Below are positions 1-64,000 of a stretch of DNA of 64,000 bases, one piece after another (the first letter of the stretch is position 1; each line of letters begins with the position of its first letter). A program made the translations under genes and the position numbers. The notes beneath the pieces were generated by a model. That model had not been told where the DNA came from, did no database searches, and saw nothing but the letters and a program-made list of their open reading frames with translations. This stretch comes from a bacterium (GTDB lineage: Bacteria > Patescibacteriota > Patescibacteriia > Patescibacteriales > JAKAJF01). The stretch is taken from assembly GCA_021788015.1 (NCBI GenBank), contig JAJYLD010000002.1:26739-90738 (forward strand). Reading direction: 5' to 3'.

Positions 1-257
1 ACGTTTCCTTGTGTTACCATAAAAAAGTAACAAAATTATTAAATATTTTTGCTGCTGAAAAATTGGAACGTGGTTAAGGAATTCGGAAGAAAATGAACCA
101 ATTTTACCTTAAATTACCGAAAATTTGAGCAACTAACAAACATGACTTTACATACTGGCGAAGTCAAAAGTACTCGAACAAAATTCAACCCACAAAAAGC
201 CAACAACCTAGCTAAAATCTTCTAGGCCTTTTTCAGTTTGCGAAAAAATAAAACGGT

Positions 258-1775
258 ATGGAATACATAATCGGCGCGATTATTCTAGCAATAGTTGGTT
301 TTTTTGTCGGTTATTTTTATCATCGCATCAAGGCGCACTCAAAAATAAACAGCGCGGAAAACAATGCTGAAAAAATTGTCGCGGAAGCAAAAGCCGAGCA
401 GGCAAAAATAATTCTGCATGCCCAGGAAAAAGCTTTAAAAGTAATCGAAGAAGCGAAAAAAGACGAAGAAAGAAGACGCCAGGAAATCAACAGTCTGCAG
501 GGAAGGCTGGAGAAACGCGAAACCGCTTTCTCGCAAAAATTATTGGAGCTCCAGGAAAAACAACAGCAACTTTACGACAAAGTAAACAAAGTCGAGGAAG
601 TAAAAGAAAAAATTAAAAAGATCAGGGAGGAACAATTGGTAAAACTTGAAAAAATCGCCGGCATGAACAAAGAAGAAGCGAAAGAAGTTTTATTCAAAAA
701 TATCGAGGAACGGGCGAAGGACGATTTGATGGTGCGCATCAACAAGCTGGAAAAAGAATCGACCGAAGTTTTGGACGAGAAAGCGCGCGATTTGATGGCA
801 AGCGCCATGCAAAGATTGGTTTCTTCTTATACCCCGGAAATTACGACCACGACCGTCGATCTGCCGAATGACGAAATGAAAGGGCGCATCATCGGCCGCG
901 AAGGCAGAAACATAAAAACAATCGAGCAATTGACCGGCACGGAAATCATTGTTGACGATACTCCGAACGTAATCACCATTTCGGGATTTTCCCCGATTCG
1001 AAGACATATCGCAAAACGCGCTCTCGACCGCCTTATTTTAGACGGACGCATTCATCCGACGAAAATCGAAGACGCGATCGAAGAAGCGAAAAAAGAATTG
1101 GCCCTGGACATCAAAAAGGCCGGCGAAGAAGCCATGTATGAAGTCGGCGTCACCGGCTTTGATCCGAAATTTGTTCAAATTTTGGGAAGACTGAAATATA
1201 GAACCAGCTACGGTCAAAACGCGCTCGGGCATTCGATTGAAGTGGCGCATTTGTCTGCTTTGCTTGCGGAAGAACTCGGCGCCGATGTCACCGTTGCGAA
1301 AAAGGGCGGTCTTTTGCATGATATCGGCAAAGCGGTAGACCACGAAGTTCAGGGCACTCATCCGGAAATCGGCAAACAATTGGCGCAAAAATTCAACTTG
1401 CCCCAGGAAATTATCGATCCGATAGAGACTCATCATGACGACCGACCGCGCGGTTTGGTTTCCGTAATCGTTAAAGTCGCCGACGCGATTTCCTCGGCGA
1501 GACCGGGCGCGCGTAACGACTCTTTCGAAAGATACATTCAGAGACTCGAGGAACTTGAAAAAATCGCAACTTCTTTCGAAGGCATCGAGAAAGCTTTCGC
1601 GATCCAGGCCGGAAGAGAAGTCAGGGTTTTTGTTGTCCCGGACAAAATCGACGATCTCGGCGCCTACAATATGGCGCGCGACATCGCGAAAAAAATCGAA
1701 CAGGAATTAAAATATCCCGGCGAAATCAAAATTAATGTCATCCGAGAAATGCGCATAACCGAATACGCGCGTTAA
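258..1775 (+). CDS. rny: Ribonuclease Y (N-terminal TM helix, coiled coil, KH domain, HD domain)
   Basis: N-terminal membrane anchor MEYIIGAIILAIVGFFVGYF, KH-like GRIIGREGRNIKTIEQLTG, HD motif LLHDIGK; conserved rny-ymdB synteny downstream. Confidence 0.9.
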   Translation: MEYIIGAIILAIVGFFVGYFYHRIKAHSKINSAENNAEKIVAEAKAEQAKIILHAQEKALKVIEEAKKDEERRRQEINSLQGRLEKRETAFSQKLLELQEKQQQLYDKVNKVEEVKEKIKKIREEQLVKLEKIAGMNKEEAKEVLFKNIEERAKDDLMVRINKLEKESTEVLDEKARDLMASAMQRLVSSYTPEITTTTVDLPNDEMKGRIIGREGRNIKTIEQLTGTEIIVDDTPNVITISGFSPIRRHIAKRALDRLILDGRIHPTKIEDAIEEAKKELALDIKKAGEEAMYEVGVTGFDPKFVQILGRLKYRTSYGQNALGHSIEVAHLSALLAEELGADVTVAKKGGLLHDIGKAVDHEVQGTHPEIGKQLAQKFNLPQEIIDPIETHHDDRPRGLVSVIVKVADAISSARPGARNDSFERYIQRLEELEKIATSFEGIEKAFAIQAGREVRVFVVPDKIDDLGAYNMARDIAKKIEQELKYPGEIKINVIREMRITEYAR

Positions 1776-1909
1776 AGTATTGTCATCCCGGAGGGAATCC
1801 GATTTATCGGATGACCGATAGGATCTCGTGTTCTAAAAACAAAACGAGACGCTATCCCCCGGATCAAGTCCGGGGCTAAAGGCAAGTCGCTCCAGCATGA
1901 CATTTTAAT

Positions 1910-2713
1910 ATGTTAAATATTATCTTCATCGGCGATATCAATGGAAAAATCGGACGTGAGGCGATAAAAAAAATATTGCCCGAGCTTAAGCGTGAATTAA
2001 AACCGGATTTGGTAATCGCCAACGGAGAAAATATGGCCCATGGTTCGGGTTTGACCCTTCCAACCGTGAAAGAAATGATGGAAGCCGGAATCGATATTTT
2101 TACCAACGGCGACCATGCTTTCGATCGTGAAAAAATCGCCGATTTGTACGCAAGCGATCTGCCCGTCATTCGTCCCGCCAATTTTGCCGAAGGGGTGCCG
2201 GGCAAGGGATTTCTGATTTTTGAAAAGAATGGACATAAATTTTTAATCATAAATTTATTGGGACGCGTATTTATGGGCATGAATTACGATTGCCCGTTCA
2301 AAAAATTGGATGAAATCTTAGCCGATAAAAATTTGTCAAAGGATGAATTTTCTGCTATAATTGTTGATATGCATGCGGAAGCGACTTCGGAAAAAATCGC
2401 TTTGGGACATTATGGAGACGGACGCGTAAGCGCATGTTTAGGAACGCATACGCACGTTATGACGGCGGATGAAACGGTTACTGAAAAAGGAACGGCTTTT
2501 ATTACCGATGTCGGCATGGTCGGAGCGGCCGATGAATGCATCGGAGTGGAAAAAGAAGGAATAATAAAAACATTTTTAACGCAAATAAAACAAAAACACG
2601 TAATCCCGGAAAAGGGGCGCGCGATTTTCAATTCAGTATTTATCGCCATCAATCCAAAAACAAAAAAATCGACAAAAATAAAATCAATAACAAAGTTCGT
2701 TGAAATAAAATAA
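1910..2713 (+). CDS. ymdB: YmdB-like metallophosphoesterase (2',3'-cyclic-nucleotide phosphodiesterase family)
   Basis: N-terminus IIFIGDINGKIGREAIKKILPELKRELKPDLVIANGENMAHGSGLT matches the YmdB/TIGR00282 calcineurin-like signature; sits immediately downstream of rny as in Bacillus. Confidence 0.75.
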   Translation: MLNIIFIGDINGKIGREAIKKILPELKRELKPDLVIANGENMAHGSGLTLPTVKEMMEAGIDIFTNGDHAFDREKIADLYASDLPVIRPANFAEGVPGKGFLIFEKNGHKFLIINLLGRVFMGMNYDCPFKKLDEILADKNLSKDEFSAIIVDMHAEATSEKIALGHYGDGRVSACLGTHTHVMTADETVTEKGTAFITDVGMVGAADECIGVEKEGIIKTFLTQIKQKHVIPEKGRAIFNSVFIAINPKTKKSTKIKSITKFVEIK

Positions 2714-2856
2714 ATGAAGTTACAGATTTTAGATTAACAGGTTTCAGTAAAGATTCTAAAACCCGCACCTACAACTTAAAACTAATAATATGAGTCTGGC
2801 GTTGACGATTATCAACTCGTTAACGCGCGAACTCGTTAATAAATAATATTAAATTT

Positions 2857-3138
2857 ATGAATAAAGCAGCGTTAATTGAAAAATTGGCCGCGGAAGCGCA
2901 AGTCACAAAAAAACAGGCGGAAGACATGGTCGAAGGCCTGATAAAAATCATTATCGACGAACTGAAAGCCGGCAACGAAGTAACCCTAACCGGTTTCGGC
3001 ACGTTCATGGCCAAAACCCGCCACGCGCGCGGCGGCGTCAATCCTCAAAATCCGACAGAAAGAATCCAAATTCCGGAAGTAAGGGTTTGCAAATTCAAAA
3101 CAGGTAAAACATTGAAAGACGCGTTGAAAGGAAAATAA
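2857..3138 (+). CDS. hup: HU-family DNA-binding protein
   Basis: 93 aa; MNKAALIEKLA...GFGTF...RNPQT-like arm motif typical of HU/IHF. Confidence 0.85.
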   Translation: MNKAALIEKLAAEAQVTKKQAEDMVEGLIKIIIDELKAGNEVTLTGFGTFMAKTRHARGGVNPQNPTERIQIPEVRVCKFKTGKTLKDALKGK

Positions 3139-3151
3139 TTCTATAAACAAA

Positions 3152-3184
3152 AACGGCTCCCCAATAATCGGAGCTGTTTTTTTG
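3152..3184 (+). terminator. Rho-independent terminator after hup (CGGCUCC..GGAGCUG stem plus U7)
   Basis: Hairpin cggctcc/ggagctg followed by ttttttt; abuts 3' end of the minus-strand tRNA-Lys. Confidence 0.55.
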
Positions 3185-3257
3185 TGCGCCCAGGGGGATT
3201 CGAACCCTCGACCGTATCCTTAAGAGGGATCCGCTCTACCGACTGAGCTATGGGCGC
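3185..3257 (-). tRNA. tRNA-Lys (anticodon CTT)
   Basis: Reverse complement gives GCGCCCA acceptor, D-arm GCTCAGTCGGTAGAGC, anticodon loop CUCUUAA, T-loop TTCGAAT; folded by hand. Confidence 0.75.
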
Positions 3258-3307
3258 TTAATAATATTTAACCATTAACAATTAACCTTTTGTTAATTGT
3301 TGTATTG

Positions 3308-3381
3308 TAGCGGCGAGTGGAATTGAACCACTGACCTTGGCGTTATGAGTGCCACGCTCTTACCAACTGAGCTACGCCGCC
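3308..3381 (-). tRNA. tRNA-Met (anticodon CAT), elongator type or tRNA-Ile2 (lysidine); not initiator-like
   Basis: Reverse complement GGCGGCGTAGCTCAGTTGGTAAGAGC...CTCATAA...GGTTCAATTCC...CGCCGCT; paired 1-72 (G-U) and no GGG/CCC anticodon stem, arguing against initiator. Confidence 0.7.
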
Positions 3382-3484
3382 TAACAACCGTTAATTTTTA
3401 GCAATTAACATTTAACTCTTTGTTTTTTAAAAATCAAAATTGTTAATTGTTAAAGATTAATGGTTAACTGTTATTTCCGATTTG

Positions 3485-3558
3485 CGCTCCCTGCAGGACT
3501 TGAACCCACAACCTTCTGGTCCGAAGCCAGACGCTCTATCCAATTGAGCTAAGGGAGC
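3485..3558 (-). tRNA. tRNA-Arg (anticodon TCG)
   Basis: Reverse complement GCTCCCTTAGCTCAATTGGATAGAGC G TCTGG CTTCGGA CCAGA ... AGGGAGC G; anticodon loop CUUCGGA with G37. Confidence 0.65.
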
Positions 3559-3559
3559 G

Positions 3560-3625
3560 TATACAAGACAATCGGTCCGATCCCGCCGAATGGCGGGACT
3601 ATCCAATTGATTTAAGGACGCTTTT
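3560..3625 (-). pseudogene. Degenerate partial copy of the 5' part of the adjacent tRNA-Arg (tRNA remnant)
   Basis: CTATCCAATTGA(TTTAAGGACGC) repeats CTATCCAATTGAGCTAAGGGAGCG of the intact tRNA; cannot fold into a full cloverleaf. Confidence 0.45.
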
Positions 3626-3647
3626 TAATGCTATTTTTAAACTAAAC

Positions 3648-3680
3648 AAAAACTCCTCAGAGGAGTTTATTGTTTTTATG
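3648..3680. terminator. Bidirectional hairpin terminator (AAAAACTCCTCagaGGAGTTT..TTTTT)
   Basis: Perfect stem ACTCCTC/GAGGAGT flanked by A-run and T-run; downstream of minus-strand gene 3710..4015. Confidence 0.6.
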
Positions 3681-3709
3681 ATAACATAATGTAAAATTTT
3701 TGCAAGGTT

Positions 3710-4015
3710 TTACTTAACAGCTTTCAATTTTTTTAAGATGAGAAGCAAATTTTGTCTGGCTTGTCCCTCGCTCTCGGCGGAAGCGGAGGTTGTTGAACCG
3801 GTCGTGGACGCGGAAGACTTGTCCAAAGTCGCCAATACGTCTCTTAACTCCTTATTTTTATTTTCTATTTTTTTCTGAATATCGACATGATTTATTTTCG
3901 TGTTCTCAAGCGATGCCAAATAATCGTTTTGTTTTTTATTGTAAACACCGAAAAAAACCGCAATGATCGCGAGAACAATGACCAAGAGAATTACAAGAGC
4001 GTGTTTAATGGACAT
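3710..4015 (-). CDS. Small membrane-anchored coiled-coil protein (hypothetical)
   Basis: N-terminal TM LVILLVIVLAIIAVFFGV then charged coiled-coil; last gene of a minus-strand operon. Confidence 0.5.
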   Translation of the reverse strand: MSIKHALVILLVIVLAIIAVFFGVYNKKQNDYLASLENTKINHVDIQKKIENKNKELRDVLATLDKSSASTTGSTTSASAESEGQARQNLLLILKKLKAVK

Positions 4016-4034
4016 AAAAATTTAAAATTTTAAA

Positions 4035-4685
4035 CTATTTGGCGGTGGTCGACGACGCTTGAATCGTGGGAGTCGCCGATGGCGCGACGGGCGAATTTTC
4101 AATCGACTGATTGATGTCTATCTCCACTGCTTTAAATTCTTCGGCGGTTTTGATATCGCTGTCGGATATGATTGAAATTTGTTCGCCGACTTTGATATCG
4201 GACAGGCTGATTTGCTTTTTCTCAAAAGGCGCGGGCGGAACGACCGTTTGTGGTTGAGCGCTGCCGTTTTGCGGTTGGTTTTCGATTTGGGCTTGCACCG
4301 CTTTTCGGAAATCGGTTATTTCTTTTTGATATTCTTGCGGATTTTTTTGAACCATTTGAAAAACTTTGGTATGGCTATCGATATCGACGATTCTTTCGTT
4401 TAAGCTCGAATCGGCCGACGGATAGAATTGAGCGACTTTCACCGTCAATTTGTTTCCGTCTATTTTCTCCACCGTTCCGCTGATACCTTTAATCTCAATC
4501 GGAATCGTTTCCTTTTGAGCTTGATTTAATTTTTGTTCGGCGGCATTCCAGCCGGCTTGATATATATCGCGGCTATTGGCGTTAGGCGGACAATTAAATG
4601 CTTTGGATTTTATATTCAGGCCAGAAATAATCCCTAAAAGAAAAACCAAAACGATTGCGATTATGATAATTAATTTTTTGGACAT
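4035..4685 (-). CDS. Membrane-anchored hypothetical protein
   Basis: N-terminal TM IIIIAIVLVFLLGIISGL; no recognised domain. Confidence 0.5.
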   Translation of the reverse strand: MSKKLIIIIAIVLVFLLGIISGLNIKSKAFNCPPNANSRDIYQAGWNAAEQKLNQAQKETIPIEIKGISGTVEKIDGNKLTVKVAQFYPSADSSLNERIVDIDSHTKVFQMVQKNPQEYQKEITDFRKAVQAQIENQPQNGSAQPQTVVPPAPFEKKQISLSDIKVGEQISIISDSDIKTAEEFKAVEIDINQSIENSPVAPSATPTIQASSTTAK

Positions 4686-4701
4686 AAAATTTGATTATAA
4701 A

Positions 4702-5727
4702 TTATTGTTTGGATATGTATTCGGTTACAATCACGACACCGGGAGCGCCGTTACCGCCGTTATAAGCCGTATAACTGCCCGAACTCCAATCTTCATAAAG
4801 ACTGCCGCCGCCGCCGCCGCTACCATAAGCTTTCCCCGAAGAGCCGTCATTGCCGGCGATATCTCTGCCGCCCGCGCCGAAATGAGAACTACCGCCCATG
4901 CCACCGGGTAAGGGGGGATTATAATATCCGGGATTACCCCAAAAAGAAGGAAATCCGTACTGTCCCGAAATATTCACGTCTCCGCCACTGCCATTCCCGC
5001 CAGCCCAAGACCAGTCAACAGATCCGCCGCCGCCGCCGCCGCCCGTTGCGCTAAGAAAAGGGGAGACCAAAGGTCCGAACGAGGATGTGCCGCCAGATCC
5101 GCCTGAACAGTCGCAAAAATTGTTACTATTTCCTCCTCCTCCTCCTCCTCCGACAACCACGGGTTGTGAAGAACCGATTTGCGCGGCGGTTAATGTTTTT
5201 CTGGCATAACCGCCGCTTGCTCCTCCGCACCCGGGAAAATCTCCCGGATTAGCACAACTGCCCCATTCAAGATAGCCGGCGGCACCGCCGCCTCCGCCGC
5301 CAACCACTTCGATGACAGCGTAAACGAGTCCGGGAGAAGGCGTGTACGTTCCGCTACCGGTGAACACTTTCACGTTTATTTTGTTTATTGCCGCTGATGT
5401 TTGAATCGTGTTATCGGGAAATTGAATGCCACCGCTTGACGATTGGATTATTCCGGTTACGCTCAATTTCTGGTTCGGCGTATCCGTTCCGACGCCGACA
5501 CTGCCCATTAAGGCCGAGTTTCCGGTGACGGCGAAATTTCCACCGATGCCGAGATCGCCTAGTTTTGTTTGACTGGACGCGCTCGTATCGACCGGGGTCG
5601 CGGTATTATTGTTGGGCGGGGTCGCGGTCGGTTCGGTCCAGGTCGGTACTGCAAAAATGTTTCGGGAAGCGATGGAGAGGCCGAGAGCGATCGCGCTTGC
5701 CAATATTATTAAAAATATTTTTTTCAT
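4702..5727 (-). CDS. Secreted glycine-rich protein, phage-tail-fibre-associated Gly_rich-like domain (paralogue 1)
   Basis: Signal peptide; motif SGTYTPSPGLVYAVIEVVGGGGGG; poly-Gly tracts; C-terminal GAPGVVIVTEYI; 5' half nearly identical at DNA level to 5808..6917. Confidence 0.6.
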   Translation of the reverse strand: MKKIFLIILASAIALGLSIASRNIFAVPTWTEPTATPPNNNTATPVDTSASSQTKLGDLGIGGNFAVTGNSALMGSVGVGTDTPNQKLSVTGIIQSSSGGIQFPDNTIQTSAAINKINVKVFTGSGTYTPSPGLVYAVIEVVGGGGGGAAGYLEWGSCANPGDFPGCGGASGGYARKTLTAAQIGSSQPVVVGGGGGGGNSNNFCDCSGGSGGTSSFGPLVSPFLSATGGGGGGGSVDWSWAGGNGSGGDVNISGQYGFPSFWGNPGYYNPPLPGGMGGSSHFGAGGRDIAGNDGSSGKAYGSGGGGGSLYEDWSSGSYTAYNGGNGAPGVVIVTEYISKQ

Positions 5728-5807
5728 TTTCTTTATTGACGGTTTTCAAATTTTTAAGTTCGGAAATGAACGGTAGCGATCCGTAAAGTAATAAAAATAT
5801 CCATATT

Positions 5808-6917
5808 TTATTGCTTTATGTACTCGGTTACTATAACTACACCGCCCGCGCCTGCGCCGCCGTTATGAGCATAAAAATAACCTCCGCATCCGCCGCCGCC
5901 ATAGTTTATTCCATTGCCCGCCCAAGCGCTGCAACCCGGACCAAAATAAGAAGATCCGCCACCATCGAAACTTTGACAACTGGTCTGAATAAGAGCGTTA
6001 AATCCGTCGCTGCCATAAATATTTAAATCTCCGCCGTTACCGTTGCTGCCTACGCCGCCGTTACCGTTGCTATAACCGCCGGTTCCGCCCGATGCGCTAA
6101 GAAAAGGCGATCCCGACGGACCAAATGAAGATGTGCCTCCGTTTATTCCGTTATTGCCGCAACTGCCGTTACCAACTCCGCCGGTTCCGCCCGCGCCGAT
6201 GGTTACGGTCTGAGAAGAACCGATTTGCGCGGCGGTTAATGTTTTTCTGGCATAACCTCCTCCTCCTCCACCACCACCACAATAATTACTGTGGCCGCTG
6301 CACGTATTGTCGCTGAAACTGCCGCCGCCGCCGCCGCCGCCAACCACTTCGATGACAGCGTAAACGAGTCCGGGAGAAGGCGTGTATGTTCCGCTACCGG
6401 TGAACACTTTCACGTTTATTTTGTTTATTGCCGCTGATGTTTGAATCGTGTTGTCGGGAAATTGAATGCCGCCGCTTGACGATTGGATTATTCCGGTTAC
6501 GCTCAATTTCTGGTTCGGCGTATCCGTTCCGACGCCGACACTGCCCATTAAGGCCGAGTTTCCGGTGACGGCGAAATTTCCACCGATGCCGAGATCGCCT
6601 AGTTTTGTTTGACTGGACGCGCTCGTATCGACCGGGGTCGCGGTATTATTGTTGGGCGGGGTCGCGGTCGGTTCGGTCCAGGCGGCAATAATGCTCTGCA
6701 GAGCGATAGAGAGACCGAAAACGATAAGAATTGTCGGGATTAAAAGTAAAAAGTTTTTTATTTTTATCCCTTTGGATGTTTTTTGTTTTTTGTTTGGCAC
6801 AATTTTTTTATGAATCTCGCTCGTTAAAAATTTAATACTAACGAGATTCTTCTTATTTTTGGAGTACTTGAGTATGTTAGTAATTTTATTATACCATAAA
6901 AATCGATTCCGTCGCAA
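5808..6917 (-). CDS. Secreted glycine-rich protein (paralogue 2); true start probably internal or alternative near 6790
   Basis: Shares the ~150-aa N-terminal domain (WTEPTATPPNNN...VVGGGGGG) with 4702..5727; the ORF-track N-terminal 60 aa is low-complexity and precedes the signal-peptide-like segment. Confidence 0.55.
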   Translation of the reverse strand: MRRNRFLWYNKITNILKYSKNKKNLVSIKFLTSEIHKKIVPNKKQKTSKGIKIKNFLLLIPTILIVFGLSIALQSIIAAWTEPTATPPNNNTATPVDTSASSQTKLGDLGIGGNFAVTGNSALMGSVGVGTDTPNQKLSVTGIIQSSSGGIQFPDNTIQTSAAINKINVKVFTGSGTYTPSPGLVYAVIEVVGGGGGGGSFSDNTCSGHSNYCGGGGGGGGYARKTLTAAQIGSSQTVTIGAGGTGGVGNGSCGNNGINGGTSSFGPSGSPFLSASGGTGGYSNGNGGVGSNGNGGDLNIYGSDGFNALIQTSCQSFDGGGSSYFGPGCSAWAGNGINYGGGGCGGYFYAHNGGAGAGGVVIVTEYIKQ

Positions 6918-6928
6918 ATGCTTAAAAT

Positions 6929-7645
6929 CTATTTTATAAGAATCAAATAAAAATTGTATTTATCCCGATAAATTTTTTCGATTTTCAATCCAGCTTTTTT
7001 AACTATTTTTTTCAGTTCGCAGTTTCGAAAGGCATGGTAATAACGCTGGCTCGACTCGCCCCTTATCCCCTTCCAGTCAAAAAGAATATCGCCGAAATCC
7101 ATTTTATTTTTGCCTATAAATTTTAAAAGCCAAAACTTAAAAATCAATTTCACGAATTTTTTTTGTGTCCATAAATTCCAGACAGTGACGATTATTTTTC
7201 CGTTCGCGTTTATTTTATTTTTCAATTGCTTCAAGACGTTAATTTGCAAATCCTCTCCGGGGAGATGATGCAAGACGGCGATACAAAAAACATAATCGAA
7301 ATTAATCTGCGGAATTTTTCCCAAATCTAAAATATCACTAATCAAAAATTGGAAATCGAAAATTGAAAATTGAAAATTTTTTGCGTATTCTTCTTTGGCT
7401 AATTCAATCAACTTTACACTCTTATCCACGCCCAAATAATTAATTTTCTTATCCTTAAAAGCGGCAAGCAGTCTGCCATTTCCGCAACCTACATCTAAAA
7501 TCGAAGCGCCGTCTTTCACTTCTTCAGTTAGTTTGATAATTTCGGGCCATAAAGCCTTTTTTCTAGTTTCATGAAAATCCTCCGCGATATCTTCGTAATT
7601 GCGTTCGACGATTCTTAATAATTTTTCACGGGTTTGTTTGTCCAT
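6929..7645 (-). CDS. Class I SAM-dependent methyltransferase
   Basis: Motif I ILDVGCGNGRLLAAF; Rossmann-like methyltransferase layout. Confidence 0.7.
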   Translation of the reverse strand: MDKQTREKLLRIVERNYEDIAEDFHETRKKALWPEIIKLTEEVKDGASILDVGCGNGRLLAAFKDKKINYLGVDKSVKLIELAKEEYAKNFQFSIFDFQFLISDILDLGKIPQINFDYVFCIAVLHHLPGEDLQINVLKQLKNKINANGKIIVTVWNLWTQKKFVKLIFKFWLLKFIGKNKMDFGDILFDWKGIRGESSQRYYHAFRNCELKKIVKKAGLKIEKIYRDKYNFYLILIK

Positions 7646-7650
7646 AGTTT

Positions 7651-7735
7651 AGGAAGTAGGAGGTAGGAGGTAGGAGGTAGGTTGTAGTCTTTGATAAGAA
7701 ACTAACAATCTACCTCCTATTTCCTACAAGTTAAT
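7651..7735 (-). promoter_or_regulatory. 5' leader hairpin with (GTAGGAG)3 tandem repeat; the pyrimidine-rich CCUACCUCC tract abuts the start codon
   Basis: Plus strand gtaggaggtaggaggtaggaggtagg ... ctacctcctatttcctac inverted repeat; on the mRNA the GGAGG-containing arm lies ~70 nt upstream and can pair with the CCUCC arm next to AUG. Confidence 0.4.
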
Positions 7736-7747
7736 TCTACCAATTTT

Positions 7748-7776
7748 CAATAAATAAAAAAAGCGAATTGGATTTC
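7748..7776 (-). terminator. Rho-independent terminator of the purM-like gene
   Basis: Minus strand AAGCGAAAUCCAAUUCGCUUUUUUUAUUU. Confidence 0.65.
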
Positions 7777-7779
7777 GCT

Positions 7780-8994
7780 TTACCTCTTTAATTCCTCTGA
7801 AGACAACATCCTCCCTTCCTTGAAACGGGATCGTATAAGAATCTCATTTATCGGCGAGCGTGTAGTTGTGCCTACAATACTTGCGTCAATACCGTCTTTC
7901 GTCGCCTCTTCAATAAGCAGGTGAGCGTCCTTATCGCTTCTCACGATAACCATCATGCCGCAGCCGCCGTGAAAATCGCCGTGGGCATCAAGATCGGTAA
8001 TCGGGGTTAGATTTTCATCCCCGACTGCTTGAGAAAGAATTTGCGCCCAGGTTAAAGCCTTGGGCGGTTTAGGCATATCAGTAAGCATCGCTCCGATCCC
8101 CTTAGGGAGTATCTCACCGAACTTCTCCCAAATTCCTCCGCCCGTGATATGGGCGATTCCCGCGATATCAACATCCGGCTTTCTAATGCGCCCATCCGGG
8201 AGCCAACCGTGCACCCTTGTTATTGTTCTGGAATAATTAGCTGAAGGAATTGCCAGCTCTCTAAAATAAGCCCTTGCTTCCTCGGAGAGCATATCGGTCG
8301 GACCCCATTTCCTCATTCCCAATTCTATAAGTTTCGTATAACCATTACATCTTCCACCCGGCTCGCGGAAACCAATAATCGGCATGCCCGGCTCTATTTT
8401 CGAACCGTCGATTTCTTTTTCTTTATGCCCGAGTCCGATGGCCGTAGCAGTCCAGGTAAGAATCAACTGGGCGGGATGGCTGTTGTAGCAAAAAGCGGTT
8501 ATTGCCAATTTCATTCCGGCAGTCTCGCCGGTGTAGTTGGCAATCCCCGCTTTTTTGAGTGCCGCTTGGAATCCCGCGAGAAGAATTTTGATATAGGGCA
8601 GGTTCGCTTTCGTGATTTTTTTGAAATCAATCTGGTTGGCGAGAAGGGCGACGGGCAAACCGCCGTAACGGACGATATCCTCTATGCACATCTCGATAAC
8701 TTCCCACCCCAAATTAAAAAAATGGGCGGGGTCATGAAGAAGTGTAAATACTCCGGGCTTGTGACCGTCTCCGTCATTTTGCGGAATCATGTACATCTTG
8801 TCCTTGAGCATTTCCTTAAGGATATGCTTGGCCCAATTTATGCCGACTAATCCGCGTAGGCCTTTTCGCTCGATAACTTCGATAGCCGGGGCATTTTTAA
8901 AACTTGCTCTGCTTACTTTCTTGGCCAGTTTGGAAACTTCATCGCCCGGCTTAATAACCGTTTCCGCATAATCACTTTTCCTTCCCAATTTCAT
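7780..8994 (-). CDS. purM: PurM-superfamily protein, probable phosphoribosylformylglycinamidine cyclo-ligase (AIR synthase), longer than usual
   Basis: YTGETAGM and IAHITGGGIWEKFGEILPKG match the PurM N- and C-domain signatures; lies in the purN-purL operon. Confidence 0.55.
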   Translation of the reverse strand: MKLGRKSDYAETVIKPGDEVSKLAKKVSRASFKNAPAIEVIERKGLRGLVGINWAKHILKEMLKDKMYMIPQNDGDGHKPGVFTLLHDPAHFFNLGWEVIEMCIEDIVRYGGLPVALLANQIDFKKITKANLPYIKILLAGFQAALKKAGIANYTGETAGMKLAITAFCYNSHPAQLILTWTATAIGLGHKEKEIDGSKIEPGMPIIGFREPGGRCNGYTKLIELGMRKWGPTDMLSEEARAYFRELAIPSANYSRTITRVHGWLPDGRIRKPDVDIAGIAHITGGGIWEKFGEILPKGIGAMLTDMPKPPKALTWAQILSQAVGDENLTPITDLDAHGDFHGGCGMMVIVRSDKDAHLLIEEATKDGIDASIVGTTTRSPINEILIRSRFKEGRMLSSEELKR

Positions 8995-9095
8995 CCTCCG
9001 TATTATTCTGAATTTAAATTCTCAAAGAGCGAAACGCTCCTCGCTATCTATGGACATCTTATCGAAAAATCGACAAATGTCAATAAAAAAAGCTC

Positions 9096-9752
9096 TTATT
9101 TAGAGCTGTCTTCGTTTTCTTCGTTCTTTTTTTCCTTTTCTTCGGCCTCCCGGTCCATGGCTTCTTGCGCCATTTTTATTCCGTTCCTAAGAAGCTTTTT
9201 TAAAACGCCGTTTCCGGAATTGAAATCGGGCGTAAACGTAAAACCTAAAATTTTTCCGTAAGAGACGGCGATAACGGAATCGCCATTAGAGGCAACCGGT
9301 TCGATCGCCCTTCTTGTCTTATGTTTTACAAATCTTCTCCGGCCGTAAAAAAAATCGTAAAAGGCCGGAATTTTTTGCCCTTTGAGGCCGCGCGTCCAGG
9401 GGGACTTGTCGTTTTGGATTTCTATAACCGTGTTTTTTGTTCTCTCCATAAAAAGCTCGGTTATTTCCGTTGCCCCCGCTCCCTCGAACATTCCTATTTT
9501 AATAAGATGCTCGAAGCCGTAGCCGAATGCCAAGACCGGTTTTGCCCTCAAACAGCTGTAAGAAGCCCATTCAAAAATTGGCCAGTTATACTTCGCCTCC
9601 CAAGTATTCGGGAGTATGTAAAGATCATAACTGCCGTTGAAAGAAGGAACTCCTCCTGCTCTCTCTACGGCTTCGCAGATTATAGAAAAGCCGTCATCGA
9701 CAGGGGGTATAAAAACCCTCGGCTTGTCTTTTAGCGCCTCCTCTTTTTCCAT
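9096..9752 (-). CDS. PurQ-like class I glutamine-amidotransferase-fold protein with catalytic Cys apparently replaced (possibly inactive)
   Basis: Layout resembles PurQ (PPVDDG...YDLYILPN...KPVLAFGYGFEHL) but the GxCxGxQ nucleophile position reads GYGFEH; sits between purL and the purM-like gene. Confidence 0.35.
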   Translation of the reverse strand: MEKEEALKDKPRVFIPPVDDGFSIICEAVERAGGVPSFNGSYDLYILPNTWEAKYNWPIFEWASYSCLRAKPVLAFGYGFEHLIKIGMFEGAGATEITELFMERTKNTVIEIQNDKSPWTRGLKGQKIPAFYDFFYGRRRFVKHKTRRAIEPVASNGDSVIAVSYGKILGFTFTPDFNSGNGVLKKLLRNGIKMAQEAMDREAEEKEKKNEENEDSSK

Positions 9753-9854
9753 GCGCTCCCTCCTCTTTTTTTAAAATTTTAACCTAAAAATAAATTTTGT
9801 CAATTCATGAAAATAAAAAACCCGTCCGAAATCAATCGAACGGGTATTGAAAGT

Positions 9855-12800
9855 TTATACTTTTGAAAATTGTTTTGTCTTTTCACACCAGGTCCGCGCG
9901 TTAATGAACATGCGGAGCCAGGGGGAATTGACGTTCTTCCATTCCTTGGGCCAGTACGGCCATTGGCGAGGAAGAACCGTTCTCTCCGGGTGGGGCATGA
10001 GAAAAAGAAACCGCCCCGTCTTGTCGGAAAGTCCGGCTATCCCGAAACGGGAACCGTTCGGATTGCAAGGATACTGCTCGGTGATGGCGCCGTCATCATC
10101 CACGTAGCGAATCGGAGCCAATCCGGAATCAAGTATGCGCTTAAGCGTATTTTCCGGAATCACGAAACGGCCTTCACCGTGCGCAACATGAATGCCGAGA
10201 GTCGATTCCTCCATGTCTTCCAGAAAAATCGAATTCGAGGGAAGAATCCTGACATTCACGAAGCGCGACTCGAATTTTTCGCTTTGATTTCTTACCAAAG
10301 CGGGAGACTCGATTTCAGGCATCCGCCATGGCAGAAATCCGAAAAAGGACATGAGCTGGCAGCCGTTGCAGATGCCGAGAGCGAAAGTGTCGGAACGCGC
10401 AAAGAAGCGTCCGATTTCCCATCTCGCTTTCCGGTTATACCGAATTACGCCGGCCTCTCCTTTTCCCGATCCAAGGACATCCTTAAAAGTGAAACCGCCG
10501 GGGAAAATAATTCCGCGGAACGGGTCGAGTGCGATGCGACCATTAGTCAAGTCCGTCATGGTTATGTCACAAGGAACCATCCCGGCAAGAAAGCAGGCGG
10601 CCTTGGCTTCTTCATGGCTGTTCGAGCCCTCTTCCCGGAGCACGGCAACCTTTACCGCCTTGCTCAAGTTTTTAAAATTCGCTTTGTACGCGTCCGGATC
10701 GAAAGATATCCGGAAAGCCGGGCGGAAACGGTCGTACTCGTTGGTACGCGCCATTTTAATGCACGATTCGACCGTCTGGAATTCCTCCATCCGGTACGAA
10801 GTCTCTCTCCAGATCGCGCGAAGTTTGCGCATATCTTCGTCAAGAACCGTTGCACCATTATGCTTTATCCTGATAACTCTACCCTCGACGACCGAACCGA
10901 CGTCGTAAGCAAAAGCATTCTGGCTTAAAGCGGCGATGATTTCCTCTTTGTGCTCGCGCTTACATTCGAGAACGAACCCTAGCTCTTCGTTATAAAGAGT
11001 CTCGAGGACGCTTGCGCTTTCGTGCTCAAGAGAAACATCGACTCCGCATCCGCTCGCGAACGACATCTGGCAGAGGGCCGCGGCCAAACCGCCGCGCTCT
11101 CTTATTTTTACGGATTCGATTTTGCCCGAAGCGACGAACCGCTGCATCTGATCGAAAACATAGTTAAGACGATTAGGATCATCCATGTCCGGGCATTCGT
11201 CTCCGACTTTCCCCAAAACCTGTGCCAAGGCGCTTCCGCCCATTCTTGTCTTGCCCATTGCGAGGTCGACAAAAACAAGCGAATTGCCGGGCGTTTTTAA
11301 ATCAGGGGTAACGCGCTCTTCAATATTGGGGCAGCCCACGTAAGTCGAAAGAATGAGCGTGCCCAGAGAACGCACTTTTATTTTGCGTCCGTTCGGCAAG
11401 GTAATTTCGACGCCGAGGGATAATGAATCTTTTCCACCGTCGATATCGATGCCGAGAATCTTGAGCGCATCTTTTAATGCAACAACTGCGTCATAAAGCC
11501 AGGCCGTGCCGCCTTTCCATTTTGCCGCGAGCATCCAGTTCGCCGAAGATTTTATGTCTCTGCGGGAAGTGATTTTTACTCCGATGAGCTGAAGCAGCGC
11601 TTCGGCCGCCGTCATTCTGGCCATGGCTTCGGGAGAAATCAGTCCTATTGTCGGCCGCATGCCCATTGAACTCGCTTCGCCTACCCTATCGAGATAACTC
11701 GGAGCGATAATGGCGTAATCGGAAATAGGCAGGCCGAAAGGACCGACCCGTTCCGCTTGCACGACTTTACCTGTCACGCTTGAATCCGCTTTGTTAACGG
11801 CCCACTCTTTGGAAGCGACTCCGAGGAGCCGGAAAGTCAAATTCGCCGCATCAAAAGCGGAAAAACGTTTAGGCAAACGCAAAGGCTTTAAGGGAAGTCT
11901 TACGCGGGTGTCGCTGTACGTCTTCCGGGGATAGTCGCCGAGCACGTCCTTAAGGTTGAGGTCGACCGGAGTCGTTCCGTCTTTTTCATCGATGACAACC
12001 GCCCTGCCGTCGCCGGTTATGACGCCGACGATTTCACAAGGACATTTTTCGCGGTCAGCGATGGACTTGATGATTTCCCATCCCTCTTCCCGGACGAGAA
12101 CGACCATTCCTTCCTGATATTCGGCCACCCAGATTTCCATCGTGGACATAGTCGGATCGCCGACGGGGATCTTGCGCAAATAGATTTTCCCCCCGACAAA
12201 ATCCATAATCTCTTTCAAAATATTTCCGTTGCCGCCCGCTCCCTGATCGCCGATGGATTCGATAGGATTTCGCGAGCCCAATTTGATACAAGCGCGGATG
12301 ACTTCGTCCACCTTGTGAGCCATTTCGCCGTTGGCGCGTTGGACGGAGTTGAAATCGAGGTCTTCCCGATTTTGTCCGGCGGTTACGCTTGACGCGGACC
12401 CGCCACCAACTCCGATACGAAAAGCCTTGCCGCCCAACTTTAGAACCAACATGCCTTTTTTGGGCTTATATTTTTTTATATGCCGTGCGTCGATAAAGCC
12501 CAGCCCGCCCGAAAACATGATCGGCTTGTATGTTTCCAGTCTTTGATCGCCGACTCGGAAGCCAAGACTCTCGAATCGCACTTTAACCAAAGGCTCGCCG
12601 AATTCGTTGCCGTCGTTGAAAGCGCCGTTTGTGCCTTTAATATAGAAACCGAGCGGCTTTTCGTATTTCGGGCTGTAATAGAAATCCTTACGTTCCCAGG
12701 GAAGATCATATCCCGGAATATTGAGATTGCCGCCTAAAAATGCGGCCGTCCCGGCAGCCGGAATACCGCCTCTCCCTACCGCCTCATTGTCGCGTCCTCT

Positions 12801-13781
12801 GCCGTTTCGTCCCGTTGCCGCTCCCTGGTATGCCTGGATGAAACTCGGATGATTGTGGGTTTCGCAAGTGAGAACGAAATGGTAAAGGAGTTTGCGCATC
12901 CGTTCCGGCGAAGGCATGCCCGGCTCATCCGGAATCAATACCGAAACTTTAAATCCACTTATAGCGGAAGCGTTGTCGTAAAAAGAAATGACGGCGTTGT
13001 CCTTGTTCTTCAGAGTGCTCTTGATAAGCCCCATCAATGTAAAGGGCATTTCCTTGCCGTCGATGACGAGCTTGGCGCGGAAAAGATGATGCCGCGAGTG
13101 TTCGGAATTGCAGTTGCCCAGATCAAGGAATTCGGCATCGGTAAGATCCCGTTTCAACGTAGTGGTAATGAGATGATAATAATAACGGATATCGGTATCA
13201 TCCATCCCCGTACCGTATTCCTCGTTCGCGTCGTACAACGCCCGGATGCCTTTTGACATTACGGGAATATAACGCACCGGCTTGGGCTTGCGGTTCGAGA
13301 GAAGCGTTTTTGGTTTGCCGCGGTAAACGCCCTCGGTCATTTTGTCATAAATCAGGGGAGCGATTTCCGCGATTTCTTTTTTGGTAAGTTCGCGATCGCG
13401 GATTATTTTATATCTCTCCCCCCGCTCGACGCGGATCACTTCTTTGATGCCGCAATCCCCGCCGATATCGACGCTTTCTGAAGAATCGGCTGTCTCGAAA
13501 TTACGAAGCGGCCTTACTTCGACCACATTCTTTTTTCCAAGAAAAGAAATTTCGGCCGTTTGTTCCGGAAAATGTTTGTCGCGGACAAACCAGTGAAGCT
13601 TTCTGCGGTCGGATCCGCGAAGACGCTTCGCGGTTTCGATGTAATAAACGGATTCCGTTTCAAGACCTTTTGTACCTTTGACCGTCTCGGCCAAAACCCC
13701 GCTTAATGCCTGTCTTTTTTCATCAGACAAATACGGGGTTTTATAGAGACAGTAAAGATAACGTTTCTTCGCTGCGGCCAT
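9855..13781 (-). CDS. purL: Phosphoribosylformylglycinamidine synthase, large single-chain PurL with C-terminal glutaminase domain
   Basis: 1308 aa; C-terminal GATase motif LGICNGCQLM; PurM-like repeats throughout. Confidence 0.9.
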   Translation of the reverse strand: MAAAKKRYLYCLYKTPYLSDEKRQALSGVLAETVKGTKGLETESVYYIETAKRLRGSDRRKLHWFVRDKHFPEQTAEISFLGKKNVVEVRPLRNFETADSSESVDIGGDCGIKEVIRVERGERYKIIRDRELTKKEIAEIAPLIYDKMTEGVYRGKPKTLLSNRKPKPVRYIPVMSKGIRALYDANEEYGTGMDDTDIRYYYHLITTTLKRDLTDAEFLDLGNCNSEHSRHHLFRAKLVIDGKEMPFTLMGLIKSTLKNKDNAVISFYDNASAISGFKVSVLIPDEPGMPSPERMRKLLYHFVLTCETHNHPSFIQAYQGAATGRNGRGRDNEAVGRGGIPAAGTAAFLGGNLNIPGYDLPWERKDFYYSPKYEKPLGFYIKGTNGAFNDGNEFGEPLVKVRFESLGFRVGDQRLETYKPIMFSGGLGFIDARHIKKYKPKKGMLVLKLGGKAFRIGVGGGSASSVTAGQNREDLDFNSVQRANGEMAHKVDEVIRACIKLGSRNPIESIGDQGAGGNGNILKEIMDFVGGKIYLRKIPVGDPTMSTMEIWVAEYQEGMVVLVREEGWEIIKSIADREKCPCEIVGVITGDGRAVVIDEKDGTTPVDLNLKDVLGDYPRKTYSDTRVRLPLKPLRLPKRFSAFDAANLTFRLLGVASKEWAVNKADSSVTGKVVQAERVGPFGLPISDYAIIAPSYLDRVGEASSMGMRPTIGLISPEAMARMTAAEALLQLIGVKITSRRDIKSSANWMLAAKWKGGTAWLYDAVVALKDALKILGIDIDGGKDSLSLGVEITLPNGRKIKVRSLGTLILSTYVGCPNIEERVTPDLKTPGNSLVFVDLAMGKTRMGGSALAQVLGKVGDECPDMDDPNRLNYVFDQMQRFVASGKIESVKIRERGGLAAALCQMSFASGCGVDVSLEHESASVLETLYNEELGFVLECKREHKEEIIAALSQNAFAYDVGSVVEGRVIRIKHNGATVLDEDMRKLRAIWRETSYRMEEFQTVESCIKMARTNEYDRFRPAFRISFDPDAYKANFKNLSKAVKVAVLREEGSNSHEEAKAACFLAGMVPCDITMTDLTNGRIALDPFRGIIFPGGFTFKDVLGSGKGEAGVIRYNRKARWEIGRFFARSDTFALGICNGCQLMSFFGFLPWRMPEIESPALVRNQSEKFESRFVNVRILPSNSIFLEDMEESTLGIHVAHGEGRFVIPENTLKRILDSGLAPIRYVDDDGAITEQYPCNPNGSRFGIAGLSDKTGRFLFLMPHPERTVLPRQWPYWPKEWKNVNSPWLRMFINARTWCEKTKQFSKV

Positions 13782-14462
13782 CTACGCACCTCCTCCGAAA
13801 AATTTTCTTTTATCGAAATCATCCATGTAAAAAACCTTGCCTTCATGCAGATAGATCTGCCGGTGCACAACCAGGTTAAGGATGTCACTTTGGACGGCAT
13901 GCTCATACGCGTTCACGCGCGCTTTCATAGTTTCAAGCGTATCCGATAAACGGATAGGTACATCTTTTTGTGTGATGATCTGCCCGGTGTCGTAGCCCGA
14001 CAGATCGAACGATGGCACGAAGTGCATTGTCACGGTGCTGTGCGTGATCCCGCCATCTTGGTAAGCGTCCCACACTTTTTTATGTATCTGATCACCGTGC
14101 AGACTTCTCGTGAAAGGCAGGGGGCCGCAATGAATGTTAACTGTCCTCTCCGTCTTGTTGCCGCGAATCGGCCTAAGCCAACCTGACAACATGATGAAAT
14201 CATGCGGATACTTTTCGAAAATGGCTTGGTAGGCTTCTGCCGTATACGGTCCCGGCATGTACACAAATGGGATCCCGTATTTATCGGCCAGAGTTTTAAC
14301 TCCTCCTGCGGGATAGTTCGATACTACGGCCGCAATCTCGGCATCAAGTCTGCCTAGACGGATGTTCAAAATCATCATCTCGCAACCCGAACCGCCTTTT
14401 CCCGGTTCTTTTTTACCACCCGCAAAAACCAAAATCTTCGACTTTTCTTTTTCTCCGTACAT
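13782..14462 (-). CDS. purN: Phosphoribosylglycinamide formyltransferase
   Basis: NIHCGPLP motif (PurN NIHPSLLP-like); formyltransferase fold; adjacent to purL. Confidence 0.7.
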   Translation of the reverse strand: MYGEKEKSKILVFAGGKKEPGKGGSGCEMMILNIRLGRLDAEIAAVVSNYPAGGVKTLADKYGIPFVYMPGPYTAEAYQAIFEKYPHDFIMLSGWLRPIRGNKTERTVNIHCGPLPFTRSLHGDQIHKKVWDAYQDGGITHSTVTMHFVPSFDLSGYDTGQIITQKDVPIRLSDTLETMKARVNAYEHAVQSDILNLVVHRQIYLHEGKVFYMDDFDKRKFFGGGA

Positions 14463-14682
14463 TTTCTTTCTTCTCCTTTTTCACTTTCATTATCCCAAAC
14501 TTCTTAACCTTATCCCTGTATGTTTAATTTTTATTTCAAAGAGCAAACAAAAAGACCAACCTCCTTTTCCTCCATGGGTCAGTCTTTGAATTATTCTTAA
14601 ATTACAATTTTATTCCCAAAAAGTCAAACGCACACAATGTACATATATTAAAATTAAAAAAATTCCAGTTTTAAAAGCACCA

Positions 14683-14876
14683 ATGGGTTTTGGGGCGGAA
14701 TTGCCCGTCTCGCCTTAAGCTCGCCGAGGCGGAAGCGTCAGAGTGAGAGACGAAAATTCCAATCAACGTGATAGCGAATGGGAGCCCCCAAAATTTCCCC
14801 GCCCGCATCGCTACGCGAAGCATTGTGGGCAGGTTGCCTACTTTTTGGTTACAAAAAAGGGCCTAACGCAGCGTTA
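14683..14876. repeat. REP/MITE-like ~190-bp intergenic element, copy 1 (full length); terminal hairpin CCTACTTTTTGGTTACAAAAAAGGG abuts the recQ stop
   Basis: Shares GGGGCGGAATTG...GTGATAGCGAATGGGAGCCCCCAAAATTTCCCCGCCCGCATCGCTACGCGAAGCATTG...TTGGTTACAAAAA..GCGCAGCG with copies at 21528, 24168, 25016, 31043. Confidence 0.7.
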
Positions 14877-17018
14877 TTTCATACTCGCCATCACCAACCT
14901 GATTTCATCCCAACCATAATTATCCCCCAATTCCTTTTTCACCGGCGCCAACCTTCCGATGCCGATTTGTTTGATCGCCCCCCTGATCGCTTTTTCTTTC
15001 TTTGAATCAACGAATTTATTTACATCAACGGCCATTCCTTTTTCTATAAGCCAACATAAATGCTCGACGACTGTGCCCGGTTTCAAATTTCTTATTTGCG
15101 CCATCTCGTCAATCGACATGCCTCTGTTATACAATTCGAAAGTTTCAAGTTGAGTCAGCTTAGTCGCCAATCCGGCTTTTCCGGAAAGATCTTCTTCAAA
15201 TGCGATTACCGGTCTTGCCTCAAAATTATGTCCATGAAATTTTTTTGTATTAGCCGGCATAAATCCACGTCCGGAATTTGCATTTTGGTTCAGTGTGGGC
15301 CCGCGTTCCGGTCCGCGACTGTCCGCGTTGTTGTTGAGGCAGTTATCGCATCTTCCGCATCGTTCAAAATTTTTGTCTCCGAAGTAATCCAAAATAAACG
15401 CTTGGCGGCAGCCGAAATGATAAATATATTCCTCCATATTGTCGAGTTTGCGATAAGCGTTTTTCATTTTTTCTTTGAGCGCGCTAAAATCGATATTAAC
15501 GTCTTTTGCGTCCACCCTTTTTAAAATTCTTATCTCCGTGCCCTTGAACGGCGGCTCGTAATCAATCAAACCGTTTTCGGATAATTTGCGAACAAGGCGC
15601 ATTATGCTTTCTTTTTTTAATTTTAAAATTTCCGCAACCTCGTCAAAATTTCCGCTCCATCCTTTTTCGAGTTCATTGCCGAAGCGATCGAATAACTTCA
15701 CCAAAATTTCTCTTTGGCTTTTGGCGCGGCCCGAAAGCGAATTCAAAATCGAAGCGAAATCTTTTTTTATTTTTACAAAAGCGTTGCCGGTTTTTTCGTG
15801 CGAGCGGGAAATGAATCCTTCTCTTTCCAAAATTTTCAGACTGGTGCCGATCGCCATTTCCGGAACCTGATCGGAAAGCATATCCGCAAGTTCAGCATAC
15901 GTCAAAAGCACGGTATCCGATTCGTAATTTTTTAAAGTTTCATAGATTTCCAAAATTATTTCCGGCGGCGGATTGTCGCCCTTGATAAAAAATTCCTGGA
16001 GATGACGATCGCGGGAATTGTAAAACATGAGACAAAAACTCGGTCTGCCGTCGCGGCCGGCCCGTCCCGCTTCCTGGTAATAGGCTTCAACCGTTCCCGG
16101 CATGTCGTAATGGATGACGAAGCGAATATCTTTTTTATTGATGCCCAATCCGAACGCGTTTGTCGCTATGATCACCTTCACTTTTCCAGTCATGAAATTT
16201 TCCTGGATCCATTTGCGCTCTTCCGGATCCATGCCGGCGTGGTAACTGACTGCCTCAATATTGTTTTCAAGCAAATGATTCAAAAGGGAATCGGCGCGCG
16301 CGCGCGTGCCGACATAGACGATGCCCGTGCCTTGGGGCATGCTTACTATCGCTTCGAGCGCGAGTCGCGGTTTTTGCGAGTCGGCGGCGTGAATGACGCC
16401 GAACTGCAAATTCGGCCGAGCGAAACCGGTAACGACAATTTCGGGATCATTAAGCCCGAGCTGTTTCGCAATATCTTTTTTCACTTCCGGAGTGGCGGTC
16501 GCGGTCAGAGCCAAAACGATCGGATTGCCCAAAAACGAAATCGCATTTTTCAACTTTACGTAGCTCGGCCGAAAATCGTGCCCCCATTGGCTTATGCAAT
16601 GCGCTTCGTCAATCGCGAACAGGCTTACTTTTATATCTTGAAGCGCACGCGCGAATTCGGCGCTATAAAATCTTTCCGGCGCGATGTAAAGCAGCTTGTA
16701 GACGCCGTTTTTCACGTCTTCGATACGTTTCATCGTTTCCGCCTGATTGATTGAAGAATTTATAAACGTCGCCGAAATGCCGATTTTTGTAAGCGAATCG
16801 ACCTGATCTTTCATAAGCGAAATCAAGGGCGAAATCACGATCGTAATTCCGTCCAAAACCAAAGCCGGCAATTGGTAACAAAGCGATTTGCCCCCGCCCG
16901 TCGGCATGATAACAATGGTCGATTTCCCCTGAAGGACATTGTCGATCACTTTTTCCTGGCCGGGACGAAACGAATCATAACCGAAATGTATTTTTAATAA
17001 TTCTAAAATTTGTTGCAT
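14874..17018 (-). CDS. recQ: RecQ-family ATP-dependent DNA helicase with extended C-terminal region
   Basis: DEAHCISQWGHDFRP, zinc-binding CGRCDNC, helicase motifs I-VI. Confidence 0.9.
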   Translation of the reverse strand: MQQILELLKIHFGYDSFRPGQEKVIDNVLQGKSTIVIMPTGGGKSLCYQLPALVLDGITIVISPLISLMKDQVDSLTKIGISATFINSSINQAETMKRIEDVKNGVYKLLYIAPERFYSAEFARALQDIKVSLFAIDEAHCISQWGHDFRPSYVKLKNAISFLGNPIVLALTATATPEVKKDIAKQLGLNDPEIVVTGFARPNLQFGVIHAADSQKPRLALEAIVSMPQGTGIVYVGTRARADSLLNHLLENNIEAVSYHAGMDPEERKWIQENFMTGKVKVIIATNAFGLGINKKDIRFVIHYDMPGTVEAYYQEAGRAGRDGRPSFCLMFYNSRDRHLQEFFIKGDNPPPEIILEIYETLKNYESDTVLLTYAELADMLSDQVPEMAIGTSLKILEREGFISRSHEKTGNAFVKIKKDFASILNSLSGRAKSQREILVKLFDRFGNELEKGWSGNFDEVAEILKLKKESIMRLVRKLSENGLIDYEPPFKGTEIRILKRVDAKDVNIDFSALKEKMKNAYRKLDNMEEYIYHFGCRQAFILDYFGDKNFERCGRCDNCLNNNADSRGPERGPTLNQNANSGRGFMPANTKKFHGHNFEARPVIAFEEDLSGKAGLATKLTQLETFELYNRGMSIDEMAQIRNLKPGTVVEHLCWLIEKGMAVDVNKFVDSKKEKAIRGAIKQIGIGRLAPVKKELGDNYGWDEIRLVMASMK

Positions 17019-17096
17019 GTATGTTTGACAGAAAATTTTTCAAACGCTAAATTAAGATTATCAGACGCGACCTATTCAGTCAAAAGGAGGGCATAC

Positions 17097-17375
17097 ATGG
17101 TTCATTTAACAAATCCTTTTAATTTGAATTTTGAAGAATTCCAAAATTTGAATTGGGAAGGCCTGCTCATACTTTATGTAAAGGCAAGCGGGATGACCAA
17201 TGACCTGGAAATCAAAATCTTTGTGAAACATCCTTCCTGGGATTGGATTTTGATGGCGTTCAGTCCCGGAAACGTAATCGCCGCCGGGCCAAAAGAACAC
17301 AAGCCCACAGACAAAGAGATTTATGATGTAGCGAAAAAAATCGATGCCGCTGTGTTCTTATGCGTTCGAGAATAA
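17097..17375 (+). CDS. Small protein carrying one copy of a novel ~65-aa repeat domain (HPxxxWIIIAxxPGNVIAAGPKEH)
   Basis: Strong SD AAAAGGAGGG 6 nt upstream of ATG at 17097; domain repeated twice more in the next ORF. Confidence 0.6.
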   Translation: MVHLTNPFNLNFEEFQNLNWEGLLILYVKASGMTNDLEIKIFVKHPSWDWILMAFSPGNVIAAGPKEHKPTDKEIYDVAKKIDAAVFLCVRE

Positions 17376-17407
17376 ATACAAACCTGCTCAGAGGAGGATA
17401 ATGACTC

Positions 17408-17974
17408 ATGAATCTTTTTACTTCAAGCCTCGATATCTTGCGAAGCATGGACGAAAGACTGGTTAAAGAAATGCACGACCGGGCCGTAGAAAAAAGCGGC
17501 GAGTTCGTGGATAAATATTTTATAAAGCATCCGCGGACCCACTGGATTATCATCGCGCATAATCCCGGCAACGTGATTGCCGCCGGGCCAAAAGAACATG
17601 AACCCTTCGAAGACGAGCTGGAACTGCTGGCCGCGCAGTTCAATGTTCCCGTTTTTCTTTATTCCCGGACGGACCCGTTCGCCTTAACATTCGCAGATTT
17701 AAAAAAGATGGATGAGGACGAAATTGACGATGTCTTTAGACAGGGTTCGGCAATAAACCGGGAATTCGCGGATGAATATTTCAAAGAGCATCCGCAAATC
17801 GGCTGGATTATAATCGCGCATAAGCCGGAGAATATAATCGCCGCTGGTCCGCTAGAGCATGCGCCCTATTCCAGCGATCTCGATGTCTTGGCGGAACAAT
17901 TGGGTGTCATCGTTTTTGCCTACTCCAGACCTTTTCATTATGACGAGTTAACTGAGGAAATCATTTTTTCTTAA
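17408..17974 (+). CDS. Protein with two tandem copies of the same ~65-aa repeat domain
   Basis: SD GAGGAGGA upstream; repeats KHPRTHWIIIAHNPGNVIAAGPKEHEP and EHPQIGWIIIAHKPENIIAAGPLEHAP each followed by VF.YSRxxPF. Confidence 0.65.
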   Translation: MNLFTSSLDILRSMDERLVKEMHDRAVEKSGEFVDKYFIKHPRTHWIIIAHNPGNVIAAGPKEHEPFEDELELLAAQFNVPVFLYSRTDPFALTFADLKKMDEDEIDDVFRQGSAINREFADEYFKEHPQIGWIIIAHKPENIIAAGPLEHAPYSSDLDVLAEQLGVIVFAYSRPFHYDELTEEIIFS

Positions 17975-17988
17975 ATTGTTCATCTCTA

Positions 17989-18017
17989 TAAAGCTGTTTT
18001 AAGCAGCTTTTTTTATT
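17989..18017 (+). terminator. Rho-independent terminator (AAAGCUGuuuuaAGCAGCUUUUUUUAUUU)
   Basis: Perfect 7-bp stem plus U-run directly after 17974. Confidence 0.65.
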
Positions 18018-18169
18018 TGACTTCATTTCAAATATAATTTAAGGTAAGGGCAAGAACGGAGGAGCTTTTAAATTTTTGCAGCCAAAATTTTCAGATTGCA
18101 GTAAGAATGGTATTTGGCGACAGACTCAAAAGGAGGGCCTCGCCCTTTAAAATTGAAGGAGGAAATGAC

Positions 18170-19282
18170 ATGAAAATTGTTCGGAACAAGGCGAAAGAAA
18201 TCATCATGATCATTCTTTTGCGCTTTTTTTGCGCTCATGTTCATCTCAGAGAAGACGACGAAGAGGATTTGCTCATGACCGATGTTGTTCACTTCAGCGA
18301 TCCTTACGAATACGTTACGGCCATGGGCAATACGAAAAATCCGATTTCAACCGGACCGGAAGCGATCGCGTATAAAAAGAAAAAAATAGAAAAGCACAAA
18401 CCGGGATTCAAGGCGATCCCCACGATCATGCTCACGAACAGCACCACTGTCGAGACAATCAGGAAGGCTCACCGCCTCGGTATTAAGGTCGTAAAGTACA
18501 TGCCCGCGGGAACAACGACGAATACGGAAAAGGGCTATATTCCGCTTTACGATCTTATCCGAACCAAGGGCGATGTGCTTCGCGAAATGCAAAAACGGAA
18601 AATGATCCTCTCGACCCACATGGAACTGGTCAGATTCCCGGGCGCGACAGAGGATATACATTATCTCTATCGGGAAGAGGAAGCAATTCCGTATCTCGAA
18701 GCTCTGATCAAGGTATTTCCGAAGCTAAAGATTATCGTCGAGCATGCCTCGACGAAAAAAATGATTGAGTTCGTCAAGGCCGCTCCGGCTCATGTCTTTG
18801 CCACTCTCACTTTGCAGCATGCCCTCTTCCATAAAGGCTATGTCTTCGACAAAAATCTTAAGGTAAAAGACCCACTTTATCTTTGTCTGCCTTGCCTTAA
18901 GGAAATCGAAGACACGCTCGCCGTGAGAGAAGCGATGGTTTCGGGCAATCCGAAATTCTTCTTCGGAACCGATGACGCGCCGCATCGCCTTTATAAAAAA
19001 ATGGGACCGAAGCCGCCATCCGGCATATCGACGCCTGGCATCGTCGCGATAGCCCTACTTTGCAAAATTTTTGAGGAGGCGAACGCGCTTAAACGTCTTG
19101 AAAATTTTGCAGCCAGATTCGGCGCAAAGGCTTACGGTCTCTCGCTCAAAGGCTGGAAAAAAATGAAAGTCGCGAAAGAGCCCTGGACCGTTGCCGAAAG
19201 TTATAACGACATCGTTCCGCTTATGTCTGGTGAAACGTTAGACTGGCAACTCGTAGGCGAAGTTTTCGACCTGACACATTAA
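18170..19282 (+). CDS. pyrC: Class II (E. coli PyrC-like) dihydroorotase-family amidohydrolase
   Basis: Motifs align with E. coli PyrC: HVHLRED (HLHLRDG), KYMPAGTTTN (KLYPANATTN, carboxylated Lys), LKIIVEHASTK, TLQHALF, LYLCLPCLK, FFGTDDAPH (FLGTDSAPH), GETLDW; SD GGAGGA before ATG at 18170. Confidence 0.75.
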   Translation: MKIVRNKAKEIIMIILLRFFCAHVHLREDDEEDLLMTDVVHFSDPYEYVTAMGNTKNPISTGPEAIAYKKKKIEKHKPGFKAIPTIMLTNSTTVETIRKAHRLGIKVVKYMPAGTTTNTEKGYIPLYDLIRTKGDVLREMQKRKMILSTHMELVRFPGATEDIHYLYREEEAIPYLEALIKVFPKLKIIVEHASTKKMIEFVKAAPAHVFATLTLQHALFHKGYVFDKNLKVKDPLYLCLPCLKEIEDTLAVREAMVSGNPKFFFGTDDAPHRLYKKMGPKPPSGISTPGIVAIALLCKIFEEANALKRLENFAARFGAKAYGLSLKGWKKMKVAKEPWTVAESYNDIVPLMSGETLDWQLVGEVFDLTH

Positions 19283-19287
19283 CATAA

Positions 19288-19316
19288 CCCGCTCGCATGA
19301 GCGGGCTTTTTATTTT
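19288..19316 (+). terminator. Rho-independent terminator after the pyrC-like gene (CCCGCUCGCAUGAGCGGG plus U-run)
   Basis: Perfect 7-bp GC stem plus CTTTTTATTTT. Confidence 0.7.
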
Positions 19317-28519: not shown

Positions 28520-29917
28520 TTGAATATTTTTATTTTTAAAAATATCCATATGCAAACAAATCCAAATATTTTCAAAGCCTATGATATCCGCGGCGTTTAC
28601 GACCGGGACCTTGACGAAGAAACGGCCTATAAGCTCGGGCTCGCTTTCAGCGCCATGCGCAAAAAAGAATTGAACGGCAAAGATCCGATAAAATTGGCGG
28701 TCGGCTCCGACATGCGCTTGTCTTCGCCGACTTTAAAAGAAAGTTTAACTAAAGGACTTACGGAAGGCGGGGCGGACGTTATCGATATCGGACTGGCATC
28801 GACTCCGACATTCTATTTCGCGGTCGCGCATTATAAATACGACGGCGGTATTCTCGTTTCCGCTTCGCACAATCCGAAAGAATACAACGGCTTTAAAATG
28901 GTGCGCGAAAGAGCCATGCCCGTGAGCAAAGAAACGGGAATTTTTGAATTGCGCGACAGAGTCATAAACAACGAGGTGAGCCGGGCGGAAAAATTCGGCG
29001 AAGTGACCAAACAAGAAAATGTTTTAAGGGACCAAGTTGAGCATGATCTAAAATTCGCCGATCTCTCAAAAATCGAACCGTTGAAAATTGTGATTGACCC
29101 GGCAAACGGCATGGGTATTTTGTATTTTGACGAATTATTCAAACATGTCCCAGGGGAAATCGTAAAAATGAATTGGGAATTGGACGGAACTTTTCCCGCT
29201 CACGAAGCCGATCCGCTCAAGGCGGAAAACATGGAAAGTCTTTGTGAAAAAATCAAAGAAACCGAAGCGAATTTGGGAATCGCGACCGACGGTGACGGAG
29301 ACAGAATTTTTTTCGCGGACGACAAAGGAGAAAGACTTGATCCGGGAATCACGCGCGCCATCCTTTGCAAAATATTTTTACGCGAACGCCCGGGAGCGAA
29401 GATTTGCTACGATATCCGCCCGGGGAAAATTACTCCCGATACCATTTTGGAAAACGGCGGCATTCCGATTATCACCCGAGTCGGCCATTCGCTCATTAAA
29501 GAAAAGACTCTACAAGAAGGCGCTTATTTCGCGGGCGAATCTTCCGGACATTTCTTTTTGAACATGGATGAAGGCTGCTACGAAATTCCGATGGTTGTAA
29601 CTTTAAAAATTTTGGAAGAACTGTCCGTTGCCAAAACTAAATTTTCCGACTATATAAAACCGTACAAGAAATACTTCTCTTCCGGAGAAATAAATTCGCG
29701 CGTTGAAAATATTCCCGCCATCTTGGAAAAAATAAAAGAAAAATACAATGACGCGAAAATGAATGAGCTCGACGGAATTACGATCGAATATTCGGACTGG
29801 TGGTTTAACGTTCGCCCTTCGAACACGGAACCGTTGATTCGCCTTAATCTGGAAGCGAAAGGTAAAGAGCTCATGGAAAAAAAACGCGATGAAATCTTGA
29901 CAATTATCAAAAGTTGA
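28520..29917 (+). CDS. Phosphomannomutase/phosphoglucomutase-family enzyme (start may be Met11 at 28550)
   Basis: Active-site SASHNPKEYNGFK, Mg loop DGDGDR, alpha-D-phosphohexomutase layout. Confidence 0.8.
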   Translation: MNIFIFKNIHMQTNPNIFKAYDIRGVYDRDLDEETAYKLGLAFSAMRKKELNGKDPIKLAVGSDMRLSSPTLKESLTKGLTEGGADVIDIGLASTPTFYFAVAHYKYDGGILVSASHNPKEYNGFKMVRERAMPVSKETGIFELRDRVINNEVSRAEKFGEVTKQENVLRDQVEHDLKFADLSKIEPLKIVIDPANGMGILYFDELFKHVPGEIVKMNWELDGTFPAHEADPLKAENMESLCEKIKETEANLGIATDGDGDRIFFADDKGERLDPGITRAILCKIFLRERPGAKICYDIRPGKITPDTILENGGIPIITRVGHSLIKEKTLQEGAYFAGESSGHFFLNMDEGCYEIPMVVTLKILEELSVAKTKFSDYIKPYKKYFSSGEINSRVENIPAILEKIKEKYNDAKMNELDGITIEYSDWWFNVRPSNTEPLIRLNLEAKGKELMEKKRDEILTIIKS

Positions 29918-29969
29918 TGTAATATTGGACAAATCGGGGTAACAATTCATATCAGAGAGGGGACAATTT

Positions 29970-30176
29970 GTGCATAATGGTAACGAGGCAGAAATAAACA
30001 ATTTATTGAAGCTTTTAAAAAATAAACCATTATTTAAGGCAGCGGGGTCTCGCGGAGAATTTGAAATTTTAGGAAAATATCATTCAAAAATTTATAATGC
30101 CGATTTTGTTATTTTATGGGATCCCAAAACCAAGAGGTTTGCTATTGCAAAACTCTCGGATATATCTCCCGTTTAG
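29970..30176 (+). CDS. Hypothetical small protein
   Basis: ORF only; weak support. Confidence 0.25.
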   Translation: MHNGNEAEINNLLKLLKNKPLFKAAGSRGEFEILGKYHSKIYNADFVILWDPKTKRFAIAKLSDISPV

Positions 30177-30313
30177 CGGTTTCTTCCCAAACCGCTTTTT
30201 TATTTTTCAAAATCAAAACGGCCCTTTCGAGCCGTTTTTCATTTTTAGGTTTTGCCGCCGAACGCGTTTTCGTCACGAAGATTTTAAATTTGCGGTAGAA
30301 ACGACATTCTCCC

Positions 30314-30628
30314 TCAGGCCTTTTTAAATACTTCTAAAATTTCTTTCGCACTTTTTAAATCTAGATCCGAGAAATTCAATTTCACTCTGTCTTCGTATAA
30401 TTTATACATTTCCCGTTGAATATCGTCGTAATGAATACCGATACCGCTTTTTATCCGGTCACGGTATTTTTTTAAAATTTCCAAAATCACCTTCCTGTTT
30501 TTCTCGTCCAAATTCCGGAAATGCGAATTCTCCCGAACCAATTCGTTAAACTTTCTTTCAAACTCTTCGGAAGTTAAATTGCTAAAATTGTTTTTTAAAT
30601 CGGATGCTTGCATATATTTTATTTGCAA
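30314..30628 (-). CDS. Hypothetical protein
   Basis: ORF with 10-nt overlap to upstream minus-strand gene (operon-like). Confidence 0.4.
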   Translation of the reverse strand: MQIKYMQASDLKNNFSNLTSEEFERKFNELVRENSHFRNLDEKNRKVILEILKKYRDRIKSGIGIHYDDIQREMYKLYEDRVKLNFSDLDLKSAKEILEVFKKA

Positions 30629-31005
30629 TCTTCGGGACAGCTACAATGATTTTCTCCGTATTGCGGTTCGCATTTGCCGTTGCCGCATGGAGCGCATGTT
30701 GGCAAACCGACCAAAGTTTTATCTAGAGAACAATCTTGCACGTCATTTCCAAAAATCGCCTTTAAACCGTCGCAACATTCTTTGGGGCCAAATTTAGATA
30801 TCGGGGGCATGATACCTTCGCCGGCAGTTGCGCAAGCGTCTTGTTTTTTTAACCCCGTTTGTCGGAGAGTTGTATCGACAAATATCGGCAGCAGCGGAGT
30901 TTTTGTTTGTTTTTGCAACCAAATGAGTCCGCCAATTATGACGGCCAATACAACCAAAACTAAAATTATCCCGACCGTAATTCCTATTTTTATTTTTGTA
31001 TTCAT
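30619..31005 (-). CDS. Small membrane-anchored cysteine-rich (10 Cys) secreted protein
   Basis: N-terminal TM anchor then CATAGEG...ECCDGL...CAPCGNGKCEP...CSCPEDCK. Confidence 0.5.
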   Translation of the reverse strand: MNTKIKIGITVGIILVLVVLAVIIGGLIWLQKQTKTPLLPIFVDTTLRQTGLKKQDACATAGEGIMPPISKFGPKECCDGLKAIFGNDVQDCSLDKTLVGLPTCAPCGNGKCEPQYGENHCSCPEDCK

Positions 31006-31042
31006 ACTTCTTACGTTACCACCTGGTGTTCAAAAAATACTC

Positions 31043-31096
31043 GGGGTGTTTTTGCTTACTTTTTGGTTACAAAAAGCAGGGTCTATCGCAGCATTA
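31043..31096. repeat. REP/MITE-like element copy 5 (terminal hairpin module only), abutting the trpS stop
   Basis: GCTTACTTTTTGGTTACAAAAAGCAGGGTCTATCGCAGCA. Confidence 0.55.
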
Positions 31097-32083
31097 AATT
31101 ATCCCCATCTTCTCTTTCACTCTTCTTAACGTCTCCTCCGCGATAGGCCGCGCTCGCTTTGCGCCATGTTCAAGAATGTCTTTTATATCTTTATCGCCGT
31201 ATTGATTGTATTTTTTTTGAAAATCGGCGAGAAAATTTCCAACGACTTCGGCCAGTCCTTTTTTAAAATCGCCATAGCCCTTGCCCTTGAATTCTTTTTC
31301 CAAATCCTTAACGTTTTTCCCGGACAGCAAAGAATAAATGTTCAACAAATTAGCAATCGCCGGTTTTTCTTCTTTATCATATTTAATTTCCGCGCCCGAA
31401 TCCGTAACCGCGCGCATAATTTTTTTCGCCGCCGCTTCCGGCGTATCGGTCAAAGCGATATAATTCGCCGGACTCGTCGCGCTCTTCGACATTTTTTTAA
31501 GAGGATCGTCAAGTCCCATGATACGCGCGCCTTCTTTTTGCATTTTCACATCCGGAATTTTAAAAACCTCGCCATAAGCATTGTTGAAACGTTTGGCCAA
31601 ATCGCGCGTCAGTTCGACATGCTGTTTCTGATCTTCGCCGACCGGCACGACATCGGTATTGTACAAAAGAATATCCGCGGCCATGAGCACGGGATAGTCG
31701 AAGAGACCGACGCCCGCCGATTCCTTACTTTCTCCCACCTTCTCCTTAAACTGCGTCATTTTGTTCAGATCGGCAACGCGCGCGCCTGCGCAATTCAAAA
31801 TCCACGCCAATTCGGTATGCGCGGTTACATGCGACTGCTGAAAAATAATTGATTTCTTCGGATCGATGCCGGCGGCCAAATATGTTTTGACCACATCCAA
31901 AATTTGCTCGCCAAATCTTTTTGGATCCTGCCTGACTGTAATCGCATGATAATCGACGACGCAAAAAATCGAATTGTAATCTTTCTGCATCTCCACCCAT
32001 TGGGCAATCGCACCGAGATAATTCCCGATATGAAGACTTCCCGAAGGCTGGACGCCGGAAAAAATTGTTTTTTTCGTTTCCAT
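31094..32083 (-). CDS. trpS: Tryptophanyl-tRNA synthetase
   Basis: HIGH motif (SLHIGNYLGA), KMSKS, class I Trp/Tyr RS architecture. Confidence 0.9.
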   Translation of the reverse strand: METKKTIFSGVQPSGSLHIGNYLGAIAQWVEMQKDYNSIFCVVDYHAITVRQDPKRFGEQILDVVKTYLAAGIDPKKSIIFQQSHVTAHTELAWILNCAGARVADLNKMTQFKEKVGESKESAGVGLFDYPVLMAADILLYNTDVVPVGEDQKQHVELTRDLAKRFNNAYGEVFKIPDVKMQKEGARIMGLDDPLKKMSKSATSPANYIALTDTPEAAAKKIMRAVTDSGAEIKYDKEEKPAIANLLNIYSLLSGKNVKDLEKEFKGKGYGDFKKGLAEVVGNFLADFQKKYNQYGDKDIKDILEHGAKRARPIAEETLRRVKEKMGII

Positions 32084-32296
32084 TTATTTTAAGAAAAACA
32101 AAGTATAGCCGTTAATAACCAAAGCCAAGGTAAAAAACAAGGCTCCCCAAAAGCATTTCGAGGTGAACGGTTTGTCATGCACGGACATGGAACATGTTTC
32201 GCATTGGCCGATTAAAACTTTGTACCAGTTGTACCAGGCGTAAATTGTGCCCAGTAACAAAACGATGAATTCGAACCACAAAAATGCATGTGTCAT
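32084..32296 (-). CDS. Small two-TM membrane protein co-transcribed with trpS
   Basis: Adjacent to trpS start; hydrophobic 70 aa. Confidence 0.4.
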   Translation of the reverse strand: MTHAFLWFEFIVLLLGTIYAWYNWYKVLIGQCETCSMSVHDKPFTSKCFWGALFFTLALVINGYTLFFLK

Positions 32297-32429
32297 AATT
32301 TTTGTTTTAGTTAAATTATTAAATGTTTATCATGGATTATATACTTTAAGTTTAACATAAAAGAAGACAGCTAGACAACATGCAACACGAACTCGCGCCG
32401 ACTGAATGCGGACCGATGCGGAAAAGTTC

Positions 32430-32475
32430 AGTGCAATCAGCGTCCTCTTTGCTAATCAGCGGTGCAGACAAATAA
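32430..32475 (+). promoter_or_regulatory. Conserved 45-nt intergenic motif (copy A)
   Basis: CAGTGCAATCAGCGT-N8-TAATCAGCGGTGCAGACAA; matches 28076..28121. Confidence 0.35.
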
Positions 32476-32477
32476 AA

Positions 32478-32506
32478 AGCGGAAAAACATATTTCCGCTT
32501 AAGCGC
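32478..32506 (-). terminator. Rho-independent terminator (AAGCGGAAAuauguuUUUCCGCUUUUUAUUU on minus strand)
   Basis: 9-bp stem plus U-run immediately downstream of the small zinc-ribbon ORF. Confidence 0.6.
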
Positions 32507-32659
32507 CCCAGCCGGTTGTCGATCTTTTTTTGTCGCAGCCGTTAGGGCAGACTTTTTGGGACAAACTCCCGAATCCCGCAACATGCTGATTTTCAAGTTT
32601 GGCTCCGCACGTGGGGCAAACGTCTTTTTCCTTCTCATCAATGCTTTTTTCCATGCCTT
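32507..32659 (-). CDS. Unannotated ~50-aa zinc-ribbon protein (MEKSIDEKEKDVCPTCGAKLE...CPNGCDKK); coordinates approximate
   Basis: Hand-translated minus-strand ORF below the 60-aa track cutoff; two CxxC pairs; followed by a clean terminator. Confidence 0.4.
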
Positions 32660-32808
32660 TATCCTTTCAGGGTTTTAAAATTTTTTAGTCCCAATCCCAA
32701 AGACCCATAAGTCTCATGAGCAATCCCTCCTTTTTTCAAATGAACATTTTATTTTTTATTTTCTGTATCCAGCCGTCCAATTTTGAACGGCTGACAACAA
32801 AAAATAAG

Positions 32809-34101
32809 TTACATTTCTCCATCCAAAAATTTTTCGTAAGCGCTCATATCGAAATGGCCATGGCCGCTCAAATTAAAGAGAATAACTTTTTCTTCGCCGG
32901 TCTCTTTGCATTTTTGCGCTTCATCAAAAACCGCTTTGATGGCATGGGCCGATTCCGGCGCCGGCACAATGCCTTGGTTCCTTGCGAACTTCACGGCCGC
33001 CTCGAAAATTTCCTTTTGGTCATAAGCTTTGGCTTCGATAATTTTTTGTTCATAAAGCGAACTCACGATCGGAGAAGCGCCGTGGTAACGCAATCCGCCG
33101 GCATGAATCGAAGGCGGCATGAAATTATAACCCAAAGTGTACATTCTGATTAAAGGCGTTAAGCCGATCGAATCGCCGAAATCGTATTTGTATTCGCCTT
33201 CGGTCAAACTCGGACAGGATTTCGGCTCGACCGCAATCGCGCGGAGATTCGGTTTTCCGCCTTTTAATTTGTCTCTTAAGAAGGGGAACGCGATGCCGGC
33301 GAAGTTACTGCCTCCGCCATGACAGCCGATAATGATATCCGGGTAATCGCCCGCCTTTTCCATCTGTTTTTTCGCTTCTTGGCCGATGATTGTCTGGTGC
33401 AAAAGCACATGATTCAAAACCGAACCGAGAGCGTATTTCGTGTCTTCGTTTTTTGCCGCGTCTTCAACCGCTTCGGCGATAGCGATTCCCAGACTGCCGG
33501 GCGAATCCGGATTCTCGGCCAAAACTTTTTTTCCCGCTTCGGTTTTACTAGATGGACTGGCAACGCAATTTCCGCCGTAAACTTTCATCATCGCTTTTCG
33601 ATAGGGTTTTTGGTCATAACTGACTCTCACCATGTAAACGTCGCAAGCCAAACCGAAATAATTGCAGGCAAAACTCAAAGCCGTCCCCCATTGACCCGCT
33701 CCCGTTTCAGTAGCCAGTCTTTTCACGCCTTCTTTTTTGTTGTAATAAGCCTGAGGCAAAGCCGTATTTAACTTATGACTGCCGACCGGACTTACGCCTT
33801 CGAATTTATAATAAATTTTGGCGGGCGTCCCCAGTTCTTTTTCAAGACGCGTCGCCCGAATCAAAGGCGATGGCCGATAAAGAAAGTACGCTTTTCTTAC
33901 TTCTTCCGGAATTTTAATCAACGATTCTTGCGAAACTTCTTGCTTGATCAATCCCACGGGGAACAGCGGCGCCAAATCTTCCGGACCGATCGGCTTGTTG
34001 GTCGCGGGATGTAAAGGCGGATCCAGAGGTTTGGGTAAATCCGGGACGATATTGTAATAATGTGTTGGGATTTCTTTTTGATCTAAAAATATGATTGGCA
34101 T
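32809..34101 (-). CDS. trpB: Tryptophan synthase beta chain, TrpB2-type (PLP-dependent)
   Basis: 430 aa; PLP-lysine region [25 protein letters not shown] glycine loop; TrpB2 length. Confidence 0.8.
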
Positions 34102-34227
34102 AGATTTAGTAATTAGTAATTAGGAAGTGGGAAGTAGGAATTTGTCGCGCCAAAATTCATTTCCTTTAGTTTTAAAAAAATATTTCATATTTGTATATTT
34201 GTAAATGATTTGTAATTTGTGGGGATT

Positions 34228-34612
34228 AAAAAACTCCCGTCTCTTTGCCCGAATAAAAAATTCGGACAAAAGGACGAGAGTTCTCGTGGTGCCACCTTTT
34301 TTCCGGAACAAAAAAACACCCATGGGTGCCAGATGTTCCACTCATCGACTCTATGTTTTCCCTTCGGGAGCGGCACTACAAATGCCGCACATCCGAATGA
34401 TAAAGAAAACCGATTTCGATTATCCTATGGTTACGGAGGAATCCGGATTTCCACTAACGCAGAAACCGCCTTCCGTTTTCGCGTTCGCATGCGCCGTACC
34501 GAGAATTCGGGATAGTGCGGCCAAGCGGTAGCGAAAAACAGTAAACTAGACCCAACCCTTCCCGATTGAAAATCGGAAAGGATCCAGTTGTAGGCTTTCG
34601 AATTGTTTAGGT
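34228..34612 (-). ncRNA. T-box riboswitch leader, probably tRNA-Trp specific, controlling trpB2
   Basis: mRNA reads AAAAGG-UGGCACC-ACGAGAACUCUCGU-CCUUUU (A1 helix, 7-nt UGGNACC bulge, A2 hairpin), overlapping a 21-bp terminator CUCUCGUCCUUUUGUCCGAAU/AUUCGGGCAAAGAGACGGGAG plus U6; UGG triplets in the Stem I region; no ORF in 500 nt. Confidence 0.65.
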
Positions 34613-34621
34613 TCTAAAGAC

Positions 34622-34649
34622 ATGATAACATGAATCAAAAATTTGTCAA
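34622..34649 (-). promoter_or_regulatory. Sigma70 promoter for the T-box/trpB transcript (TTGACA, 16 nt, extended -10 TGtTATCAT)
   Basis: Reverse complement of 34621..34650 = GTTGACAAATTTTTGATTCATGTTATCATG. Confidence 0.55.
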
Positions 34650-34707
34650 CAACTTCTCTTAAAAACTAAGAACTGAGCAGTTTTCATTTTTTTTACAAAG
34701 GAAACCG

Positions 34708-34768
34708 CCCCTTAATCCCCTCCTTAGCAAGGAGGGGAAATTTCCCTCTCCTGTTCCAGGGGAGGGTT
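34708..34768. repeat. GC-rich hairpin repeat cluster (CCCCTCCTTAGCAAGGAGGGG and CCCTCTCCTGTTCCAGGGGAGGG) with G-tract run GGGGAGGGTTAGGGTGAGG at the tsaD stop
   Basis: Same hairpin family as 36171..36292; unusual GC content in an AT-rich spacer. Confidence 0.6.
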
Positions 34769-34777
34769 AGGGTGAGG

Positions 34778-35905
34778 TCACCTTAATTCCAAATTCGGAT
34801 CTACTCTCAGTTTCTGCCATGGCGTAAATTTTTTCGCCCGCGCCCGAAAGTATCCGGCCGTCGCGATCATGGCCGCATTGTCAGTTGTATATTTTAAATC
34901 CGGTTGGTTGTAATGTACCCCCGGTAATTTTTCTTTTATCGTTTCCGCCATCTGTTCGCGCAATTTTTTATTCGCCGAAACTCCTCCCGAAAGCATGATT
35001 GTTTTCACTTTGTATTTTTCCGCCGCCTTGATTGTTTTATGAATTAAAACATCAACAACGGCCTGCTCGAACTCATACGCATATTCCGGAATTCTAGTTT
35101 TCCAGTTTTTATCATTTTTCAGTTTATAAAGCAACGCCGTTTTTAATCCGGAAAATGAAAAATGAAAATCTTTTGAATTTAACATGGGTCTGGGGAGGGG
35201 GATTTGTGATTTGAAACTTTGGGATAATTCTTTTTCATATTTGCTAGCCATTTTAGAAATAATCGGGCCACCCGGATAACCGATACCGAGCATGGTCGCC
35301 GCTTTATCAAACGCTTCTCCCGCCGCATCATCGATCGTTTCGCCGATAACATTATACTTCAAATGGTCTTTCATTAACACCAACATATTATGCCCGCCCG
35401 AAACAGTAAGAATGAGCGCCGGAAAATTAATTTGAGTTTTGAGTTTTGAATTTTGAATTTTGAGTTCGCGAATGAAATTCGCGTAAATATGTCCTTCGAT
35501 GTGATTCACGACAATTGTCGGAACATCCCACGCGTAAGCCAATGTCCGTGCCGTTTCAATACCGACGATTAAAGACGTGACCAGCCCGGGTCCGGTCGTG
35601 ACGGCAATAGCATCAATGCTCGCCGCCTTTAATAAGGAGGGATAAGAGGGATTCTTTTTGCCCCCTTTAGCAAGGTGGGGTAGGGGGGATTTTAAACCAG
35701 CTTTTTCCAACGCTTCATTCACTACCGGCAAAATATTTAAAACATGCTCGCGCGCGGCCACCTCGGGAACGACGCCGCCGTATTTTTTATGAATTTCGAT
35801 TTGCGAAGAAACTACATTTGATAAAACCTTTACATTTTCATCCTTCCCTTCAATAACCGAAGCCGCGGTTTCATCGCATGATGTCTCGATGCCTAAAATT
35901 TTCAT
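34778..35905 (-). CDS. tsaD: tRNA N6-adenosine threonylcarbamoyltransferase (Kae1/TsaD family) with two in-frame repeat-derived insertions
   Basis: MKILGIETSCDETAASVIEG N-terminus; inserts SPLPHLAKGGKKNPSYPSLLKA (hairpin-element-like DNA 35637..35690) and KIQNSKLKTQ ((TTTTGAG)n 35425..35465). Confidence 0.85.
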   Translation of the reverse strand: MKILGIETSCDETAASVIEGKDENVKVLSNVVSSQIEIHKKYGGVVPEVAAREHVLNILPVVNEALEKAGLKSPLPHLAKGGKKNPSYPSLLKAASIDAIAVTTGPGLVTSLIVGIETARTLAYAWDVPTIVVNHIEGHIYANFIRELKIQNSKLKTQINFPALILTVSGGHNMLVLMKDHLKYNVIGETIDDAAGEAFDKAATMLGIGYPGGPIISKMASKYEKELSQSFKSQIPLPRPMLNSKDFHFSFSGLKTALLYKLKNDKNWKTRIPEYAYEFEQAVVDVLIHKTIKAAEKYKVKTIMLSGGVSANKKLREQMAETIKEKLPGVHYNQPDLKYTTDNAAMIATAGYFRARAKKFTPWQKLRVDPNLELR

Positions 35906-35982
35906 GAGTATATTTTACTCTAAAACCAAAAATCGGCCAATGCCGATCTTCAGTTAAATCGACGCTATGATCGATTTATTTG

Positions 35983-36054
35983 TACCGCTACGGGGAATCG
36001 AACCCCGATTTTAAGGATGAAAACCTTACGTCCTGACCATTAGACGATAGCGGC
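35983..36054 (-). tRNA. tRNA-Glu (anticodon TTC)
   Basis: Reverse complement GCCGCTATCGTCTAATGGTCAGGAC G TAAGG TTTTCAT CCTTA ... CGGGGTTCGATTCCCCG TAGCGGT A. Confidence 0.7.
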
Positions 36055-36170
36055 GAAATAACAGTTAACAATTAACCATTAACATTTAACTCTTTTGAAA
36101 CAAAAAAATCCCTAGAGGATTCATAATTAATATAACAAATTATTACGGTTTGTCAATCAGGTTACCAAAC

Positions 36171-36315
36171 CTCCCCTAACCCCTCCTTAGTAAGGAGGGG
36201 AATTTTAATTTCCCCCTTCGAAAGGGGGATGAAAAATCTTTTCCTATTTTATCTCAATTTTTAACCTCCCTAACCCTCCTTTAAAAGGAGGGGCCTAATC
36301 CCTAATCCCTAATCC
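36171..36315. repeat. GC-rich hairpin repeat cluster (CCCCTCCTTAGTAAGGAGGGG; CCCCCTTCGAAAGGGGG; CCCTCCTTTAAAAGGAGGG) followed by (CCCTAAT)3, which contains the TAG stop of manC
   Basis: Three consecutive perfect hairpins then cctaatccctaatccctaatccc; the minus strand reads ...GATTAGGGATTAGG with TAG as the stop codon. Confidence 0.65.
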
Positions 36316-37682
36316 CTCTTATATACATCATCGTATCTTTGAATATCGTCTTCTTCAAGATATGAACCCGTTTGCACTTCGATTATTTCCAAATCTGTCT
36401 TTCCCGGATTTTCAAGGCGATGCCTTGTCAAAGCGGGAATAAACGTGCTTTCATTTTCATAAAGAAATACTTCCTTGTCTCCGTTTACAACCTTTGCCGT
36501 GCCCTTGATGACCACCCAGTGTTCGGCGCGATGCATATGCGACTGCAAGCTCAATTTCGCCTCCGGATAAACCGTAATCTTTTTTACTTTATGATTCTTT
36601 TCGTCGATTAAAATTTCGTACTTCCCCCAAGGTCGATAAACGATCAAATTGTCATCGAGTTCTTTGTATTTATTCTCTTTCAAATGATTGACGATTTTCC
36701 GCACGTCTTCGCTGCGTCCTTTCTTCTGGATGAGAATGCTGTCATTATTTTCTATAATGATCAAATCGTCAACGCCGATAGTGGCGACGAGTTTTTTCTC
36801 GTCCGTGCTATGGACAAAAATATTTTCCGAATCGATTCCGAGATGTCTCGGATTTTTCTCCTTTAACAGTTCGGCCAAACTGTCGAAGGAGCCGATATCG
36901 TTCCAGCCGAATTCACCTTCGAAAACAATAACGTTTTTTGATTTTTCCGAAATGGCGTAATCGATCGAAATTGAAGGCATATTTAAAAATTTTTCAAGAA
37001 ACTCGTCCATGTTCAAGGTAAAAAGAGAAAAAATTTCCGGCGAATGCTCCTTCAGCTCGCGGGCGAAAGCGCGCGGATTAAAAATATACATGCCGGAATT
37101 CCAAACGTATTCGTCCGATTCAACATATTTTTCCGCCGTTTTTAAATCCGGCTTTTCTTTGAATTCCAAAACATGAAAATAATCTCCTTCTTTTTCGCCT
37201 TTGCGGATGTAGCCGAATCCTGTTTCCGGCTTCAAGGGCGTGACTCCGATCGTGCCGATATTGTCGCCGACTTCGGTCATGGCTCTTTTTACTATTTCCA
37301 AAAATTTTTCTTCGTTTCCGATATAATGATCCGAGGGCAAAATTAAAACCGGCGTGCCCGGATCGATTTTCGCATTTTCGGCCAAATACTTGGTGGCGTA
37401 AGCGATCGCCGGGGCTGTATTCAAACTCGCGGGCTCTATTAAAATTCGCTCCCTGTTAAAATCCTTTTCAACTTCTTTGATTTGATTGAAAACGTTATAA
37501 AAATTATCTTTGTTCGTAATAAAAAAAATGTTTTCTTTGGGCATGATTTTGCGCATGCGCAAAAAAGTCTCTTGTAAGAGAGAATTATAGCTGTAAAGCC
37601 TTAAAAACTGCTTGGGAAAATTTTTGCGCGATAGCGGCCAGAGTCTTGTGCCCGAGCCGCCGCAAAGAATGATGCTGTACAT
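36309..37682 (-). CDS. manC: Bifunctional mannose-1-phosphate guanylyltransferase / mannose-6-phosphate isomerase (type II, cupin C-terminus)
   Basis: ILCGGSGTRLWPLSR nucleotidyltransferase motif; C-terminal cupin HRLENPG. Confidence 0.8.
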   Translation of the reverse strand: MYSIILCGGSGTRLWPLSRKNFPKQFLRLYSYNSLLQETFLRMRKIMPKENIFFITNKDNFYNVFNQIKEVEKDFNRERILIEPASLNTAPAIAYATKYLAENAKIDPGTPVLILPSDHYIGNEEKFLEIVKRAMTEVGDNIGTIGVTPLKPETGFGYIRKGEKEGDYFHVLEFKEKPDLKTAEKYVESDEYVWNSGMYIFNPRAFARELKEHSPEIFSLFTLNMDEFLEKFLNMPSISIDYAISEKSKNVIVFEGEFGWNDIGSFDSLAELLKEKNPRHLGIDSENIFVHSTDEKKLVATIGVDDLIIIENNDSILIQKKGRSEDVRKIVNHLKENKYKELDDNLIVYRPWGKYEILIDEKNHKVKKITVYPEAKLSLQSHMHRAEHWVVIKGTAKVVNGDKEVFLYENESTFIPALTRHRLENPGKTDLEIIEVQTGSYLEEDDIQRYDDVYKRD

Positions 37683-37738
37683 ATTGTTTTTATCTTAATG
37701 AACATGCACTTTTTTGTCAAACAAAAAAACTCTTCGAA

Positions 37739-38053
37739 TTAGAAGAGTCTGTTAGGGGCATGATTTATAAAAGCCCTTTTTGGTTTTTCATTTTTTTCCG
37801 GGTGCGAGGAAAAAATGTCCTCAACGAGAATATTAAAGAAAAAAAGGGCGATTACGAAATAAAGAGCCATGGCGAGAACACACCAGAAAGGCGCTGCCCT
37901 ATCTGCCAATACCATCAAGGGCAACAGAAGATGCAAACATCCCGCGGAAAATAGAAATGGCCGCCATTTGCCGGCAGAAAAAAAACAGAGCCCTGCTACT
38001 GCAAAAGCCAATGCCGTTGAAGACGTCCAGAAAAGTGCTGTATTCTGTGGCAT
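37739..38053 (-). CDS. Small multi-TM membrane protein (hypothetical)
   Basis: Three hydrophobic helices; no homology recognised. Confidence 0.35.
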   Translation of the reverse strand: MPQNTALFWTSSTALAFAVAGLCFFSAGKWRPFLFSAGCLHLLLPLMVLADRAAPFWCVLAMALYFVIALFFFNILVEDIFSSHPEKNEKPKRAFINHAPNRLF

Positions 38054-38409
38054 TTCTTGCCTCCCTCGAAAGTTTTATATACAAAAAATTATTACAAAAT
38101 TGATCTCTTGTCAAGAATCTTCTTGTTAAGAAAGAAAAAAAATTATTGCGACCTTTGAAAAATTGCGTTAATAATTTTTTCGAAATGCCGTTACAAAATT
38201 TCACTGTTTGAGCGACTTTAGGAGCGAGTTTGAAATTTTGTTAGGCATACCGGAAAAATTTAGCAATTTTTCAGCGGGAGCGACTTTTTACCCCTCTTTT
38301 TCTTAGAAAAAGAGGGCGCCGCCCGCGCAGGGCCCTGCGGAGCAATCAAACAGACCGGCCGTATTCTGTTTTTTTCTGGATCCCGGGTGCCCGGGATGAC
38401 AATACGATT

Positions 38410-40623
38410 TTATCTTTTATAAATCCTCAAACTGTTCGTCACCACCGAAACCGAACTGAAGGACATGGCGGCGGCGGCGATAATCGGGTTTAGCGCGCCG
38501 GAGATGGCAAGCGGGATGGCAATTACATTATAAATAAACGCCCAAAAAAGATTCTGTTTGATTGTTCTGAAGGTTTGGCGCGAAATTTTAATCGCTTCCG
38601 TAACTTTTTCCAAATCGTTTCGCATCAAAATAATCTGGCCCGCCTCTTTCGCGATGTCGGTCGCCGAGCCGACGGCGATTCCCAAATCGGCCCGCACCAA
38701 ACTCGGCGCGTCGTTAATTCCGTCGCCGACAAATATGACTCTTTCGCCCGCTTCTTGCAGTTTTTTTATTTCATCCTCTTTCTCGGAAGGCAAAACTTCG
38801 GCCAAAACTTTTTCAATTTCCAAATCATGCGCGACCGCTTCCGCCGTTTTTTTGTTGTCGCCGGAAATCATGCCCACCTTCAACCCCATTTTTTTCAATT
38901 TTCCGATTACATTTTTCGTTTCCGCGCGAATTTCATCGGCAATTAAAATTGCGCCCGCGATTTTTTTATCAATCCCGATAAAAAGCCATGTTCCAATCTC
39001 ATTTTTTTCTAAAATTCTTTCCGCCCAACTTGCTTCGATGCCGTTTTCTTCCATCATTTTCTTGTTGCCCATAAAAACAAAAGTTTTACGGGCGGGACAA
39101 ACCGCGGCCACACCCCTGCCTTCTTTTTCTTTAAAATTTTCAAATTGAGCAAGCTCGATATCTTCTTCTTGCGCATATTCGGCTACCGCCCGCGATAGAG
39201 GATGCTCGGAATTTTTCGCGAGCGACCCCGCGATTTTTAGAACTTTATTTTCATCGCCGTCAAAATCGGCGGTATTTATCATTATTTTCCGCACTTGCGG
39301 TTCACCCTTGGTCAAAGTTCCGGTCTTATCGAAAATAATCATGGTTATATTTTTGGCACGCTCGAAGCTTTCTCCGTTTTTAAAAAGTATGCCTCTTCTC
39401 GCGCCCTTGCCCGTTCCGACCATAATCGCGGTCGGGGTAGCGAGTCCTAAAGCGCAAGGGCAGGCGATAACTAAAACGGCGATGGCGTTGATCAAAGCGA
39501 TCGTAAAATCGCCTTTGGCCAAATACCAGCCGACAAAGCTAAGCACGGCCAGAGCTATTACCGTCGGCACAAAGATGCCGGAAATTTTGTCCGCCAATTT
39601 TTGCACGGGCGCTTTCGAACCTTGCGCGTCCTCGACGGTCTTGATTATTTGCGCCAGAACCGTGCCTTCGCCGACTTGCGTAACTTTAATTTTTAAAACT
39701 CCGCTTTGATTGATCGTCGCGCCGAACACTTTCGAGCCATTTCTTTTCTCAACCGGCATCGACTCGCCCGTAAGCATGGCTTCGTTCACGCTCGATTCTC
39801 CTTCCGTCACTTCGCCGTCCAACGGAATTTTTTCGCTCGGCTTGACTAAAAGCACATCCCCGATTTTTACTTCACTGATATCGATTTCTCTTTCGGTGTC
39901 ATTAATCAAAATTCTCGCTTTTTTCGCACCAAGTTCCATTAATTTGCGCATGGCTTCGCCGGCCCGGCCGGTCGATTTCGCTTCGAAAAATTTTCCGAGC
40001 AAAATCAAAGTAACGATCAAAGCCGCCGACTCGAAATAGCCCATCCGGCCGTTAAACACCGCCCAAAGACTGTAAAAATAAGCGGCCAAAGTACCCATGG
40101 AAACTAAGGTGTCCATGTTCGCATTCAGATGCCGCGCTTGTTTAAACGCCATTTTATGAAAACGCCAGCCGAAATAAAAAACGACGACGGTGGCCAAAAT
40201 AAACTGGAACCATATCGCCAAATCAAGATTTAAAATCATGACACCGGCGTGGAATTTATAAATCATTTCGACAAGCAAAGGCAAGCTGAAAATGACCGAA
40301 CCCAAAAATGCCCGCCAAGTTTTTTTCATATCTTCCGCTTCATGAACATGACCGCCATTCTCCATATGCATGTGATGCATACGCATTTCTTCTTCGTGAT
40401 GAGGCAAAAAAGATTCTTCGACATCGTATCCGTTATCCTTAATCACTTTCACCACTTGATCCACGTTTAAAACGTTTTCATCATATTCAACCGTAGCTTT
40501 TTTTGTCGCGAAATTTACGTTCGCGTTTAAAATACCCTTGGTTTTAGTAAGAGCTTTTTCGTTATTGAGAGCGCAACTCGCGCAGGTCATGCCGGTTACG
40601 GTTATAGTTAATTTTTTTGACAT
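38410..40623 (-). CDS. copA: Copper-translocating P-type ATPase
   Basis: N-terminal HMA GMTCASC, CPC in TM6 ([11 protein letters not shown]), [13 protein letters not shown]. Confidence 0.9.
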
Positions 40624-40868
40624 AAAATTAGATGATAGAAGGCAGACGACAGATTTTTAAAATTCTAAATCCTAAATTCACCCCGGCACCTTCAAGATTT
40701 TGTTTCCGAATAATTTATTTCTAAACCTTAAGTTTTAAAAAACCAAAATTTTGTTTTTAATTACGAAAGGCGCGGGGCAAGAATCCAAAATTATAAATCC
40801 GAATGGCGAAACGTTTTGAATTTTAATTTTTTGTTATTTGAAATTATTTAGAAGTTAGGTATTAGGAT

Positions 40869-41087
40869 TTAGAATTTTTCTACATCTGTTACTTTATACT
40901 CCGTTCCCTCAAGAGCTTTTTGAACTTCATCCAAACCGATTTCGCGATCAGCTTTAATTTCCGTTTCGCCATGAACGTCTTTAATTTCAATTTCTTTCAC
41001 TCCCGGAATTTCGGAAATCAATTTTTTCGAAGTGCTTATACATCCTTCGCAATGGAGATTGTTTATTTTAAACTTGATTGTGTTCAT
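40869..41087 (-). CDS. copZ: HMA-domain copper chaperone
   Basis: 72 aa, LHCEGC metal-binding loop, ferredoxin-like HMA fold. Confidence 0.75.
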   Translation of the reverse strand: MNTIKFKINNLHCEGCISTSKKLISEIPGVKEIEIKDVHGETEIKADREIGLDEVQKALEGTEYKVTDVEKF

Positions 41088-41096
41088 AGTAATATT

Positions 41097-42542
41097 TTAA
41101 TTATTGGTGCCGCAATTTGCGTCCGGGGTTAACCCGCAGGTTGAATCCTGACCCGTGTTACCATTGCCGCTTTCCGTTTTCGCGTTTGTATCATCCGTAA
41201 CAGTAAACGCACCCGTATACATGCCCATGGAGCAGGAAAAATCTATTTTACCCGCGGCGGAAGGAGTGAATTTAACCACGTTTTCTCCCTTTTTTAAATT
41301 CAACTGTAGACCGAGTCTCGGCGCGTATAAGCTGGAGGCGCAGGAATAAGGTTCTTTGGCGTCGATAATCCATTCGACCGGCACGCCCTTTTTAATCGTG
41401 AACGAACTCGGCGCATAGCCGTAACCTTCTTCGGTCATCCTGACGATCTGAACATCGTTTTGCGCATGCGAACCCGAGAAAACGCTTCCTTGGTTTAAAT
41501 TCGAATCGGAACCGAAACCGAGACTGGTTAAACGCGCGCCGTTCGAGATATTGAAAAAAGCGAGAAAAAGAACGGCAATGCCGGCGAATTTAAAAAACTT
41601 TTTCGCAAACGAACCTTTGACGACCGAAGTTAAGCCGCCGACGCCCAAAAGCCCGGGCACCGTACCCAAAGCGAACAAAGCCATGATAAGACCGCCGGTC
41701 ATAAAACTGCCTGTGCTTAAAGCGTAAACTTGCATGGCCTGAGTGAATCCGCAAGGAAGAAAAAAAGTCAGCGCGCCCAAAATGAATGAATTTTTATGGT
41801 TGTATTCTTTCTCGTGTCGCTTTATTCCGAGAATGCGTGTCAAACTTTTTGGCAATGTCAATTTAAAATTCTTAGAACGGGGAAAAACTTCGATCAGCTG
41901 AACGCCCAAACCGAGCATCAATAATCCGACTAAAATTGTTAAAAGCCCGGTAAGAAGGGGAGAGAGCCGAAAAGCCGATCCCAAGAGTCCTAAAATTCCG
42001 CCCAAAACGCCGAAGCCGATTACTCTTCCTAAATTAAAAAAAAGATGGGGGCGAAACCTTTCCAGGCGCGTCGCCTCCGGATGAGCTTCCGCGTGACGCG
42101 CGGAAATACCGAGAATCAAACCGCCGACCAAGGCCATACAAGAAGAAACGCCGGCCGTAAGCCCGACCAAAATCGGGATAAGCAATCCGGAAGGGTTGGA
42201 AAAACTGGCAATGCTTGCATTAAAAATGCCGAAAGCTTTCAAAATAAAGTAAATGCCGACGGCAAAAAGAAAAGCGATGCTCAAATCAAGATAATCTTTT
42301 TTGTTTTTGGAAAAAAACGGTTCCTTTCCGGATATTCCTATTTCATAGCCAGCGCCATGAACCGCTTTTTCTATTTCACCCATGTTCGGTCCATCGCCAT
42401 CAAAATAAATTTCCGCGTTTTGTTTTTTATGATTCGCTTCCGCGTTCTTTACCCCCGTTATTCCCTTAAGATTATTCTCGATTAAAATCTCGCAGGAACG
42501 GCAATGCATGCCTTTAATCGGCACCTTTATTTTTTTTGTCAT
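41097..42542 (-). CDS. HMA-domain fused to DsbD_2/CcdA-like transmembrane core with C-terminal cupredoxin-like domain (putative metal handling)
   Basis: N-terminal GMHCRSC HMA; multi-TM with conserved Cys; C-terminal beta-rich domain with Cys/Met/His ligand candidates. Confidence 0.55.
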   Translation of the reverse strand: MTKKIKVPIKGMHCRSCEILIENNLKGITGVKNAEANHKKQNAEIYFDGDGPNMGEIEKAVHGAGYEIGISGKEPFFSKNKKDYLDLSIAFLFAVGIYFILKAFGIFNASIASFSNPSGLLIPILVGLTAGVSSCMALVGGLILGISARHAEAHPEATRLERFRPHLFFNLGRVIGFGVLGGILGLLGSAFRLSPLLTGLLTILVGLLMLGLGVQLIEVFPRSKNFKLTLPKSLTRILGIKRHEKEYNHKNSFILGALTFFLPCGFTQAMQVYALSTGSFMTGGLIMALFALGTVPGLLGVGGLTSVVKGSFAKKFFKFAGIAVLFLAFFNISNGARLTSLGFGSDSNLNQGSVFSGSHAQNDVQIVRMTEEGYGYAPSSFTIKKGVPVEWIIDAKEPYSCASSLYAPRLGLQLNLKKGENVVKFTPSAAGKIDFSCSMGMYTGAFTVTDDTNAKTESGNGNTGQDSTCGLTPDANCGTNN

Positions 42543-42682
42543 AATTTATGATAAGCTGTCATACCTATAATACATGCCGGCATCAAAAAAATTTCAAACC
42601 GACTTAAAACAATCCGTTTCTGATTTTCATGATTTCCAAAAATTTTTGAGTGCTGAAAATTTTTCGATTCTTGTTTCTTCCG

Positions 42683-43003
42683 CTATTTCCCCATTATATC
42701 TTTTTTCTTTTGTTCGTATTCTTCTTTGTTAATCTCACCCTTCGCATATCTTTCGTCTAAAATACGTAAAGCGTCTTTTTCGCCTTCTTCATCGCAATAC
42801 GGGCAATGTCCGCGTCCGTGGCGATGCCCATAGTGCCGCCAGTATCCTCGCCCAGGCATAGTAAGGGCTCGAATCAGAGCGATGACGATACAGATAATAA
42901 TAATCCAAAAAACGATCATGAAAATTACGCCCATAAAACCGTATCCCGCTCCCCAATTGCCATAATATCCCATCATATTTTTCACCTCCCTTCTTATATA
43001 CAC
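42683..43003 (-). CDS. SHOCT-domain membrane protein
   Basis: TM segment then C-terminal ILDERYAKGEINKEEYEQKKKDI (SHOCT). Confidence 0.6.
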   Translation of the reverse strand: MYIRREVKNMMGYYGNWGAGYGFMGVIFMIVFWIIIICIVIALIRALTMPGRGYWRHYGHRHGRGHCPYCDEEGEKDALRILDERYAKGEINKEEYEQKKKDIMGK

Positions 43004-43138
43004 ACGAAGTTTAACGAATACGACACGAAGCTTAACGAATTAAATCCATCTTTAATTCTATTTAAAACATTGCTCAAAAATCGAGGCTCGCGCTATCTTT
43101 CGTGTTTATTCGTGTGCCTATTCGTTTATTTTTTGTGT

Positions 43139-43894
43139 TTAGTTTTGCAACTTGCCGTCGATAATTTGTTTTATTTGATCGTACGGATAAGCTCCTTGCA
43201 CTTCTTGGCCGTTGATAAAACTTGTCGGAGTGCCGTTTACGCCAAGCTGCTGACCTTCGGCCAAGTCTTTGTCGACTTTCTGCGCGGCTTCGCTGCCGGC
43301 GGTACAGGCATTGAATTTATTCATGTTTAATCCCATGCTTTGCGCCAGTTGGCCGAAATAGGAATCCGTAAACTTATCCTGGTTCCCGAAAAGCGTATAG
43401 CCGTATTCCCAAAATTTGCCCTGTTCGCCCGCGCATTGCGCCGCGATCGCCGCTTTTCTCGCGTAAGGATGGATCGAGGTGAGCGGAAAATATTTCCAAA
43501 CCCAACGCACTTTGCCCTTGTAATCCTGCATAATCTGTTGCATGGTTTGTTCGAAACGTGCGCAGTACGGGCATTCGAAATCGGAGAATTCGACGATGGT
43601 AACGGGAGCGTTTTTGTCTCCTTGAGTCCAATCGTCTTTCGAAATTTGTACGTTTACGTTTGTCGGGGTCGGCTGCGCGGCCGGAGCGGAATTGGAATTG
43701 CCGTTGGCATTGTTGCCGTTGTCATTGGCCTGAACCGTGTTTGCGCTATCGCTTGCGCCGTTATTGTTCGCGGCGCTAGAGAGATCTTTGCCTTTTTGAA
43801 AATAGGCGACGGTCATGATGATGAACCCGGTCAAAGAGATAACCGCGATCCCCGCGGCCAGGCCCAGAAGAAAATTTGTTTGTTTTTCTGACAT
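43139..43894 (-). CDS. Membrane-anchored thioredoxin-fold DsbA-like thiol:disulfide oxidoreductase
   Basis: CPYC active site, N-terminal TM anchor, Asn-rich linker. Confidence 0.7.
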   Translation of the reverse strand: MSEKQTNFLLGLAAGIAVISLTGFIIMTVAYFQKGKDLSSAANNNGASDSANTVQANDNGNNANGNSNSAPAAQPTPTNVNVQISKDDWTQGDKNAPVTIVEFSDFECPYCARFEQTMQQIMQDYKGKVRWVWKYFPLTSIHPYARKAAIAAQCAGEQGKFWEYGYTLFGNQDKFTDSYFGQLAQSMGLNMNKFNACTAGSEAAQKVDKDLAEGQQLGVNGTPTSFINGQEVQGAYPYDQIKQIIDGKLQN

Positions 43895-43994
43895 AAATTA
43901 TAATTTTGATGATTCAAATTATTTCGAATACTTCGAATATTTTTTAAAGAAAATTCGCGACATTCGTGTAATAATTTGAGTCATTCGCATTATG

Positions 43995-44288
43995 TTATTT
44001 ATTTGATAATTTTGTAACTTTTAAAATTTCATCCGTCATTTCCTGCTTCAACTTTTCGTTTTTCGAGGCTATGGCGTTTTTAAAACAGGAATTTAAATGA
44101 TTTTCCATCAACATCTGATGCGCCGATTTCAGAAGCCCGATGGCGGCCAAATTCTGCTGCATGATATCGATGCAGTAGTTCCTCTCTTCCGTCATTTTAA
44201 TAATTTTTTGGAGAAGTGTCGAGGCTTTTTTAAAATTGATTAGCGCCCGTTCGTGTTTTTTTGACATAAATTTCTCTAAAACTGGCAC
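43995..44288 (-). CDS. csoR: CsoR/RcnR-family metal-sensing transcriptional repressor
   Basis: 97 aa; conserved Cys-His-Cys ligand pattern (YCIDIMQQ ... H....C). Confidence 0.65.
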   Translation of the reverse strand: MPVLEKFMSKKHERALINFKKASTLLQKIIKMTEERNYCIDIMQQNLAAIGLLKSAHQMLMENHLNSCFKNAIASKNEKLKQEMTDEILKVTKLSNK

Positions 44289-44452
44289 CCCTACCCAGGG
44301 TGTAGGTCTATTATACCGCGAAGTCGAAGGAGGGTCAAGAGAAAAAGAAATTTTATAATTAGATAAAAATTCAAAATTTTTAACTCTGTTTTATTTTTTT
44401 AACAAGAGTTTTTTAACTTTTAAAAAAAGAAAAACGACCACTTGAGTAGCCG

Positions 44453-46516
44453 TTAAATAAAATGAGAAAGATCAAGCACATCTCTGTAAGAATCAAGTTT
44501 GGCTTCTATGCCCAACTCATCACGAACAACGCCTTTTACTTTCGTTATTACTTGCGAAAGGTGCGAAATCGGAGCCTCCTTCGGCAATTGTTTTGCCATT
44601 TCTTTTAGCTCCGACCACGAAAATCTTCCCCTGTTAATCCACCAGGGCACGGAAGAAGTTACGCCATAGGCCCAATGCTCACGGCAGGCCTGTTCAAGCA
44701 TATCACGGAGCGCTTCCACTCTCTTACGGCTCACATTTTTGTAATGAAAATCTTTATTGAGGTGGAGCGGCCTCGAATCCGGCAAAACCTCGATAAGGTC
44801 GCTGTGTGTCCCCTCCCGTTCTTCCCTGGACATGCGAGCAAGTCGGTAGCGACCCCCTTTAATAGTGAGAATGGAATCGCCATGTTCCTCTAAAAAAGCG
44901 AGCCATTTAAGACTGGAGCTCAACGGCTCTCCCGGTAGACTGGTCATCAAAAAAACATGAGTTTGTATCCCAGCATTTTTCAAGTTGGCCAGAATCTTGC
45001 CGTAGTTTTCCGGATGATTCCAGTTTTTATGCTCCCGTTTAAGCGTTTCCGGAGAAAGACTTTCCAGTCCCAGTTGAACACCTCTGCAACCCGCCTTGTA
45101 AAGCCGACCGCAGACATCCTCGTTTAAAAGATCACTTGTCACGGTCATATAACACTGCCAAGTTGCGGGATGCCCCAATCTTTTAAGCTCGTCGCCTAAA
45201 GAGAGTTGACGTTTTAAGGAGAAGGTTTCGTCGGTTATGTCATGCCGGAGGTTTCCGAGCCGGACCATGTGTTCGGCAATCCGCTTTGGGCTCATTGCTC
45301 TCGCCCGCATGCGGTAAGTATCACTGCCCGCAGATATGGCGCAGAAGCCGCAACCGGTGGGACAGTTGGACATGGTGTAAAGGGGATAAACGTCGTCAGC
45401 AGACCACTGCCTCGCGCCTCCGTCGAACTCCGGCGTTGGCAATGCTTCAAAGTCTGAAGGTACGTCGGGCAACGGGTTTCTTACTAACGAGCCCGAACGT
45501 CTCCAGATTATTGAGGGTGCTTCTGAAGGTTTTAACGTCGCCGCCATTATCCGAAGAGGTTGAAATCCTTCGCGATACACTATGGCATCGCAATAATCGA
45601 AAAGCTTTGCCATCTCCGGACGGTCATAGGCATCGTTTACCCTTGACCAGAAGTTACCGCCTAAAACAACGAGCGTGTTCGGCATCGCCTCTTTTATCAT
45701 TGAGGCGAAAATGCATCCAGGTATAAGTTGTCGTTCATCGGCAATACTGATCCCATAAATATGCGGCTTTGAGCTTAGCGCTAATGGAACTTCGACCTCG
45801 TTGAAGTAGTCGTACCATAAATTCTTCTCGCGTCGCTCTATTGCGGTTAGCAACCCTTCGATCGTCCCGTTTCCGTAGACGCATACATAACTGACATTAT
45901 TTCTTTCCACGGCGAACTTGTCAGGCGTAACTATGGAGCGGGAGATTTTCTCGAAAGTCATCCTTGCTTGGTAAAAATTAAGAATGTCGCTTTTCGGACT
46001 TCGGATTATACGCAAGGCTTCCTCAATATCACCATTTTGCTTAAGCAAGTATTCCAGGCCGAGAATATGGCTGTACCTTTGGACAACCTCGTGCCCGTCT
46101 TGTCGAAGAAGGGATGAAAGTTGGGATACCCCGGCTGGCATGTGCCATGGGGAATTAGCCGGAGGATAGTTTAAAAAAATTCTCCGCGGCTCTAATGCGA
46201 TCAGAAAAAAGAGAGGTTCGGGTTTGAATACTTTGCTTTTTAGTTTAACGTTTACGTGTGAAGTTGGCTTTACAGGCACCTTAGACCAACCGAGACCGAA
46301 TTTCTTTATAAAACATTTACCGTTTGTTACCGCAATAGTTCTCTCCTCGTTGACTTGCAGAGTTATTTTTTCCCCGTTGGGAAGGTAAACATAGGTTGGG
46401 GCGCTATGTCCGGAAAAATCCTCACCCCTTACATGCAGGGCGTACGTAACATCCACCGAAAAATTAAGGACTATCACAACAACAGCAAGACAAAGGCAAA
46501 AAAAATTTTTTATCAT
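44453..46516 (-). CDS. B12-binding-domain radical SAM enzyme with unusual N-terminal signal/TM-anchored ~100-aa extension
   Basis: CPTGCGFC cluster motif; B12-binding-like LIALEPRRIFLNYPPANSPWHMPAGVSQLSSLLRQDGHEV; hydrophobic N-terminus MIKNFFCLCLAVVVIVLNF. Confidence 0.7.
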   Translation of the reverse strand: MIKNFFCLCLAVVVIVLNFSVDVTYALHVRGEDFSGHSAPTYVYLPNGEKITLQVNEERTIAVTNGKCFIKKFGLGWSKVPVKPTSHVNVKLKSKVFKPEPLFFLIALEPRRIFLNYPPANSPWHMPAGVSQLSSLLRQDGHEVVQRYSHILGLEYLLKQNGDIEEALRIIRSPKSDILNFYQARMTFEKISRSIVTPDKFAVERNNVSYVCVYGNGTIEGLLTAIERREKNLWYDYFNEVEVPLALSSKPHIYGISIADERQLIPGCIFASMIKEAMPNTLVVLGGNFWSRVNDAYDRPEMAKLFDYCDAIVYREGFQPLRIMAATLKPSEAPSIIWRRSGSLVRNPLPDVPSDFEALPTPEFDGGARQWSADDVYPLYTMSNCPTGCGFCAISAGSDTYRMRARAMSPKRIAEHMVRLGNLRHDITDETFSLKRQLSLGDELKRLGHPATWQCYMTVTSDLLNEDVCGRLYKAGCRGVQLGLESLSPETLKREHKNWNHPENYGKILANLKNAGIQTHVFLMTSLPGEPLSSSLKWLAFLEEHGDSILTIKGGRYRLARMSREEREGTHSDLIEVLPDSRPLHLNKDFHYKNVSRKRVEALRDMLEQACREHWAYGVTSSVPWWINRGRFSWSELKEMAKQLPKEAPISHLSQVITKVKGVVRDELGIEAKLDSYRDVLDLSHFI

Positions 46517-46699
46517 TTTCCTCCTCCCGAAAGATTTTTTCTAAAGGTCGCAATCTCTACTCGAGATTGATATTACTTTATAACAAAAATATGTTAAAAA
46601 AACAAGGGGTGCGCCTTTCTTCCTTTTTTCTACTCTTTAGAAAAAGAGCTTGGCTCCACTCGGAGCTAAGCTCTAATTTTTCTGTCGTCCGTCACCTGT

Positions 46700-47632
46700 T
46701 TACTTCTTCAAATACTTATTAATGCTATTCGCGGCAATCGCGCCCTCGGCGGCGGCCGTAATCACTTGGCGGAATTTATTCGATCCGTTCGTAATATCGC
46801 CGGCGGCCCAGACGCCCTCGGCTGTCGTTTTTCCGTCCGGTCCGATTTTTACATAACCTTCTTCATCCAACTCCACACCCAGCGAATTTAAAATTTCCGT
46901 ATTCGGATCGGAACCGATCTCGATAAAAATTCCGTCCATTTTTAGAATATTTGAACCGGCGTATTCTTTGTCCAAAACCAATTCTTCAAGTTTTTCCGTT
47001 CCTTTTATTTCCGTCACGTTCGTATTGTAAATCACTTCAATCTTCTGATTTTTTTCAATCGCCTCGATCCAAAATTTTTCCGCCCTCAATTTATCGCGAC
47101 GATAAATCATATAAACTTTTTCCGCGATGTCGGCCAAGAACACGGCCGCTCCGGCGGCGCTGTCGTTTCCGCCAATAACGGCGACCGTTTTGTCTTTATA
47201 AAAATAACCGTCGCAAGTCGCGCAATAAGAAACGCCCTTGCCCATAAATTTCATTTCGCCGGGCACGTTTAAATGACGATGCGAAGTGCCCATGGCGAAA
47301 AGAACGGTTTTTGCTTTCATCTCTTCGCCGTTTTTTAATTTCAGCTTGAATTCACCGTCTTCCCTTGTGACACTTTCCGCCAAAGTGTATTTAATTTCCG
47401 TGCCGTAGCTTTTCGCGTGCGCTTCCGCCTTTTGCCCAAAATCAAAACCGCTGATTTTTATTTCGCCTAGCCAGTTGCCGATCTCGTGCGTTTTGGCGAT
47501 CTGCCCGCCCGGCTCGCCGATAACGACGTTTTTCAAGCCGTAGCGGGAAGCGTAAACGCTCGCCGATAATCCGGCCGGTCCCGCTCCAATTATTACTAAA
47601 TCGTAAGTCATATTTTTTAATTCAAAATGCAA
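46700..47632 (-). CDS. trxB: Thioredoxin reductase
   Basis: FAD GAGPAG, redox-active CATCDG, NADPH GGGDSA. Confidence 0.9.
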   Translation of the reverse strand: MHFELKNMTYDLVIIGAGPAGLSASVYASRYGLKNVVIGEPGGQIAKTHEIGNWLGEIKISGFDFGQKAEAHAKSYGTEIKYTLAESVTREDGEFKLKLKNGEEMKAKTVLFAMGTSHRHLNVPGEMKFMGKGVSYCATCDGYFYKDKTVAVIGGNDSAAGAAVFLADIAEKVYMIYRRDKLRAEKFWIEAIEKNQKIEVIYNTNVTEIKGTEKLEELVLDKEYAGSNILKMDGIFIEIGSDPNTEILNSLGVELDEEGYVKIGPDGKTTAEGVWAAGDITNGSNKFRQVITAAAEGAIAANSINKYLKK

Positions 47633-47710
47633 AAATCAAAATTCAAAATTAAGGAATTCGTCATCCCGAAATTTTTCGGGAGACTCATAAATTTTTAATT
47701 TTTAATTTTC

Positions 47711-48946
47711 TTAACTTCTTCCCCTGTCCTTCATCGCCTGGGCGACGCGCTTTACCGCCAAAGCGTATGCGCCTATGCGCATGGTGGTATTATATTTTTC
47801 TTTTTCCTTCCAAACTTCGTTAAAACTTTTTATCATTAAATCTTTTAATTTTTCCAAAACTTCTCCTTCTTTCCAATAATACCCATAAGCGTTTTGCACC
47901 TGTTCAAAATAACTCACGGCCACGCCGCCCGCGTTTGCCAAAATATCGGGTACGACCATAATATTCTTTTTTGCAAGCACTTCTTCCGCTTCGGGAGTGA
48001 TCGGTCCGTTCGCGAGTTCGACAATCAATTTCGCTTTAATCACATTGACATTGTCCGTGTTGATGGAGTTTTCCAAAGCGGCCGGAATCAAAATATCAAC
48101 CTCGTGTTCAAGGCAGTGCATTTCTCCGCGATCTTCCGCCCCCGGATAATTCGCGACCGAACCCGTGTTATCTTTATGCCTCTCCACCTCTTCCACGTTT
48201 AGTCCCATATAATTGCAAATCGTTCCTTTCGAGTCGCTTAAAACCGCCACGCGATAGCCTTCGTTCTGCAAAAGTTTGGCCATGAATCGGCCGGCGTTGC
48301 CGAAACCTTGAATCGCGACCGTGCATCCTTTTTCAAGACCGATTTTTTTAACAGCTTCGTTCAAAACATAGACCGCGCCTTGCGCCGTCGAATAACCGCG
48401 CGCTTCCGAACCGCCAATCGAAAGCGGCTTGCCCGTGATTACCCCCGGTCTGTGCAGCCCCGCCAACTTTTCGTATTCGTCCATCATCCAAGCCATGATT
48501 TTCGGATCGGTATAAACATCGGGGGCGGGGACATCGACGTCGGGACCTATCAACTTGTAAATTGCGTCGATATAACCTCGAGACAGCCGTTCCAATTCGC
48601 CTTGCGACAATTCTTTCGGATTGACGATCACTCCGCCTTTGCCGCCGCCCAAAGGGATATTTACCACCGCCGTTTTCCAGGTCATCCAAGCGCTCAAAGC
48701 CTTAACCTCGTCGATATTTACATCGGGGTGAAATCTGATTCCGCCCTTGAACGGTCCGCGGGCATCGTTAAATTGCGAACGATAGCCGGTGAAAACTTTA
48801 ATCTTTCCGTCGTCCATTCTCACCGGAACGGAAACTTCCAAAAATTTTTGCGGCGCCTGAAGCTGGCTGTAAATATTGTTTTCAAGTTTTATCAACTCGT
48901 TAACTTTTTCCAACTGCTTAAGCGCGTTTTGAAAGAGATTGTTCAT
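47711..48946 (-). CDS. gdhA: Glutamate (Glu/Leu/Phe/Val-family) dehydrogenase
   Basis: GGGKGG catalytic-lysine motif, NAD(P) GFGNAG. Confidence 0.85.
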   Translation of the reverse strand: MNNLFQNALKQLEKVNELIKLENNIYSQLQAPQKFLEVSVPVRMDDGKIKVFTGYRSQFNDARGPFKGGIRFHPDVNIDEVKALSAWMTWKTAVVNIPLGGGKGGVIVNPKELSQGELERLSRGYIDAIYKLIGPDVDVPAPDVYTDPKIMAWMMDEYEKLAGLHRPGVITGKPLSIGGSEARGYSTAQGAVYVLNEAVKKIGLEKGCTVAIQGFGNAGRFMAKLLQNEGYRVAVLSDSKGTICNYMGLNVEEVERHKDNTGSVANYPGAEDRGEMHCLEHEVDILIPAALENSINTDNVNVIKAKLIVELANGPITPEAEEVLAKKNIMVVPDILANAGGVAVSYFEQVQNAYGYYWKEGEVLEKLKDLMIKSFNEVWKEKEKYNTTMRIGAYALAVKRVAQAMKDRGRS

Positions 48947-49155
48947 ATTAAAATTTTTAAATTTTATAATTTTTAATTTTTAAACAATTCTTAATAACTA
49001 AATTTTTAAACTTAGAAATTAAAAATTAGAATATTATTTAAAAATTACAAAATTAAAAATTAGAAATTTTACCATTAACCACACCCATTTATGGCATGGG
49101 TTTGTTTAATTTTTTGATGATGAGCTATAAACCTAAAACCTAAAAACCTACAACA

Positions 49156-49488
49156 CTACTTTATTTCCGTTTCCAATTCTTGTTTAAAAACTTCTTTCGG
49201 TCTGAAACCGATAAAGTCCTTCGCCACCTTACCGCTCTTAAAAAGCTTCATATTGGGGATGCTTTGAATTTGATATTGGATAGCCAAGGCTTCGTGGTTC
49301 GGATTTTCGACATCCAATTTCGCGACCTTAAGTTTGCCGGACAATTCTTCGGACAATTCGTCCAAAACCGGAGCCATCATGCGGCACGGTCCGCACCACG
49401 GGGCCCAAAAATCGACCAAAACCGGAAGATCCGATTTTAAAACCTCGGTTTCGAAAGTTTGATCGGTTAAATTTACGACTTTGCTCAT
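49156..49488 (-). CDS. trxA: Thioredoxin
   Basis: WAPWCGPC. Confidence 0.9.
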   Translation of the reverse strand: MSKVVNLTDQTFETEVLKSDLPVLVDFWAPWCGPCRMMAPVLDELSEELSGKLKVAKLDVENPNHEALAIQYQIQSIPNMKLFKSGKVAKDFIGFRPKEVFKQELETEIK

Positions 49489-49494
49489 AATGTT

Positions 49495-50544
49495 TTAATT
49501 ATTAATTAATAATCTTGACAATAAAAATGAACTCGGAATCTGGATGAAATAAGCCAAAGAAATTATCACCACCATAACCATAAGCAAACCGTTCTGATAA
49601 ATCAAAGAAATCGCCAGTCCCAACGCCAATGTTATGTATCTCAAATAAGTTCCCCAGACTCCCGCTTTGCCCTTTTCATTTTTATAAAAAACAAAATAGA
49701 CAAAAAGAATTATGGCGAGATAAATGAAATAAAACAGGATTAAGGGCAAAAGCGCGGCGAGAATTAAAGAAGGATCTTTAAAAATAACAATATTGTTTTT
49801 TATGCCCATTAACATAAATAACACGACAACCAGGCCCAAATTGCTAAATTTTCCAAAATTCGATTTTATTCTGTCAAAATACTCGGCGCCTTTTTTCTTT
49901 TTAATTTCCGTTTGGGTAAAATAGGCGAGCAACATGGGAATGACAATGATAAAGAAAATCGGAAAAATTATTTTGCTCGGGCTTATTTGCCCGGCGTTGC
50001 CCAAAAAACAGCTCGCCGCCCCTCCGGTCACTTCGCTCAAAACGCACATCCCTCCCGCGGGCTGGACGCTTCCTTCCAATCGGTTCATGACGAAAGAAAG
50101 AAAGCTCGGAACTATGAAAATCATGGCCAAAAGATTGACCAAAATAATTCCGACGGTGGTTGTCATTTCCGCTTTTGATCGAAGCGCCCACGAAGTCGCC
50201 ATACCCCCTCCCGGCAAAATCGAAATTAAAAGAAGGCCTAGCCAAAGAATGGGATAGCTTCTTAAAAACAAATAGCCGATTGCGGTCGCGAGAAGCGGAG
50301 AAATGATAAAATTAAAAATCAAAGACAAGACGATAATTTTGTAATTTTTCGGGACCTCTTTGAATTTACCGAAAGCCAACGGCACAAGCGAAGGATAGAT
50401 CATAATCAAAGCGGCGACAAAACATATGACCGAAGAGAAAGCGTACCCGCCCGTCAATTTCATAAACGACAAACCCGCGACAATCGCTCCCAAAATCCAA
50501 AAAATCAGATATTTTTGCACATTATCCAACAATTTAATGAGCAT
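49495..50544 (-). CDS. Ten-TM transporter, BASS/ACR3-like fold (substrate unknown)
   Basis: 349 aa polytopic; adjacent to a CsoR/RcnR-family regulator. Confidence 0.4.
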   Translation of the reverse strand: MLIKLLDNVQKYLIFWILGAIVAGLSFMKLTGGYAFSSVICFVAALIMIYPSLVPLAFGKFKEVPKNYKIIVLSLIFNFIISPLLATAIGYLFLRSYPILWLGLLLISILPGGGMATSWALRSKAEMTTTVGIILVNLLAMIFIVPSFLSFVMNRLEGSVQPAGGMCVLSEVTGGAASCFLGNAGQISPSKIIFPIFFIIVIPMLLAYFTQTEIKKKKGAEYFDRIKSNFGKFSNLGLVVVLFMLMGIKNNIVIFKDPSLILAALLPLILFYFIYLAIILFVYFVFYKNEKGKAGVWGTYLRYITLALGLAISLIYQNGLLMVMVVIISLAYFIQIPSSFLLSRLLINN

Positions 50545-50847
50545 TTATTTTATCTTAAAAATCGTTTTTATGTACTTTTCGTCGATTTTTTCCTTGTTGC
50601 AAATTAATTCGTCTTTTAAAAGCTCAACGCCAAGCATATTTACCGCTTCGCGAATGGCGGTAATTTGCGTAATGATATTCAAGCATTCCTTTTTTTCCTG
50701 AACCATTCTTTTTATTCCCTTTAATTGCCCTTCGATTCTCGAAACACGATTTAAAATTTCAGTTTCATCTGAATTTGAAATTACTTTTGACTTTTGCTTG
50801 TCCCGTAGCGAGCCTTCCCCGCCTCGGGGACTTTTGACTTTTAACAT
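50545..50847 (-). CDS. Second CsoR/RcnR/FrmR-family repressor (start taken at internal MLKVKS)
   Basis: ILNRVSRIEGQLKGIKRMVQEKKECLNIITQITAIREAVNMLGVELL matches the DUF156 W-X-Y-Z ligand pattern. Confidence 0.6.
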   Translation of the reverse strand: MLKVKSPRGGEGSLRDKQKSKVISNSDETEILNRVSRIEGQLKGIKRMVQEKKECLNIITQITAIREAVNMLGVELLKDELICNKEKIDEKYIKTIFKIK

Positions 50848-51470
50848 ACCTCTAGGGGGTATATTATCATGGATTAAAAAATCCGTCAAGAATGCGAAAG
50901 GGACTGTCATAAAAGACCAGTCCCTGTTATTTTTTCACCTCCTTGAATTTGCCGTGGGTACCTATTTCTGAAAATCCAGAAATTCCGCAGGCCCACAGGA
51001 GTGCATCGGATAAAACTTGCACTCTGGAACAGGTAATCCCTGTTCCTTAGATCGAGGTCGCCCGTTTTACTAAGGGGTGACGAGCGTTGCCCGGACCACC
51101 TCCTTTTTCCCCAAAGCTCTTGCCGAAGTGTGGATGCTTTTCATGTTTTTCCTCCCGTGGAGCGAAAATTATGGCCCATTTGCTGCGGTTCAGGATAAAA
51201 ACTGTAATCTTGGCATCCCTTATTTTTTTGCGCCGGTCACCCCAAAAATGCGGGTGATTTTTCTTAATTAACCCAATGTTAATTTCTGATCCCTCCTTCC
51301 CTGAGAAATTCGTTTTTTAAAAAGTAATCCTTACTTTCATTAAACCAAATTTAAATCAAATGTCAAATTAAAATTCATGCTTGACAAAATAGGGTCTTTA
51401 TCATAATATTATATTGATAGAACTTCCGGTTCTATTTTTATGTTTATAATTCAAATTACATTTTAAACGT

Positions 51471-51827
51471 ATGGCGAATGAAGTTAAAAAAGAAGGAAAA
51501 ACGGCGGTCGAGGATTTAAGGCCCGGCATGACTGTGCGTATTTACCAAAAAATTAAAGAGTTAAACGTCAAAGGAGAAGAAAAAGAAAGAATCCAATATT
51601 TCGAAGGCCTCATCATAGCTCGAAAACATGGAAAAGAAACCGGCGGAACGATTACCGTTCGCAAGGTTTCCGACGGAGTCGGAGTGGAAAAAATTTTCCC
51701 GATTAATCTTCCCGCGATCACCAAAGTCGAAATTAAAAAACAAGCTAAGACGAAGCGGGCCAAATTAAACTTCCTTAAAAAGGGGTACAAAAAAAGATTG
51801 AAGGAGACAAAATCGACGACAAAATAA
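51471..51827 (+). CDS. rplS: 50S ribosomal protein L19
   Basis: MANEVKKEG...RPGMTVRIYQKIKE...RIQYFEGLIIARK. Confidence 0.9.
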   Translation: MANEVKKEGKTAVEDLRPGMTVRIYQKIKELNVKGEEKERIQYFEGLIIARKHGKETGGTITVRKVSDGVGVEKIFPINLPAITKVEIKKQAKTKRAKLNFLKKGYKKRLKETKSTTK

Positions 51828-52092
51828 TTCGATCAATCCCCGGGGCAGGCGGCCCGTTTCGACTTGCCCATTTTATATAAAATCCTAAATCTTAATTTCT
51901 AAATCCCTGACGACAGGCAGGCTAAACGAATTCGAAATCATAAATTCAAATGACTAAAGTTTTGAATTTTTATTTTTGTCATTTGAAATCATTTAGAGTT
52001 TAGATATTAGAAATTAGATTTTAAAATTGGGCAAGTGGTGAAATTGATATATTCACCCCGCACCAAATTAGCAAAATTTAAAATTTCAAATA

Positions 52093-52175
52093 AACATAAG
52101 CAGACGTGGCGGAATTTGGTATACGCGCACGCTTGAGGTGCGTGTGGAGTCATCCATGAGGGTTCAAGTCCCTCC
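52093..52175 (+). tRNA. tRNA-Leu (anticodon GAG), long variable arm
   Basis: GCAGACG TG GCG..CGC G CACGC TTGAGGT GCGTG TGGAGTCATCCATGA GGG TTCAAGT CCC TC CGTCTGC A. Confidence 0.7.
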
Positions 52176-52297
52176 GTCTGCACCTGTATATTTGGTGCGG
52201 GGCAGGTTCCGCCTTTCAGTGGCTGTGGAGCAATCCGTGGGATTAGGTCTAATAACCCTTGCCGACAGGCGGGAACTTCTTCATCTGCGCTCAATAT

Positions 52298-52341
52298 TCA
52301 AAAAGGGCGCACAGAGCTCAGCTGGTTAAAGCACTTCGTTT
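52298..52341 (+). pseudogene. tRNA 5'-half fragment (acceptor GCGCACA, D-arm, anticodon stem-loop-like) upstream of tRNA-Val
   Basis: GGGCGCACAGAGCTCAGCTGGTTAAAGCACTTCGTTTATTCACC resembles the 5' half of the adjacent tRNA-Val but lacks a T-arm. Confidence 0.45.
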
Positions 52342-52380
52342 ATTCACCCCGTTAGATAATGGTTTAAATTTTTAGATAAA

Positions 52381-52453
52381 ATTAGGAGCACGCTTAGCTC
52401 AGTTGGTAGAGCGCTTCGTTTACACCGAAGATGCCGGGGGTTCGAGTCCCTCA
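52381..52453 (+). tRNA. tRNA-Val (anticodon TAC)
   Basis: GCACGCT TA GCTC AGTTGGTAG AGC G CTTCG TTTACAC CGAAG ATGCC GGGGG TTCGAGT CCCTC AGCGTGC A. Confidence 0.8.
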
Positions 52454-52492
52454 GCGTGCACAAGAAAGTAAATCATGAAAAAATAAAACGAA

Positions 52493-52536
52493 TATTTACG
52501 GGGCAAGCCGAGGGGTCCCGGGTTCGAATTCTTGTG
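52493..52536 (+). pseudogene. tRNA 3'-half fragment (T-arm-like GGTTCGAAT, acceptor TGTGCGC-CCA) downstream of tRNA-Val
   Basis: 3' strand TGTGCGC is the exact complement of the GCGCACA 5' strand at 52300. Confidence 0.45.
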
Positions 52537-52546
52537 CGCCCACATG

Positions 52547-52575
52547 AATAAAAAACGCTTGCATTCGCAAGCGTT
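52547..52575. terminator. Bidirectional Rho-independent terminator (AACGCUUGCauucGCAAGCGUUUUUUAUUU)
   Basis: 9-bp stem with A-run and T-run on either side. Confidence 0.7.
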
Positions 52576-52616
52576 TTTTATTTGCTTAATTTAAATTTAA
52601 AAGTTAAGATAAAAAC

Positions 52617-53039
52617 ATGAAATTCATATCGCAATCCGAAAAAGACACATATGACTTGGCGAAAAAAATGGCGAAAACCTTAAGGGGGGGAGAAATTATC
52701 GGCCTTGTCGGCGAACTTGGCGCGGGGAAAACGGTTTTTACGAAAGGCTTGGCCGCCGGTCTCGGAATTAAAAAGCATATTACCAGTCCGACTTTCATTT
52801 TGATGAAAATTTATAGAATTACAAATCGTAAATTACAAATCGCCAAATTTATCCATATCGACGCTTACCGCTTGAAAAACTTTCATGATTTAAAAAATAT
52901 CGGCATCGAAGAATACTTAAACCGCAAAGACGCGATCGTAATAATCGAATGGGCGGACATAGTAAAAAGGGGGTTGCCGAAAAGAGCAAAATTTATTAAG
53001 ATAATCTCAATAAAAAATAAACGAGAAATTTATGTTTAG
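52617..53039 (+). CDS. tsaE: tRNA threonylcarbamoyladenosine biosynthesis ATPase TsaE (YjeE)
   Basis: P-loop GELGAGKT, 140 aa. Confidence 0.85.
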   Translation: MKFISQSEKDTYDLAKKMAKTLRGGEIIGLVGELGAGKTVFTKGLAAGLGIKKHITSPTFILMKIYRITNRKLQIAKFIHIDAYRLKNFHDLKNIGIEEYLNRKDAIVIIEWADIVKRGLPKRAKFIKIISIKNKREIYV

Positions 53040-54381
53040 GGATGAAGGGTTAGAAAAAATAAAAAATTCTTCGGTCGAAAATTTAGAAAAAGAAAAAATT
53101 TTGGACTTTCTTTTAAAATTTTCGATTTTAAAATCACAAACAATCAACCAAGGTACAAACGGAATTATAAAAAGAATAGATGCCGAAAATTTTCCGCAAG
53201 CTCTGTTGGAATATTTTAAAGAACGGGGAATTATTAATTCGGACAATAGGAATGATTTGGTGTTTAAAATTATAAAAATTTATTCTGGCGGCAGGGGGAG
53301 GAAAGAATATGAAAGACAAAGCAAGGCTTATGAAATTGTGCAAAATAAAATCTTGGAAAATGACGGAAAAGAATATGCGTCAATTCCAAAGCCTTATTAT
53401 TATAAAGAATTGGAAATAGATTCGGAGCTGAAACAAATGGCAAAAAATGACGGAATGAAACCAAATCAAAAAAAATTAGAGGTTTTACTAATGGACTTTA
53501 TAGACGGAAACGACCTTGCCACCATGCTATACAGAGAAGTTTTGAAAAGACATCCGGATACGGTTCATTTAAAAGAAGAAGAAATTAATCAGATGTCTAT
53601 AACGGAACTGGAAAAAGAAGTTTCTTCTTGTTTGCGTTTTAATGTTCCCGGAGGGAAAAACAGCAATCCGGGAGAAAACGCATTTGAAGCCGAAATAGTT
53701 TTTAACGAAAACACCAAACGCATGATTGATTTCTTAAAAAGAAAGGGTGTTAAACTTAACCGGGAAATTTTTGAAAAGCTTAAAAATACAATCGATCTTT
53801 TGCATTCTAACGGATTTTTTCACAGAGATCTTCACGAAAGAAACGTTATGCTTTCGGATGACAACATTTTTATTATAGATTTCGGAGAATCTATTTCAAA
53901 CGTTCTTCCCGAATTTAAAGAAGGTGTTTATAATGAGACCATGTCCGATAAAAAATGGATTGATGATAAAAATATTTTAAACAAATATAAATCTTTGGCC
54001 GACAAGAACGATCCTCGGTTTTCAAAAGAATTCCAAGAATTTTTGGAAGAAATGGATTTTGTCGTTAAAGATGAAGTTTTTATCTCAAAAATAAAATCTT
54101 ATGGCAAGGTTGCGCCGGACGAAGTCGACAAAATTTCTTCCGATATAGCGTCCGAATTCGATCCTTTTTTGGGAGATTTGTTTTATAACGTTAAATTTCT
54201 CGCAATTAAAAATTTTTTAGATAAACTAACCTCGTCTGAAAAAAAAGAAGCTTTGGAGCGTATAACGGAGAAAAATAAAAATACCAGCTTTTTTTTAAAC
54301 AAGATACTGAGATTTTTGTCCGCCGAACCCGAATTAAATCAGAAATCGGCGAAAGTAAAAAAGAAAAAAGAGCGCAATTAG
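53032..54381 (+). CDS. Eukaryotic-like protein-kinase-fold protein, translationally coupled to tsaE
   Basis: Gly-rich loop QGTNGIIK, hinge LLMDFIDG, catalytic loop HRDLHERNVML, DFG (IIDFGES); start overlaps tsaE stop (ATGTTTAG). Confidence 0.65.
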   Translation: MFRDEGLEKIKNSSVENLEKEKILDFLLKFSILKSQTINQGTNGIIKRIDAENFPQALLEYFKERGIINSDNRNDLVFKIIKIYSGGRGRKEYERQSKAYEIVQNKILENDGKEYASIPKPYYYKELEIDSELKQMAKNDGMKPNQKKLEVLLMDFIDGNDLATMLYREVLKRHPDTVHLKEEEINQMSITELEKEVSSCLRFNVPGGKNSNPGENAFEAEIVFNENTKRMIDFLKRKGVKLNREIFEKLKNTIDLLHSNGFFHRDLHERNVMLSDDNIFIIDFGESISNVLPEFKEGVYNETMSDKKWIDDKNILNKYKSLADKNDPRFSKEFQEFLEEMDFVVKDEVFISKIKSYGKVAPDEVDKISSDIASEFDPFLGDLFYNVKFLAIKNFLDKLTSSEKKEALERITEKNKNTSFFLNKILRFLSAEPELNQKSAKVKKKKERN

Positions 54382-54386
54382 GCGCT

Positions 54387-54569
54387 CTATAACTCGCGAA
54401 GAGTATTAAATTTTATCTTTGCTTCTCCTTCTTTTCCGTCTTTAATGATTATGACATTTTCGGACTTGTCCCATTCAAGGGTAAGTCCGTCTCTTTTTGC
54501 CGTTTTAGAGGCCAGCAAAAAAAGCTCTTCGTCCGACAAGTCTGCGCCCGCCTTATTTATCTTGAGCAT
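54387..54569 (-). CDS. Hypothetical small protein
   Basis: ORF only. Confidence 0.3.
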   Translation of the reverse strand: MLKINKAGADLSDEELFLLASKTAKRDGLTLEWDKSENVIIIKDGKEGEAKIKFNTLREL

Positions 54570-54620
54570 TTTGCGGCCCCCTTTCTTTTTTTTGATGGAA
54601 TATACATATAATCATATTTA

Positions 54621-55076
54621 TTATTTTTTGTCAACTCTCCGCCAACTAAAAAGTAACCCCGCCACTCCGATCACTATGGCGACGTCCGCCAGATTGAAAA
54701 CAGTGAAATATTTTAGATAAAGATAATCGACGACAAAACCGTAATTGATTCTGTCCATGAGATTGCTCATGCTTCCCAAAAAAACCAAAAAGGCGAAAAT
54801 CGCTTCCGGCCTTTTTTCTTTAAACAGAGATACAAAATAATACCCAAAAGCGAGAGCAACGACAACGATAAGGGCAAAAACAATTTTTCCTTGCAAGGGG
54901 AGAGAGAAGGCGATTTGATAATTTTTTGCGAAATCGATTCGAAAAAAATCGCCAAAAATTTTCGGTTCGCTTATTATTCCGTTAACCACTCCGTATTTTA
55001 TCGCTCGATCCGCGACAATAAAAAGAACGGCGGCAAAATAAAAAGCCGCCATTCTTTTTTTATCCGAAAAAAACAT
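54621..55076 (-). CDS. lspA: Lipoprotein signal peptidase (signal peptidase II)
   Basis: Four TM helices, conserved FNLAD and NxGxxF(VVD) motifs. Confidence 0.85.
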   Translation of the reverse strand: MFFSDKKRMAAFYFAAVLFIVADRAIKYGVVNGIISEPKIFGDFFRIDFAKNYQIAFSLPLQGKIVFALIVVVALAFGYYFVSLFKEKRPEAIFAFLVFLGSMSNLMDRINYGFVVDYLYLKYFTVFNLADVAIVIGVAGLLFSWRRVDKK

Positions 55077-55084
55077 AAATAAAT

Positions 55085-55456
55085 TTAAGATGATTTTTGC
55101 AACTTACTTTTGCACTCGACGCAAGCGCTCGCTACCGGCCTTATTAATAATCTTTTTTCATCTATTTCTTTTCCGCAGTATTTGCAAATACCGTAAGTTC
55201 CTTTTTCAATCCTGTTTAAGGCATTATTGATATCGCGGAGAGAAGATTCAAGAATTTTTTCTGTCGCCAAATTGGTAGAATACTCTCCGACTTCTAAGGC
55301 GTTGTCATCGGGCTTATCTCCAAAATCGGGGAACGTAACTTTGTGTTCCTCTTTTTCATATTCATCTTTATGGGAAACCGCATTAAGGTCTTCTTCAATC
55401 TTCTTTTTTTGAGCAAGCAAATCTTTTTTAATTTGCTCAAGAATTTTTTTGTCCAT
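55085..55456 (-). CDS. DksA/TraR-family C4 zinc-finger regulator
   Basis: C-terminal CKYCGKEI...CVEC four-Cys finger; coiled-coil N-terminus; start at MDKKIL. Confidence 0.7.
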   Translation of the reverse strand: MDKKILEQIKKDLLAQKKKIEEDLNAVSHKDEYEKEEHKVTFPDFGDKPDDNALEVGEYSTNLATEKILESSLRDINNALNRIEKGTYGICKYCGKEIDEKRLLIRPVASACVECKSKLQKSS

Positions 55457-56173
55457 ATTCTTTAAACAAAAATTGCCAGGGCATCCCAAAAATTGTTTTA
55501 GGAGTAGCCCCGATATAAGCATACCCAAATATACCATACCTTAAAAGAGTTGACAAGACCTTCTTTTCCGCAATTTATGAATAAGTATTAAACATGCCCT
55601 TGGGGAAGGCGTTGCTTTTTTTAAATACTGATTTTTATAATTTAAAAAGGGGCCCAGACGGGCCCCTTCTTTATATTTAAAGAAAATTAATTTGTGAGCC
55701 TATAACTGAGCCCCATCCCTAAGAATCAATTTCTTCTCATCCGTTGGATAAGCAAGAAAATATTTCGTCCTCAGGGAATGGCGCTTTTTTCTTTCCGACT
55801 TTTGAAAAAGCTTTTGCTTTCTACCGGTTTCGTGGTAAATCTCTTTTTTTGGACTTAGTCCATTTTTTAGGATCTACCTTTATTTTGTTTTTGTTTTTTT
55901 AGGGATAACCCCCTTACCGTGTCGGTACGGCTGAAACTTAGTAGAAAACAGAAAAATTTCCCCCAATTCTCTTTAGGAAAAACTTTTCTTAATTGTTCAA
56001 AGTACTCACTTAACTATAATATACCATGACAACGGCTACCGGTCAACATACAAATATATTGCTTTTTTTGAGTAAACTCGTTATATTTTCCTTTTAGTCC
56101 ACATTTTTCTAGACTTTGCGTTATCCATTGGTTATACTTTTCAACATCTTGTCCACATTGAGGATAAAATATA

Positions 56174-56245
56174 AGGCCACGGTCGGATTCGAACCGGCGG
56201 ATGGCGGTTTTGCAAACCGCTGCCTTACCGCTTGGCTACGTGGCC
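56174..56245 (-). tRNA. tRNA-Cys (anticodon GCA), U73 discriminator
   Basis: Reverse complement GGCCACG TA GCC..GGC A GCGGT TTGCAAA ACCGC ... CCGGTTCGAATCCGG CGTGGCC T. Confidence 0.75.
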
Positions 56246-56321
56246 TAATTTTTGTTAATTTTACTACCGCTTCTGTCTCCAAATACCTTTAAACTATATC
56301 AAAGTTTTTATTCTTAGACAA

Positions 56322-56348
56322 GAAAAAAGGGCTCTTTCGCCCTTTTTT
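56322..56348. terminator. Bidirectional hairpin terminator (AGGGCUCUUUCGCCCUUUUUUAUUUU)
   Basis: Downstream of minus-strand 56367..56933; T/A runs on both sides. Confidence 0.55.
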
Positions 56349-56366
56349 ATTTTATTTTCATTTTTT

Positions 56367-56933
56367 CTACTCCACTATTTCCAGCTTTGCTGTTTTTATG
56401 CCGAAATTTAATGCATCAGACCGATTGAACATCCAGATATCGACCCTAGTTGGGAAGCGCGAATTCATCCGATCTCTGACTGTAAAAATTTTATCTCCAA
56501 AAAATTCAGGGATTCTTATCTTGGTTCCGAACGGCAAAAAGTTGGCCGCTATAGTGTCTTCGATTCCATGTTTGCAAACATTAAATCCGTTTGCCGTCGT
56601 GCAAGGATCATTGTCTGTTTGCGCCTGATCGGAGCTATATGCCGTCATTGTGTAATAACCGAAATGTTTGACTTTTACCGCTTTTTTGGCGGGAGCTGTT
56701 AAGCTGGCAACCGTGGCTTCGGCAACCTGACCAAAATAAGGATTTTCTTCGCTGATTGTTACACAACTTTGATTATTTATGCCAATATTAGAACTTTCTG
56801 TTTGAGACATGGCCAAAGTCGGCATGGCGAAAAATAAAGATTCAAAAATAATTATACACGTTAAAGAAAGTGCTATTTTTTTTGCTAACTTAAGTGAAAT
56901 AAATTTTTTATGGTTTTTTCTTAGTGCATCCAT
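56367..56933 (-). CDS. Secreted 3D-domain (MltA/YocH-like) peptidoglycan-hydrolase-type protein
   Basis: C-terminal 3D domain with conserved Asp triad context YYTMTAYSSDQAQTDNDPCTTANG...RDRM...VDIWM; N-terminal signal/TM. Confidence 0.6.
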   Translation of the reverse strand: MDALRKNHKKFISLKLAKKIALSLTCIIIFESLFFAMPTLAMSQTESSNIGINNQSCVTISEENPYFGQVAEATVASLTAPAKKAVKVKHFGYYTMTAYSSDQAQTDNDPCTTANGFNVCKHGIEDTIAANFLPFGTKIRIPEFFGDKIFTVRDRMNSRFPTRVDIWMFNRSDALNFGIKTAKLEIVE

Positions 56934-57191
56934 TTGGCTAATTTTAGGTAATAAAAAACCCTATCTTTCCACATTACGTGATTTACGATAGGGAATTTTT
57001 CTTTTTTAACGTTTCACTTTAGCAGACAAACGAGCCTAAGTCAATACGCGCCTGTTGACACAAATTAAAAATCATAGTAAGTTTAAACATCTTAGTTCAT
57101 TGCAAAAAAGAATTATGCGAACTCAGATTCAGTTTATTAAACCGAGTTTGGGTTCGTATAATTCCAAAAAAGATGAATGGAGGATAAAAAC

Positions 57192-57710
57192 ATGAAGGGG
57201 AAATTGATGTTGATATTGATCTTGGCCGTGGTCGTGGCGACTGCCCAGGGATGCGCCTGGGTGAACTCAAGGACGGAAATAATAAAAAATCTTGACGGCA
57301 AGGTGATCGAGTCCGCATACACGAGGACCGTGCGAGGCTTCTCGGCCGACAAGGAATCGGCGGCGTCATGGGCGTATGCTGATGCGAGCGCGAGGCTTAC
57401 ACAGGCGCAAACATACAAAGGCGCTTCATGTCTTGCGGCCGCGCCCCGTCTCACGGGCATTCTAATAAATGATGACCGCTTTCGCACTTATACGGCGGCC
57501 ATCAAGAATGTCAGCGGACTGGTAATCGCCACTTTTCTCCTTCGACCGGGAGAGAATCACGAGTATACATTGCCGGCCTACGGCGATTACACGATTACTT
57601 GGTATTGGACGGGAGGATTTAGAGATTCTACCGTAGAGTCCAATCCCTATAAAACGGCCTATGCCGATGGGAAAGAATGGGGGTGGTACTCCCGGATCAG
57701 CAGATATTAA
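57192..57710 (+). CDS. GC-rich lipoprotein (lipobox ATAQGC)
   Basis: SD GGAGGA; MKGKLMLILILAVVVATAQGC; local GC well above neighbours. Confidence 0.6.
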   Translation: MKGKLMLILILAVVVATAQGCAWVNSRTEIIKNLDGKVIESAYTRTVRGFSADKESAASWAYADASARLTQAQTYKGASCLAAAPRLTGILINDDRFRTYTAAIKNVSGLVIATFLLRPGENHEYTLPAYGDYTITWYWTGGFRDSTVESNPYKTAYADGKEWGWYSRISRY

Positions 57711-57759
57711 AAGGAGATGCTTTTGCATCTCCTCTTTTTTTATTATCCTAATTTTTATT

Positions 57760-58212
57760 TTATCCATTATTAACATTGACACCGTTGTTACCGTTATTAT
57801 TGATTGTCCCACCCAGCTTTTTAAAGACAAAGCCGGTAATTATATATGCCGAAGCTATTATAATCAAACCGATTATTCCTCGGAAAATTAATTTTTGCGC
57901 TTTCTCGACCTTTTCTTCGTTACCGCCCGCGGTAAGCCAATTGTAGCCGGCGAGAATGATTATAATTATGAAAATTATTCCCAACAACCCAAGAAACGCC
58001 TGTATGAATGAAGCGATTATATCCGCAGGCATCGCCCCCGCATCGTATCCGGCGCTGTCGTTGAACGACCCCGCTTGGTCGCCCATTTGCCCCACGGTAT
58101 CCGGATTTAATCCAATGGCGTAAGCATGATTCGAAATTAAGAAGGTTAAAAAAAGTGCGATCAAAGAAAAAAATTTTTTTATTCTGTTGCGCGCCTTTTG
58201 CTTTTCTAACAT
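57760..58212 (-). CDS. VirB2/TrbC-like two-helix secreted membrane protein (array copy 1; Asn-rich C-terminal tail)
   Basis: Sec signal, variable ectodomain, conserved LGLLGIIFIIIIILAGYNWLTAGGNEEKVEKAQK...IGLIIIASAYIITGFV. Confidence 0.5.
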   Translation of the reverse strand: MLEKQKARNRIKKFFSLIALFLTFLISNHAYAIGLNPDTVGQMGDQAGSFNDSAGYDAGAMPADIIASFIQAFLGLLGIIFIIIIILAGYNWLTAGGNEEKVEKAQKLIFRGIIGLIIIASAYIITGFVFKKLGGTINNNGNNGVNVNNG

Positions 58213-58275
58213 ATTGTTTTCTCTTTATTAAAATCCGCTCGTTTTTTATTATATGAAATTTGGGGTTTTTACTAT

Positions 58276-58674
58276 TTAACTATATAAAAGTTTATTTAAA
58301 ACAAAATTCCAAATCGCGTAAGCCCCGATAATTATGATTAAACCGATTAAAGTGCGCCACAGCGTATCCTTGGCTCTGTCCACCTTTTCTTCATTGCCGT
58401 TTGCGGTCATCCAATTATAACCGGAGTATATGATCAAAATAATAAAAATTATGCCGAGCAATCCCAAAAAAGCGCCGACAACTTGTCCGATAATTTGTGA
58501 TAATGAATATTGATTGACGTCGTTGGTTTGATAGCCGCCGGTTCCCGCAGTGCCCTGGAGATTTTTAAACATGGCATTGTTCGTATTTACCGAACCGGAA
58601 GCATCGGCAAAGACCGTATGACCGACAAAAGCCATGGATAAGCTGAAAATCAAAATTAAAATTATTTTTTTCAT
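58276..58674 (-). CDS. VirB2/TrbC-like two-helix protein (array copy 2)
   Basis: LGLLGIIFIILIIYSGYNWMTANGNEEKVDRAKD...IGLIIIIGAYAIWNFVL. Confidence 0.5.
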   Translation of the reverse strand: MKKIILILIFSLSMAFVGHTVFADASGSVNTNNAMFKNLQGTAGTGGYQTNDVNQYSLSQIIGQVVGAFLGLLGIIFIILIIYSGYNWMTANGNEEKVDRAKDTLWRTLIGLIIIIGAYAIWNFVLNKLLYS

Positions 58675-58686
58675 ATTACTGATTGT

Positions 58687-59154
58687 TTATGGCGCTGGCG
58701 ACTGGGTTTGCTGCGTAGACGAAGATGGATTTGTGTACTTTGCCGCAAAGTAGTAAAGAACAAAGTAAGTGATTGCGTATGCGGAAACTACAATGATTAA
58801 ACCGATAATCGCGTTTTTTAAAATTCCCTGTGCCTTGTCAACTTGTTCGCCATTGCCCGAAGCCGTCATCCAAAGATAGCCGGCATAAAAAGCCAAAACG
58901 ATAAATATTACGCCCAAAAGCGATAAAAATATCTGAATAAAACTTCCTATAAGTTGAGTAAGCGCGGCCGTGCTATCTGTTACGGGGGCATATTGAGCGG
59001 CGGATCCCGCGTCTTTAAGCAAACCCGAAACCGTGGAGGGATTGGAACCGGGGGTATTATTGGTGGCTATGACAAAGGCCGGAAAAAGAAAAATTGAAAT
59101 TAAGAAAACGAGGGTTAAAATTTTTATTTTTTTGATCATATTAGAATCCCGCAT
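58687..59154 (-). CDS. VirB2/TrbC-like two-helix protein (array copy 3)
   Basis: LSLLGVIFIVLAFYAGYLWMTASGNGEQVDKAQG...IGLIIVVSAYAITYFVL. Confidence 0.5.
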   Translation of the reverse strand: MRDSNMIKKIKILTLVFLISIFLFPAFVIATNNTPGSNPSTVSGLLKDAGSAAQYAPVTDSTAALTQLIGSFIQIFLSLLGVIFIVLAFYAGYLWMTASGNGEQVDKAQGILKNAIIGLIIVVSAYAITYFVLYYFAAKYTNPSSSTQQTQSPAP

Positions 59155-59614
59155 TATAGCCCGTCACGCGCGCCAACGAACTGATTATAAAATAACTTAT
59201 GACATAAAGCGCGGCAATAAGCACGACTCCTATCGTCGAATGCAAAATTGTTCTTTTCGCTTCCCCGATTTTTTCTTCATTCCCGGCGGACGTGAGCCAA
59301 ATGTATCCTCCCCAGACAAGTCTTATTAGAAAAAGTACGCCGACGAAAGGAAAAATTAAAAGAACATCTCCGATATAATTCGCCAAAGCCGAGCTTGAAT
59401 CTCCTTGAATGTTATTATAAACGGAATTTTGCGCCTGGCTTGCCGTTGCGTCATCAAGATTGGTTTGCCAAGCCCCCAAACCGGCGGCATTGACGACATT
59501 GACCGACGCGACAGATTTAATCCCGATGACTCCGAACAAAAATGAAATTCCAAAATATTGGACAAATAAGAAAAGAATTAACGCCAAAAATTTATTTTTT
59601 TTTACAAAATGCAT
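59141..59614 (-). CDS. VirB2/TrbC-like two-helix protein (array copy 4, most divergent)
   Basis: FVGVLFLIRLVWGGYIWLTSAGNEEKIGEAKR...IGVVLIAALYVISYFII. Confidence 0.45.
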   Translation of the reverse strand: MHFVKKNKFLALILFLFVQYFGISFLFGVIGIKSVASVNVVNAAGLGAWQTNLDDATASQAQNSVYNNIQGDSSSALANYIGDVLLIFPFVGVLFLIRLVWGGYIWLTSAGNEEKIGEAKRTILHSTIGVVLIAALYVISYFIISSLARVTGYNAGF

Positions 59615-59616
59615 AC

Positions 59617-60024
59617 TTATTGGATTTTGAAAATTTCTCTTCCTTGCCCTCCTTGAGCAATCCCCAAAACAACATTCACAAAAATAAAGGCGGCAAAAAT
59701 TATTAAAATACCGATGGCTCCGTTTTTAATTCTCGCTTTGCCTTTCACCAGAAGTTCCTCATTGCCATTCGCTCCCAAAATATCCAAAGCGCCCATCCAG
59801 GCGATAATCATAAAAATCAAACCGATAAGAGAAAGGGCGATGTTTATGAAATAACCGACCGTGGTCGCTATCGTGCCGCTATCCGCCGGCATGGCGTCGT
59901 TATAACCGATGTTTTGGGCCGTATTCCCCAAACCCGTTGAACTGGCGAAATCAAAAGCAAAGACTTTCCCTGCTCCAAAAAAAATAAAAATTAGAATACT
60001 TAAAATCAGTGTGGTCTTTTTCAT
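59617..60024 (-). CDS. VirB2/TrbC-like two-helix protein (array copy 5; start taken at internal MKKTTLIL)
   Basis: LSLIGLIFMIIAWMGALDILGANGNEELLVKGKA...IGILIIFAAFIFVNVVL. Confidence 0.45.
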   Translation of the reverse strand: MKKTTLILSILIFIFFGAGKVFAFDFASSTGLGNTAQNIGYNDAMPADSGTIATTVGYFINIALSLIGLIFMIIAWMGALDILGANGNEELLVKGKARIKNGAIGILIIFAAFIFVNVVLGIAQGGQGREIFKIQ

Positions 60025-60195
60025 CCCGTTAAAAATAAACCCTGTAGTACACCTCGTAAACTCGGCGACTAAGGGGCGAGGCGTGGTTGAATAATAGTTT
60101 TGTGCAATGGAACTTGTCCCGCAGCCAAATACAACAGGATTTACGGTATCGTGATTCGCGATCAAAAAGGCAGGGCTTTTACGGAATTCAATTTC

Positions 60196-60603
60196 CTATT
60201 TAACAAAATAACCGATAACCGTTTGGCCCAAAAACTTCGTAATAAGGTAGGCGGCGGCGATTATGACCAAGCCGACCGAAGCGCGAATGGCGGTTGAAAT
60301 CGCCATATTCACTTTTTCTTCGTTCCCGCCCGCCGTCATCCACATAAATCCGGCGTAGATAATCAAAATTAAAAAAATGATACCGATAAAAGCGAGCAGG
60401 CTGCTTATAATATTTCCGATGATTGCGGCAACGTCAGTATTCCCATTGGCCATGTAGTCGGGAGCGGAAGCCTTTAACCCATTTTGAGCCGGGTCCAGAT
60501 AATTGGTATCGGCTAAGACAAAATTATTATGCGTAAACAAAAAAAAGGCCAGCACAAAGCTGAGCATAGTCAAAATTTTCCTTGTTAAGGCCTTTTTTTG
60601 CAT
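60196..60603 (-). CDS. VirB2/TrbC-like two-helix protein (array copy 6; start taken at internal MQKKALTRKIL)
   Basis: LAFIGIIFLILIIYAGFMWMTAGGNEEKVNMAIS...VGLVIIAAAYLITKFL. Confidence 0.5.
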   Translation of the reverse strand: MQKKALTRKILTMLSFVLAFFLFTHNNFVLADTNYLDPAQNGLKASAPDYMANGNTDVAAIIGNIISSLLAFIGIIFLILIIYAGFMWMTAGGNEEKVNMAISTAIRASVGLVIIAAAYLITKFLGQTVIGYFVK

Positions 60604-60628
60604 AATATAAGTTTTGATTTTTTGTTTT

Positions 60629-61033
60629 TTATCCAGTCGCTCCGGTAGAGGTGTAAATTTGGCTGATAACGAAATTTGTGACGCCAAACGCCGCTAAAAT
60701 GATTAATAGCCCGATAAAACCGGCAACAATCATTTTTCGCGCCTCCGATATTTTTTCATCATTTCCGGCCGAAGTCATCCATTTAAAACCGCCGATCAAA
60801 ACAATGGCCAGGGCAATAAGCCCCAAGAAACCGAGAAGAACCCGGATGAAGAAAGCGGCGATGTCTCGAGGATCTTGATTCCCCAAACCGGAATTGGTCT
60901 GGATGTCCTGCTGCTTGTTGTCCCAAAGCAAACTATTTGCATCGGCTTTCGCTTGAGGGGTTATCGTTAAGGCCGGCACAATTATGGTAAGCGCCATGAC
61001 AAAAACGATAAGTTGCTTAACTAGATTTATCAT
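60629..61033 (-). CDS. VirB2/TrbC-like two-helix protein (array copy 7)
   Basis: LGFLGLIALAIVLIGGFKWMTSAGNDEKISEARK...IGLLIILAAFGVTNFVI. Confidence 0.5.
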   Translation of the reverse strand: MINLVKQLIVFVMALTIIVPALTITPQAKADANSLLWDNKQQDIQTNSGLGNQDPRDIAAFFIRVLLGFLGLIALAIVLIGGFKWMTSAGNDEKISEARKMIVAGFIGLLIILAAFGVTNFVISQIYTSTGATG

Positions 61034-61133
61034 ATTTTTAATTTTAGTTTTTATTGTTCACTGCTTTGCACGCGAATTTTTCCCGTCCAAAGCAGTGGAT
61101 TCCTAAAAAGAAATCCACAAATTTTAGAGGAAA

Positions 61134-61529
61134 TTAACTGCCGGTTGCCGTCATTAAACTATTGATGACAAAGGTTGCGATGCCATAAGCGGCCAAAATG
61201 ATAACCAAGCCTATAATGCCGGCCGTAATCAATTTTTTAGCTTCTTCAACTTTATCTTCATTGCCGGCGGCGGTCATCCATTTAAAACCTCCCAATAAAA
61301 TGATTATCACGGCGACGATGCCCAAGAAACCGAGAATAACTTTAATAACGTTTGCCGCAATCGTTCTTGGGTCATTGCTGCCCAAACCGATGTTGGTGAC
61401 GTCCTGTTGATGCCCTCCCCAAGGATCGAGTCCCTGCGCGCTGGCAACGTTAATGGCCAAACTAAAAACAGGTATAATCATTAAAAGGGCTAGAGAATAA
61501 GTTATTAATTTTCTATAGATTTTTTCCAT
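61134..61529 (-). CDS. VirB2/TrbC-like two-helix protein (array copy 8; closest paralogue of copy 7)
   Basis: LGFLGIVAVIIILLGGFKWMTAAGNEDKVEEAKK...IGLVIILAAYGIATFVI. Confidence 0.5.
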   Translation of the reverse strand: MEKIYRKLITYSLALLMIIPVFSLAINVASAQGLDPWGGHQQDVTNIGLGSNDPRTIAANVIKVILGFLGIVAVIIILLGGFKWMTAAGNEDKVEEAKKLITAGIIGLVIILAAYGIATFVINSLMTATGS

Positions 61530-61609
61530 ACTTCACCTCCCTTCATTTTAGAGCACAAACCTACGAATAAAGATTCGTAAATTTTGTAAGTTATTAACAT
61601 AATTATATT

Positions 61610-62413
61610 TTACCATATTTTAGAAAAGAAAAGAATAGATTTTTCAAGCCTTTCCTTTTTTAGAAAATGCCGCCAATTTTCCGAAGTGAGGCTCCCCGGA
61701 TTTTTTGCCCGCCTTATGCCGAACGGACCCGTTTTTGTCCTTTTTAACTCTTCAAGATAAGCCCCCGTGCCCAACTTTTGGCCGATATCGTGAGCCAAGC
61801 TGCGTATATAAGTTCCCGAAGACGCGCGAACCATAATTTTTAACATGGGAAAATTAAAATAAATTATTTTAATTTTATAAATTTTCACTTCAACGGGTTC
61901 GCGCTTAATCGTTACGCCTCTTCTCGCAAATTCGTACAATTTTTTACCCTTAAATTTCTTGGCGCTGAACATGGGAGGGGTTTGTAGTATTTTACCCGTA
62001 AATCCACCCAAAACACTTTTAATTTTCTTTCGCGTTATGATTTCTTTAAAAGATTCCGAATTCTCAAACCGCCTGCCTGCCTGCCGGACAGGCGGGCGGG
62101 ACGGGCATGTTTCCGGTTTCCAAATTCCAATGATTTTTCCCTCTCGGTCATAAGTGTCGGTTTCGGCTCCCAACCGCAGAACGGCTTCATACTCTTTATC
62201 CATTTTCACAAATTGGTTTATCTTCTTTGTCGCTTCCCGTCCGACAGCGACCAACAAAACCCCGCTTGCGAACGGATCGAGGGTCCCGGCGTGTCCTATT
62301 TTTTTTATGCCCGTTATCTTACGCAATCGATTGATCACGTCATGGGAAGTGGGACCGGAAGGCTTGTTGATGATTAGAAAGCCGGACTTAAATTGATTAA
62401 CATCATGATTCAT
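61610..62413 (-). CDS. truB: tRNA pseudouridine(55) synthase
   Basis: GHAGTLDPFASGVLLVAVG catalytic Asp motif. Confidence 0.85.
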   Translation of the reverse strand: MNHDVNQFKSGFLIINKPSGPTSHDVINRLRKITGIKKIGHAGTLDPFASGVLLVAVGREATKKINQFVKMDKEYEAVLRLGAETDTYDREGKIIGIWKPETCPSRPPVRQAGRRFENSESFKEIITRKKIKSVLGGFTGKILQTPPMFSAKKFKGKKLYEFARRGVTIKREPVEVKIYKIKIIYFNFPMLKIMVRASSGTYIRSLAHDIGQKLGTGAYLEELKRTKTGPFGIRRAKNPGSLTSENWRHFLKKERLEKSILFFSKIW

Positions 62414-62474
62414 TGGATTATTTGTTTACACATTACATATAAAAATTAGAAATTACAAAATTAAAAATTCTTTC

Positions 62475-62777
62475 TTGACATCTCCTTTTTTATTTTATAT
62501 GATTATAACCACTAAATTGATATTAACACAAGAAACAGAAAATGTTATGGACGAAATTATTAGTGAAATTTTGGATACCGTAAAATTAAAAATGGAGGAA
62601 CAGGGAGCGTTCGATCGCGACGCTTACGAGGAGTTTATCGAGGAAACCATTCAAGATTTCCGTGAATACGGAAAACTTACCGACGAAGACAGCGATGAAT
62701 ACATAAAAGACGAACTCATGAAAATATGGGAAGATATTGAAAATGAATTCGCCGAAAAACGCAAAAGGAATGAATAA
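62475..62777 (+). CDS. Small acidic hypothetical protein
   Basis: ORF, highly acidic (EE/DE-rich); start uncertain. Confidence 0.35.
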   Translation: MTSPFLFYMIITTKLILTQETENVMDEIISEILDTVKLKMEEQGAFDRDAYEEFIEETIQDFREYGKLTDEDSDEYIKDELMKIWEDIENEFAEKRKRNE

Positions 62778-62902
62778 AAAAACACGAAAAGAACGCATAC
62801 AACACGAAAATAACGAACAACAAACACAAAGAGAGCCTTTTTAAAAGCTCTCTTTTTATAATTCGTTTTATTCGTGTCATATTCGTTTATTTTTGTGTTT
62901 GT

Positions 62903-64000
62903 CTAGACTTTTATCACCACGGGCAAAACCATCGGTCTCCTTTTCGTTTGACTGAAAAGAAACTGGCCGATTTCATTTCTTACTTTGTTTTTTATATAAT
63001 CATCGTCCGCCGGGGTGCGCAAATCGTGGTCCTTAACCAGTTTTTTCACTTTCATTCTTGTTCTTTCAATCAGTTCTTTGTTTTCTTTCATATAAACAAA
63101 GCCGCGCGAAATAATATCGGGGTTACCGATCGGATCTCCGGTTCTTGAATCGATGGTCGCGATAATTACGATCATTCCGTCCTCGGCCATAACGCGACGA
63201 TCGCGCAAAACGATATTCGAAACGTCTCCGACTCCGAGGCCGTCGACCATTATATAATCGCTCGGGACTTTCTCGTCGGTCAATTTTCCCTGTGCCGCCA
63301 TTCCCGATTTCACGAATTCGACGATCTGACCGTTGTCCGCGACGAATATTTTTGATTTGGGAATGCCCACCTGTTCGGCCAATTCCGCGTGCGCTCTGAG
63401 CATGTAATGATTGCCCTCGATAGGCATAAAATATTCCGGTTTCAAAAGACGCATCATTAATTTCAAGTCTTCCTGTTTCGCGTGACCGCCGGCATGAACG
63501 TCCATCATCTCGTAATGAATAACTTTGGCGCCCTGGCGGACGATCATGTCTTTCAAATTTTGAATGCTGCGCTCGTTGCCGGGTATGACCGAGGATGAAA
63601 AAATGACCGTATCGCCTTCCTTCAATCTAACCGTTCTGTGCTCACCGTTAACGACGCGCATCAAAAAAGCGTTCGATTCTCCCTGCGCGCCTGTTCCCAA
63701 AATTATAATTTTGTTGTCGGGAAGACGTTTAAGCTCGCTATCGCTTTGGATAAGAAGCTTCGGGCTGAATTTCAAATATCCGATTTGATGGGCGATTTCG
63801 ACGTTATCGTTCATGCTTCGACCTTGGAGGTAAATCCTTCTCCCGAACTTGGCGGCCAAATCAAAAATTTTTTGGACGCGGCTTAACTGCGAAGCGAAAG
63901 TGCCGATAATGATGCGACCGTCGATTTTGTCGAAAAGTTTCGCCATCTCGTCTCCGATGGCCGATTCGGAAATTTGATATCCCGGATGGGTCGAATCGGT
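62903..64000 (-). CDS. rnj: Ribonuclease J (beta-CASP / C-terminal part), 5' end of gene lies beyond the window edge
   Basis: GRIIIGTFASQLSRVQKI, HAGGHAKQEDLKLMMRLLKPEYFMPIEGNH; reading frame stays open in-frame to position 64000. Confidence 0.8.
   Translation of the reverse strand, partial: TDSTHPGYQISESAIGDEMAKLFDKIDGRIIIGTFASQLSRVQKIFDLAAKFGRRIYLQGRSMNDNVEIAHQIGYLKFSPKLLIQSDSELKRLPDNKIIILGTGAQGESNAFLMRVVNGEHRTVRLKEGDTVIFSSSVIPGNERSIQNLKDMIVRQGAKVIHYEMMDVHAGGHAKQEDLKLMMRLLKPEYFMPIEGNHYMLRAHAELAEQVGIPKSKIFVADNGQIVEFVKSGMAAQGKLTDEKVPSDYIMVDGLGVGDVSNIVLRDRRVMAEDGMIVIIATIDSRTGDPIGNPDIISRGFVYMKENKELIERTRMKVKKLVKDHDLRTPADDDYIKNKVRNEIGQFLFSQTKRRPMVLPVVIKV

What the first reader, a model, noticed from the sequence alone, without database searches (positions are those of the whole stretch)
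14683..31096. A ~190-bp REP/MITE-like element family (5 copies) parked exactly at the 3' ends of minus-strand genes, sometimes supplying the stop codon
Copies are at 14683-14876 (recQ stop), 21528-21670 (near folD stop), 24168-24259 (HD gene stop), 25016-25233 (contains the last four codons plus TAG of the Elp3-like gene) and 31043-31096 (trpS stop). They share GGGGCGGAATTG, a variable internal hairpin, the core GTGATAGCGAATTGGAGCCCCCAAAACTTCCCCGCCCGCATCGCTATGCGAAGCATTGCGGGC, which is itself a nested hairpin, and a terminal hairpin CCTACTTTTTGGTTACAAAAAGTAGG followed by GCCTAGCGCAGCG. The consistent orientation and end-on placement at TAA/TAG stops suggests target-specific insertion, for example IS200/IS605 or RAYT-mediated REP-like mobilisation. 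It could also be a selected terminator or mRNA 3'-stabiliser module.
Basis: seen in the sequence. Interest (0 to 1): 0.6.

Follow-up and report, generated by a model that had tools for sequence, protein, structure and literature searches.

The report
Mosaic hairpin repeat behind stop codons
Five copies of a non-coding repeat built from nested DNA hairpins sit just behind genes in an uncultured ultrasmall (CPR) bacterium. Its 36-base core also occurs in many unrelated bacteria, where it is often inserted seamlessly, and in frame, into essential genes.

Summary
There are five same-strand copies: three long (153-229 bp) and two short (66-91 bp). All lie within 16.4 kb, and none is in the remaining ~66 kb examined. 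Four copies abut or supply the stop codon of a minus-strand gene. The fifth lies 50 nt past the folD stop.

The repeat is not one uniform 190-bp element. It is a mosaic of GC-rich hairpin units. A syntenic relative has 6-15 bp spacers at two of the sites and none of the modules.

The main result concerns the 36-nt core (HB). It has exact ends and occurs on its own in more than 116 loci of Patescibacteria and Verrucomicrobiota/Kiritimatiellia genomes. It has no target-site duplication and no flanking motif. More than half of the copies lie in frame in essential genes, read as PARNASHSDAGG. TrpS genes 92-93% identical differ by exactly these 36 nt. Variants covary as a 4-nt tail plus hairpin.

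No transposase, Rfam family or paper matched.

Best reading: a REP/BIME-like, trans-mobilised mosaic repeat whose enzyme is unknown. An effect on the RNA 3' end is possible but untested. The IS200/IS605 or RAYT idea is plausible by analogy only.

The parts
14673..14873 (-). Copy c1, long form, directly after the recQ stop (TTA at 14874-14876 on the + strand). Modules on the + strand: left arm 14673-14703, inner hairpin 14704-14752, HA right arm 14768-14797, HB 14798-14833, HC 14836-14862, end motif 14863-14873.
21521..21669 (-). Copy c2, compact form with a short inner hairpin (21553-21570). HB is at 21592-21627, HC at 21630-21658 and the end motif at 21659-21669. It is followed by a TTA that is not the folD stop (the stop is at 21720-21722). 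It lies between convergent genes, at the edge of a block that breaks synteny.
24169..24259 (-). Copy c3, short form. It has both ends, HC (24220-24247) and the HA right arm (24190-24216), but no HB and no left arm. It is an exact empty site for HB compared with c2. It ends 1 nt before the stop of the HD-domain gene (24260-24262).
25007..25232 (-). Copy c4, long form. HB is at 25133-25168. The diverged HC (25172-25221) has three compensatory stem changes and a GC hairpin in its loop. The end motif (25222-25232) provides the codons S-L-R and the TAG stop (25222-25224) of Elp3.
31028..31093 (-). Copy c5, remnant. It has the end motif (31083-31093), HC (31054-31082) and a degenerate far end. It lies directly after the trpS stop (31094-31096).
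14798..14833 (-). HB unit in c1. On the gene strand it reads CCTGCCCACAATGCTTCGCGTAGCGATGCGGGCGGG. It belongs to the cross-phylum 36-nt family.
21592..21627 (-). HB unit in c2. On the gene strand it reads CCTGCCCGCAATGCTTCGCATAGCGATGCGGGCGGG.
25133..25168 (-). HB unit in c4. On the gene strand it reads CCCGTCCGCAATGCTTCGCATAGCGATGCGGGCAGG.

Best explanation
The five sequences are copies of one lineage-specific, non-coding, non-autonomous repeat in a Patescibacteria (CPR) genome.

Anatomy. Read on the gene strand, after the stop codon, the repeat consists of:
1. an end motif, CGCTKCGCTAGG;
2. an A/T-stemmed hairpin, HC;
3. a 36-nt unit, HB;
4. a long hairpin, HA, whose loop holds further hairpins;
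5. an A/T-rich end, GGTGnTTTTAAAAC.

What is shown.
- The units come and go as discrete blocks between copies.
- HB behaves as an independently proliferating unit across phyla. Its ends are exact, it has no target duplication and no target motif, and it is often translated in frame as PARNASHSDAGG.
- Filled and empty HB alleles occur among near-identical genes.
- A syntenic relative has only 6-15 bp where two of the copies sit.

What is inferred.
- The mosaic grew by seamless insertion of hairpin units into single-stranded DNA, namely hairpin loops and spacers.
- The composite was then copied into short spacers between genes that are adjacent and co-directional in a syntenic relative, plus one convergent junction (c2).
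- A trans-acting, strand-specific enzyme did this. HUH/Y1 transposases, as in REP/RAYT and IS200/IS605, are the nearest known analogue.
- Copies sit at stop codons because the ancestral spacers were tiny and anything else would hit a coding sequence or a ribosome-binding site. A TAA preference may add to this.
- As a by-product, the upstream mRNAs carry very stable 3' or intercistronic hairpins, as REP/BIME elements do in E. coli operons.
For: - Five same-strand copies with significant similarity.
- Block-wise presence and absence of modules. c3 versus c2 differs by exactly the 36-nt HB.
- HB occurs alone in more than 116 loci, where about 2 are expected by chance for the 20-mer. In all but one listed locus (L013, Filimonas) the match sits between the same CCYGCCYG/CRGGCRGG-type stems, which the search did not require; about 90 of 120 have the exact consensus stems.
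- HB conservation is 80-99% inside the unit and at background immediately outside. There is no TSD.
- 69 of 120 HB copies lie inside ORFs and 62 of these are co-oriented with the ORF. Under the stricter ORF test, 31 of 37 use one frame.
- The host proteins are aminoacyl-tRNA synthetases, SecA, GyrA, FtsZ, a release factor and MiaA.
- In TrpS, P0121 and P0123 carry the insert. P0124 is 92-93% identical to both and lacks it. At DNA level this is an exact 36-nt indel.
- Nested and tandem HB copies exist (L047, L084, L114). Hairpins sit inside the loops of HC and HA.
- HB variants covary as a 4-nt tail plus a 12-pair hairpin, with a score of 0.188 against 0.096 in shuffles (0 of 500 reach it). A shifted register shows no such signal.
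- The relative L155 has the same gene order, with 6 bp after trpS and 15 bp after recQ, and none of the modules.
- Both strands of c2 fold far better than shuffles (z about -6).
Against: - No transposase-like ORF lies in the 64-kb window or in about 18 kb of flanks. None recurs near 118 HB copies.
- Only five composite copies are known. They are clustered and 9-19% diverged, so no recent movement of the composite itself is shown.
- The nearest relative is only about 69% identical in Elp3. Its empty sites therefore do not prove insertion over loss.
- Orientation relative to genes and orientation relative to replication are confounded in this window.
- Three compensatory changes keep the HC stem in c4. 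This would also fit a selected RNA structure.
- HB has no target motif, unlike IS200/IS605.
Confidence: 0.55

Rival explanations
1. The composite is a selected RNA module. It would act as a 3'-UTR or intercistronic structure that terminates transcription, blocks 3' exonucleases or directs processing of the upstream genes. Its sequence similarity would then reflect common function, or duplication of a useful module, rather than mobility.
For: - All five copies lie downstream of co-oriented genes, and four are at the stop codon.
- The predicted structure is very stable on the gene strand.
- The HC stem is kept in c4 through three compensatory changes.
- The five upstream genes lack a canonical terminator, while nearby genes on both strands have one.
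Against: - No hairpin followed by a U-tract is found on the gene strand inside any copy.
- There is no Rfam match.
- RNAalifold finds no covariation across four copies.
- c1 and c5 have decayed HC stems.
- The modules are absent from the syntenic relatives L155 and L157, which have bare short spacers or quite different hairpins at the same junctions.
- The core unit HB plainly spreads as DNA into coding sequences elsewhere.
Confidence: 0.2
2. This is the strict form of the first reader's idea. The composite would be an IS200/IS605-type, transposase-less derivative, or a RAYT substrate. It would insert as single-stranded DNA immediately 3' of TAA on the lagging-strand template, which would make stop codons the target.
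For: - TAA directly precedes the end motif in c1, c2 and c5, and in c3 with a 1-nt offset. In c2 that TAA is not a stop codon.
- Hairpins lie near both ends, and there are no terminal inverted repeats.
- All copies share the polarity of the G-rich strand.
- HB shows seamless filled and empty alleles and a tail-plus-hairpin architecture like the ends of these elements.
Against: - No Y1/HUH or TnpB domain was found in any ORF scanned. A tblastn with an IS200 TnpA sequence recalled from memory found nothing in 1.27 Mb of held sequence (a weak test).
- The REP tags GTAG and CGTC are absent.
- c4 lacks the TAA.
- Similarity at the far end runs through a TAA (TTTTAAAAC), so a TAA duplication cannot be told apart from element sequence.
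- HB, the only unit with statistics, has no target motif.
Confidence: 0.2
3. The elements are attC-like recombination sites that mark the 3' ends of integron-type gene cassettes.
For: They are imperfect palindromes at the 3' ends of genes, all in one orientation.
Against: - The flanking genes are housekeeping genes in conserved synteny with a relative.
- There is no GTTRRRY core at the boundaries.
- No integrase lies in the window.
Confidence: 0.01

Closest known systems
REP / BIME elements and REPINs of Proteobacteria, associated with RAYT (TnpA-REP)
   Same: - The units are 20-40 nt imperfect GC-rich palindromes, and they are assembled into mosaics.
- They lie in spacers inside or after operons.
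- HB folds as a tetranucleotide tail plus a hairpin.
- There are no terminal inverted repeats.
- REPs are proposed to stabilise mRNA 3' ends (PMC3733652 abstract; the rest is from my own knowledge of the field).
   Different: - There is no GTAG or CGTC tag. The tail is CCTG.
- No RAYT gene was seen.
- HB is mostly inside coding sequence and is translated, whereas REPs are extragenic by definition.
- HB is shared between unrelated phyla with near-identical sequence.
- Only five composite copies are known.
Rickettsia palindromic elements (RPE; Ogata et al. 2000, recalled from memory)
   Same: A palindromic repeat inserted in frame into conserved protein-coding genes. One reading frame predominates, and copies also occur in intergenic DNA.
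   Different: - HB is 36 bp (12 residues), against roughly 100-150 bp for RPEs.
- It is found in Patescibacteria and in the PVC group (Verrucomicrobiota and relatives), not in one genus.
- Exact filled and empty alleles exist among close relatives.
- The composite in this window is entirely non-coding, apart from supplying three codons and a stop to Elp3.
IS200/IS605 family and its transposase-less derivatives (PATEs)
   Same: There are hairpins near the ends, no inverted repeats and no target duplication. Excision is seamless and the family is strand-biased. For HB, the filled and empty TrpS alleles match seamless behaviour.
   Different: - These elements need a fixed 4-5 nt target next to one end. 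HB shows none, and for the composite the evidence (TAA) is inconclusive.
- No TnpA or TnpB was found.
Modular intergenic repeats of Firmicutes and Neisseria (BOX elements, Correia/NEMIS; recalled from memory)
   Same: They are modular, highly structured, lie near gene ends and are co-transcribed with neighbouring genes.
   Different: - Correia elements have inverted repeats and a TA duplication.
- BOX modules are not nested palindromes.
- Neither shares a unit with other phyla.

Membership tests
REP/BIME (RAYT-associated) | Unit is an imperfect palindrome of 20-40 nt | tested here: met
   HB is 36 nt and HC is 27-29 nt. HB is supported by covariation as a 12-pair interrupted hairpin.
REP/BIME (RAYT-associated) | Conserved GTAG or CGTC tetranucleotide at one end of the unit | tested here: not met
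   The HB tail is CCTG on one strand (CAGG on the other). HC contains CTAC...GTAG only inside its stem, never as a 5' tag. The definition is from PMC3733652.
REP/BIME (RAYT-associated) | Extragenic location | tested here: inconclusive
   The composite is extragenic, apart from supplying three codons to Elp3. The HB family as a whole is not: 69 of 120 copies are inside ORFs.
REP/BIME (RAYT-associated) | A RAYT (Y1 HUH) gene in the genome, typically flanked by REPs | tested here: inconclusive
   None in the window or about 18 kb of flanks. None recurs near HB copies. The rest of the genome could not be reached.
REP/BIME (RAYT-associated) | Tens to hundreds of copies per genome | not testable with these tools
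   Only about 82 kb of the source genome was available, with five copies, all within 16.4 kb.
IS200/IS605-derived non-autonomous element | Subterminal hairpins, no terminal inverted repeats | tested here: met
   HC lies 11-12 nt from one end and the HA foot 10-17 nt from the other. The ends are not inverted repeats.
IS200/IS605-derived non-autonomous element | Insertion 3' of a fixed tetra- or pentanucleotide, without target duplication | tested here: inconclusive
   For the composite, TAA abuts the end in 3 of 5 copies, plus one with a 1-nt offset, but stop codons and A/T-rich spacers confound this. For HB there is no motif and no duplication.
IS200/IS605-derived non-autonomous element | Seamless excision and insertion | tested here: inconclusive
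   HB shows an exact 36-nt filled/empty difference between TrpS genes 92-93% identical, with empty relatives nested among filled ones. For the composite there is no close relative to compare.
DDE-transposase MITE | Terminal inverted repeats and a target-site duplication | tested here: not met
   There are no inverted repeats at the composite ends. HB has no TSD. A TAA at both ends of c1-c3 lies within sequence that stays similar beyond it, so it does not mark a duplication.
In-frame palindromic coding repeats (RPE-like) | Palindromic repeat inserted in frame in conserved genes, with one frame predominant | tested here: met
   This holds for HB only. 31 of 37 copies inside long ORFs use one frame. 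There is a clean 12-residue insertion in TrpS, and the hosts are essential proteins. No composite copy lies inside a gene.
Intrinsic (Rho-independent) terminator | GC-rich hairpin followed by a U-tract on the transcribed strand | tested here: not met
   The scan found no site on the minus strand inside any copy. Canonical sites exist after neighbouring genes.
Integron attC site | GTTRRRY core at the cassette boundary, mobile cassettes, IntI nearby | tested here: not met
   The boundaries read GCGTTATTT, GCGTTAAAA and GCGCTTATT. The genes are syntenic housekeeping genes, and no integrase was found.
Any Rfam RNA family | Match to a curated covariance model | tested here: not met
   Only tRNAs pass the gathering scores. 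Nothing credible appears at E up to 5 over positions 14000-32000.

The most novel reading that the evidence does not exclude
The 36-nt HB unit, with its relatives that share the CCYGCC...GGCRGG stem, may be the substrate of an undescribed DNA insertion and excision system shared by Patescibacteria and PVC bacteria. Such a system would place a tail-plus-hairpin oligonucleotide into single-stranded DNA. It would need no target sequence, make no duplication and leave no scar. It could therefore live inside essential genes as a tolerated 12-residue loop. The composite in this window would be a local pile-up of such units.
Probability: 0.3. Interest if true: 0.8.

Novelty: new variant of a known kind. 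Interest (0 to 1): 0.6.

Why it matters
1. Annotation. The repeat supplies a stop codon and C-terminal residues. Its 36-nt core adds 12 residues to aminoacyl-tRNA synthetases, SecA, GyrA, FtsZ and other marker proteins of CPR genomes. This affects gene calls, alignments and phylogenomics.

2. Mechanism. An element with exact ends, no target motif and no duplication, and with filled and empty alleles among near-identical genes, points to a seamless insertion/excision activity. Its enzyme is unknown and would be of interest as a tool.

3. Evolution. Near-identical 36-mers in Patescibacteria and in Verrucomicrobiota/Kiritimatiellia give a compact marker of DNA exchange between episymbionts and free-living bacteria.

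4. Physiology. If the hairpins stabilise upstream mRNAs, they are a cheap regulatory device in genomes with very few regulators.

Tried and rejected
- Rfam at gathering and at lenient thresholds returned only tRNAs and noise.
- The single metagenome scan, with an HA-arm pattern, returned 34 unrelated loci, mostly another repeat family, and no composite copy.
- nhmmer with c1, c2 and c4 against 116 HB-bearing loci, the syntenic relatives and the window flanks matched only the HB region, or nothing.
- BLASTN of c2 against the plasmid and phage collections found no match.
- HB occurs in two viral contigs, with uninformative context.
- Clustering 834 ORFs around HB copies to find a recurrent neighbouring enzyme found none.
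- tblastn with an IS200 TnpA recalled from memory found nothing. This is a weak test.
- The TSD test on HB flanks was negative.
- GC skew against HB orientation gave only 71:37, weaker than the orientation bias inside genes.
- Four literature searches for the DNA and peptide strings, and for CPR together with palindromic repeats, found no relevant paper. Three broader keyword searches returned only general REP literature and unrelated hits.
- The attC, canonical terminator and DDE-MITE readings were rejected on their defining features (see the membership test).
- DNA for two further TrpS variants (P0130, P0159) was not retrievable.


Full report
1. THE OBSERVATION

Reading the five sites and searching the window with BLASTN, nhmmer and fuzzy motif matching confirms five related sequences, all in the same orientation. 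They lie at 14673-14873 (c1), 21521-21669 (c2), 24169-24259 (c3), 25007-25232 (c4) and 31028-31093 (c5); module coordinates are. Pairwise matches reach 81-91% identity over 45-178 nt with E-values down to 1e-36, so chance is excluded.

No other copy exists in the 64-kb window. None exists in 9.7 kb upstream (L158) or 8.4 kb downstream (L160) of it on the source assembly. The five copies therefore occupy 16.4 kb of about 82 kb examined.

The genes to the right of each copy are on the minus strand:
- c1 and c5: the end of the element abuts the TAA stop of recQ and of trpS.
- c3: it abuts the stop of the HD-domain gene with a 1-nt offset.
- c4: the element supplies the codons S-L-R and the TAG of the Elp3-like gene. 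Homologues end 0-4 residues after the same YMVK motif.
- c2: it ends 50 nt past the folD stop, but is still followed directly by TTA.

2. ANATOMY

The alignment (A1) shows a mosaic, not a uniform 190-bp element. On the gene (minus) strand the order is:
1. end motif CGCTKCGCTAGG;
2. hairpin HC, CCCTACTTTTTG-TAAC-CAAAAAGTAGG;
3. a 36-nt unit, HB;
4. the right arm of a long hairpin, HA;
5. a variable inner hairpin;
6. the left arm of HA;
7. GGTGnTTTTAAAAC.

The copies differ by whole modules:
- c1 and c4 carry one kind of inner hairpin and c2 a short, different one.
- c3 lacks HB and the left arm.
- c5 keeps only the end motif, HC and a degenerate far end.
- c4 has a diverged HC with another GC hairpin in its loop. 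Its HC stem is kept through three compensatory pair changes relative to c2.

c3 and c2 differ at the HB position by exactly the 36-nt unit: CAA|AAAGTTTT against CAA[HB]GAAGTTTT.

Both strands of c2 fold far better than shuffles as single-stranded DNA, with z of -5.9 and -6.1. RNA folds are similar on both strands. RNAalifold on four copies finds no covariation.

No Rfam family matches.

3. THE ORGANISM AND ITS RELATIVES

The window is identical to contigs of ENA assembly ERZ27233565 and of a Logan assembly. Elp3 homologues are at most 70% identical, and those that carry a name are Patescibacteria.

A syntenic relative, L155, has the same gene order: TsaD-TrpS ... Elp3 ... SHMT-FolD-RecQ-methyltransferase. 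It has 6 bp between trpS and the next gene and 15 bp after recQ, and it has none of the modules. Another relative, L157, has different GC-rich hairpin composites starting right after its HD and FolD stops.

Two points follow:
- The junctions occupied in the window are short in a relative.
- Hairpin composites directly behind stop codons are a general habit of these compact genomes, not a peculiarity of this family.

c2 lies at the edge of a 4.4-kb plus-strand block (17010-21403; dihydroorotase, a radical SAM protein, UPRTase). This block interrupts the FolD-RecQ adjacency seen in L155.

4. THE 36-NT CORE IS A CROSS-PHYLUM UNIT

In all but one listed locus (L013, Filimonas, the likely chance hit) the 20-mer sits between the same CCYGCCYG/CRGGCRGG-type stems, which the search did not require; about 90 of 120 have the exact consensus CCCGCCTG/CGGGCAGG. 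The flanks are unrelated.

Of the 80 listed loci, the record titles give:
- about 44 Patescibacteria, of many classes;
- 17 Verrucomicrobiota, including a 4.2-Mb chromosome and a 1.9-Mb contig;
- 5 Kiritimatiellia or Lentisphaerae;
- a few MAGs labelled Bdellovibrionales or Gammaproteobacteria.

Conservation is 80-99% at every position inside the 36 nt and falls to background at the first base outside. There is no flanking motif and no target-site duplication. Copies also occur nested in one another's loops (L047, L084) and in tandem (L114).

5. HB INSIDE GENES

In total, 69 of 120 copies lie inside predicted ORFs, and 62 of these are co-oriented with the ORF. Under a stricter test, requiring at least 60 open codons on both sides, 31 of 37 use a single frame, which reads PARNASHSDAGG, although five of the six frames are open.

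The hosts are conserved essential proteins:
- aminoacyl-tRNA synthetases of the IleRS, MetRS, AlaRS and PheT types, and TrpS;
- two SecA proteins;
- GyrA, FtsZ, a peptide release factor and MiaA.

In TrpS the 12 residues are a clean insertion relative to the window's own TrpS and other relatives.

Synonymous positions are as conserved as the rest. The two imperfect stem positions are synonymous in this frame, yet 80-88% of copies keep them. The constraint, or the recency, is therefore at nucleotide level.

In the window, HB has the same polarity relative to the upstream genes as it has inside genes elsewhere.

6. GAIN AND LOSS

A search with an HB-bearing TrpS, followed by alignment, gave these results:
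- P0121 and P0123 (337 aa) carry the insert.
- P0124 (325 aa) lacks it. It is 92.9% and 92.3% identical to them, while they are only 90.2% identical to each other.
- At DNA level the difference is an exact 36-nt indel with no duplication or scar (L162 against L043 and L086).
- A second clade (P0130, P0135, P0159) has 12-residue inserts at the same site, and an empty relative (P0186) is nested among them.
- The DNA of one of these inserts (L163) is a 36-nt HB variant, 30 of 36 identical to the canonical unit. Four of its six differences form two compensatory pairs.
- P0159 carries a further HB-like insert at another site.

Either precise loss or recurrent insertion at one site is needed. Both imply seamless turnover.

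Across 17 distinct HB variants, a structure of a 4-nt tail plus a 12-pair interrupted hairpin is 95.6% paired. It has five pairs changed on both sides and a covariation score of 0.188, against 0.096 in shuffles (0 of 500 reach it). A register that pairs from the first base shows no excess. Caveat: the variant set is small, and the pattern used to collect it fixes the outer stem.

7. WHAT MOVES IT

Nothing was found:
- Pfam and NCBIfam scans of the window's ORFs show housekeeping genes, a T4SS pilin array and unknowns. None is a Y1/HUH transposase, a TnpB, a DDE transposase or an integrase.
- No protein family recurs next to HB copies.
- A tblastn with an IS200 TnpA recalled from memory found nothing in 1.27 Mb of held sequence (a weak test).
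- Plasmid and phage collections hold no match to c2.

8. FUNCTION AT THE RNA LEVEL

The consensus scan finds canonical terminators after neighbouring genes on both strands but none on the gene strand within any copy. In the relative, the trpS and recQ junctions are very short (6 and 15 bp) spacers between co-directional genes. The copies are therefore probably intercistronic or 3'-terminal parts of longer transcripts. This is the situation in which REP/BIME elements of E. coli act as 3' exonuclease barriers, a point I take from established knowledge and did not test here. Nothing here tests this.

9. INTERPRETATION

Shown:
- a five-copy mosaic repeat;
- discrete modules;
- HB as an independently distributed unit with exact ends, often translated, with filled and empty alleles among close relatives;
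- two of the sites are short spacers in a syntenic relative.

Inferred:
- The composite arose by nested seamless insertions into single-stranded loops and spacers, and was itself copied locally.
- The agent is a trans-acting, strand-specific enzyme.
- Placement at stop codons follows from tiny spacers plus selection, possibly helped by a TAA preference.

The specific IS200/IS605 or RAYT mechanism is an analogy, and some of its defining features are not met: the GTAG/CGTC tag is absent, and HB has no fixed target. The terminator idea fails the canonical test, and a stabiliser role is open.

10. NOVELTY

I found no paper in the searchable library that contains the HB DNA, its peptide or related CPR palindrome peptides, or that links CPR genomes with REP- or RPE-like elements. 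This is absence from that library, not proof that the family is undescribed.

The composite is a new member of the REP/BIME kind. HB combines 36 nt, spread across phyla, in-frame residence in essential genes and seamless turnover. That makes the whole a new variant of a known kind, with an unknown mechanism.

Noticed in passing
window 62072-62100 (inside TruB, 61610-62413, minus strand): A GC-rich hairpin, CCCGCCCGCCTGTCCGGCAGGCAGGCAGGCGG, with HB-type stems and a minimal loop, lies in frame inside TruB. It encodes about PSRPPVRQAGRR and splits the TruB_N Pfam match in two.
   Followed up: partly
window 34716-34738 and 36180-36200: There are two intergenic copies of another small hairpin, CCCCTCCTTAG[C/T]AAGGAGGGG. 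A similar unit follows the HD gene of the relative L157 (about 10970-11000).
   Followed up: no
window 17010-21403: A plus-strand block interrupts the FolD-RecQ adjacency seen in the syntenic relative L155. It holds two unknown ORFs, a dihydroorotase (TIGR00856, below its cut-off), a radical SAM protein with weak viperin/SPASM-like hits, and UPRTase. Copy c2 sits at its edge.
   Followed up: partly
window 24169-25232: The 196-residue HD-domain gene (24260-24850) is bracketed by copies c4 and c3 in direct orientation. This arrangement could promote deletion or duplication by recombination.
   Followed up: no
window 57760-61529: An array of six or seven tandem paralogues of small T4SS_pilin/TrbC-like proteins.
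   Followed up: no
window 4702-6917: Two tandem Gly_rich_2-domain proteins share a segment of about 410 nt at 90% identity (window 5162-5572 and 6207-6612).
   Followed up: no
window 14874-17018 (RecQ): About 190 residues separate the Helicase_C domain (ends at aa 324) from RecQ_Zn_bind (starts at aa 513). This is much more than the short linker I recall for RecQ. The relative's RecQ is of similar length.
   Followed up: no
L157 1612-2682 (TrpS of a relative): It has two other in-frame hairpin inserts: CCTGCCTACCGGACAGGCAGG (LPTGQAG) and CCCGCCTACGCTGAAGCTTCGGTGGGCAAG (PAYAEASVGK). Both have the same stem type as HB.
   Followed up: partly
proteins P0003, P0005, P0007, P0015-P0017, P0020 (Elp3) and P0192, P0225 (TrpS): Other short inserts that look like translated palindromes occur at variable positions in CPR homologues: TQNFASLR, SPQPPLLKG, PLNPPFARG and SAQGGSASDG. 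This suggests several families of coding palindromes.
   Followed up: no
L119-L152 (metagenome scan hits): Most hits to the HA-arm pattern belong to an unrelated, highly repeated element of about 200 nt or more (…GTGATATAATTGGAGCCCCCAAAATTTTGTAATGGGTCACATGACC…) in several JGI samples. Its nature was not examined.
   Followed up: no

What the first reader, a model, noticed from the sequence alone, without database searches (positions are those of the whole stretch)
17097..17974. Novel triplicated ~65-aa domain (HPxxxWIIIAxxPGNVIAAGPKEHxP ... VF.YSRxxPF) across two adjacent small proteins
One copy sits in a 92-aa protein and two tandem copies in the next 188-aa protein. Conservation is strong across the three copies, including invariant NVIAAGP and EH. 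I do not recognise the domain. Its position upstream of the PyrC-like and rSAM genes could mean substrates or partners, for example RiPP-like precursors with repeated cores, or a small enzyme family.
Basis: seen in the sequence. Interest (0 to 1): 0.6.

Follow-up and report, generated by a model that had tools for sequence, protein, structure and literature searches.

The report
Undescribed small domain, three stand-alone copies
Two adjacent small genes carry three copies of a real, confidently folding, roughly 90-residue protein domain that matches no protein-family or structure library searched; elsewhere it sits inside signalling proteins next to a retrovirus-type protease domain, so it looks like a regulatory or binding module, not a peptide-natural-product precursor.

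Summary
ORF1 (17097-17375, 92 aa) has one copy and ORF2 (17408-17974, 188 aa) has two abutting copies of one domain ("X"). Pairwise BLASTP E-values are 2e-26 to 1e-16.

X is about 88-90 aa, not about 65. It matches nothing in Pfam, NCBIfam, PHROGs, PADLOC or PDB sequences. An AlphaFold2 model is very confident (pLDDT 95) and has no Foldseek neighbour in PDB or BFVD.

A profile search of 1.84 billion representative proteins found about 70 relatives. Of these, 31 are stand-alone small proteins and 18 are REC-X-retropepsin response regulators. In all three such loci examined, the regulator lies directly after a GAF histidine kinase. The rest are other fusions. ORF2 is the only tandem X-X.

Conserved positions are almost all hydrophobic or structural and the domain is acidic, so X looks like a binding or dimerising module, not an enzyme.

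The RiPP or PyrC/rSAM-partner idea is not supported:
- X1-X2 has its own promoter-like and terminator-like sites.
- Syntenic relatives have recQ directly beside pyrC, with no X genes and no rSAM.
- None of the other X loci examined carries an rSAM.

The actual function is unknown. The window has no REC, kinase or retropepsin gene.

The parts
17025..17053 (+). sigma-70-like promoter match (TTGACA-17-TAAATT) upstream of ORF1
   Evidence: This is a consensus match only: the number of promoter-like sites in the region is not above the shuffle expectation.
17085..17090 (+). Shine-Dalgarno AGGAGG, 6 nt before the ORF1 ATG
   Evidence: read directly from the sequence
17097..17375 (+). ORF1, 92 aa, one X domain (aa 5-91). 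It is the most divergent copy (WILMAF in place of WIIIAH, and it ends ...FLCVRE).
   Evidence: (86 bits against the family HMM)
17392..17397 (+). Shine-Dalgarno AGGAGG, 10 nt before the ORF2 ATG
   Evidence: read directly from the sequence
17408..17680 (+). ORF2 N-terminal X domain (copy 2, aa 1-91)
   Evidence: The AF2 model of this unit has pLDDT 95.4.
17681..17974 (+). ORF2 C-terminal X domain (copy 3, aa 92-177), an 11-aa tail and the stop codon
17990..18017 (+). intrinsic-terminator-like hairpin (9-bp stem AAAGCTGTT/AGCAGCTTT) followed by a T run, 16 nt after the ORF2 stop
   Evidence: (-10.3 kcal/mol, z = -2.5)

Best explanation
ORF1 and ORF2 are real genes in their own two-gene transcription unit. 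They encode three stand-alone copies (1 + a fused 2) of a previously undescribed, rare, roughly 90-residue alpha/beta domain, here called X. Its secondary structure is short helix, long helix, beta-hairpin, helix, strand.

Shown:
- X is a compact, independently folding, mostly acidic module.
- Its conserved positions are almost all structural.
- It is combined modularly with signalling parts. Most often it is the central domain of REC-X-retropepsin response regulators encoded directly after GAF histidine kinases. It also follows other N-terminal domains or membrane anchors, or precedes coiled coils.

Inferred: X is a non-catalytic protein-protein interaction module, probably self-associating. 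Three things point that way. Its fusion partners are obligate or inducible dimers (retropepsin, phosphorylated REC, coiled coil). X genes recur as tandem paralogues. The window's ORF2 is a covalent X-X.

The stand-alone copies in the window would then act in trans as small adaptor or regulator proteins, or possibly as protease targets or decoys. They would not be precursors or enzymes of the neighbouring pyrimidine/rSAM genes. They are a lineage-specific insertion between recQ and pyrC.
For: Real repeat and genes.

Family exists but is rare. There are 72 hits at E<=1e-3 and 40 at E<=1e-10 among 1.84 billion representatives. The word-index search found only the protein itself. A family-specific DNA pattern gave 0 hits in the GTDB species representatives searched, 0 in IMG/VR and 1 true hit in JGI metagenomes.

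Fold: pLDDT 95.4, pTM 0.84.

No known relatives.

Architecture census of 71 X-bearing proteins:
- 31 stand-alone
- 18 REC-X-PR
- 2 other-X-PR
- 3 REC-X-other
- 4 TM-X
- 8 N-extension-X
- 4 X-C-extension
- 1 X-X (the window's ORF2)

Fusion partners. REC scores above the Pfam cutoff in the fusions. The C-terminal domain has an invariant D-T-G. An X+C-terminal model has pLDDT 90.9 and pTM 0.86. All of its top 50 PDB Foldseek hits but one (a plasmepsin at rank 45) are retroviral proteases, Ddi1 RVP or Rickettsia APRc; the top 44 have probability 0.98-1.00. A GAF-HATPase kinase lies directly upstream in 3 of 3 fusion loci, and in L007 a stand-alone X gene precedes that kinase.

Tandem X paralogues also occur in L005.

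Conserved columns are F, L, A, Y, W, I, G, P and V, plus one R, one D and one N. Median pI is 4.9.

Own transcription unit.

Insertion relative to syntenic relatives.

Retropepsins are homodimers with the Asp dyad at the dimer interface: PMC12239564.
Against: - No direct evidence of any interaction, and no multimer model could be run.
- The 64-kb window holds no REC, histidine kinase or retropepsin-like gene. The rest of this genome could not be searched, so a partner in this organism is unproven.
- Stand-alone X genes elsewhere have unrelated neighbours (PolX, groES/EL, pyrG/flagellin, cell-wall genes), so no conserved partner is visible.
Confidence: 0.45

Rival explanations
1. RiPP-like precursors with repeated cores, or substrates of the downstream radical-SAM or PyrC-like enzymes.
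For: The genes lie on the same strand, about 1.4 kb upstream of an rSAM with a CxxxCxxC motif and weak SPASM- or viperin-type hits. The sequence is repeated.
Against: - X is a stably folded 90-aa domain, and it is embedded in multidomain signalling proteins.
- Copies 2 and 3 have no Cys, and the conserved residues are core hydrophobics.
- A terminator-like hairpin follows ORF2. pyrC and rSAM-UPRT have their own terminators or promoter-like sites.
- Syntenic relatives keep recQ-pyrC without X and without the rSAM.
- No rSAM occurs in any other X locus.
- The rSAM has no relatives in the GTDB species representatives searched, so no co-occurrence exists to count.
Confidence: 0.03
2. X is the released product or substrate of a proteolytic two-component pathway. 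The kinase activates REC-X-retropepsin by dimerisation. The protease then cuts the disordered X-protease linker, or free X paralogues, and free X is the signalling output. Genomes such as this one express X directly.
For: - The X-protease linker is the only low-confidence stretch in the fusion model (residues 95-102, pLDDT <50).
- Many stand-alone X proteins end right at that boundary, for example ...RRPIIIE* and ...TRPKIIE*.
- In L007 a stand-alone X gene lies in the same cluster as the kinase and REC-X.
- From general knowledge, not verified in any paper read here: retroviral and Rickettsia retropepsins autoprocess.
Against: The coincidence of C-termini is equally explained by a plain domain boundary. 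No cleavage data exist. No protease gene is in the window.
Confidence: 0.2
3. A small acidic antitoxin, immunity or anti-defence (Acr-like, DNA-mimic) protein of mobile origin.
For: The proteins are small and acidic and are a lineage-specific insertion. ORF2 has a weak AcrIC5 Pfam hit (E=9.4e-4, 19.7 bits). In L010 a Replic_Relax gene lies about 2.6 kb from the fusion gene.
Against: - The AcrIC5 score is below the 27-bit cutoff, and only 1 of 63 family members shows it.
- No PHROG, PADLOC or BFVD match.
- No tblastn hit in 50,697 phage or 72,556 plasmid records, and no pattern hit in IMG/VR.
- No conserved toxin-like neighbour in any locus.
- No composition anomaly or flanking repeats at the insertion.
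Confidence: 0.1
4. A small enzyme or ligand-binding (sensor) domain.
For: E and H are invariant in the three window copies. Modular fusion to signalling domains is also typical of sensor domains.
Against: The H is not conserved in the family. The only polar positions conserved at 60% or more are one R, one D and one N. X lies between REC and the protease, which is a position for output or regulation, not input, and the sensing role in these loci is already filled by the GAF kinase.
Confidence: 0.1

Closest known systems
Response regulators with enzymatic or adaptor outputs (e.g. CheB REC-methylesterase, RssB REC-adaptor for ClpXP). These examples are named from general knowledge.
   Same: X-bearing fusions start with a Pfam-significant REC domain. 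They are encoded directly after a histidine kinase, and a hydrolase domain sits at the C-terminus.
   Different: The output is a retropepsin-type aspartic protease preceded by the undescribed X domain. Three full-text searches found no description of such an architecture. The window itself has only free X, with no REC or kinase.
Ddi1-type and bacterial retropepsin-like proteases (Ddi1 UBL-HDD-RVP; Rickettsia APRc; Pseudomonas RloA/RimB, PMC12239564)
   Same: The partner domain of X has the retropepsin fold and an invariant D-T-G. As in Ddi1 (domain order from general knowledge), a partly helical accessory domain lies directly N-terminal to the protease domain.
   Different: X shows no sequence or Foldseek similarity to anything in PDB, including Ddi1 entries. 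By the paper's title, the Rlo enzymes are secreted. The X fusions have an N-terminal REC domain, which implies a cytoplasmic, REC-controlled protein. X also exists on its own.
rSAM-modified RiPP precursors with repeated core motifs
   Same: Small ORFs with an internally repeated sequence, on the same strand as an rSAM gene.
   Different: X is a folded domain with a conserved hydrophobic core and no Cys-rich or short repeated motif. The transcription units are separate, and X and the rSAM do not co-occur in any other locus or in syntenic relatives.
Pfam DUF5678-type small beta-beta-alpha-beta proteins. This is a lead from memory only.
   Same: A superficially similar 'W-hydrophobic strand, turn, strand, G, helix, strand' pattern.
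   Different: A Pfam scan of all 63 aligned X domains at E<=1 showed no family matched by more than 2 members, and DUF5678 was not among the 25 of 31 matched families listed. X also has an extra N-terminal helical hairpin. No profile-profile test was possible.

Membership tests
Any curated protein family (Pfam-A, NCBIfam, PHROGs, PADLOC) | HMM score above the curated or significance threshold | tested here: not met
   ORF1 has 0 hits. ORF2 has only sub-threshold hits, the best being AcrIC5 at 19.7 bits against a cutoff of 27. When 63 family members were scanned, no family was hit by more than 2 of them.
Any solved structure or viral predicted structure | significant sequence-profile or Foldseek match | tested here: not met
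RiPP precursor of an rSAM maturase | precursor and maturase co-occur and are co-transcribed | tested here: not met
   A terminator-like site follows ORF2, and pyrC, with its own terminator, lies in between. Syntenic relatives and the other X loci lack an rSAM.
RiPP precursor of an rSAM maturase | leader plus short modifiable core (Cys or other target residues), with no need for a stable fold | tested here: not met
   The domain is a confident globular fold. Copies 2 and 3 contain 0 Cys, and the conserved columns are core hydrophobics.
RiPP precursor of an rSAM maturase | post-translational modification or cleavage of the product | not testable with these tools
   This needs mass spectrometry.
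Two-component response regulator system (window locus) | REC domain or histidine kinase encoded with X | tested here: not met
   No REC match in the six-frame translation of the 64-kb window. By contrast, relatives in L006, L007 and L010 meet this feature.
Retropepsin (clan AA) partner domain, in X fusions elsewhere | D-T/S-G active-site motif and retropepsin fold | tested here: met
   D, T and G are invariant in 17 of 17 aligned C-terminal domains. The weak sequence hits are all to pepsins or retropepsins, at the DTG site. The top 50 Foldseek hits are retropepsins, Ddi1 or APRc, apart from one plasmepsin at rank 45; the top 44 have probability 0.98-1.00. No such domain is in the window.
Retropepsin (clan AA) partner domain, in X fusions elsewhere | homodimeric active enzyme | not testable with these tools
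   No multimer prediction or biochemistry was available.
Type II antitoxin or immunity protein | conserved adjacent toxin or effector gene | tested here: not met
   Neighbours differ in every stand-alone locus: recQ/pyrC, PolX, groES, pyrG/flagellin, hypotheticals.

The most novel reading that the evidence does not exclude
X defines a previously unrecognised signalling route: a GAF histidine kinase, then a REC-X-retropepsin response regulator whose output is regulated proteolysis. Free X proteins, like the three copies here, would be its released products, substrates or trans-acting regulators. This would be a proteolytic two-component pathway found mainly in uncultured lineages (Patescibacteria/CPR, KSB1 and others).
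Probability: 0.2. Interest if true: 0.7.

Novelty: new variant of a known kind. Interest (0 to 1): 0.5.

Why it matters
X is an unannotated domain family with a very confident predicted fold and no relative in any library searched, so it is a candidate new family entry.

Its main fusion context is a response regulator whose output is a retropepsin-type protease controlled by a GAF kinase. Three full-text searches of the paper library found no description of this combination. If X gates, targets or is released by that protease, it would add regulated aspartic proteolysis to the repertoire of two-component outputs. It would also give a handle on small orphan proteins of CPR-like genomes.

For this window specifically, the practical result is negative but useful. 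The two genes should not be annotated as RiPP precursors or tied to the pyrC/rSAM/UPRT genes.

Tried and rejected
1. The word-indexed homologue search with ORF2 and with the family profile found only the protein itself, or 8 proteins. The exhaustive HMM search was needed.
A hand-made degenerate DNA pattern gave 0 hits in GTDB representatives, 0 in IMG/VR, and 3 in JGI metagenomes, of which only 1 was real.
3. The rSAM protein has no relatives in GTDB representatives, so the organism could not be named. Cluster look-ups of ten window proteins returned no names. The closest named PyrC homologue is a Moranbacteria dihydroorotase at 39% identity.
5. The AcrIC5, SpbK, QrcA and T2SS-L weak hits were rejected as composition or chance matches. 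They are sub-threshold and are not shared by family members.
6. P0061, a 1317-aa GH10 repeat protein, was rejected as a false positive of the profile search.
7. The N- and C-terminal extensions of ten other X fusions have no Pfam match.
8. Mobile-element origin found no support: no phage or plasmid tblastn hits, no flanking repeats and no GC anomaly.
9. The DUF5678 resemblance recalled from memory found no support in Pfam scans.

Full report
**1. Observation**

The window carries two same-strand ORFs exactly where the finding places them. ORF1 is 17097-17375 (92 aa). ORF2 is 17408-17974 (188 aa). Each is preceded by AGGAGG at a proper distance.

ORF1 holds one copy and ORF2 two abutting copies of one sequence unit. 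The three copies align with 20 invariant columns.
- Copy 2 vs copy 3: 48% identity, BLASTP E=2e-26.
- Copy 1 vs copies 2 and 3: 35% and 30% identity, E=8e-18 and 1e-16.
- A 116-nt DNA core repeats at 62-72% identity.

The repeat is therefore real and old. Three corrections apply. The unit is about 88-90 aa because it includes an N-terminal helical part. 'NVIAAGP' is really N[VI]IAAGP. The 'EH' histidine is conserved only within this locus.

**2. Is it a known domain?**

No.
- Pfam-A, NCBIfam, PHROGs and PADLOC give nothing for ORF1. For ORF2 they give only sub-threshold hits, the best being AcrIC5 at 19.7 bits against a cutoff of 27.
- Scanning 63 family members individually against Pfam gave no family shared by more than two of them.
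- Profile searches against all PDB sequences gave nothing.

An AlphaFold2 model of copy 2, built on a 63-sequence family alignment, is very confident (mean pLDDT 95.4, pTM 0.84). Its elements are helix 8-13, long helix 16-40, beta-hairpin 46-49/56-60, helix 68-78 and strand 83-86.

**3. The family**

The word-indexed search found only the protein itself. An exhaustive profile search of 1.84 billion representatives found 72 proteins at E<=1e-3, of which 40 were at E<=1e-10. One, a GH10 repeat protein, is a false positive.

The family is very rare. A family-specific DNA pattern had 0 matches in 185,579 GTDB species representatives, 0 in IMG/VR, and one true match in JGI metagenomes. There were no tblastn hits in phage or plasmid collections.

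Named sources are a Candidatus Absconditabacterales MAG, a Patescibacteria MAG and a candidate division KSB1 MAG.

The architecture census of 71 proteins is:
- 31 stand-alone X
- 18 REC-X-PR
- 2 other-N-terminus-X-PR
- 3 REC-X with a different C-terminus or a coiled coil
- 4 membrane-anchored X
- 8 with other N-terminal extensions
- 4 with C-terminal extensions
- 1 tandem X-X, which is the window's ORF2

**4. The fusion partner**

The N-terminal domain of the fusions is a Pfam-significant receiver domain.

The C-terminal domain of about 145 aa has invariant D-T-G and a 'GRN(L/I)L' motif. Its only weak sequence hits are pepsins and retropepsins, aligned at the DTG site.

A model of X plus this domain is confident (pLDDT 90.9, pTM 0.86). 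Only the linker (residues 95-102) falls below pLDDT 50. All of its top 50 Foldseek PDB hits but one (a plasmepsin at rank 45) are retroviral proteases, Ddi1 RVP domains or Rickettsia APRc; the top 44 have probability 0.98-1.00. It is therefore a retropepsin-like aspartic protease.

In all three fusion loci examined, a GAF-HATPase histidine kinase lies immediately upstream (L006, L007, L010). In L007 a stand-alone X gene precedes that kinase. L005 carries three tandem X paralogue genes. In P0005 the REC domain is replaced by a domain that is a separate upstream gene in L006.

I found no paper describing a REC-retropepsin regulator.

**5. The window's locus**

The six-frame translation of the 64-kb window contains exactly three X domains. 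It contains no retropepsin-like domain and no REC domain.

ORF1-ORF2 is bracketed by a promoter-like site (17025-17053) and a terminator-like hairpin with a T run (17990-18017; -10.3 kcal/mol, z=-2.5). The PyrC-like gene has its own terminator (19288-19305). The rSAM-UPRT pair has its own promoter-like site (19315-19343) and terminator (21411-21428). These are consensus matches, not proof.

The PyrC-like protein is a divergent class-II dihydroorotase. It scores 242 bits against TIGR00856, below the cutoff of 293, and homologues are annotated dihydroorotase.

Two relatives with 50% identical PyrC keep the surrounding synteny (L011/L012: purM-purL-...-recQ | pyrC ... folD-glyA-HD-Elp3-bactofilin; L013 shows only the recQ-pyrC pair). 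In both, recQ and pyrC are direct divergent neighbours, with gaps of 198 and 88 bp. They have no X genes and no rSAM-UPRT. L011 has a DHODH gene there instead.

The X pair is therefore a lineage-specific insertion, not a conserved partner of pyrC or the rSAM. Each window copy's nearest relative is another window copy, which fits local duplication. Copy 1 is the most divergent.

**6. Interpretation**

Family-wide conservation falls on F, L, A, Y, W, I, G, P and V positions, plus one Arg, one Asp and one Asn. Copies 2 and 3 have no Cys. Median pI is 4.9. That is the signature of a structural or binding module, not an enzyme or a modified peptide.

X is modular. It sits next to partners that are obligate or inducible dimers: retropepsins (homodimers with the Asp dyad at the interface, PMC12239564), phosphorylated REC, and coiled coils. 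X genes also recur as tandem paralogues, and here as a covalent X-X.

My best explanation (confidence about 0.45) is a non-catalytic, probably self-associating protein-interaction or regulatory module. Its stand-alone copies would act in trans. The folding, modularity and associations are shown. Dimerisation and trans-action are inferred.

A more novel variant (about 0.2) is that X is released from, or cleaved by, the REC-X-retropepsin regulator. Many stand-alone X proteins end exactly at the X/linker boundary (...RP.IIE*), which is also the only disordered stretch in the fusion model. A plain domain boundary explains the same facts.

The antitoxin/Acr-like, enzyme/sensor and RiPP readings are disfavoured, for the reasons listed under the rival explanations.

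**7. Limits**

- The rest of its genome could not be scanned.
- Stand-alone X genes elsewhere have unrelated neighbours, so no conserved partner is visible by context.

**8. Verdict**

This is a real, rare, undescribed domain family, with an informative but indirect link to a two-component/retropepsin architecture that was not found described in the literature searches. The suggested link to the PyrC-like and rSAM genes is not supported. Interest is 0.5.

Noticed in passing
L006:2403-3533, L010:5260-6393, L007:11258-11953 (related loci, not in the window): These are response regulators with the architecture REC - X - retropepsin-like aspartic protease (invariant D-T-G). Each is encoded directly after a GAF-HATPase histidine kinase. 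Three full-text searches found no description of such a regulator.
   Followed up: partly
window 19413-20594 and 20594-21403: A radical-SAM protein (CxxxCxxC, Cys-rich C-terminus, with only weak SPASM and viperin-type hits of about 29 bits) overlaps by one base the start of a UPRTase-like gene (PF14681, 99 bits). The pair has its own promoter-like and terminator-like sites, is absent from syntenic relatives, and has no relatives among GTDB species representatives. It may be a nucleobase- or nucleotide-modifying pair.
   Followed up: partly
window 14874-17018 (recQ, -) and 18107-19282 (pyrC-like, +); L011:7685-11146; L013:1948-5319: The divergent recQ/pyrC adjacency is conserved in two other uncultured lineages (PyrC 50% identical). 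The window's PyrC-like protein scores below the NCBIfam TIGR00856 cutoff (242 vs 293 bits), and its called ORF probably starts at the internal ATG at 18167.
   Followed up: partly
L005:748-2191: Three X paralogue genes lie in tandem on a 2.5-kb metagenomic contig. One has a roughly 90-aa N-terminal extension that is shared with P0050.
   Followed up: no
L017:5050-7300 (KSB1 MAG) and window 17097-19282: A stand-alone X gene follows pyrG (CTP synthase) in a KSB1 MAG, and the window's X genes precede pyrC. That makes two of about ten contexts next to pyrimidine-biosynthesis genes. This is probably coincidence, but it was not tested statistically.
   Followed up: no
L006:1878-2378 and P0005 residues 1-170: An uncharacterised 166-aa protein is encoded just upstream of a REC-X-protease gene. 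In P0005 the homologous sequence replaces REC as the N-terminal domain of an X-protease fusion. The protein has no Pfam or PADLOC match.
   Followed up: no
window 25222-26808 (-): An Elp3-like radical-SAM/acetyltransferase gene lies in a nucleotide and one-carbon metabolism neighbourhood (purL, purN, folD, glyA, HD hydrolase). The arrangement is conserved in relative L011.
   Followed up: no

What the first reader, a model, noticed from the sequence alone, without database searches (positions are those of the whole stretch)
53032..54381. Eukaryotic-like protein-kinase-fold gene translationally coupled to tsaE
The 449-aa ORF overlaps the tsaE stop (ATGTTTAG). It carries a Gly-rich loop, a hinge LLMDFIDG, a catalytic loop HRDLHERNVML and DFG. 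In archaea and eukaryotes the t6A KEOPS complex contains the Bud32 kinase, for which bacterial TsaE is considered the functional stand-in. Finding a kinase-fold protein fused operonically to tsaE raises the possibility of a hybrid t6A system; alternatively it is an unrelated Ser/Thr kinase.
Basis: partly seen in the sequence, partly recalled or inferred. Interest (0 to 1): 0.6.

Follow-up and report, generated by a model that had tools for sequence, protein, structure and literature searches.

The report
CPR-specific atypical kinase beside tsaE
The gene is real and encodes a catalytically intact member of an undescribed kinase-fold family confined to ultra-small (CPR/Patescibacteria) bacteria, but its coupling to the tRNA-modification gene tsaE looks like gene order retained in one lineage, not a hybrid archaeal-style t6A machine.

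Summary
A 449-aa ORF (53032-54381, +) overlaps the stop of a bona fide tsaE by 8 nt and carries all the kinase catalytic motifs. It belongs to a distinct, unnamed family of ~440-aa kinase-fold proteins: about 350 clusters at 50% identity, and every locus whose record names a lineage is a Patescibacteria MAG. G41, K79, E92, D266, N271 and D283 are invariant across 70 diverse members. No curated family claims it. Bud32 scores 34 bits against a cutoff of 125. Pkinase, APH and RIO1 match weakly, Pkinase and RIO1 only at the catalytic loop. A confident AlphaFold model (pLDDT 88) finds only generic kinase folds.

The tsaE link is not general. Of ~42 distinct loci, 6 have tsaE immediately upstream (one inferred from a 31-aa fragment), and 2 more have tsaD-tsaE within 1-3 kb. 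All four linked loci long enough to judge share the block tsaE-kinase-lspA-dksA, so this is retained synteny. Elsewhere the gene follows MFS transporters, iPGM, glycosyltransferases, Era, QueA and others. The window's TsaD is the ordinary bacterial type.

Best reading: a stand-alone atypical phosphotransferase of unknown substrate, co-expressed with tsaE in one lineage. The Bud32-like reading is unlikely (~7%). Interest is modest.

The parts
52617..53039 (+). tsaE (140 aa), t6A ATPase subunit with an intact Walker A (GELGAGKT)
   Evidence: PF02367 121 bits, TIGR00150 108.7 bits
53032..54381 (+). Kinase-fold ORF (449 aa), member of an unnamed CPR-restricted family
53032..53039 (+). 8-nt overlap ATGTTTAG (kinase start / tsaE stop), consistent with translational coupling
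   Evidence: Equivalent junctions in relatives: -25 nt (L004), -4 (L020), +1 (L031), -4 (L034)
53146..53163 (+). Nucleotide-binding loop NQGTNG (aa 39-44; G41 invariant, G44 >=90%)
53266..53307 (+). beta3 Lys K79 (invariant) through alphaC Glu E92 (invariant); includes GGRGRK
53821..53844 (+). Catalytic loop HRDLHERN (aa 264-271): D266 and N271 invariant, H268 and R270 in >=90% of members
53878..53886 (+). DFG (aa 283-285): D283 invariant, G285 in >=90%, F284 in >=80% of members
53971..54378 (+). Helical region from the short helix that follows the near-invariant D312 (aa 314-323) through the C-terminal helical bundle (aa ~330-448). Present family-wide but poorly conserved
   Evidence: Model mc9fd46c60d2b. 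For aa 331-449: occupancy 0.81 and no residue >=80% conserved
52545..52584 (+). Terminator-like hairpin between tRNA-Val and tsaE; suggests tsaE-kinase is its own bicistronic unit
   Evidence: tRNAs
54369..54388 (-). Terminator-like hairpin spanning the kinase stop, between convergent genes
54621..55076 (-). lspA (signal peptidase II), part of the conserved syntenic block
   Evidence: PF01252. Same position in L020, L031 and L034
55085..55537 (-). dksA/traR-type zinc-finger protein, part of the conserved syntenic block
   Evidence: PF01258. Same position in L020 and L034 by Pfam and in L020, L031 and L034 by BLASTP
34778..35905 (-). tsaD, bacterial type, 17 kb away. Shows the genome has the ordinary bacterial t6A transferase
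   Evidence: PF00814 281 bits. TIGR03723 372.5 bits > cutoff 296; arch_KAE1 167 < cutoff 375

Best explanation
The ORF encodes a catalytically competent, cytoplasmic ATP-dependent phosphotransferase. It belongs to a previously undescribed, Patescibacteria-restricted branch of the protein-kinase-like superfamily. Its layout is an N-terminal helix, a kinase N-lobe, a ~70-aa helical insert between alphaD and alphaE, the catalytic loop H-R-D-L-H-E-R-N, DFG, a short activation segment with no APE motif, and a variable C-terminal helical bundle. It is co-transcribed and probably translationally coupled with tsaE. That coupling is a lineage-specific retained gene order (rplS...tsaE-kinase-lspA-dksA), not a functional t6A module, and the enzyme acts on something other than the t6A machinery. 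I lean towards an atypical protein kinase or autophosphorylating ATPase, with Arg at D+4 as in tyrosine kinases and fast-evolving non-catalytic surfaces, rather than a small-molecule kinase. Shown: fold, intact catalytic residues, family size and distribution, and the pattern of gene neighbourhoods. Inferred: catalytic activity, independence from t6A, and substrate class.
For: Family and catalytic integrity: 348 clusters at E<=1e-30. G41, K79, E92, D266, N271 and D283 are invariant in 70 diverse members; H268, R270, G285 and D312 are >=90%. Fold: AF2 model with pLDDT 88.2 and pTM 0.76. All 50 listed Foldseek PDB hits are protein kinases, including PRPK at rank 5, and the best profile-vs-PDB hits are eukaryotic-type protein kinases. 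Pfam vote over 70 members: Pkinase 64, APH 56, Kdo 37, RIO1 26. Not a t6A module: tsaE is adjacent in 6 of ~42 loci, and the four long enough to judge all carry lspA and dksA downstream. Other lineages have MFS (x5), iPGM (x2), GT4 (x2), GH-like (x2), Era, PilB, QueA or VanY upstream, and FtsW, an aaRS or Fic downstream. TsaD is the bacterial type. The kinase diverges faster than its neighbours: 28% identity against TsaE 44-48%, DksA 45-51% and L19 78%. No TsaE fusions among 150 representatives. Leaning to a protein substrate: no residue outside the ATP and catalytic core is strongly conserved in the post-DFG and C-terminal regions apart from D312, which argues against a fixed small-molecule pocket.
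Against: The tsaE junction is tight (overlap or 1 nt) in all five loci where it can be read, across kinases only 24-30% identical. Two further lineages have tsaD-tsaE within 1-3 kb (L042, L011). Together that is somewhat more than random placement predicts. The top NCBIfam hit is Bud32, and PRPK has the best target-normalised TM-score (0.50). No TsaB was found in the window or beside tsaD-tsaE in L011 or L042, so a missing-partner scenario is not excluded. Against a protein substrate: His rather than Lys at D+2, no APE/P+1 loop, the Pfam APH model aligns over 174 residues above its gathering score (29.6 vs 23.2), and some lineages couple the gene tightly to MFS transporters and sugar-related enzymes. 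No activity has been measured.
Confidence: 0.55

Rival explanations
1. It is a small-molecule kinase of the APH/CAK type, for example a sugar or salvage kinase. This would parallel the AmgK-like phosphotransferase that follows tsaE in Alphaproteobacteria, phosphorylating an imported metabolite in a scavenging CPR cell.
For: The Pfam APH model passes its gathering score and aligns residues 113-286, and APH matches 56 of 70 members with a best E of 4e-12. His sits at D+2 of the catalytic loop, there is no APE motif, and a helical insert precedes the catalytic loop with C-terminal helices after it. From memory, that layout resembles APH-type enzymes. The gene is tightly coupled (2-3 nt) to an MFS transporter in 5 loci, and lies next to iPGM, GH-like and GT4 genes in others. 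Precedent: Sphingomonas has tsaE > phosphotransferase > nucleotidyltransferase with 4-nt overlaps, and that phosphotransferase is a bona fide APH-family protein (PDB 3csv, 203 bits).
Against: There is no specific relationship to the Sphingomonas phosphotransferase: hhalign aligns only 36 catalytic-loop columns at probability 4.6%, and BLASTP gives E 0.12. No APH-type structure appears in the 50 Foldseek hits listed. No nucleotidyltransferase partner lies next to the gene in the window. The putative substrate-binding regions (post-DFG, C-terminal bundle) have essentially no conserved residues. The neighbours are heterogeneous and include translation-related genes.
Confidence: 0.27
2. It is a Bud32-like accessory kinase/ATPase of a hybrid bacterial t6A system. 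It would bind TsaD and/or TsaE, perhaps substituting for TsaB, and tune threonylcarbamoyl transfer.
For: The gene is translationally coupled to tsaE in 5-6 loci from two deeply diverged kinase clades. tsaD-tsaE lie 1-3 kb away in two more lineages. The top NCBIfam hit is Bud32, and PRPK is among the best structural hits. TsaB was not detected in the window or near tsaD-tsaE in relatives. QueA, an aaRS and Era/Der are neighbours in other lineages.
Against: The Bud32 score of 34 bits against a cutoff of 125 covers only the generic catalytic loop. The size and architecture are unlike Bud32. About 34 of ~42 loci have no tsaE within 5 kb. Every linked locus long enough to judge shares lspA and dksA downstream, so there is one retained block and not repeated recruitment. 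Kinases closer to the window's than the L020 clade (L001 and L002, 38-40% identity) are unlinked. TsaD and TsaE are canonical bacterial proteins. The kinase evolves much faster than TsaE. TsaB absence cannot be judged from 64 kb.
Confidence: 0.07
3. It is a defence- or mobile-element-associated kinase, such as a Stk2 or PD-T4-6-like abortive-infection kinase.
For: Weak PADLOC hits to PD-T4-6, mad6, MkoA and Stk2 models, and Pfam TCAD9 hits.
Against: Nearly all hits cover only the ~45-residue catalytic loop at 15-37 bits. There are no homologs in 50,697 phage or 72,556 plasmid records. The gene lies among housekeeping genes in every locus examined. No partner defence genes are present.
Confidence: 0.03

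Closest known systems
Eukaryotic-type (Hanks) protein kinases, Pfam PF00069 / PF07714
   Same: Bilobal kinase fold. Gly loop, beta3 Lys, alphaC Glu, HRD...N catalytic loop, DFG, and an Asp ~29 residues after DFG (inferred to be the alphaF Asp equivalent). Arg at D+4 as in HRDLAARN tyrosine kinases. They are the best sequence-profile and Foldseek matches.
   Different: The score is just below Pfam's cutoff (30.5 vs 31.7) and aligns only ~47 residues. His replaces Lys at D+2. There is no APE/P+1 loop, a ~70-aa insert lies between alphaD and alphaE, and there are an extra N-terminal helix and a C-terminal bundle. TM-scores are only 0.2-0.3.
APH / choline-aminoglycoside kinase superfamily (PF01636), including the AmgK-like phosphotransferase encoded after tsaE in Sphingomonas
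   Same: Passes the APH gathering score over 174 residues. Catalytic loop of the RD-x-H-x-x-N-x-ML type followed by a D-F motif. Same operon position immediately downstream of, and overlapping, tsaE.
   Different: There is no specific homology beyond the catalytic loop. It keeps a true DFG and HRD. No MurU-like nucleotidyltransferase follows. It is 449 aa against 322 aa.
Bud32/PRPK (KEOPS kinase) and RIO kinases
   Same: Atypical kinases with no canonical activation loop. Bud32 is functionally tied to t6A. PRPK gives the highest target-normalised TM-score (0.50). RIO1 passes its Pfam cutoff on a 50-residue stretch.
   Different: Bud32 models score 20-34 bits against cutoffs of 125-372. Only 26 of 70 members hit RIO1. 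It is twice the size of Bud32. From knowledge, the catalytic loop is HRDLHERN rather than Bud32/RIO's HGDL(T/S)xxN. No Kae1-type partner is present, since TsaD is the bacterial type.

Membership tests
Protein-kinase-like superfamily (Pfam clan CL0016) | Bilobal fold with Gly loop, beta3 Lys, alphaC Glu, catalytic Asp/Asn and metal-binding Asp | tested here: met
   G41, K79, E92, D266, N271 and D283 are invariant in 70 members. AF2 model pLDDT 88 with 683 Foldseek hits at E<=0.001, all 50 listed being kinases
Bud32 / PRPK (KEOPS kinase) | Score above the curated cutoff of the Bud32 equivalog models (TIGR03724, NF011460-64) | tested here: not met
   Best score 34.1 bits vs cutoff 125, covering residues 240-285 only
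Bud32 / PRPK (KEOPS kinase) | Minimal ~200-230-aa kinase with a truncated C-lobe, partnered with Kae1 | tested here: not met
   449 aa with an insert and a C-terminal bundle. The genome's transferase is bacterial TsaD, not Kae1
Bud32 / PRPK (KEOPS kinase) | Conserved genomic or physical association with the t6A transferase across the family | tested here: not met
   tsaE is adjacent in 6 of ~42 loci, all consistent with one syntenic block. tsaD is never adjacent. Physical interaction is not testable here
RIO kinases (PF01163) | Full-length match to the RIO domain | tested here: inconclusive
   26.9 bits exceeds the cutoff of 22 but covers only profile positions 105-154 of 187. Only 26 of 70 members match
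Hanks-type protein kinase (PF00069) | Pfam gathering score, and an activation segment ending in APE | tested here: not met
   30.5 bits is below the cutoff of 31.7, with 47 residues aligned. There is no APE motif in the family consensus after DFG
APH / CAK phosphotransferases (PF01636) | Pfam gathering score | tested here: met
   29.6 bits exceeds 23.2, aligning residues 113-286 to profile positions 52-196 of 239. 56 of 70 members match. This is superfamily-level only, because Pkinase scores equally
AmgK-like phosphotransferase (tsaE-linked, Alphaproteobacteria) | Specific homology to the tsaE-adjacent phosphotransferase, and a following MurU-like nucleotidyltransferase | tested here: not met
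   hhalign probability 4.6% over 36 columns, and BLASTP E 0.12. Downstream of the kinase in the window are the convergent orf60, lspA and dksA
Bacterial t6A system (TsaB-TsaD-TsaE plus TsaC) | Presence of tsaE, tsaD, tsaB and tsaC | tested here: inconclusive
   tsaE and tsaD are present. Every ORF >=180 aa in the window was scanned with Pfam or had precomputed Pfam hits, and none is TsaB or TsaC. The window is only 64 kb of the genome, so absence cannot be concluded
Defence-system kinases (PADLOC: PD-T4-6, Stk2, mad6) | Full-length model match and a defence-island or mobile context | tested here: not met
   Nearly all hits cover only the catalytic loop at <=37 bits. No phage or plasmid homologs

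The most novel reading that the evidence does not exclude
TsaE may have a recurrent functional partnership with kinase-fold phosphotransferases. In one Patescibacteria lineage this divergent kinase would act as a Bud32-like ATPase/kinase accessory to, or regulator of, the TsaD-TsaE t6A machinery, possibly where TsaB is missing. The independent tsaE-phosphotransferase coupling in Alphaproteobacteria would reflect the same underlying link rather than coincidence.
Probability: 0.07. Interest if true: 0.8.

Novelty: new variant of a known kind. Interest (0 to 1): 0.33.

Why it matters
If the main reading is right, this defines a sizeable kinase-like family that is catalytically intact and has no curated model or source name. 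It has about 350 clusters at 50% identity and appears specific to Patescibacteria, a group whose regulation and salvage biochemistry are almost unknown. It is a concrete target for biochemical characterisation: either the main eukaryotic-like signalling kinase of these reduced genomes, or a missing salvage kinase. It also serves as a caution. A striking operonic overlap with tsaE, plus a weak top hit to Bud32, does not amount to a KEOPS-like hybrid once the neighbourhood is compared across relatives. The minority reading would matter more, because the role of TsaE beyond resetting TsaBD remains debated.

Tried and rejected
(1) The word-index homolog search found only 9 relatives and made the family look tiny. 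The exhaustive profile search corrected this.
(2) The search for related loci with the 70-member alignment failed because no stretch was conserved enough. The 9-member alignment worked.
(4) I looked for TsaE-kinase fusions among the 150 best representatives and found none. The long N-terminal extensions are low-complexity.
(5) I tested whether the 336-389-aa upstream neighbours were TsaD. They are not; they are MFS, GT4 and GH-like proteins.
(6) I looked for TsaB among unassigned ~217-aa ORFs (window 4035-4685 and 9096-9752; L011 7735-8388) and got no hits.
(7) A defence or mobile-element origin was rejected.
(9) Specific homology to the alphaproteobacterial tsaE-linked phosphotransferase was rejected.
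(10) No public source gives these proteins a name.
Full report
**Observation**

The ORF at 53032-54381 (+) is 449 aa with an ATG start. The ORF just upstream, 52617-53039, is an unambiguous TsaE (PF02367 121 bits against a cutoff of 26.6; TIGR00150 108.7 against 60.1). The two overlap by 8 nt: ATG TTT AG, with the tsaE TAG at 53037-53039.

One correction concerns the Gly-rich loop. By family alignment the real nucleotide-binding loop is NQGTNG (aa 39-44). The eye-catching GGRGRK (aa 86-91) lies after the beta3 lysine.

A terminator-like hairpin (52545-52584) separates tRNA-Val from tsaE, and another spans the kinase stop codon. This fits a bicistronic tsaE-kinase unit.

**What the protein is**

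Curated libraries place it in the kinase superfamily but in no particular family.
- Pfam: Pkinase 30.5 bits (cutoff 31.7), APH 29.6 (cutoff 23.2) and RIO1 26.9 (cutoff 22). APH aligns residues 113-286. Pkinase and RIO1 align only ~47-50 residues around the catalytic loop.
- NCBIfam: the top hit is Bud32, at 34 bits against a cutoff of 125.
- Homologs: a word-indexed search found only nine. An exhaustive HMM search with their alignment found 11,005 proteins at E<=0.001, of which 348 clusters (50% identity) reach E<=1e-30. Most of the 150 listed are 400-470 aa and match over nearly the full length.

In an alignment of 70 diverse members, the invariant columns include the kinase catalytic set: G41, K79, E92, D266, N271 and D283. 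M1, P119, M154, G159 and D161 are also invariant. G44, K82, H268, R270, G285 and D312 are present in at least 90% of members. This is therefore an active-looking enzyme family, not a pseudokinase.

A family-wide Pfam vote is split: Pkinase 64 of 70, APH 56, PK_Tyr_Ser-Thr 39, Kdo 37, RIO1 26. The best PDB sequence matches are eukaryotic-type protein kinases (EGFR, HIPK, CDPK, ULK1, CK2 and others), plus the Legionella effector kinase LegK4, and only over the alphaE-catalytic loop-DFG segment.

With the 70-sequence alignment, AlphaFold gives a confident model (pLDDT 88.2, pTM 0.76). Its elements are:
- an N-terminal helix (aa 5-33);
- an N-lobe with an extra helix between beta2 and beta3;
- alphaD, followed by a ~70-aa helical insert carrying a conserved PGGK loop;
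- alphaE, the catalytic loop and DFG;
- a short post-DFG segment with no APE motif, but with the near-invariant D312;
- a helical bundle running to the C-terminus.

Foldseek against PDB returns only generic kinase hits: E ~1e-5, query-normalised TM <= 0.29, RMSD 7-20 Å.

Conservation is concentrated in the kinase core. The C-terminal bundle is present family-wide (occupancy 0.81) but has no residue conserved at 80% or more. No public source names these proteins, and I found no literature on them.

**Is the tsaE linkage conserved?**

I collected about 42 distinct family loci from exact-protein look-ups, species-representative genomes (34 loci; every record that names a lineage is a Patescibacteria/Parcubacteria-type MAG, the others carry generic or 'uncultured Gammaproteobacteria' labels) and metagenomes.

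An HMM built from the window and L004 TsaE sequences finds tsaE immediately upstream on the same strand in these loci:

| Locus | tsaE-kinase junction |
|---|---|
| window | -8 nt |
| L004 | -25 nt |
| L020 | -4 nt |
| L031 | +1 nt |
| L034 | -4 nt |

A sixth locus, L008, probably belongs with them. Only a 31-aa fragment precedes its kinase, and it aligns to the TsaE C-terminus at the EWA motif.

Two further lineages have a tsaD-tsaE pair downstream: 1.2 kb in L042 and 2.2 kb in L011. The remaining ~34 loci have no tsaE within the 4-6 kb flanks examined (less where the contig ends sooner).

On an NJ tree the adjacent cases form two clades, window/L004/L008 and L020/L031/L034, only 24-30% identical to each other. 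Taken alone, that would suggest repeated recruitment.

The neighbourhoods say otherwise. All four linked loci with enough sequence share tsaE > kinase > <lspA <dksA-type. L020 adds rnc and nusB, and L034 also has rplS upstream, as the window does. lspA and dksA have no t6A connection. The simplest reading is one ancestral local gene order retained in one organismal lineage.

The kinase is the fastest-evolving gene within that block:

| Gene | Identity to the window copy |
|---|---|
| kinase | ~28% |
| LspA | 33-36% |
| TsaE | 44-48% |
| DksA-type | 45-51% |
| L19 | 78% |

Kinases closer to the window's than the L020 clade is (L001 and L002, 38-40% identity) are not linked to tsaE. The linkage has therefore been lost without obvious constraint.

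In other lineages the gene is just as tightly coupled to quite different genes:
- Upstream: an MFS transporter (5 loci, 2-3 nt gaps), iPGM (2), GT4 glycosyltransferases (2), GH-like proteins (2), Era, a PilB-type ATPase, QueA and VanY.
- Downstream: FtsW/RodA, a class I aaRS, and Fic.

No representative is a TsaE fusion.

**The rest of the t6A system**

The window encodes TsaD at 34778-35905 (-). It is clearly the bacterial type: TIGR03723 scores 372.5 bits (cutoff 296), while arch_KAE1 scores 167 (cutoff 375). TsaE is canonical.

Every window ORF of 180 aa or more was scanned with Pfam or had precomputed Pfam hits, and none is TsaB or TsaC. A 64-kb window cannot establish their absence from the genome.

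**A precedent outside CPR**

Using the window's TsaE as a query against annotated plasmid and chromid records, I found a Sphingomonas replicon with tsaE > 'phosphotransferase' (322 aa) > 'nucleotidyltransferase family protein', each junction a 4-nt overlap. That phosphotransferase is a solid APH-family protein (PDB 3csv, 203 bits). From my own knowledge, this arrangement corresponds to the AmgK/MurU MurNAc-recycling pair.

A kinase-fold gene translationally coupled to tsaE is therefore not unique to this window. The CPR family is not specifically related to that protein, however. hhalign aligns only 36 catalytic-loop columns at 4.6% probability, and BLASTP gives E 0.12. No nucleotidyltransferase follows the gene here.

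**Other readings rejected**

PADLOC hits (PD-T4-6, mad6, Stk2) are nearly all confined to the catalytic loop. The family has no homologs in the phage or plasmid collections.

**Mechanism**

Shown:
- a kinase fold with a complete catalytic apparatus;
- a sizeable CPR-restricted family;
- a tight overlap with tsaE in one syntenic lineage;
- varied housekeeping neighbours elsewhere.

Inferred: the protein binds ATP/Mg through K79-E92, N271 and D283, and transfers phosphate using D266 as the base. R270 at D+4 would play the role it has in HRDLAARN tyrosine kinases.

I lean towards an atypical protein kinase or autophosphorylating ATPase. Residues that could define a small-molecule pocket are not conserved, and the best matches are protein kinases. 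The small-molecule APH-like reading keeps substantial weight for these reasons: His at D+2, no APE motif, the long APH alignment, and the MFS and sugar-enzyme neighbours. The Bud32-like t6A reading is not excluded but has little support (~7%).

**Verdict**

It is a new variant within the protein-kinase-like superfamily, of modest interest.

Noticed in passing
window 25222-26808 (-): A 528-aa protein combining Radical_SAM, Radical_SAM_C and a GNAT acetyltransferase domain. From memory, this is the architecture of Elp3 (tRNA wobble-uridine modification), which is rare in bacteria.
   Followed up: no
window 7780-14462 (-): A purine de novo synthesis cluster: a PurM-like AIRS protein, a 1308-aa single-chain FGAM synthase (PurL-type) and a PurN-like formyltransferase. 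FolD and SHMT lie nearby at 21720-24122. From memory, this is unexpected in a CPR-type genome, since these are usually described as lacking nucleotide biosynthesis.
   Followed up: no
window 57760-61529 (-): A tandem array of at least six small (131-157 aa) membrane proteins with T4SS_pilin/TrbC-like hits, interspersed with two to three similar-sized ORFs that have no hit. Just beyond the array are TruB and RNase J (ORFs).
   Followed up: no
window 34778-35905 (-): TsaD is 375 aa and matches the TsaD models in two stretches, implying a ~25-aa insertion in the N-terminal region compared with typical TsaD sequences (334-343 aa in L011 and L042).
   Followed up: partly
L034 3536-4462 (+): In one relative, a low-molecular-weight phosphotyrosine-phosphatase/ArsC-like gene and an unknown 154-aa gene directly precede tsaE-kinase on the same strand. 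This could be a kinase/phosphatase pairing, but it was seen in only one locus.
   Followed up: no
L053 3971-6134 (Sphingomonas parapaucimobilis NZ_CP155749.1): tsaE, an APH-family phosphotransferase and a nucleotidyltransferase are chained by 4-nt overlaps. This is an independent tsaE-kinase-fold coupling in Alphaproteobacteria, and I found no discussion of why it exists in the papers I read.
   Followed up: partly
L042 3036-8714 and L014 3236-6188: A PilB-type (T2SSE) ATPase lies next to the kinase in L014, and next to tsaD-tsaE, 2.7 kb from the kinase, in L042. This hints at remnants of an older, larger syntenic region containing the kinase, tsaD/E and pilB.
   Followed up: no
window 54387-54569 (-): A 60-aa ORF convergent with the kinase gene, called as a gene on the public contig. 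It has no family hit, and its relationship to the small minus-strand ORFs downstream of the kinase in L004 and L008 was not resolved.
   Followed up: no
window 38410-44267 and 50545-50910 (-): A metal-handling cluster: a Cu-type P1B ATPase with an HMA domain, an HMA-DsbD-cupredoxin fusion protein, a DsbA-like protein and two CsoR-type (Trns_repr_metal) repressors.
   Followed up: no

What the first reader, a model, noticed from the sequence alone, without database searches (positions are those of the whole stretch)
57760..61529. Eight tandem, diversified genes for Sec-secreted two-helix VirB2/TrbC-like small proteins (putative pilin array) with no T4SS machinery in view
All eight minus-strand ORFs share one plan: Sec signal peptide with AXA cleavage site, a variable 30-60-aa ectodomain (some Asn/Gly/Ser-rich), then a conserved hydrophobic helix, the loop W(M/L)T(A/S)(G/A)GN(E/D)E(K/Q)(V/I)..A(K/R), and a second hydrophobic helix. 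This is the architecture of T4SS VirB2/TrbC pilins. Tandem amplification with variable exposed parts recalls the multicopy trwL pilin genes of Bartonella. Copies 7 and 8 are close paralogues and copy 4 is the most divergent. The array ends directly at truB, so the partner ATPases and channel lie elsewhere or this is a novel surface-filament or bacteriocin-like system.
Basis: partly seen in the sequence, partly recalled or inferred. Interest (0 to 1): 0.8.

Follow-up and report, generated by a model that had tools for sequence, protein, structure and literature searches.

The report
Patescibacterial VirB2-like pilin gene array
Eight tandem genes for small secreted two-helix proteins are a real array of VirB2-like type IV secretion pilins in an ultrasmall Patescibacteria bacterium, a kind of array already described in the literature, though a conserved RNA hairpin pair after the first gene appears to be undescribed.

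Summary
Eight minus-strand genes (57760-61529) share one plan: an AXA-type signal peptide, a variable 20-35 aa exposed segment, and a helix-loop-helix core. Six of the eight pass Pfam PF18895 (T4SS_pilin). One passes PF04956 (TrbC/VirB2), and two pass NCBIfam NF045849. The closest relatives are Ca. Falkowbacteria (class ABY1) proteins that NCBI names 'pilin'. The VirB2-like reading is therefore supported.

It is not new. Arrays of 2-11 divergent VirB2-like pilin genes in Patescibacteria were reported in 2018, 2023 and 2025, and the array in Southlakia epibionticum is essential.

No VirB4, VirD4 or VirB6 lies in the window or within about 10 kb beyond either end. None lies within 10 kb of the arrays in the relatives sampled. 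Five relatives listed in the 2025 paper do carry VirB4 elsewhere in their genomes.

Observations I did not find in the papers read:
- The array (5-10 genes) is present in 75 of 80 related genomes, with rough positional orthology.
- The first gene is by far the best conserved.
- The first gene is followed by a spacer of about 100 nt holding two adjacent hairpins. Covariation supports them, they have no Rfam match, and the model hits nowhere else in 1.3 Mb.
- A membrane-anchored 3D-domain (YuiC/MltA-like) gene often follows the array.

Verdict: a new member of a known kind, of moderate interest.

The parts
61134..61529 (-). Pilin gene 1 of the operon (131 aa). It is the best-conserved copy and the candidate major subunit, and the only copy with a strong Shine-Dalgarno sequence (GGGAGGTG).
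   Evidence: PF18895 44.8 bits and NF045849 40.1 bits. It is 55-73% identical to the first gene of related arrays. Against relatives the core is 71% identical, versus 30-53% for the other copies. The AF2 model has pLDDT 84, with a signal helix plus a hairpin H54-85/H91-128.
61055..61118 (-). Two adjacent RNA hairpins in the 100-nt spacer after gene 1. Invariant 5' GTGG and central CCAC close hairpin 1. Hairpin 2 follows directly and ends in GTG(G/A).
   Evidence: MFE is -31.1 kcal/mol with z=-6.5. Eighteen of 23 pairs show compensatory changes in 17 sequences. Pairing is 92% versus 78% in shuffles, and the covariation score is reached by 0 of 500 shuffles. The covariance model scores 62.8 bits here, and its 48 sense-strand hits in 1.31 Mb all follow first-type pilin genes. 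There is no Rfam match.
60629..61033 (-). Pilin gene 2 (134 aa), a lineage-specific duplicate of gene 1.
   Evidence: PF18895 22.6 bits (below the 26.6 cut-off) and NF045849 38.5 bits. It is 49% identical to gene 1. Its best hits in relatives are their first genes.
60196..60603 (-). Pilin gene 3 (135 aa from ATG 60603). The listed ORF runs on to 60687.
   Evidence: PF04956 TrbC 29.7 bits (cut-off 27.9) and PF18895 29.4 bits. Start refined.
59617..60024 (-). Pilin gene 4 (135 aa from ATG 60024). It is the most divergent copy and is preceded by a 171-nt spacer.
   Evidence: PF18895 21.5 bits, E=2.5e-4, below the cut-off. It has the same signal peptide and two-helix plan.
59141..59614 (-). Pilin gene 5 (157 aa).
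   Evidence: PF18895 34.2 bits.
58687..59139 (-). Pilin gene 6 (150 aa from ATG 59139), with a Ser/Thr/Gln/Pro-rich C-terminal tail.
   Evidence: PF18895 37.4 bits. Alignment.
58276..58674 (-). Pilin gene 7 (132 aa).
   Evidence: PF18895 35.2 bits and NF045849 47.5 bits (cut-off 40).
57760..58212 (-). Pilin gene 8 (150 aa), with an Asn/Gly-rich C-terminal tail.
   Evidence: PF18895 37.4 bits. Alignment.
57712..57733 (.). GC-rich hairpin between the end of the array and the convergent 177-aa gene. It is the likely terminator of the operon.
   Evidence: Terminator-like site with 9 pairs. The T-run was scored on the + strand. On the minus strand the hairpin is followed by TTTAATAT.
56367..56933 (-). 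Membrane-anchored 3D-domain (YuiC/MltA-like) protein, a possible cell-wall-opening partner. The association is inferred from synteny only.
   Evidence: Homologues are named '3D domain-containing protein' by NCBI and JGI. The AF2 model has a TM helix at 14-48 and a DPBB domain at 88-187. Foldseek matches YuiC (probability 1.0, 24-26% identity), MltA and expansins. The gene lies within 4 kb downstream on the same strand in 31 of 58 related arrays and never upstream.

Best explanation
This is the chromosomal VirB2-like pilin operon of a Patescibacteria (CPR) bacterium of class ABY1, close to Candidatus Falkowbacteria.

Shown: the eight genes encode members of the PF18895 / TrbC-VirB2 pilin superfamily.

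Inferred from the anatomy and from established VirB2/TraA biology:
- Each precursor is inserted by Sec and cut by signal peptidase I at the AXA site.
- This leaves a membrane hairpin with the variable N-terminus and the C-terminal tail outside and the charged GNEEK loop in the cytoplasm.
- A VirB4/VirB6-type T4SS encoded elsewhere in the genome extracts these subunits and assembles them into a pilus or channel extension used for contact with a host bacterium.

Inferred from comparative data:
- The first gene encodes the main subunit. It is the best conserved, has the only strong ribosome-binding site, and is followed by a conserved pair of RNA hairpins.
- The seven tightly packed, fast-diverging downstream genes encode minor or alternative subunits that vary the exposed surface.
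- The hairpin pair acts as a partial terminator or as a 3' stabiliser of the gene-1 transcript, and so sets the ratio of the first subunit to the others.
For: Family membership: PF18895 is passed by 6 of 8 copies, PF04956 by one, and NF045849 (a pilin-like conjugal transfer protein of mollicute ICEs) by two. There are 3555 homologues, all carrying PF18895, and NCBI names them 'pilin' in Falkowbacteria and Patescibacteria MAGs. hhalign against authentic MPF_T VirB2/TrbC gives E=4e-4 and 5.7e-4, in register.

Topology and fold: a signal helix plus a 32+38-residue helical hairpin, pLDDT 84.

Published context: Patescibacteria arrays of 2-11 VirB2-like genes have mean identity 25% and maximum 54% (PMC12102498). 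The array is essential in S. epibionticum (PMC10633639; PMC12857230). VirB4 is present in 2417 of 3035 Patescibacteria assemblies, including five ABY1 relatives whose arrays I examined.

Operon anatomy: the gap after gene 1 has a median of 104 nt, against 6-12 nt for the later gaps, in 75 arrays. The hairpins are supported by covariation and are specific to this position. Gene 1 is the most conserved copy. In every copy the exposed N-terminal part is less conserved than the core.
Against: No T4SS ATPase, VirB6 or VirB3 was found in the 64-kb window, in about 10 kb beyond its start, or in 7.5 kb beyond its end. None was found among 30 representative large ORFs within 10 kb of related arrays. 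Coupling to a T4SS is therefore inferred, not shown.

The presence of VirB4 in this particular genome could not be checked.

Homology to classical VirB2 is weak: hhalign probability is only 29-35%, and 7 of 8 copies fall below the PF04956 cut-off.

No pilus has been seen in any Patescibacteria. The major/minor reading and the role of the RNA hairpins rest only on conservation and gene spacing.
Confidence: 0.7

Rival explanations
1. The array has been uncoupled from the T4SS. The hairpin proteins would form a T4SS-independent envelope structure, such as a membrane or surface lattice or a filament assembled by another machine (for example the Sec/YidC pathway alone, or the type IV pilus apparatus).
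For: No T4SS gene lies within about 10 kb of the array here or of the related ABY1 arrays sampled. The recurrent neighbours are cell-envelope genes instead: a 3D-domain muralytic protein, a GT-C-like membrane protein, PBP1-type Transgly/Transpeptidase, Amidase_2 and SpoIID.
Against: In Saccharibacteria the homologous arrays sit inside the T4SS cluster and are essential together with it. In 1135 of 1948 assemblies a pilin gene lies near virB4. ABY1 relatives carrying this array do encode VirB4. Scattered T4SS genes are common.
Confidence: 0.15
2. The eight genes are alternative major pilins used one at a time, or in changing proportions, for antigenic or host-range variation. This is the role proposed for Bartonella trwL and Anaplasma virB2 paralogues. 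They would not be minor subunits co-assembled with gene 1.
For: Exposed N-terminal segments and C-terminal tails differ strongly between copies and evolve faster than the core. The 2025 paper proposes the same idea. A- or T-runs of 8-9 nt lie in three signal-peptide coding regions.
Against: The genes are packed 1-25 nt apart (two larger gaps, 63 and 171 nt) in one orientation, with a terminator-like site flagged only at the end of the array. This fits co-transcription. Rough positional orthology across genomes argues for fixed, distinct roles. There are no invertible or recombination features and no recent gene conversion. Homopolymer density is not clearly above the window background.
Confidence: 0.12
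3. They are small secreted membrane-active peptides (class II bacteriocin and immunity pairs, or holin-like proteins) and not pilins.
For: They are small, hydrophobic, tandem and diversified. The fold search also returns pore-forming toxin helices at non-significant E-values.
Against: No bacteriocin, immunity or holin family is hit at E<=1. The leaders are Sec/AXA type, not double-glycine. No C39 ABC exporter lies in the window. All copies share one architecture, not toxin and immunity pairs. The family-level hits are to pilins.
Confidence: 0.03

Closest known systems
VirB2-like pilin arrays of Patescibacteria (McLean et al. 2018 preprint 10.1101/258137; Wang et al. 2023, PMC10633639; Quinonero-Coronel et al. 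2025, PMC12102498)
   Same: Tandem genes for small Sec-secreted PF18895/PF04956 proteins. There are 8 copies, within the published range of 2-11. Identity within the array is low (35% mean and 49% maximum here, against the published 25% mean and 54% maximum). The location is chromosomal in a CPR bacterium.
   Different: This array is in class ABY1 (Falkowbacteria-like) and lies more than 10 kb from any T4SS gene. The characterised Saccharibacteria arrays sit inside the T4SS cluster, and the paper's array figure refers to arrays near virB4. The conserved first gene, the long structured spacer after it, and the 3D-domain neighbour are not mentioned in the papers read.
Classical VirB2/TrbC pilins of MPF_T systems (Agrobacterium VirB2 and plasmid TrbC/VirB2 proteins)
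   Same: A cleaved signal peptide, two hydrophobic helices and a G..WM motif at the end of helix 1. The profile-level similarity is in register.
   Different: In all eight plasmid examples fetched, the classical pilin is a single-copy gene flanked by virB1 and virB3. Here there are eight copies and no T4SS neighbours. The loop is longer and charged (GNEEKVxxAKK, against GRASLG). The host is presumed monoderm.
Multicopy trwL pilin genes of Bartonella (and virB2 paralogues of Anaplasma)
   Same: Tandem amplification and diversification of a VirB2-type pilin, with variable exposed parts.
   Different: According to my own knowledge, the Bartonella copies lie within the trw T4SS locus and are co-amplified with other trw genes in a diderm pathogen of animals. 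Here the array stands alone. The copies are far more divergent, and they are positionally orthologous across many genomes, so the amplification is ancient.
NCBIfam NF045849, Mbov_0395 family pilin-like conjugal transfer protein of mollicute ICEs
   Same: It is the best-scoring curated NCBIfam model. Two copies pass its 40-bit cut-off (47.5 and 40.1 bits) and two more score 38-39 bits. Both are from monoderm-type organisms.
   Different: The ICE protein belongs to a mobile conjugative element. This array is chromosomal, multicopy and has no conjugation genes nearby. I did not compare actual mollicute sequences.
Intergenic stem-loops that set the ratio of operon products (for example the REP hairpins between malE and malF, and the stem-loop after papA in E. 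coli; my own knowledge)
   Same: Stable hairpins lie directly after the first, presumably most abundant, gene of a polycistronic unit. No canonical U-tract follows them.
   Different: No functional data exist here. The element has its own invariant GTGG/CCAC/GTGG signature and is not repeated elsewhere in the 1.3 Mb searched.

Membership tests
Pfam PF18895 T4SS_pilin | Whole-protein score at or above the gathering cut-off (26.6 bits) | tested here: met
   Six of eight copies score 29.4-44.8 bits. Copies 59617-60024 (21.5 bits) and 60629-61033 (22.6 bits) fall below the cut-off but share the architecture.
Pfam PF04956 TrbC/VirB2 | Whole-protein score at or above the gathering cut-off (27.9 bits) | tested here: inconclusive
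   Only 60196-60603 passes (29.7 bits). Three copies score 22.3-25.4 bits and four have no hit at E<=1. hhalign against eight authentic VirB2/TrbC proteins gives E=4e-4 and 5.7e-4, with probability 29-35%.
VirB2-type T4SS pilin | Cleavable signal peptide followed by two hydrophobic helices joined by a short loop | tested here: met
   Hydropathy scan and AXA-type sites in all eight copies. The AF2 model shows hairpin H54-85/H91-128 with pLDDT above 90.
VirB2-type T4SS pilin | Encoded within or next to a T4SS gene cluster (VirB1/B3/B4/B6) | tested here: not met
   No T4SS family was found among 30 window ORFs, including every ORF of 500 aa or more (for RNase Y). None was found in the flanks beyond the window. 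All eight authentic plasmid VirB2 genes fetched lie between virB1 and virB3.
VirB2-type T4SS pilin | A VirB4 ATPase encoded in the same genome | not testable with these tools
   The source genome is not among the species representatives searched (best match 67% identity), and only window proteins can be looked up. Five ABY1 relatives that carry the array are listed as VirB4-positive in PMC12102498 Table S1.
VirB2-type T4SS pilin | Polymerises into an extracellular pilus | not testable with these tools
   This needs microscopy or biochemistry. According to the 2025 review it has not yet been shown for any Patescibacteria.
Patescibacteria VirB2-like pilin array (PMC12102498) | Two to eleven tandem pilin genes with low mutual identity in a Patescibacteria genome | tested here: met
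   Eight genes with mean identity 35% and maximum 49%. The closest homologues are from Ca. Falkowbacteria and Patescibacteria MAGs.
Bartonella trw-type pilin amplification | Pilin copies amplified inside the T4SS locus together with other trw genes | tested here: not met
   The array contains only pilin genes and has no T4SS neighbours.
NCBIfam NF045849 (Mbov_0395 pilin-like conjugal transfer protein) | Score at or above the 40-bit equivalog cut-off | tested here: inconclusive
   The cut-off is passed by 58276-58674 (47.5 bits) and 61134-61529 (40.1 bits). The other six copies score 19-39 bits.
Flp / type IV (class III signal peptide) pilins | Match to Flp or N-methylation-site pilin models, with a prepilin peptidase site | tested here: not met
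   No such Pfam family appears at E<=1 for any copy. The leaders end in AXA-type signal peptidase I sites.
Class II bacteriocin / immunity pairs | Double-glycine leader, bacteriocin or immunity family match, and a dedicated C39 ABC exporter nearby | tested here: not met
   No family hit. The leaders are Sec-type. No C39 exporter is present in the window.
Rfam families (for the hairpin pair after gene 1) | Covariance-model match | tested here: not met
   No match at E<=1 in 56000-62600 apart from a tRNA and two weak, unrelated hits elsewhere.

The most novel reading that the evidence does not exclude
In ABY1/Falkowbacteria-like Patescibacteria the VirB2-like array may be a self-contained 'major plus minor pilin' operon that has separated from the T4SS cluster. 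One conserved main subunit gene would be set apart from 5-8 fast-evolving accessory pilin genes by a previously undescribed cis-acting RNA element. This element is two adjacent hairpins with an invariant GTGG/CCAC/GTGG signature that allows two mutually exclusive pairings, and it would control subunit stoichiometry. A co-located 3D-domain muralytic enzyme would play the VirB1 role.
Probability: 0.3. Interest if true: 0.55.

Novelty: new member of a known kind. Interest (0 to 1): 0.35.

Why it matters
Patescibacteria make up a large share of uncultivated bacterial diversity and live attached to host cells. In the one genetically tractable species, the T4SS and its pilin array are essential (PMC10633639). 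How a presumed monoderm builds and uses a VirB2-type pilus is an open question raised in the 2025 T4SS review (PMC12857230).

This locus adds no new kind of system. The comparative results do give testable handles:
- which of the many pilin genes is likely to be the main subunit;
- a conserved RNA element that probably sets subunit ratios;
- a candidate cell-wall-opening enzyme;
- evidence that, in a whole class (ABY1), the array is kept intact although it is unlinked from virB4.

Tried and rejected
- Sequence searches of the PDB with the pilin profile and with the 3D protein found nothing.
- I tried to find VirB4 in the same genome. The source genome is not among the GTDB representatives, and cluster look-up gave no accession or name.
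- Pfam gave no hit for the 188-aa and 177-aa neighbours even at E<=10. The 188-aa protein was resolved by homologue names and by structure instead.
- I looked for signs of recent amplification or gene conversion. Only the 101-nt core is alignable at the DNA level, at 60-73%.
- I looked for phase-variation tracts. Three runs of 8-9 A or T lie in signal-peptide codons, at a density (0.77 per kb) not clearly above the window's (0.36 per kb). I rejected this as evidence.
- A literature search for the NCBIfam Mbov_0395 family and for mycoplasma ICE VirB2 gave nothing useful.
- The consensus promoter scan reported no promoter-like site in the 80-nt gap between truB and the first pilin gene.

Full report
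**Observation.** The region 57760-61529 holds eight consecutive minus-strand ORFs of 131-182 aa. Two of them are over-extended by the mechanical ORF rule. The starts that precede a signal peptide are ATG 60024 and ATG 60603, giving proteins of 135 aa each and removing the apparent overlap with the next gene. All eight proteins align over a common plan:
- a positively charged N-terminus, a hydrophobic h-region and a small-X-small site (AYA, VFA, VIA, VNA, VFA, VLA, AKA, ASA);
- a poorly conserved segment of about 20-35 residues;
- a long hydrophobic helix ending in G(Y/F)xW(M/L)T;
- a charged loop, GN(E/D/G)E(K/Q)(V/I)xxA(K/R);
- a second hydrophobic helix and a variable tail.

A hydropathy scan finds the signal sequence and the two helices in every copy. 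Pairwise identity averages 35%, with a maximum of 49% between the two promoter-proximal genes and a minimum of 26%. At the DNA level only a 101-nt core is still alignable, at 60-73%. These are therefore old duplicates, not a recent amplification. The copy that departs most from the motif is 59617-60024.

**What the proteins are.** Pfam places all eight in PF18895 (T4SS_pilin). Six score above the gathering cut-off (29.4-44.8 bits against 26.6) and two just below (21.5 and 22.6 bits). PF04956 (TrbC/VirB2) is passed by 60196-60603 (29.7 bits against 27.9) and hit at E=1.7e-5 to 1.5e-4 by three other copies. No Flp, type IV pilin, bacteriocin or holin family appears even at E<=1. NCBIfam's best model is NF045849, a pilin-like conjugal transfer protein of mollicute ICEs. 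It is passed by two copies (47.5 and 40.1 bits against 40) and narrowly missed by two more.

A search of 5.8 billion proteins with the first gene returned 3555 homologues. All listed ones carry PF18895. Those with names are called 'pilin' by NCBI in Candidatus Falkowbacteria and Patescibacteria group MAGs.

As an independent test I fetched eight authentic VirB2/TrbC genes from MPF_T plasmids, each lying between virB1 and virB3. I aligned them and compared profiles. hhalign gives E=4e-4 (39 columns) and E=5.7e-4 (73 columns), in register from the DP motif before helix 1 to the G..WM motif, but with probabilities of only 29-35%.

**Organism and surroundings.** The window encodes housekeeping functions. 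These include RNase Y, PurL, RecQ, SHMT, FolD, TrpS/TyrS-type synthetase, TsaD, TsaE, a copper P-type ATPase, glutamate dehydrogenase, thioredoxin reductase, LspA, DksA, TruB and RNase J. No VirB4, VirD4, VirB6, VirB3 or relaxase family was found among the 30 window ORFs scanned, which include every ORF of 500 aa or more. None was found in about 10 kb beyond the window start or in 7.5 kb beyond its end. The closest genomes are Falkowbacteria-like MAGs of GTDB class ABY1.

**Comparison with what is known.** This kind of locus is published.
- Wang et al. showed by Tn-seq that the predicted pilin series within the T4SS cluster of Southlakia epibionticum is essential (PMC10633639).
- Quinonero-Coronel et al. 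searched 3035 Patescibacteria genomes with PF04956 and PF18895. They found VirB4 in 2417 assemblies, and VirB2-like pilins in 1948 VirB4-positive assemblies, lying near virB4 in 1135 of them.
- The 2025 T4SS review presents these arrays as the one known case of VirB2-like pilins in monoderm-type bacteria (PMC12857230).

The present array fits that description in copy number, divergence and host. It differs in being unlinked from virB4. The paper's array figure refers to arrays 'near virB4' and names Microgenomatia and Saccharimonadia as the classes rich in arrays. Unlinked ABY1 arrays like this one may therefore be under-counted there, though I could not verify how the 441 were defined. Five ABY1 genomes whose arrays I hold (L022, L025, L037, L062, L070) are listed as VirB4-positive in the paper's Table S1. 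Yet none of the 30 representative large ORFs within 10 kb of the related arrays hits a T4SS family. The partner machinery, if used, is encoded elsewhere.

**Comparative anatomy of the array (my own analysis).** A scan of species-representative genomes returned 80 loci. An HMM of the hairpin core finds a tandem run of at least five same-strand pilin genes in 75 of them, most often six and at most ten. Four findings follow.
1. The window's first gene is 55-73% identical to the first gene of the other arrays. The second gene is a lineage-specific duplicate of the first. The remaining genes find their best matches at roughly the same relative positions, at 30-55% identity. The array is therefore ancient and positionally conserved.
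2. Against relatives, the first gene keeps 71% identity in the hairpin core and 39% in the exposed N-terminal segment. The other seven keep 30-53% and 16-34%. The exposed part evolves faster than the core in every copy, and gene 1 is under the strongest constraint.
3. Only gene 1 has a strong Shine-Dalgarno sequence.
4. The gap after gene 1 has a median of 104 nt (interquartile range 78-168), whereas every later gap has a median of 6-12 nt.

**The RNA element.** The spacer after gene 1 folds into two adjacent stable hairpins. In the window the MFE is -31.1 kcal/mol with z=-6.5 against dinucleotide shuffles. Across 73 loci the median z is -5.6.

In a MAFFT alignment of 17 sequences, RNAalifold predicts both hairpins, with compensatory changes at 18 of 23 pairs. 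In that alignment 92% of cells pair, against 78% in shuffles and 38-51% when the partners are slid. No shuffle out of 500 reaches the observed covariation score.

The 17 sequences were chosen by a GTGG...CCAC pattern. That fixes four invariant pairs but not the 18 that covary.

A covariance model built from the alignment finds 48 sense-strand matches (E<0.001) in 44 loci among 1.31 Mb. Of these, 41 lie directly after gene 1 and 7 after a duplicated first-type gene, at a median of 29 nt past the stop codon. There are none elsewhere in the window or the flanks, and antisense scores are much lower.

The central invariant CCAC can pair either with the 5' GTGG or with a 3' GTG(G/A). Because these bases do not vary, the data cannot say which pairing is used.

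No Rfam family matches. No U-tract follows the element. The only terminator-like site flanking the array is a hairpin at 57712-57733, at its end.

I infer a partial terminator or a 3' stabiliser that raises the amount of gene-1 product relative to the rest. This is an inference from anatomy only.

**Neighbours.** The 188-aa protein at 56367-56933 has no Pfam hit, but its homologues are named '3D domain-containing protein'. Its model has an N-terminal transmembrane helix, a disordered linker and a double-psi beta-barrel domain. That domain matches B. subtilis YuiC (probability 1.0, 24-26% identity), MltA, expansins and phage or diffocin baseplate proteins. A homologue lies within 4 kb downstream of the array, on the same strand, in 31 of 58 loci with enough sequence, and never upstream.

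This recalls the virB1-virB2 adjacency of classical systems. The 2025 paper also remarks that other glycosidases might replace VirB1. Shared ancestry of the genomes could explain the synteny equally well.

In 40 of 80 relatives a divergent multi-pass membrane protein of about 530 aa precedes the array. In this genome truB is there instead.

**Mechanism and confidence.**
- Shown: family membership, architecture, array conservation, the structured spacer and the absence of nearby T4SS genes.
- Inferred from established VirB2/TraA biology: Sec insertion, signal peptidase I cleavage, a membrane hairpin with both termini outside, and extraction and polymerisation by a VirB4/VirB6 machine.
- Inferred from comparative data: gene 1 as the main subunit, genes 2-8 as minor or alternative subunits that diversify the exposed surface, and the hairpin pair as the device that sets their ratio.

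I put 0.7 on the overall reading that these are T4SS-type pilins serving the patescibacterial T4SS. I put lower confidence (about 0.3-0.4) on the major/minor and RNA parts. The rivals are:
- a T4SS-independent envelope role (0.15);
- one-at-a-time variant pilins (0.12);
- bacteriocin-like peptides (0.03).

**Verdict.** The finding is real and correctly interpreted, but it belongs to a kind already in the literature. It is a new member, from an ABY1 lineage and unlinked from virB4. The most interesting residue is the conserved first gene with its covariation-supported hairpin pair, which I did not find described.

Noticed in passing
window 61055-61118 (-), and after the first pilin gene in 44 related loci (e.g. 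L016:10409-10475, L005:10433-10501): A conserved pair of adjacent RNA hairpins with invariant GTGG / CCAC / GTG(G/A). Eighteen of 23 pairs show compensatory changes. It has no Rfam match and occurs only after first-type pilin genes in the 1.31 Mb searched.
   Followed up: yes
window 56367-56933 (-): A membrane-anchored 3D-domain (YuiC/MltA-like double-psi beta-barrel) protein that Pfam misses. It lies downstream of the pilin array, on the same strand, in 31 of 58 related loci. It is a possible VirB1-like wall-opening partner.
   Followed up: partly
related loci, e.g. L047:8280-9872 (-), directly upstream of the array: A multi-pass membrane protein of about 530 aa with no Pfam hit is transcribed divergently from the array in 40 of 80 relatives. 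It looks like a GT-C-type glycosyltransferase by eye only. It is absent from this window, where truB takes its place.
   Followed up: partly
L032:11054-11842 and L035:2437-3276; L075:7771-9714: Some relatives have two complete pilin modules fused in one ORF (263 codons in L032). L075 has a 647-aa protein with an internal PF18895 domain.
   Followed up: partly
related loci, e.g. L046:5680-6201, L047:5672-6214, L052:4257-4763: A solitary, more divergent pilin-like gene (core-HMM score about 40-60) lies 4-5 kb upstream of the main array in about 20 relatives. No counterpart was found in this window.
   Followed up: no
window 60025-60195 (-): There is a 171-nt non-coding gap inside the otherwise tightly packed array, between the third and fourth genes. 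It is not matched by the hairpin-pair model and has no obvious ORF remnant.
   Followed up: no
window 59595-59603, 59977-59984, 60539-60546: Runs of 8-9 A or T lie in the signal-peptide coding parts of three pilin genes. The density (0.77 per kb) is not clearly above the window background (0.36 per kb), so this is not taken as evidence of phase variation.
   Followed up: partly
window 57177-57710 (+): A 177-aa protein with a lipoprotein-like N-terminus (…ATAQGC) is inserted convergently between the array and the 3D-domain gene. It has no Pfam hit and a homologue in only one related locus, L022.
   Followed up: no
window 38410-43894 and 50545-50910 (-): A metal-handling gene set: a copper-type P-type ATPase with an HMA domain, a DsbD_2-HMA-cupredoxin fusion protein, a DsbA-like thioredoxin, and a CsoR-type metal-sensing repressor further on.
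   Followed up: no
The best curated NCBIfam match is a pilin-like protein of mollicute ICEs (NF045849). PMC12102498 states that MPF_FATA systems lack VirB2 homologues. This may bear on where the patescibacterial pilin came from, but I did not compare mollicute sequences directly.
   Followed up: no
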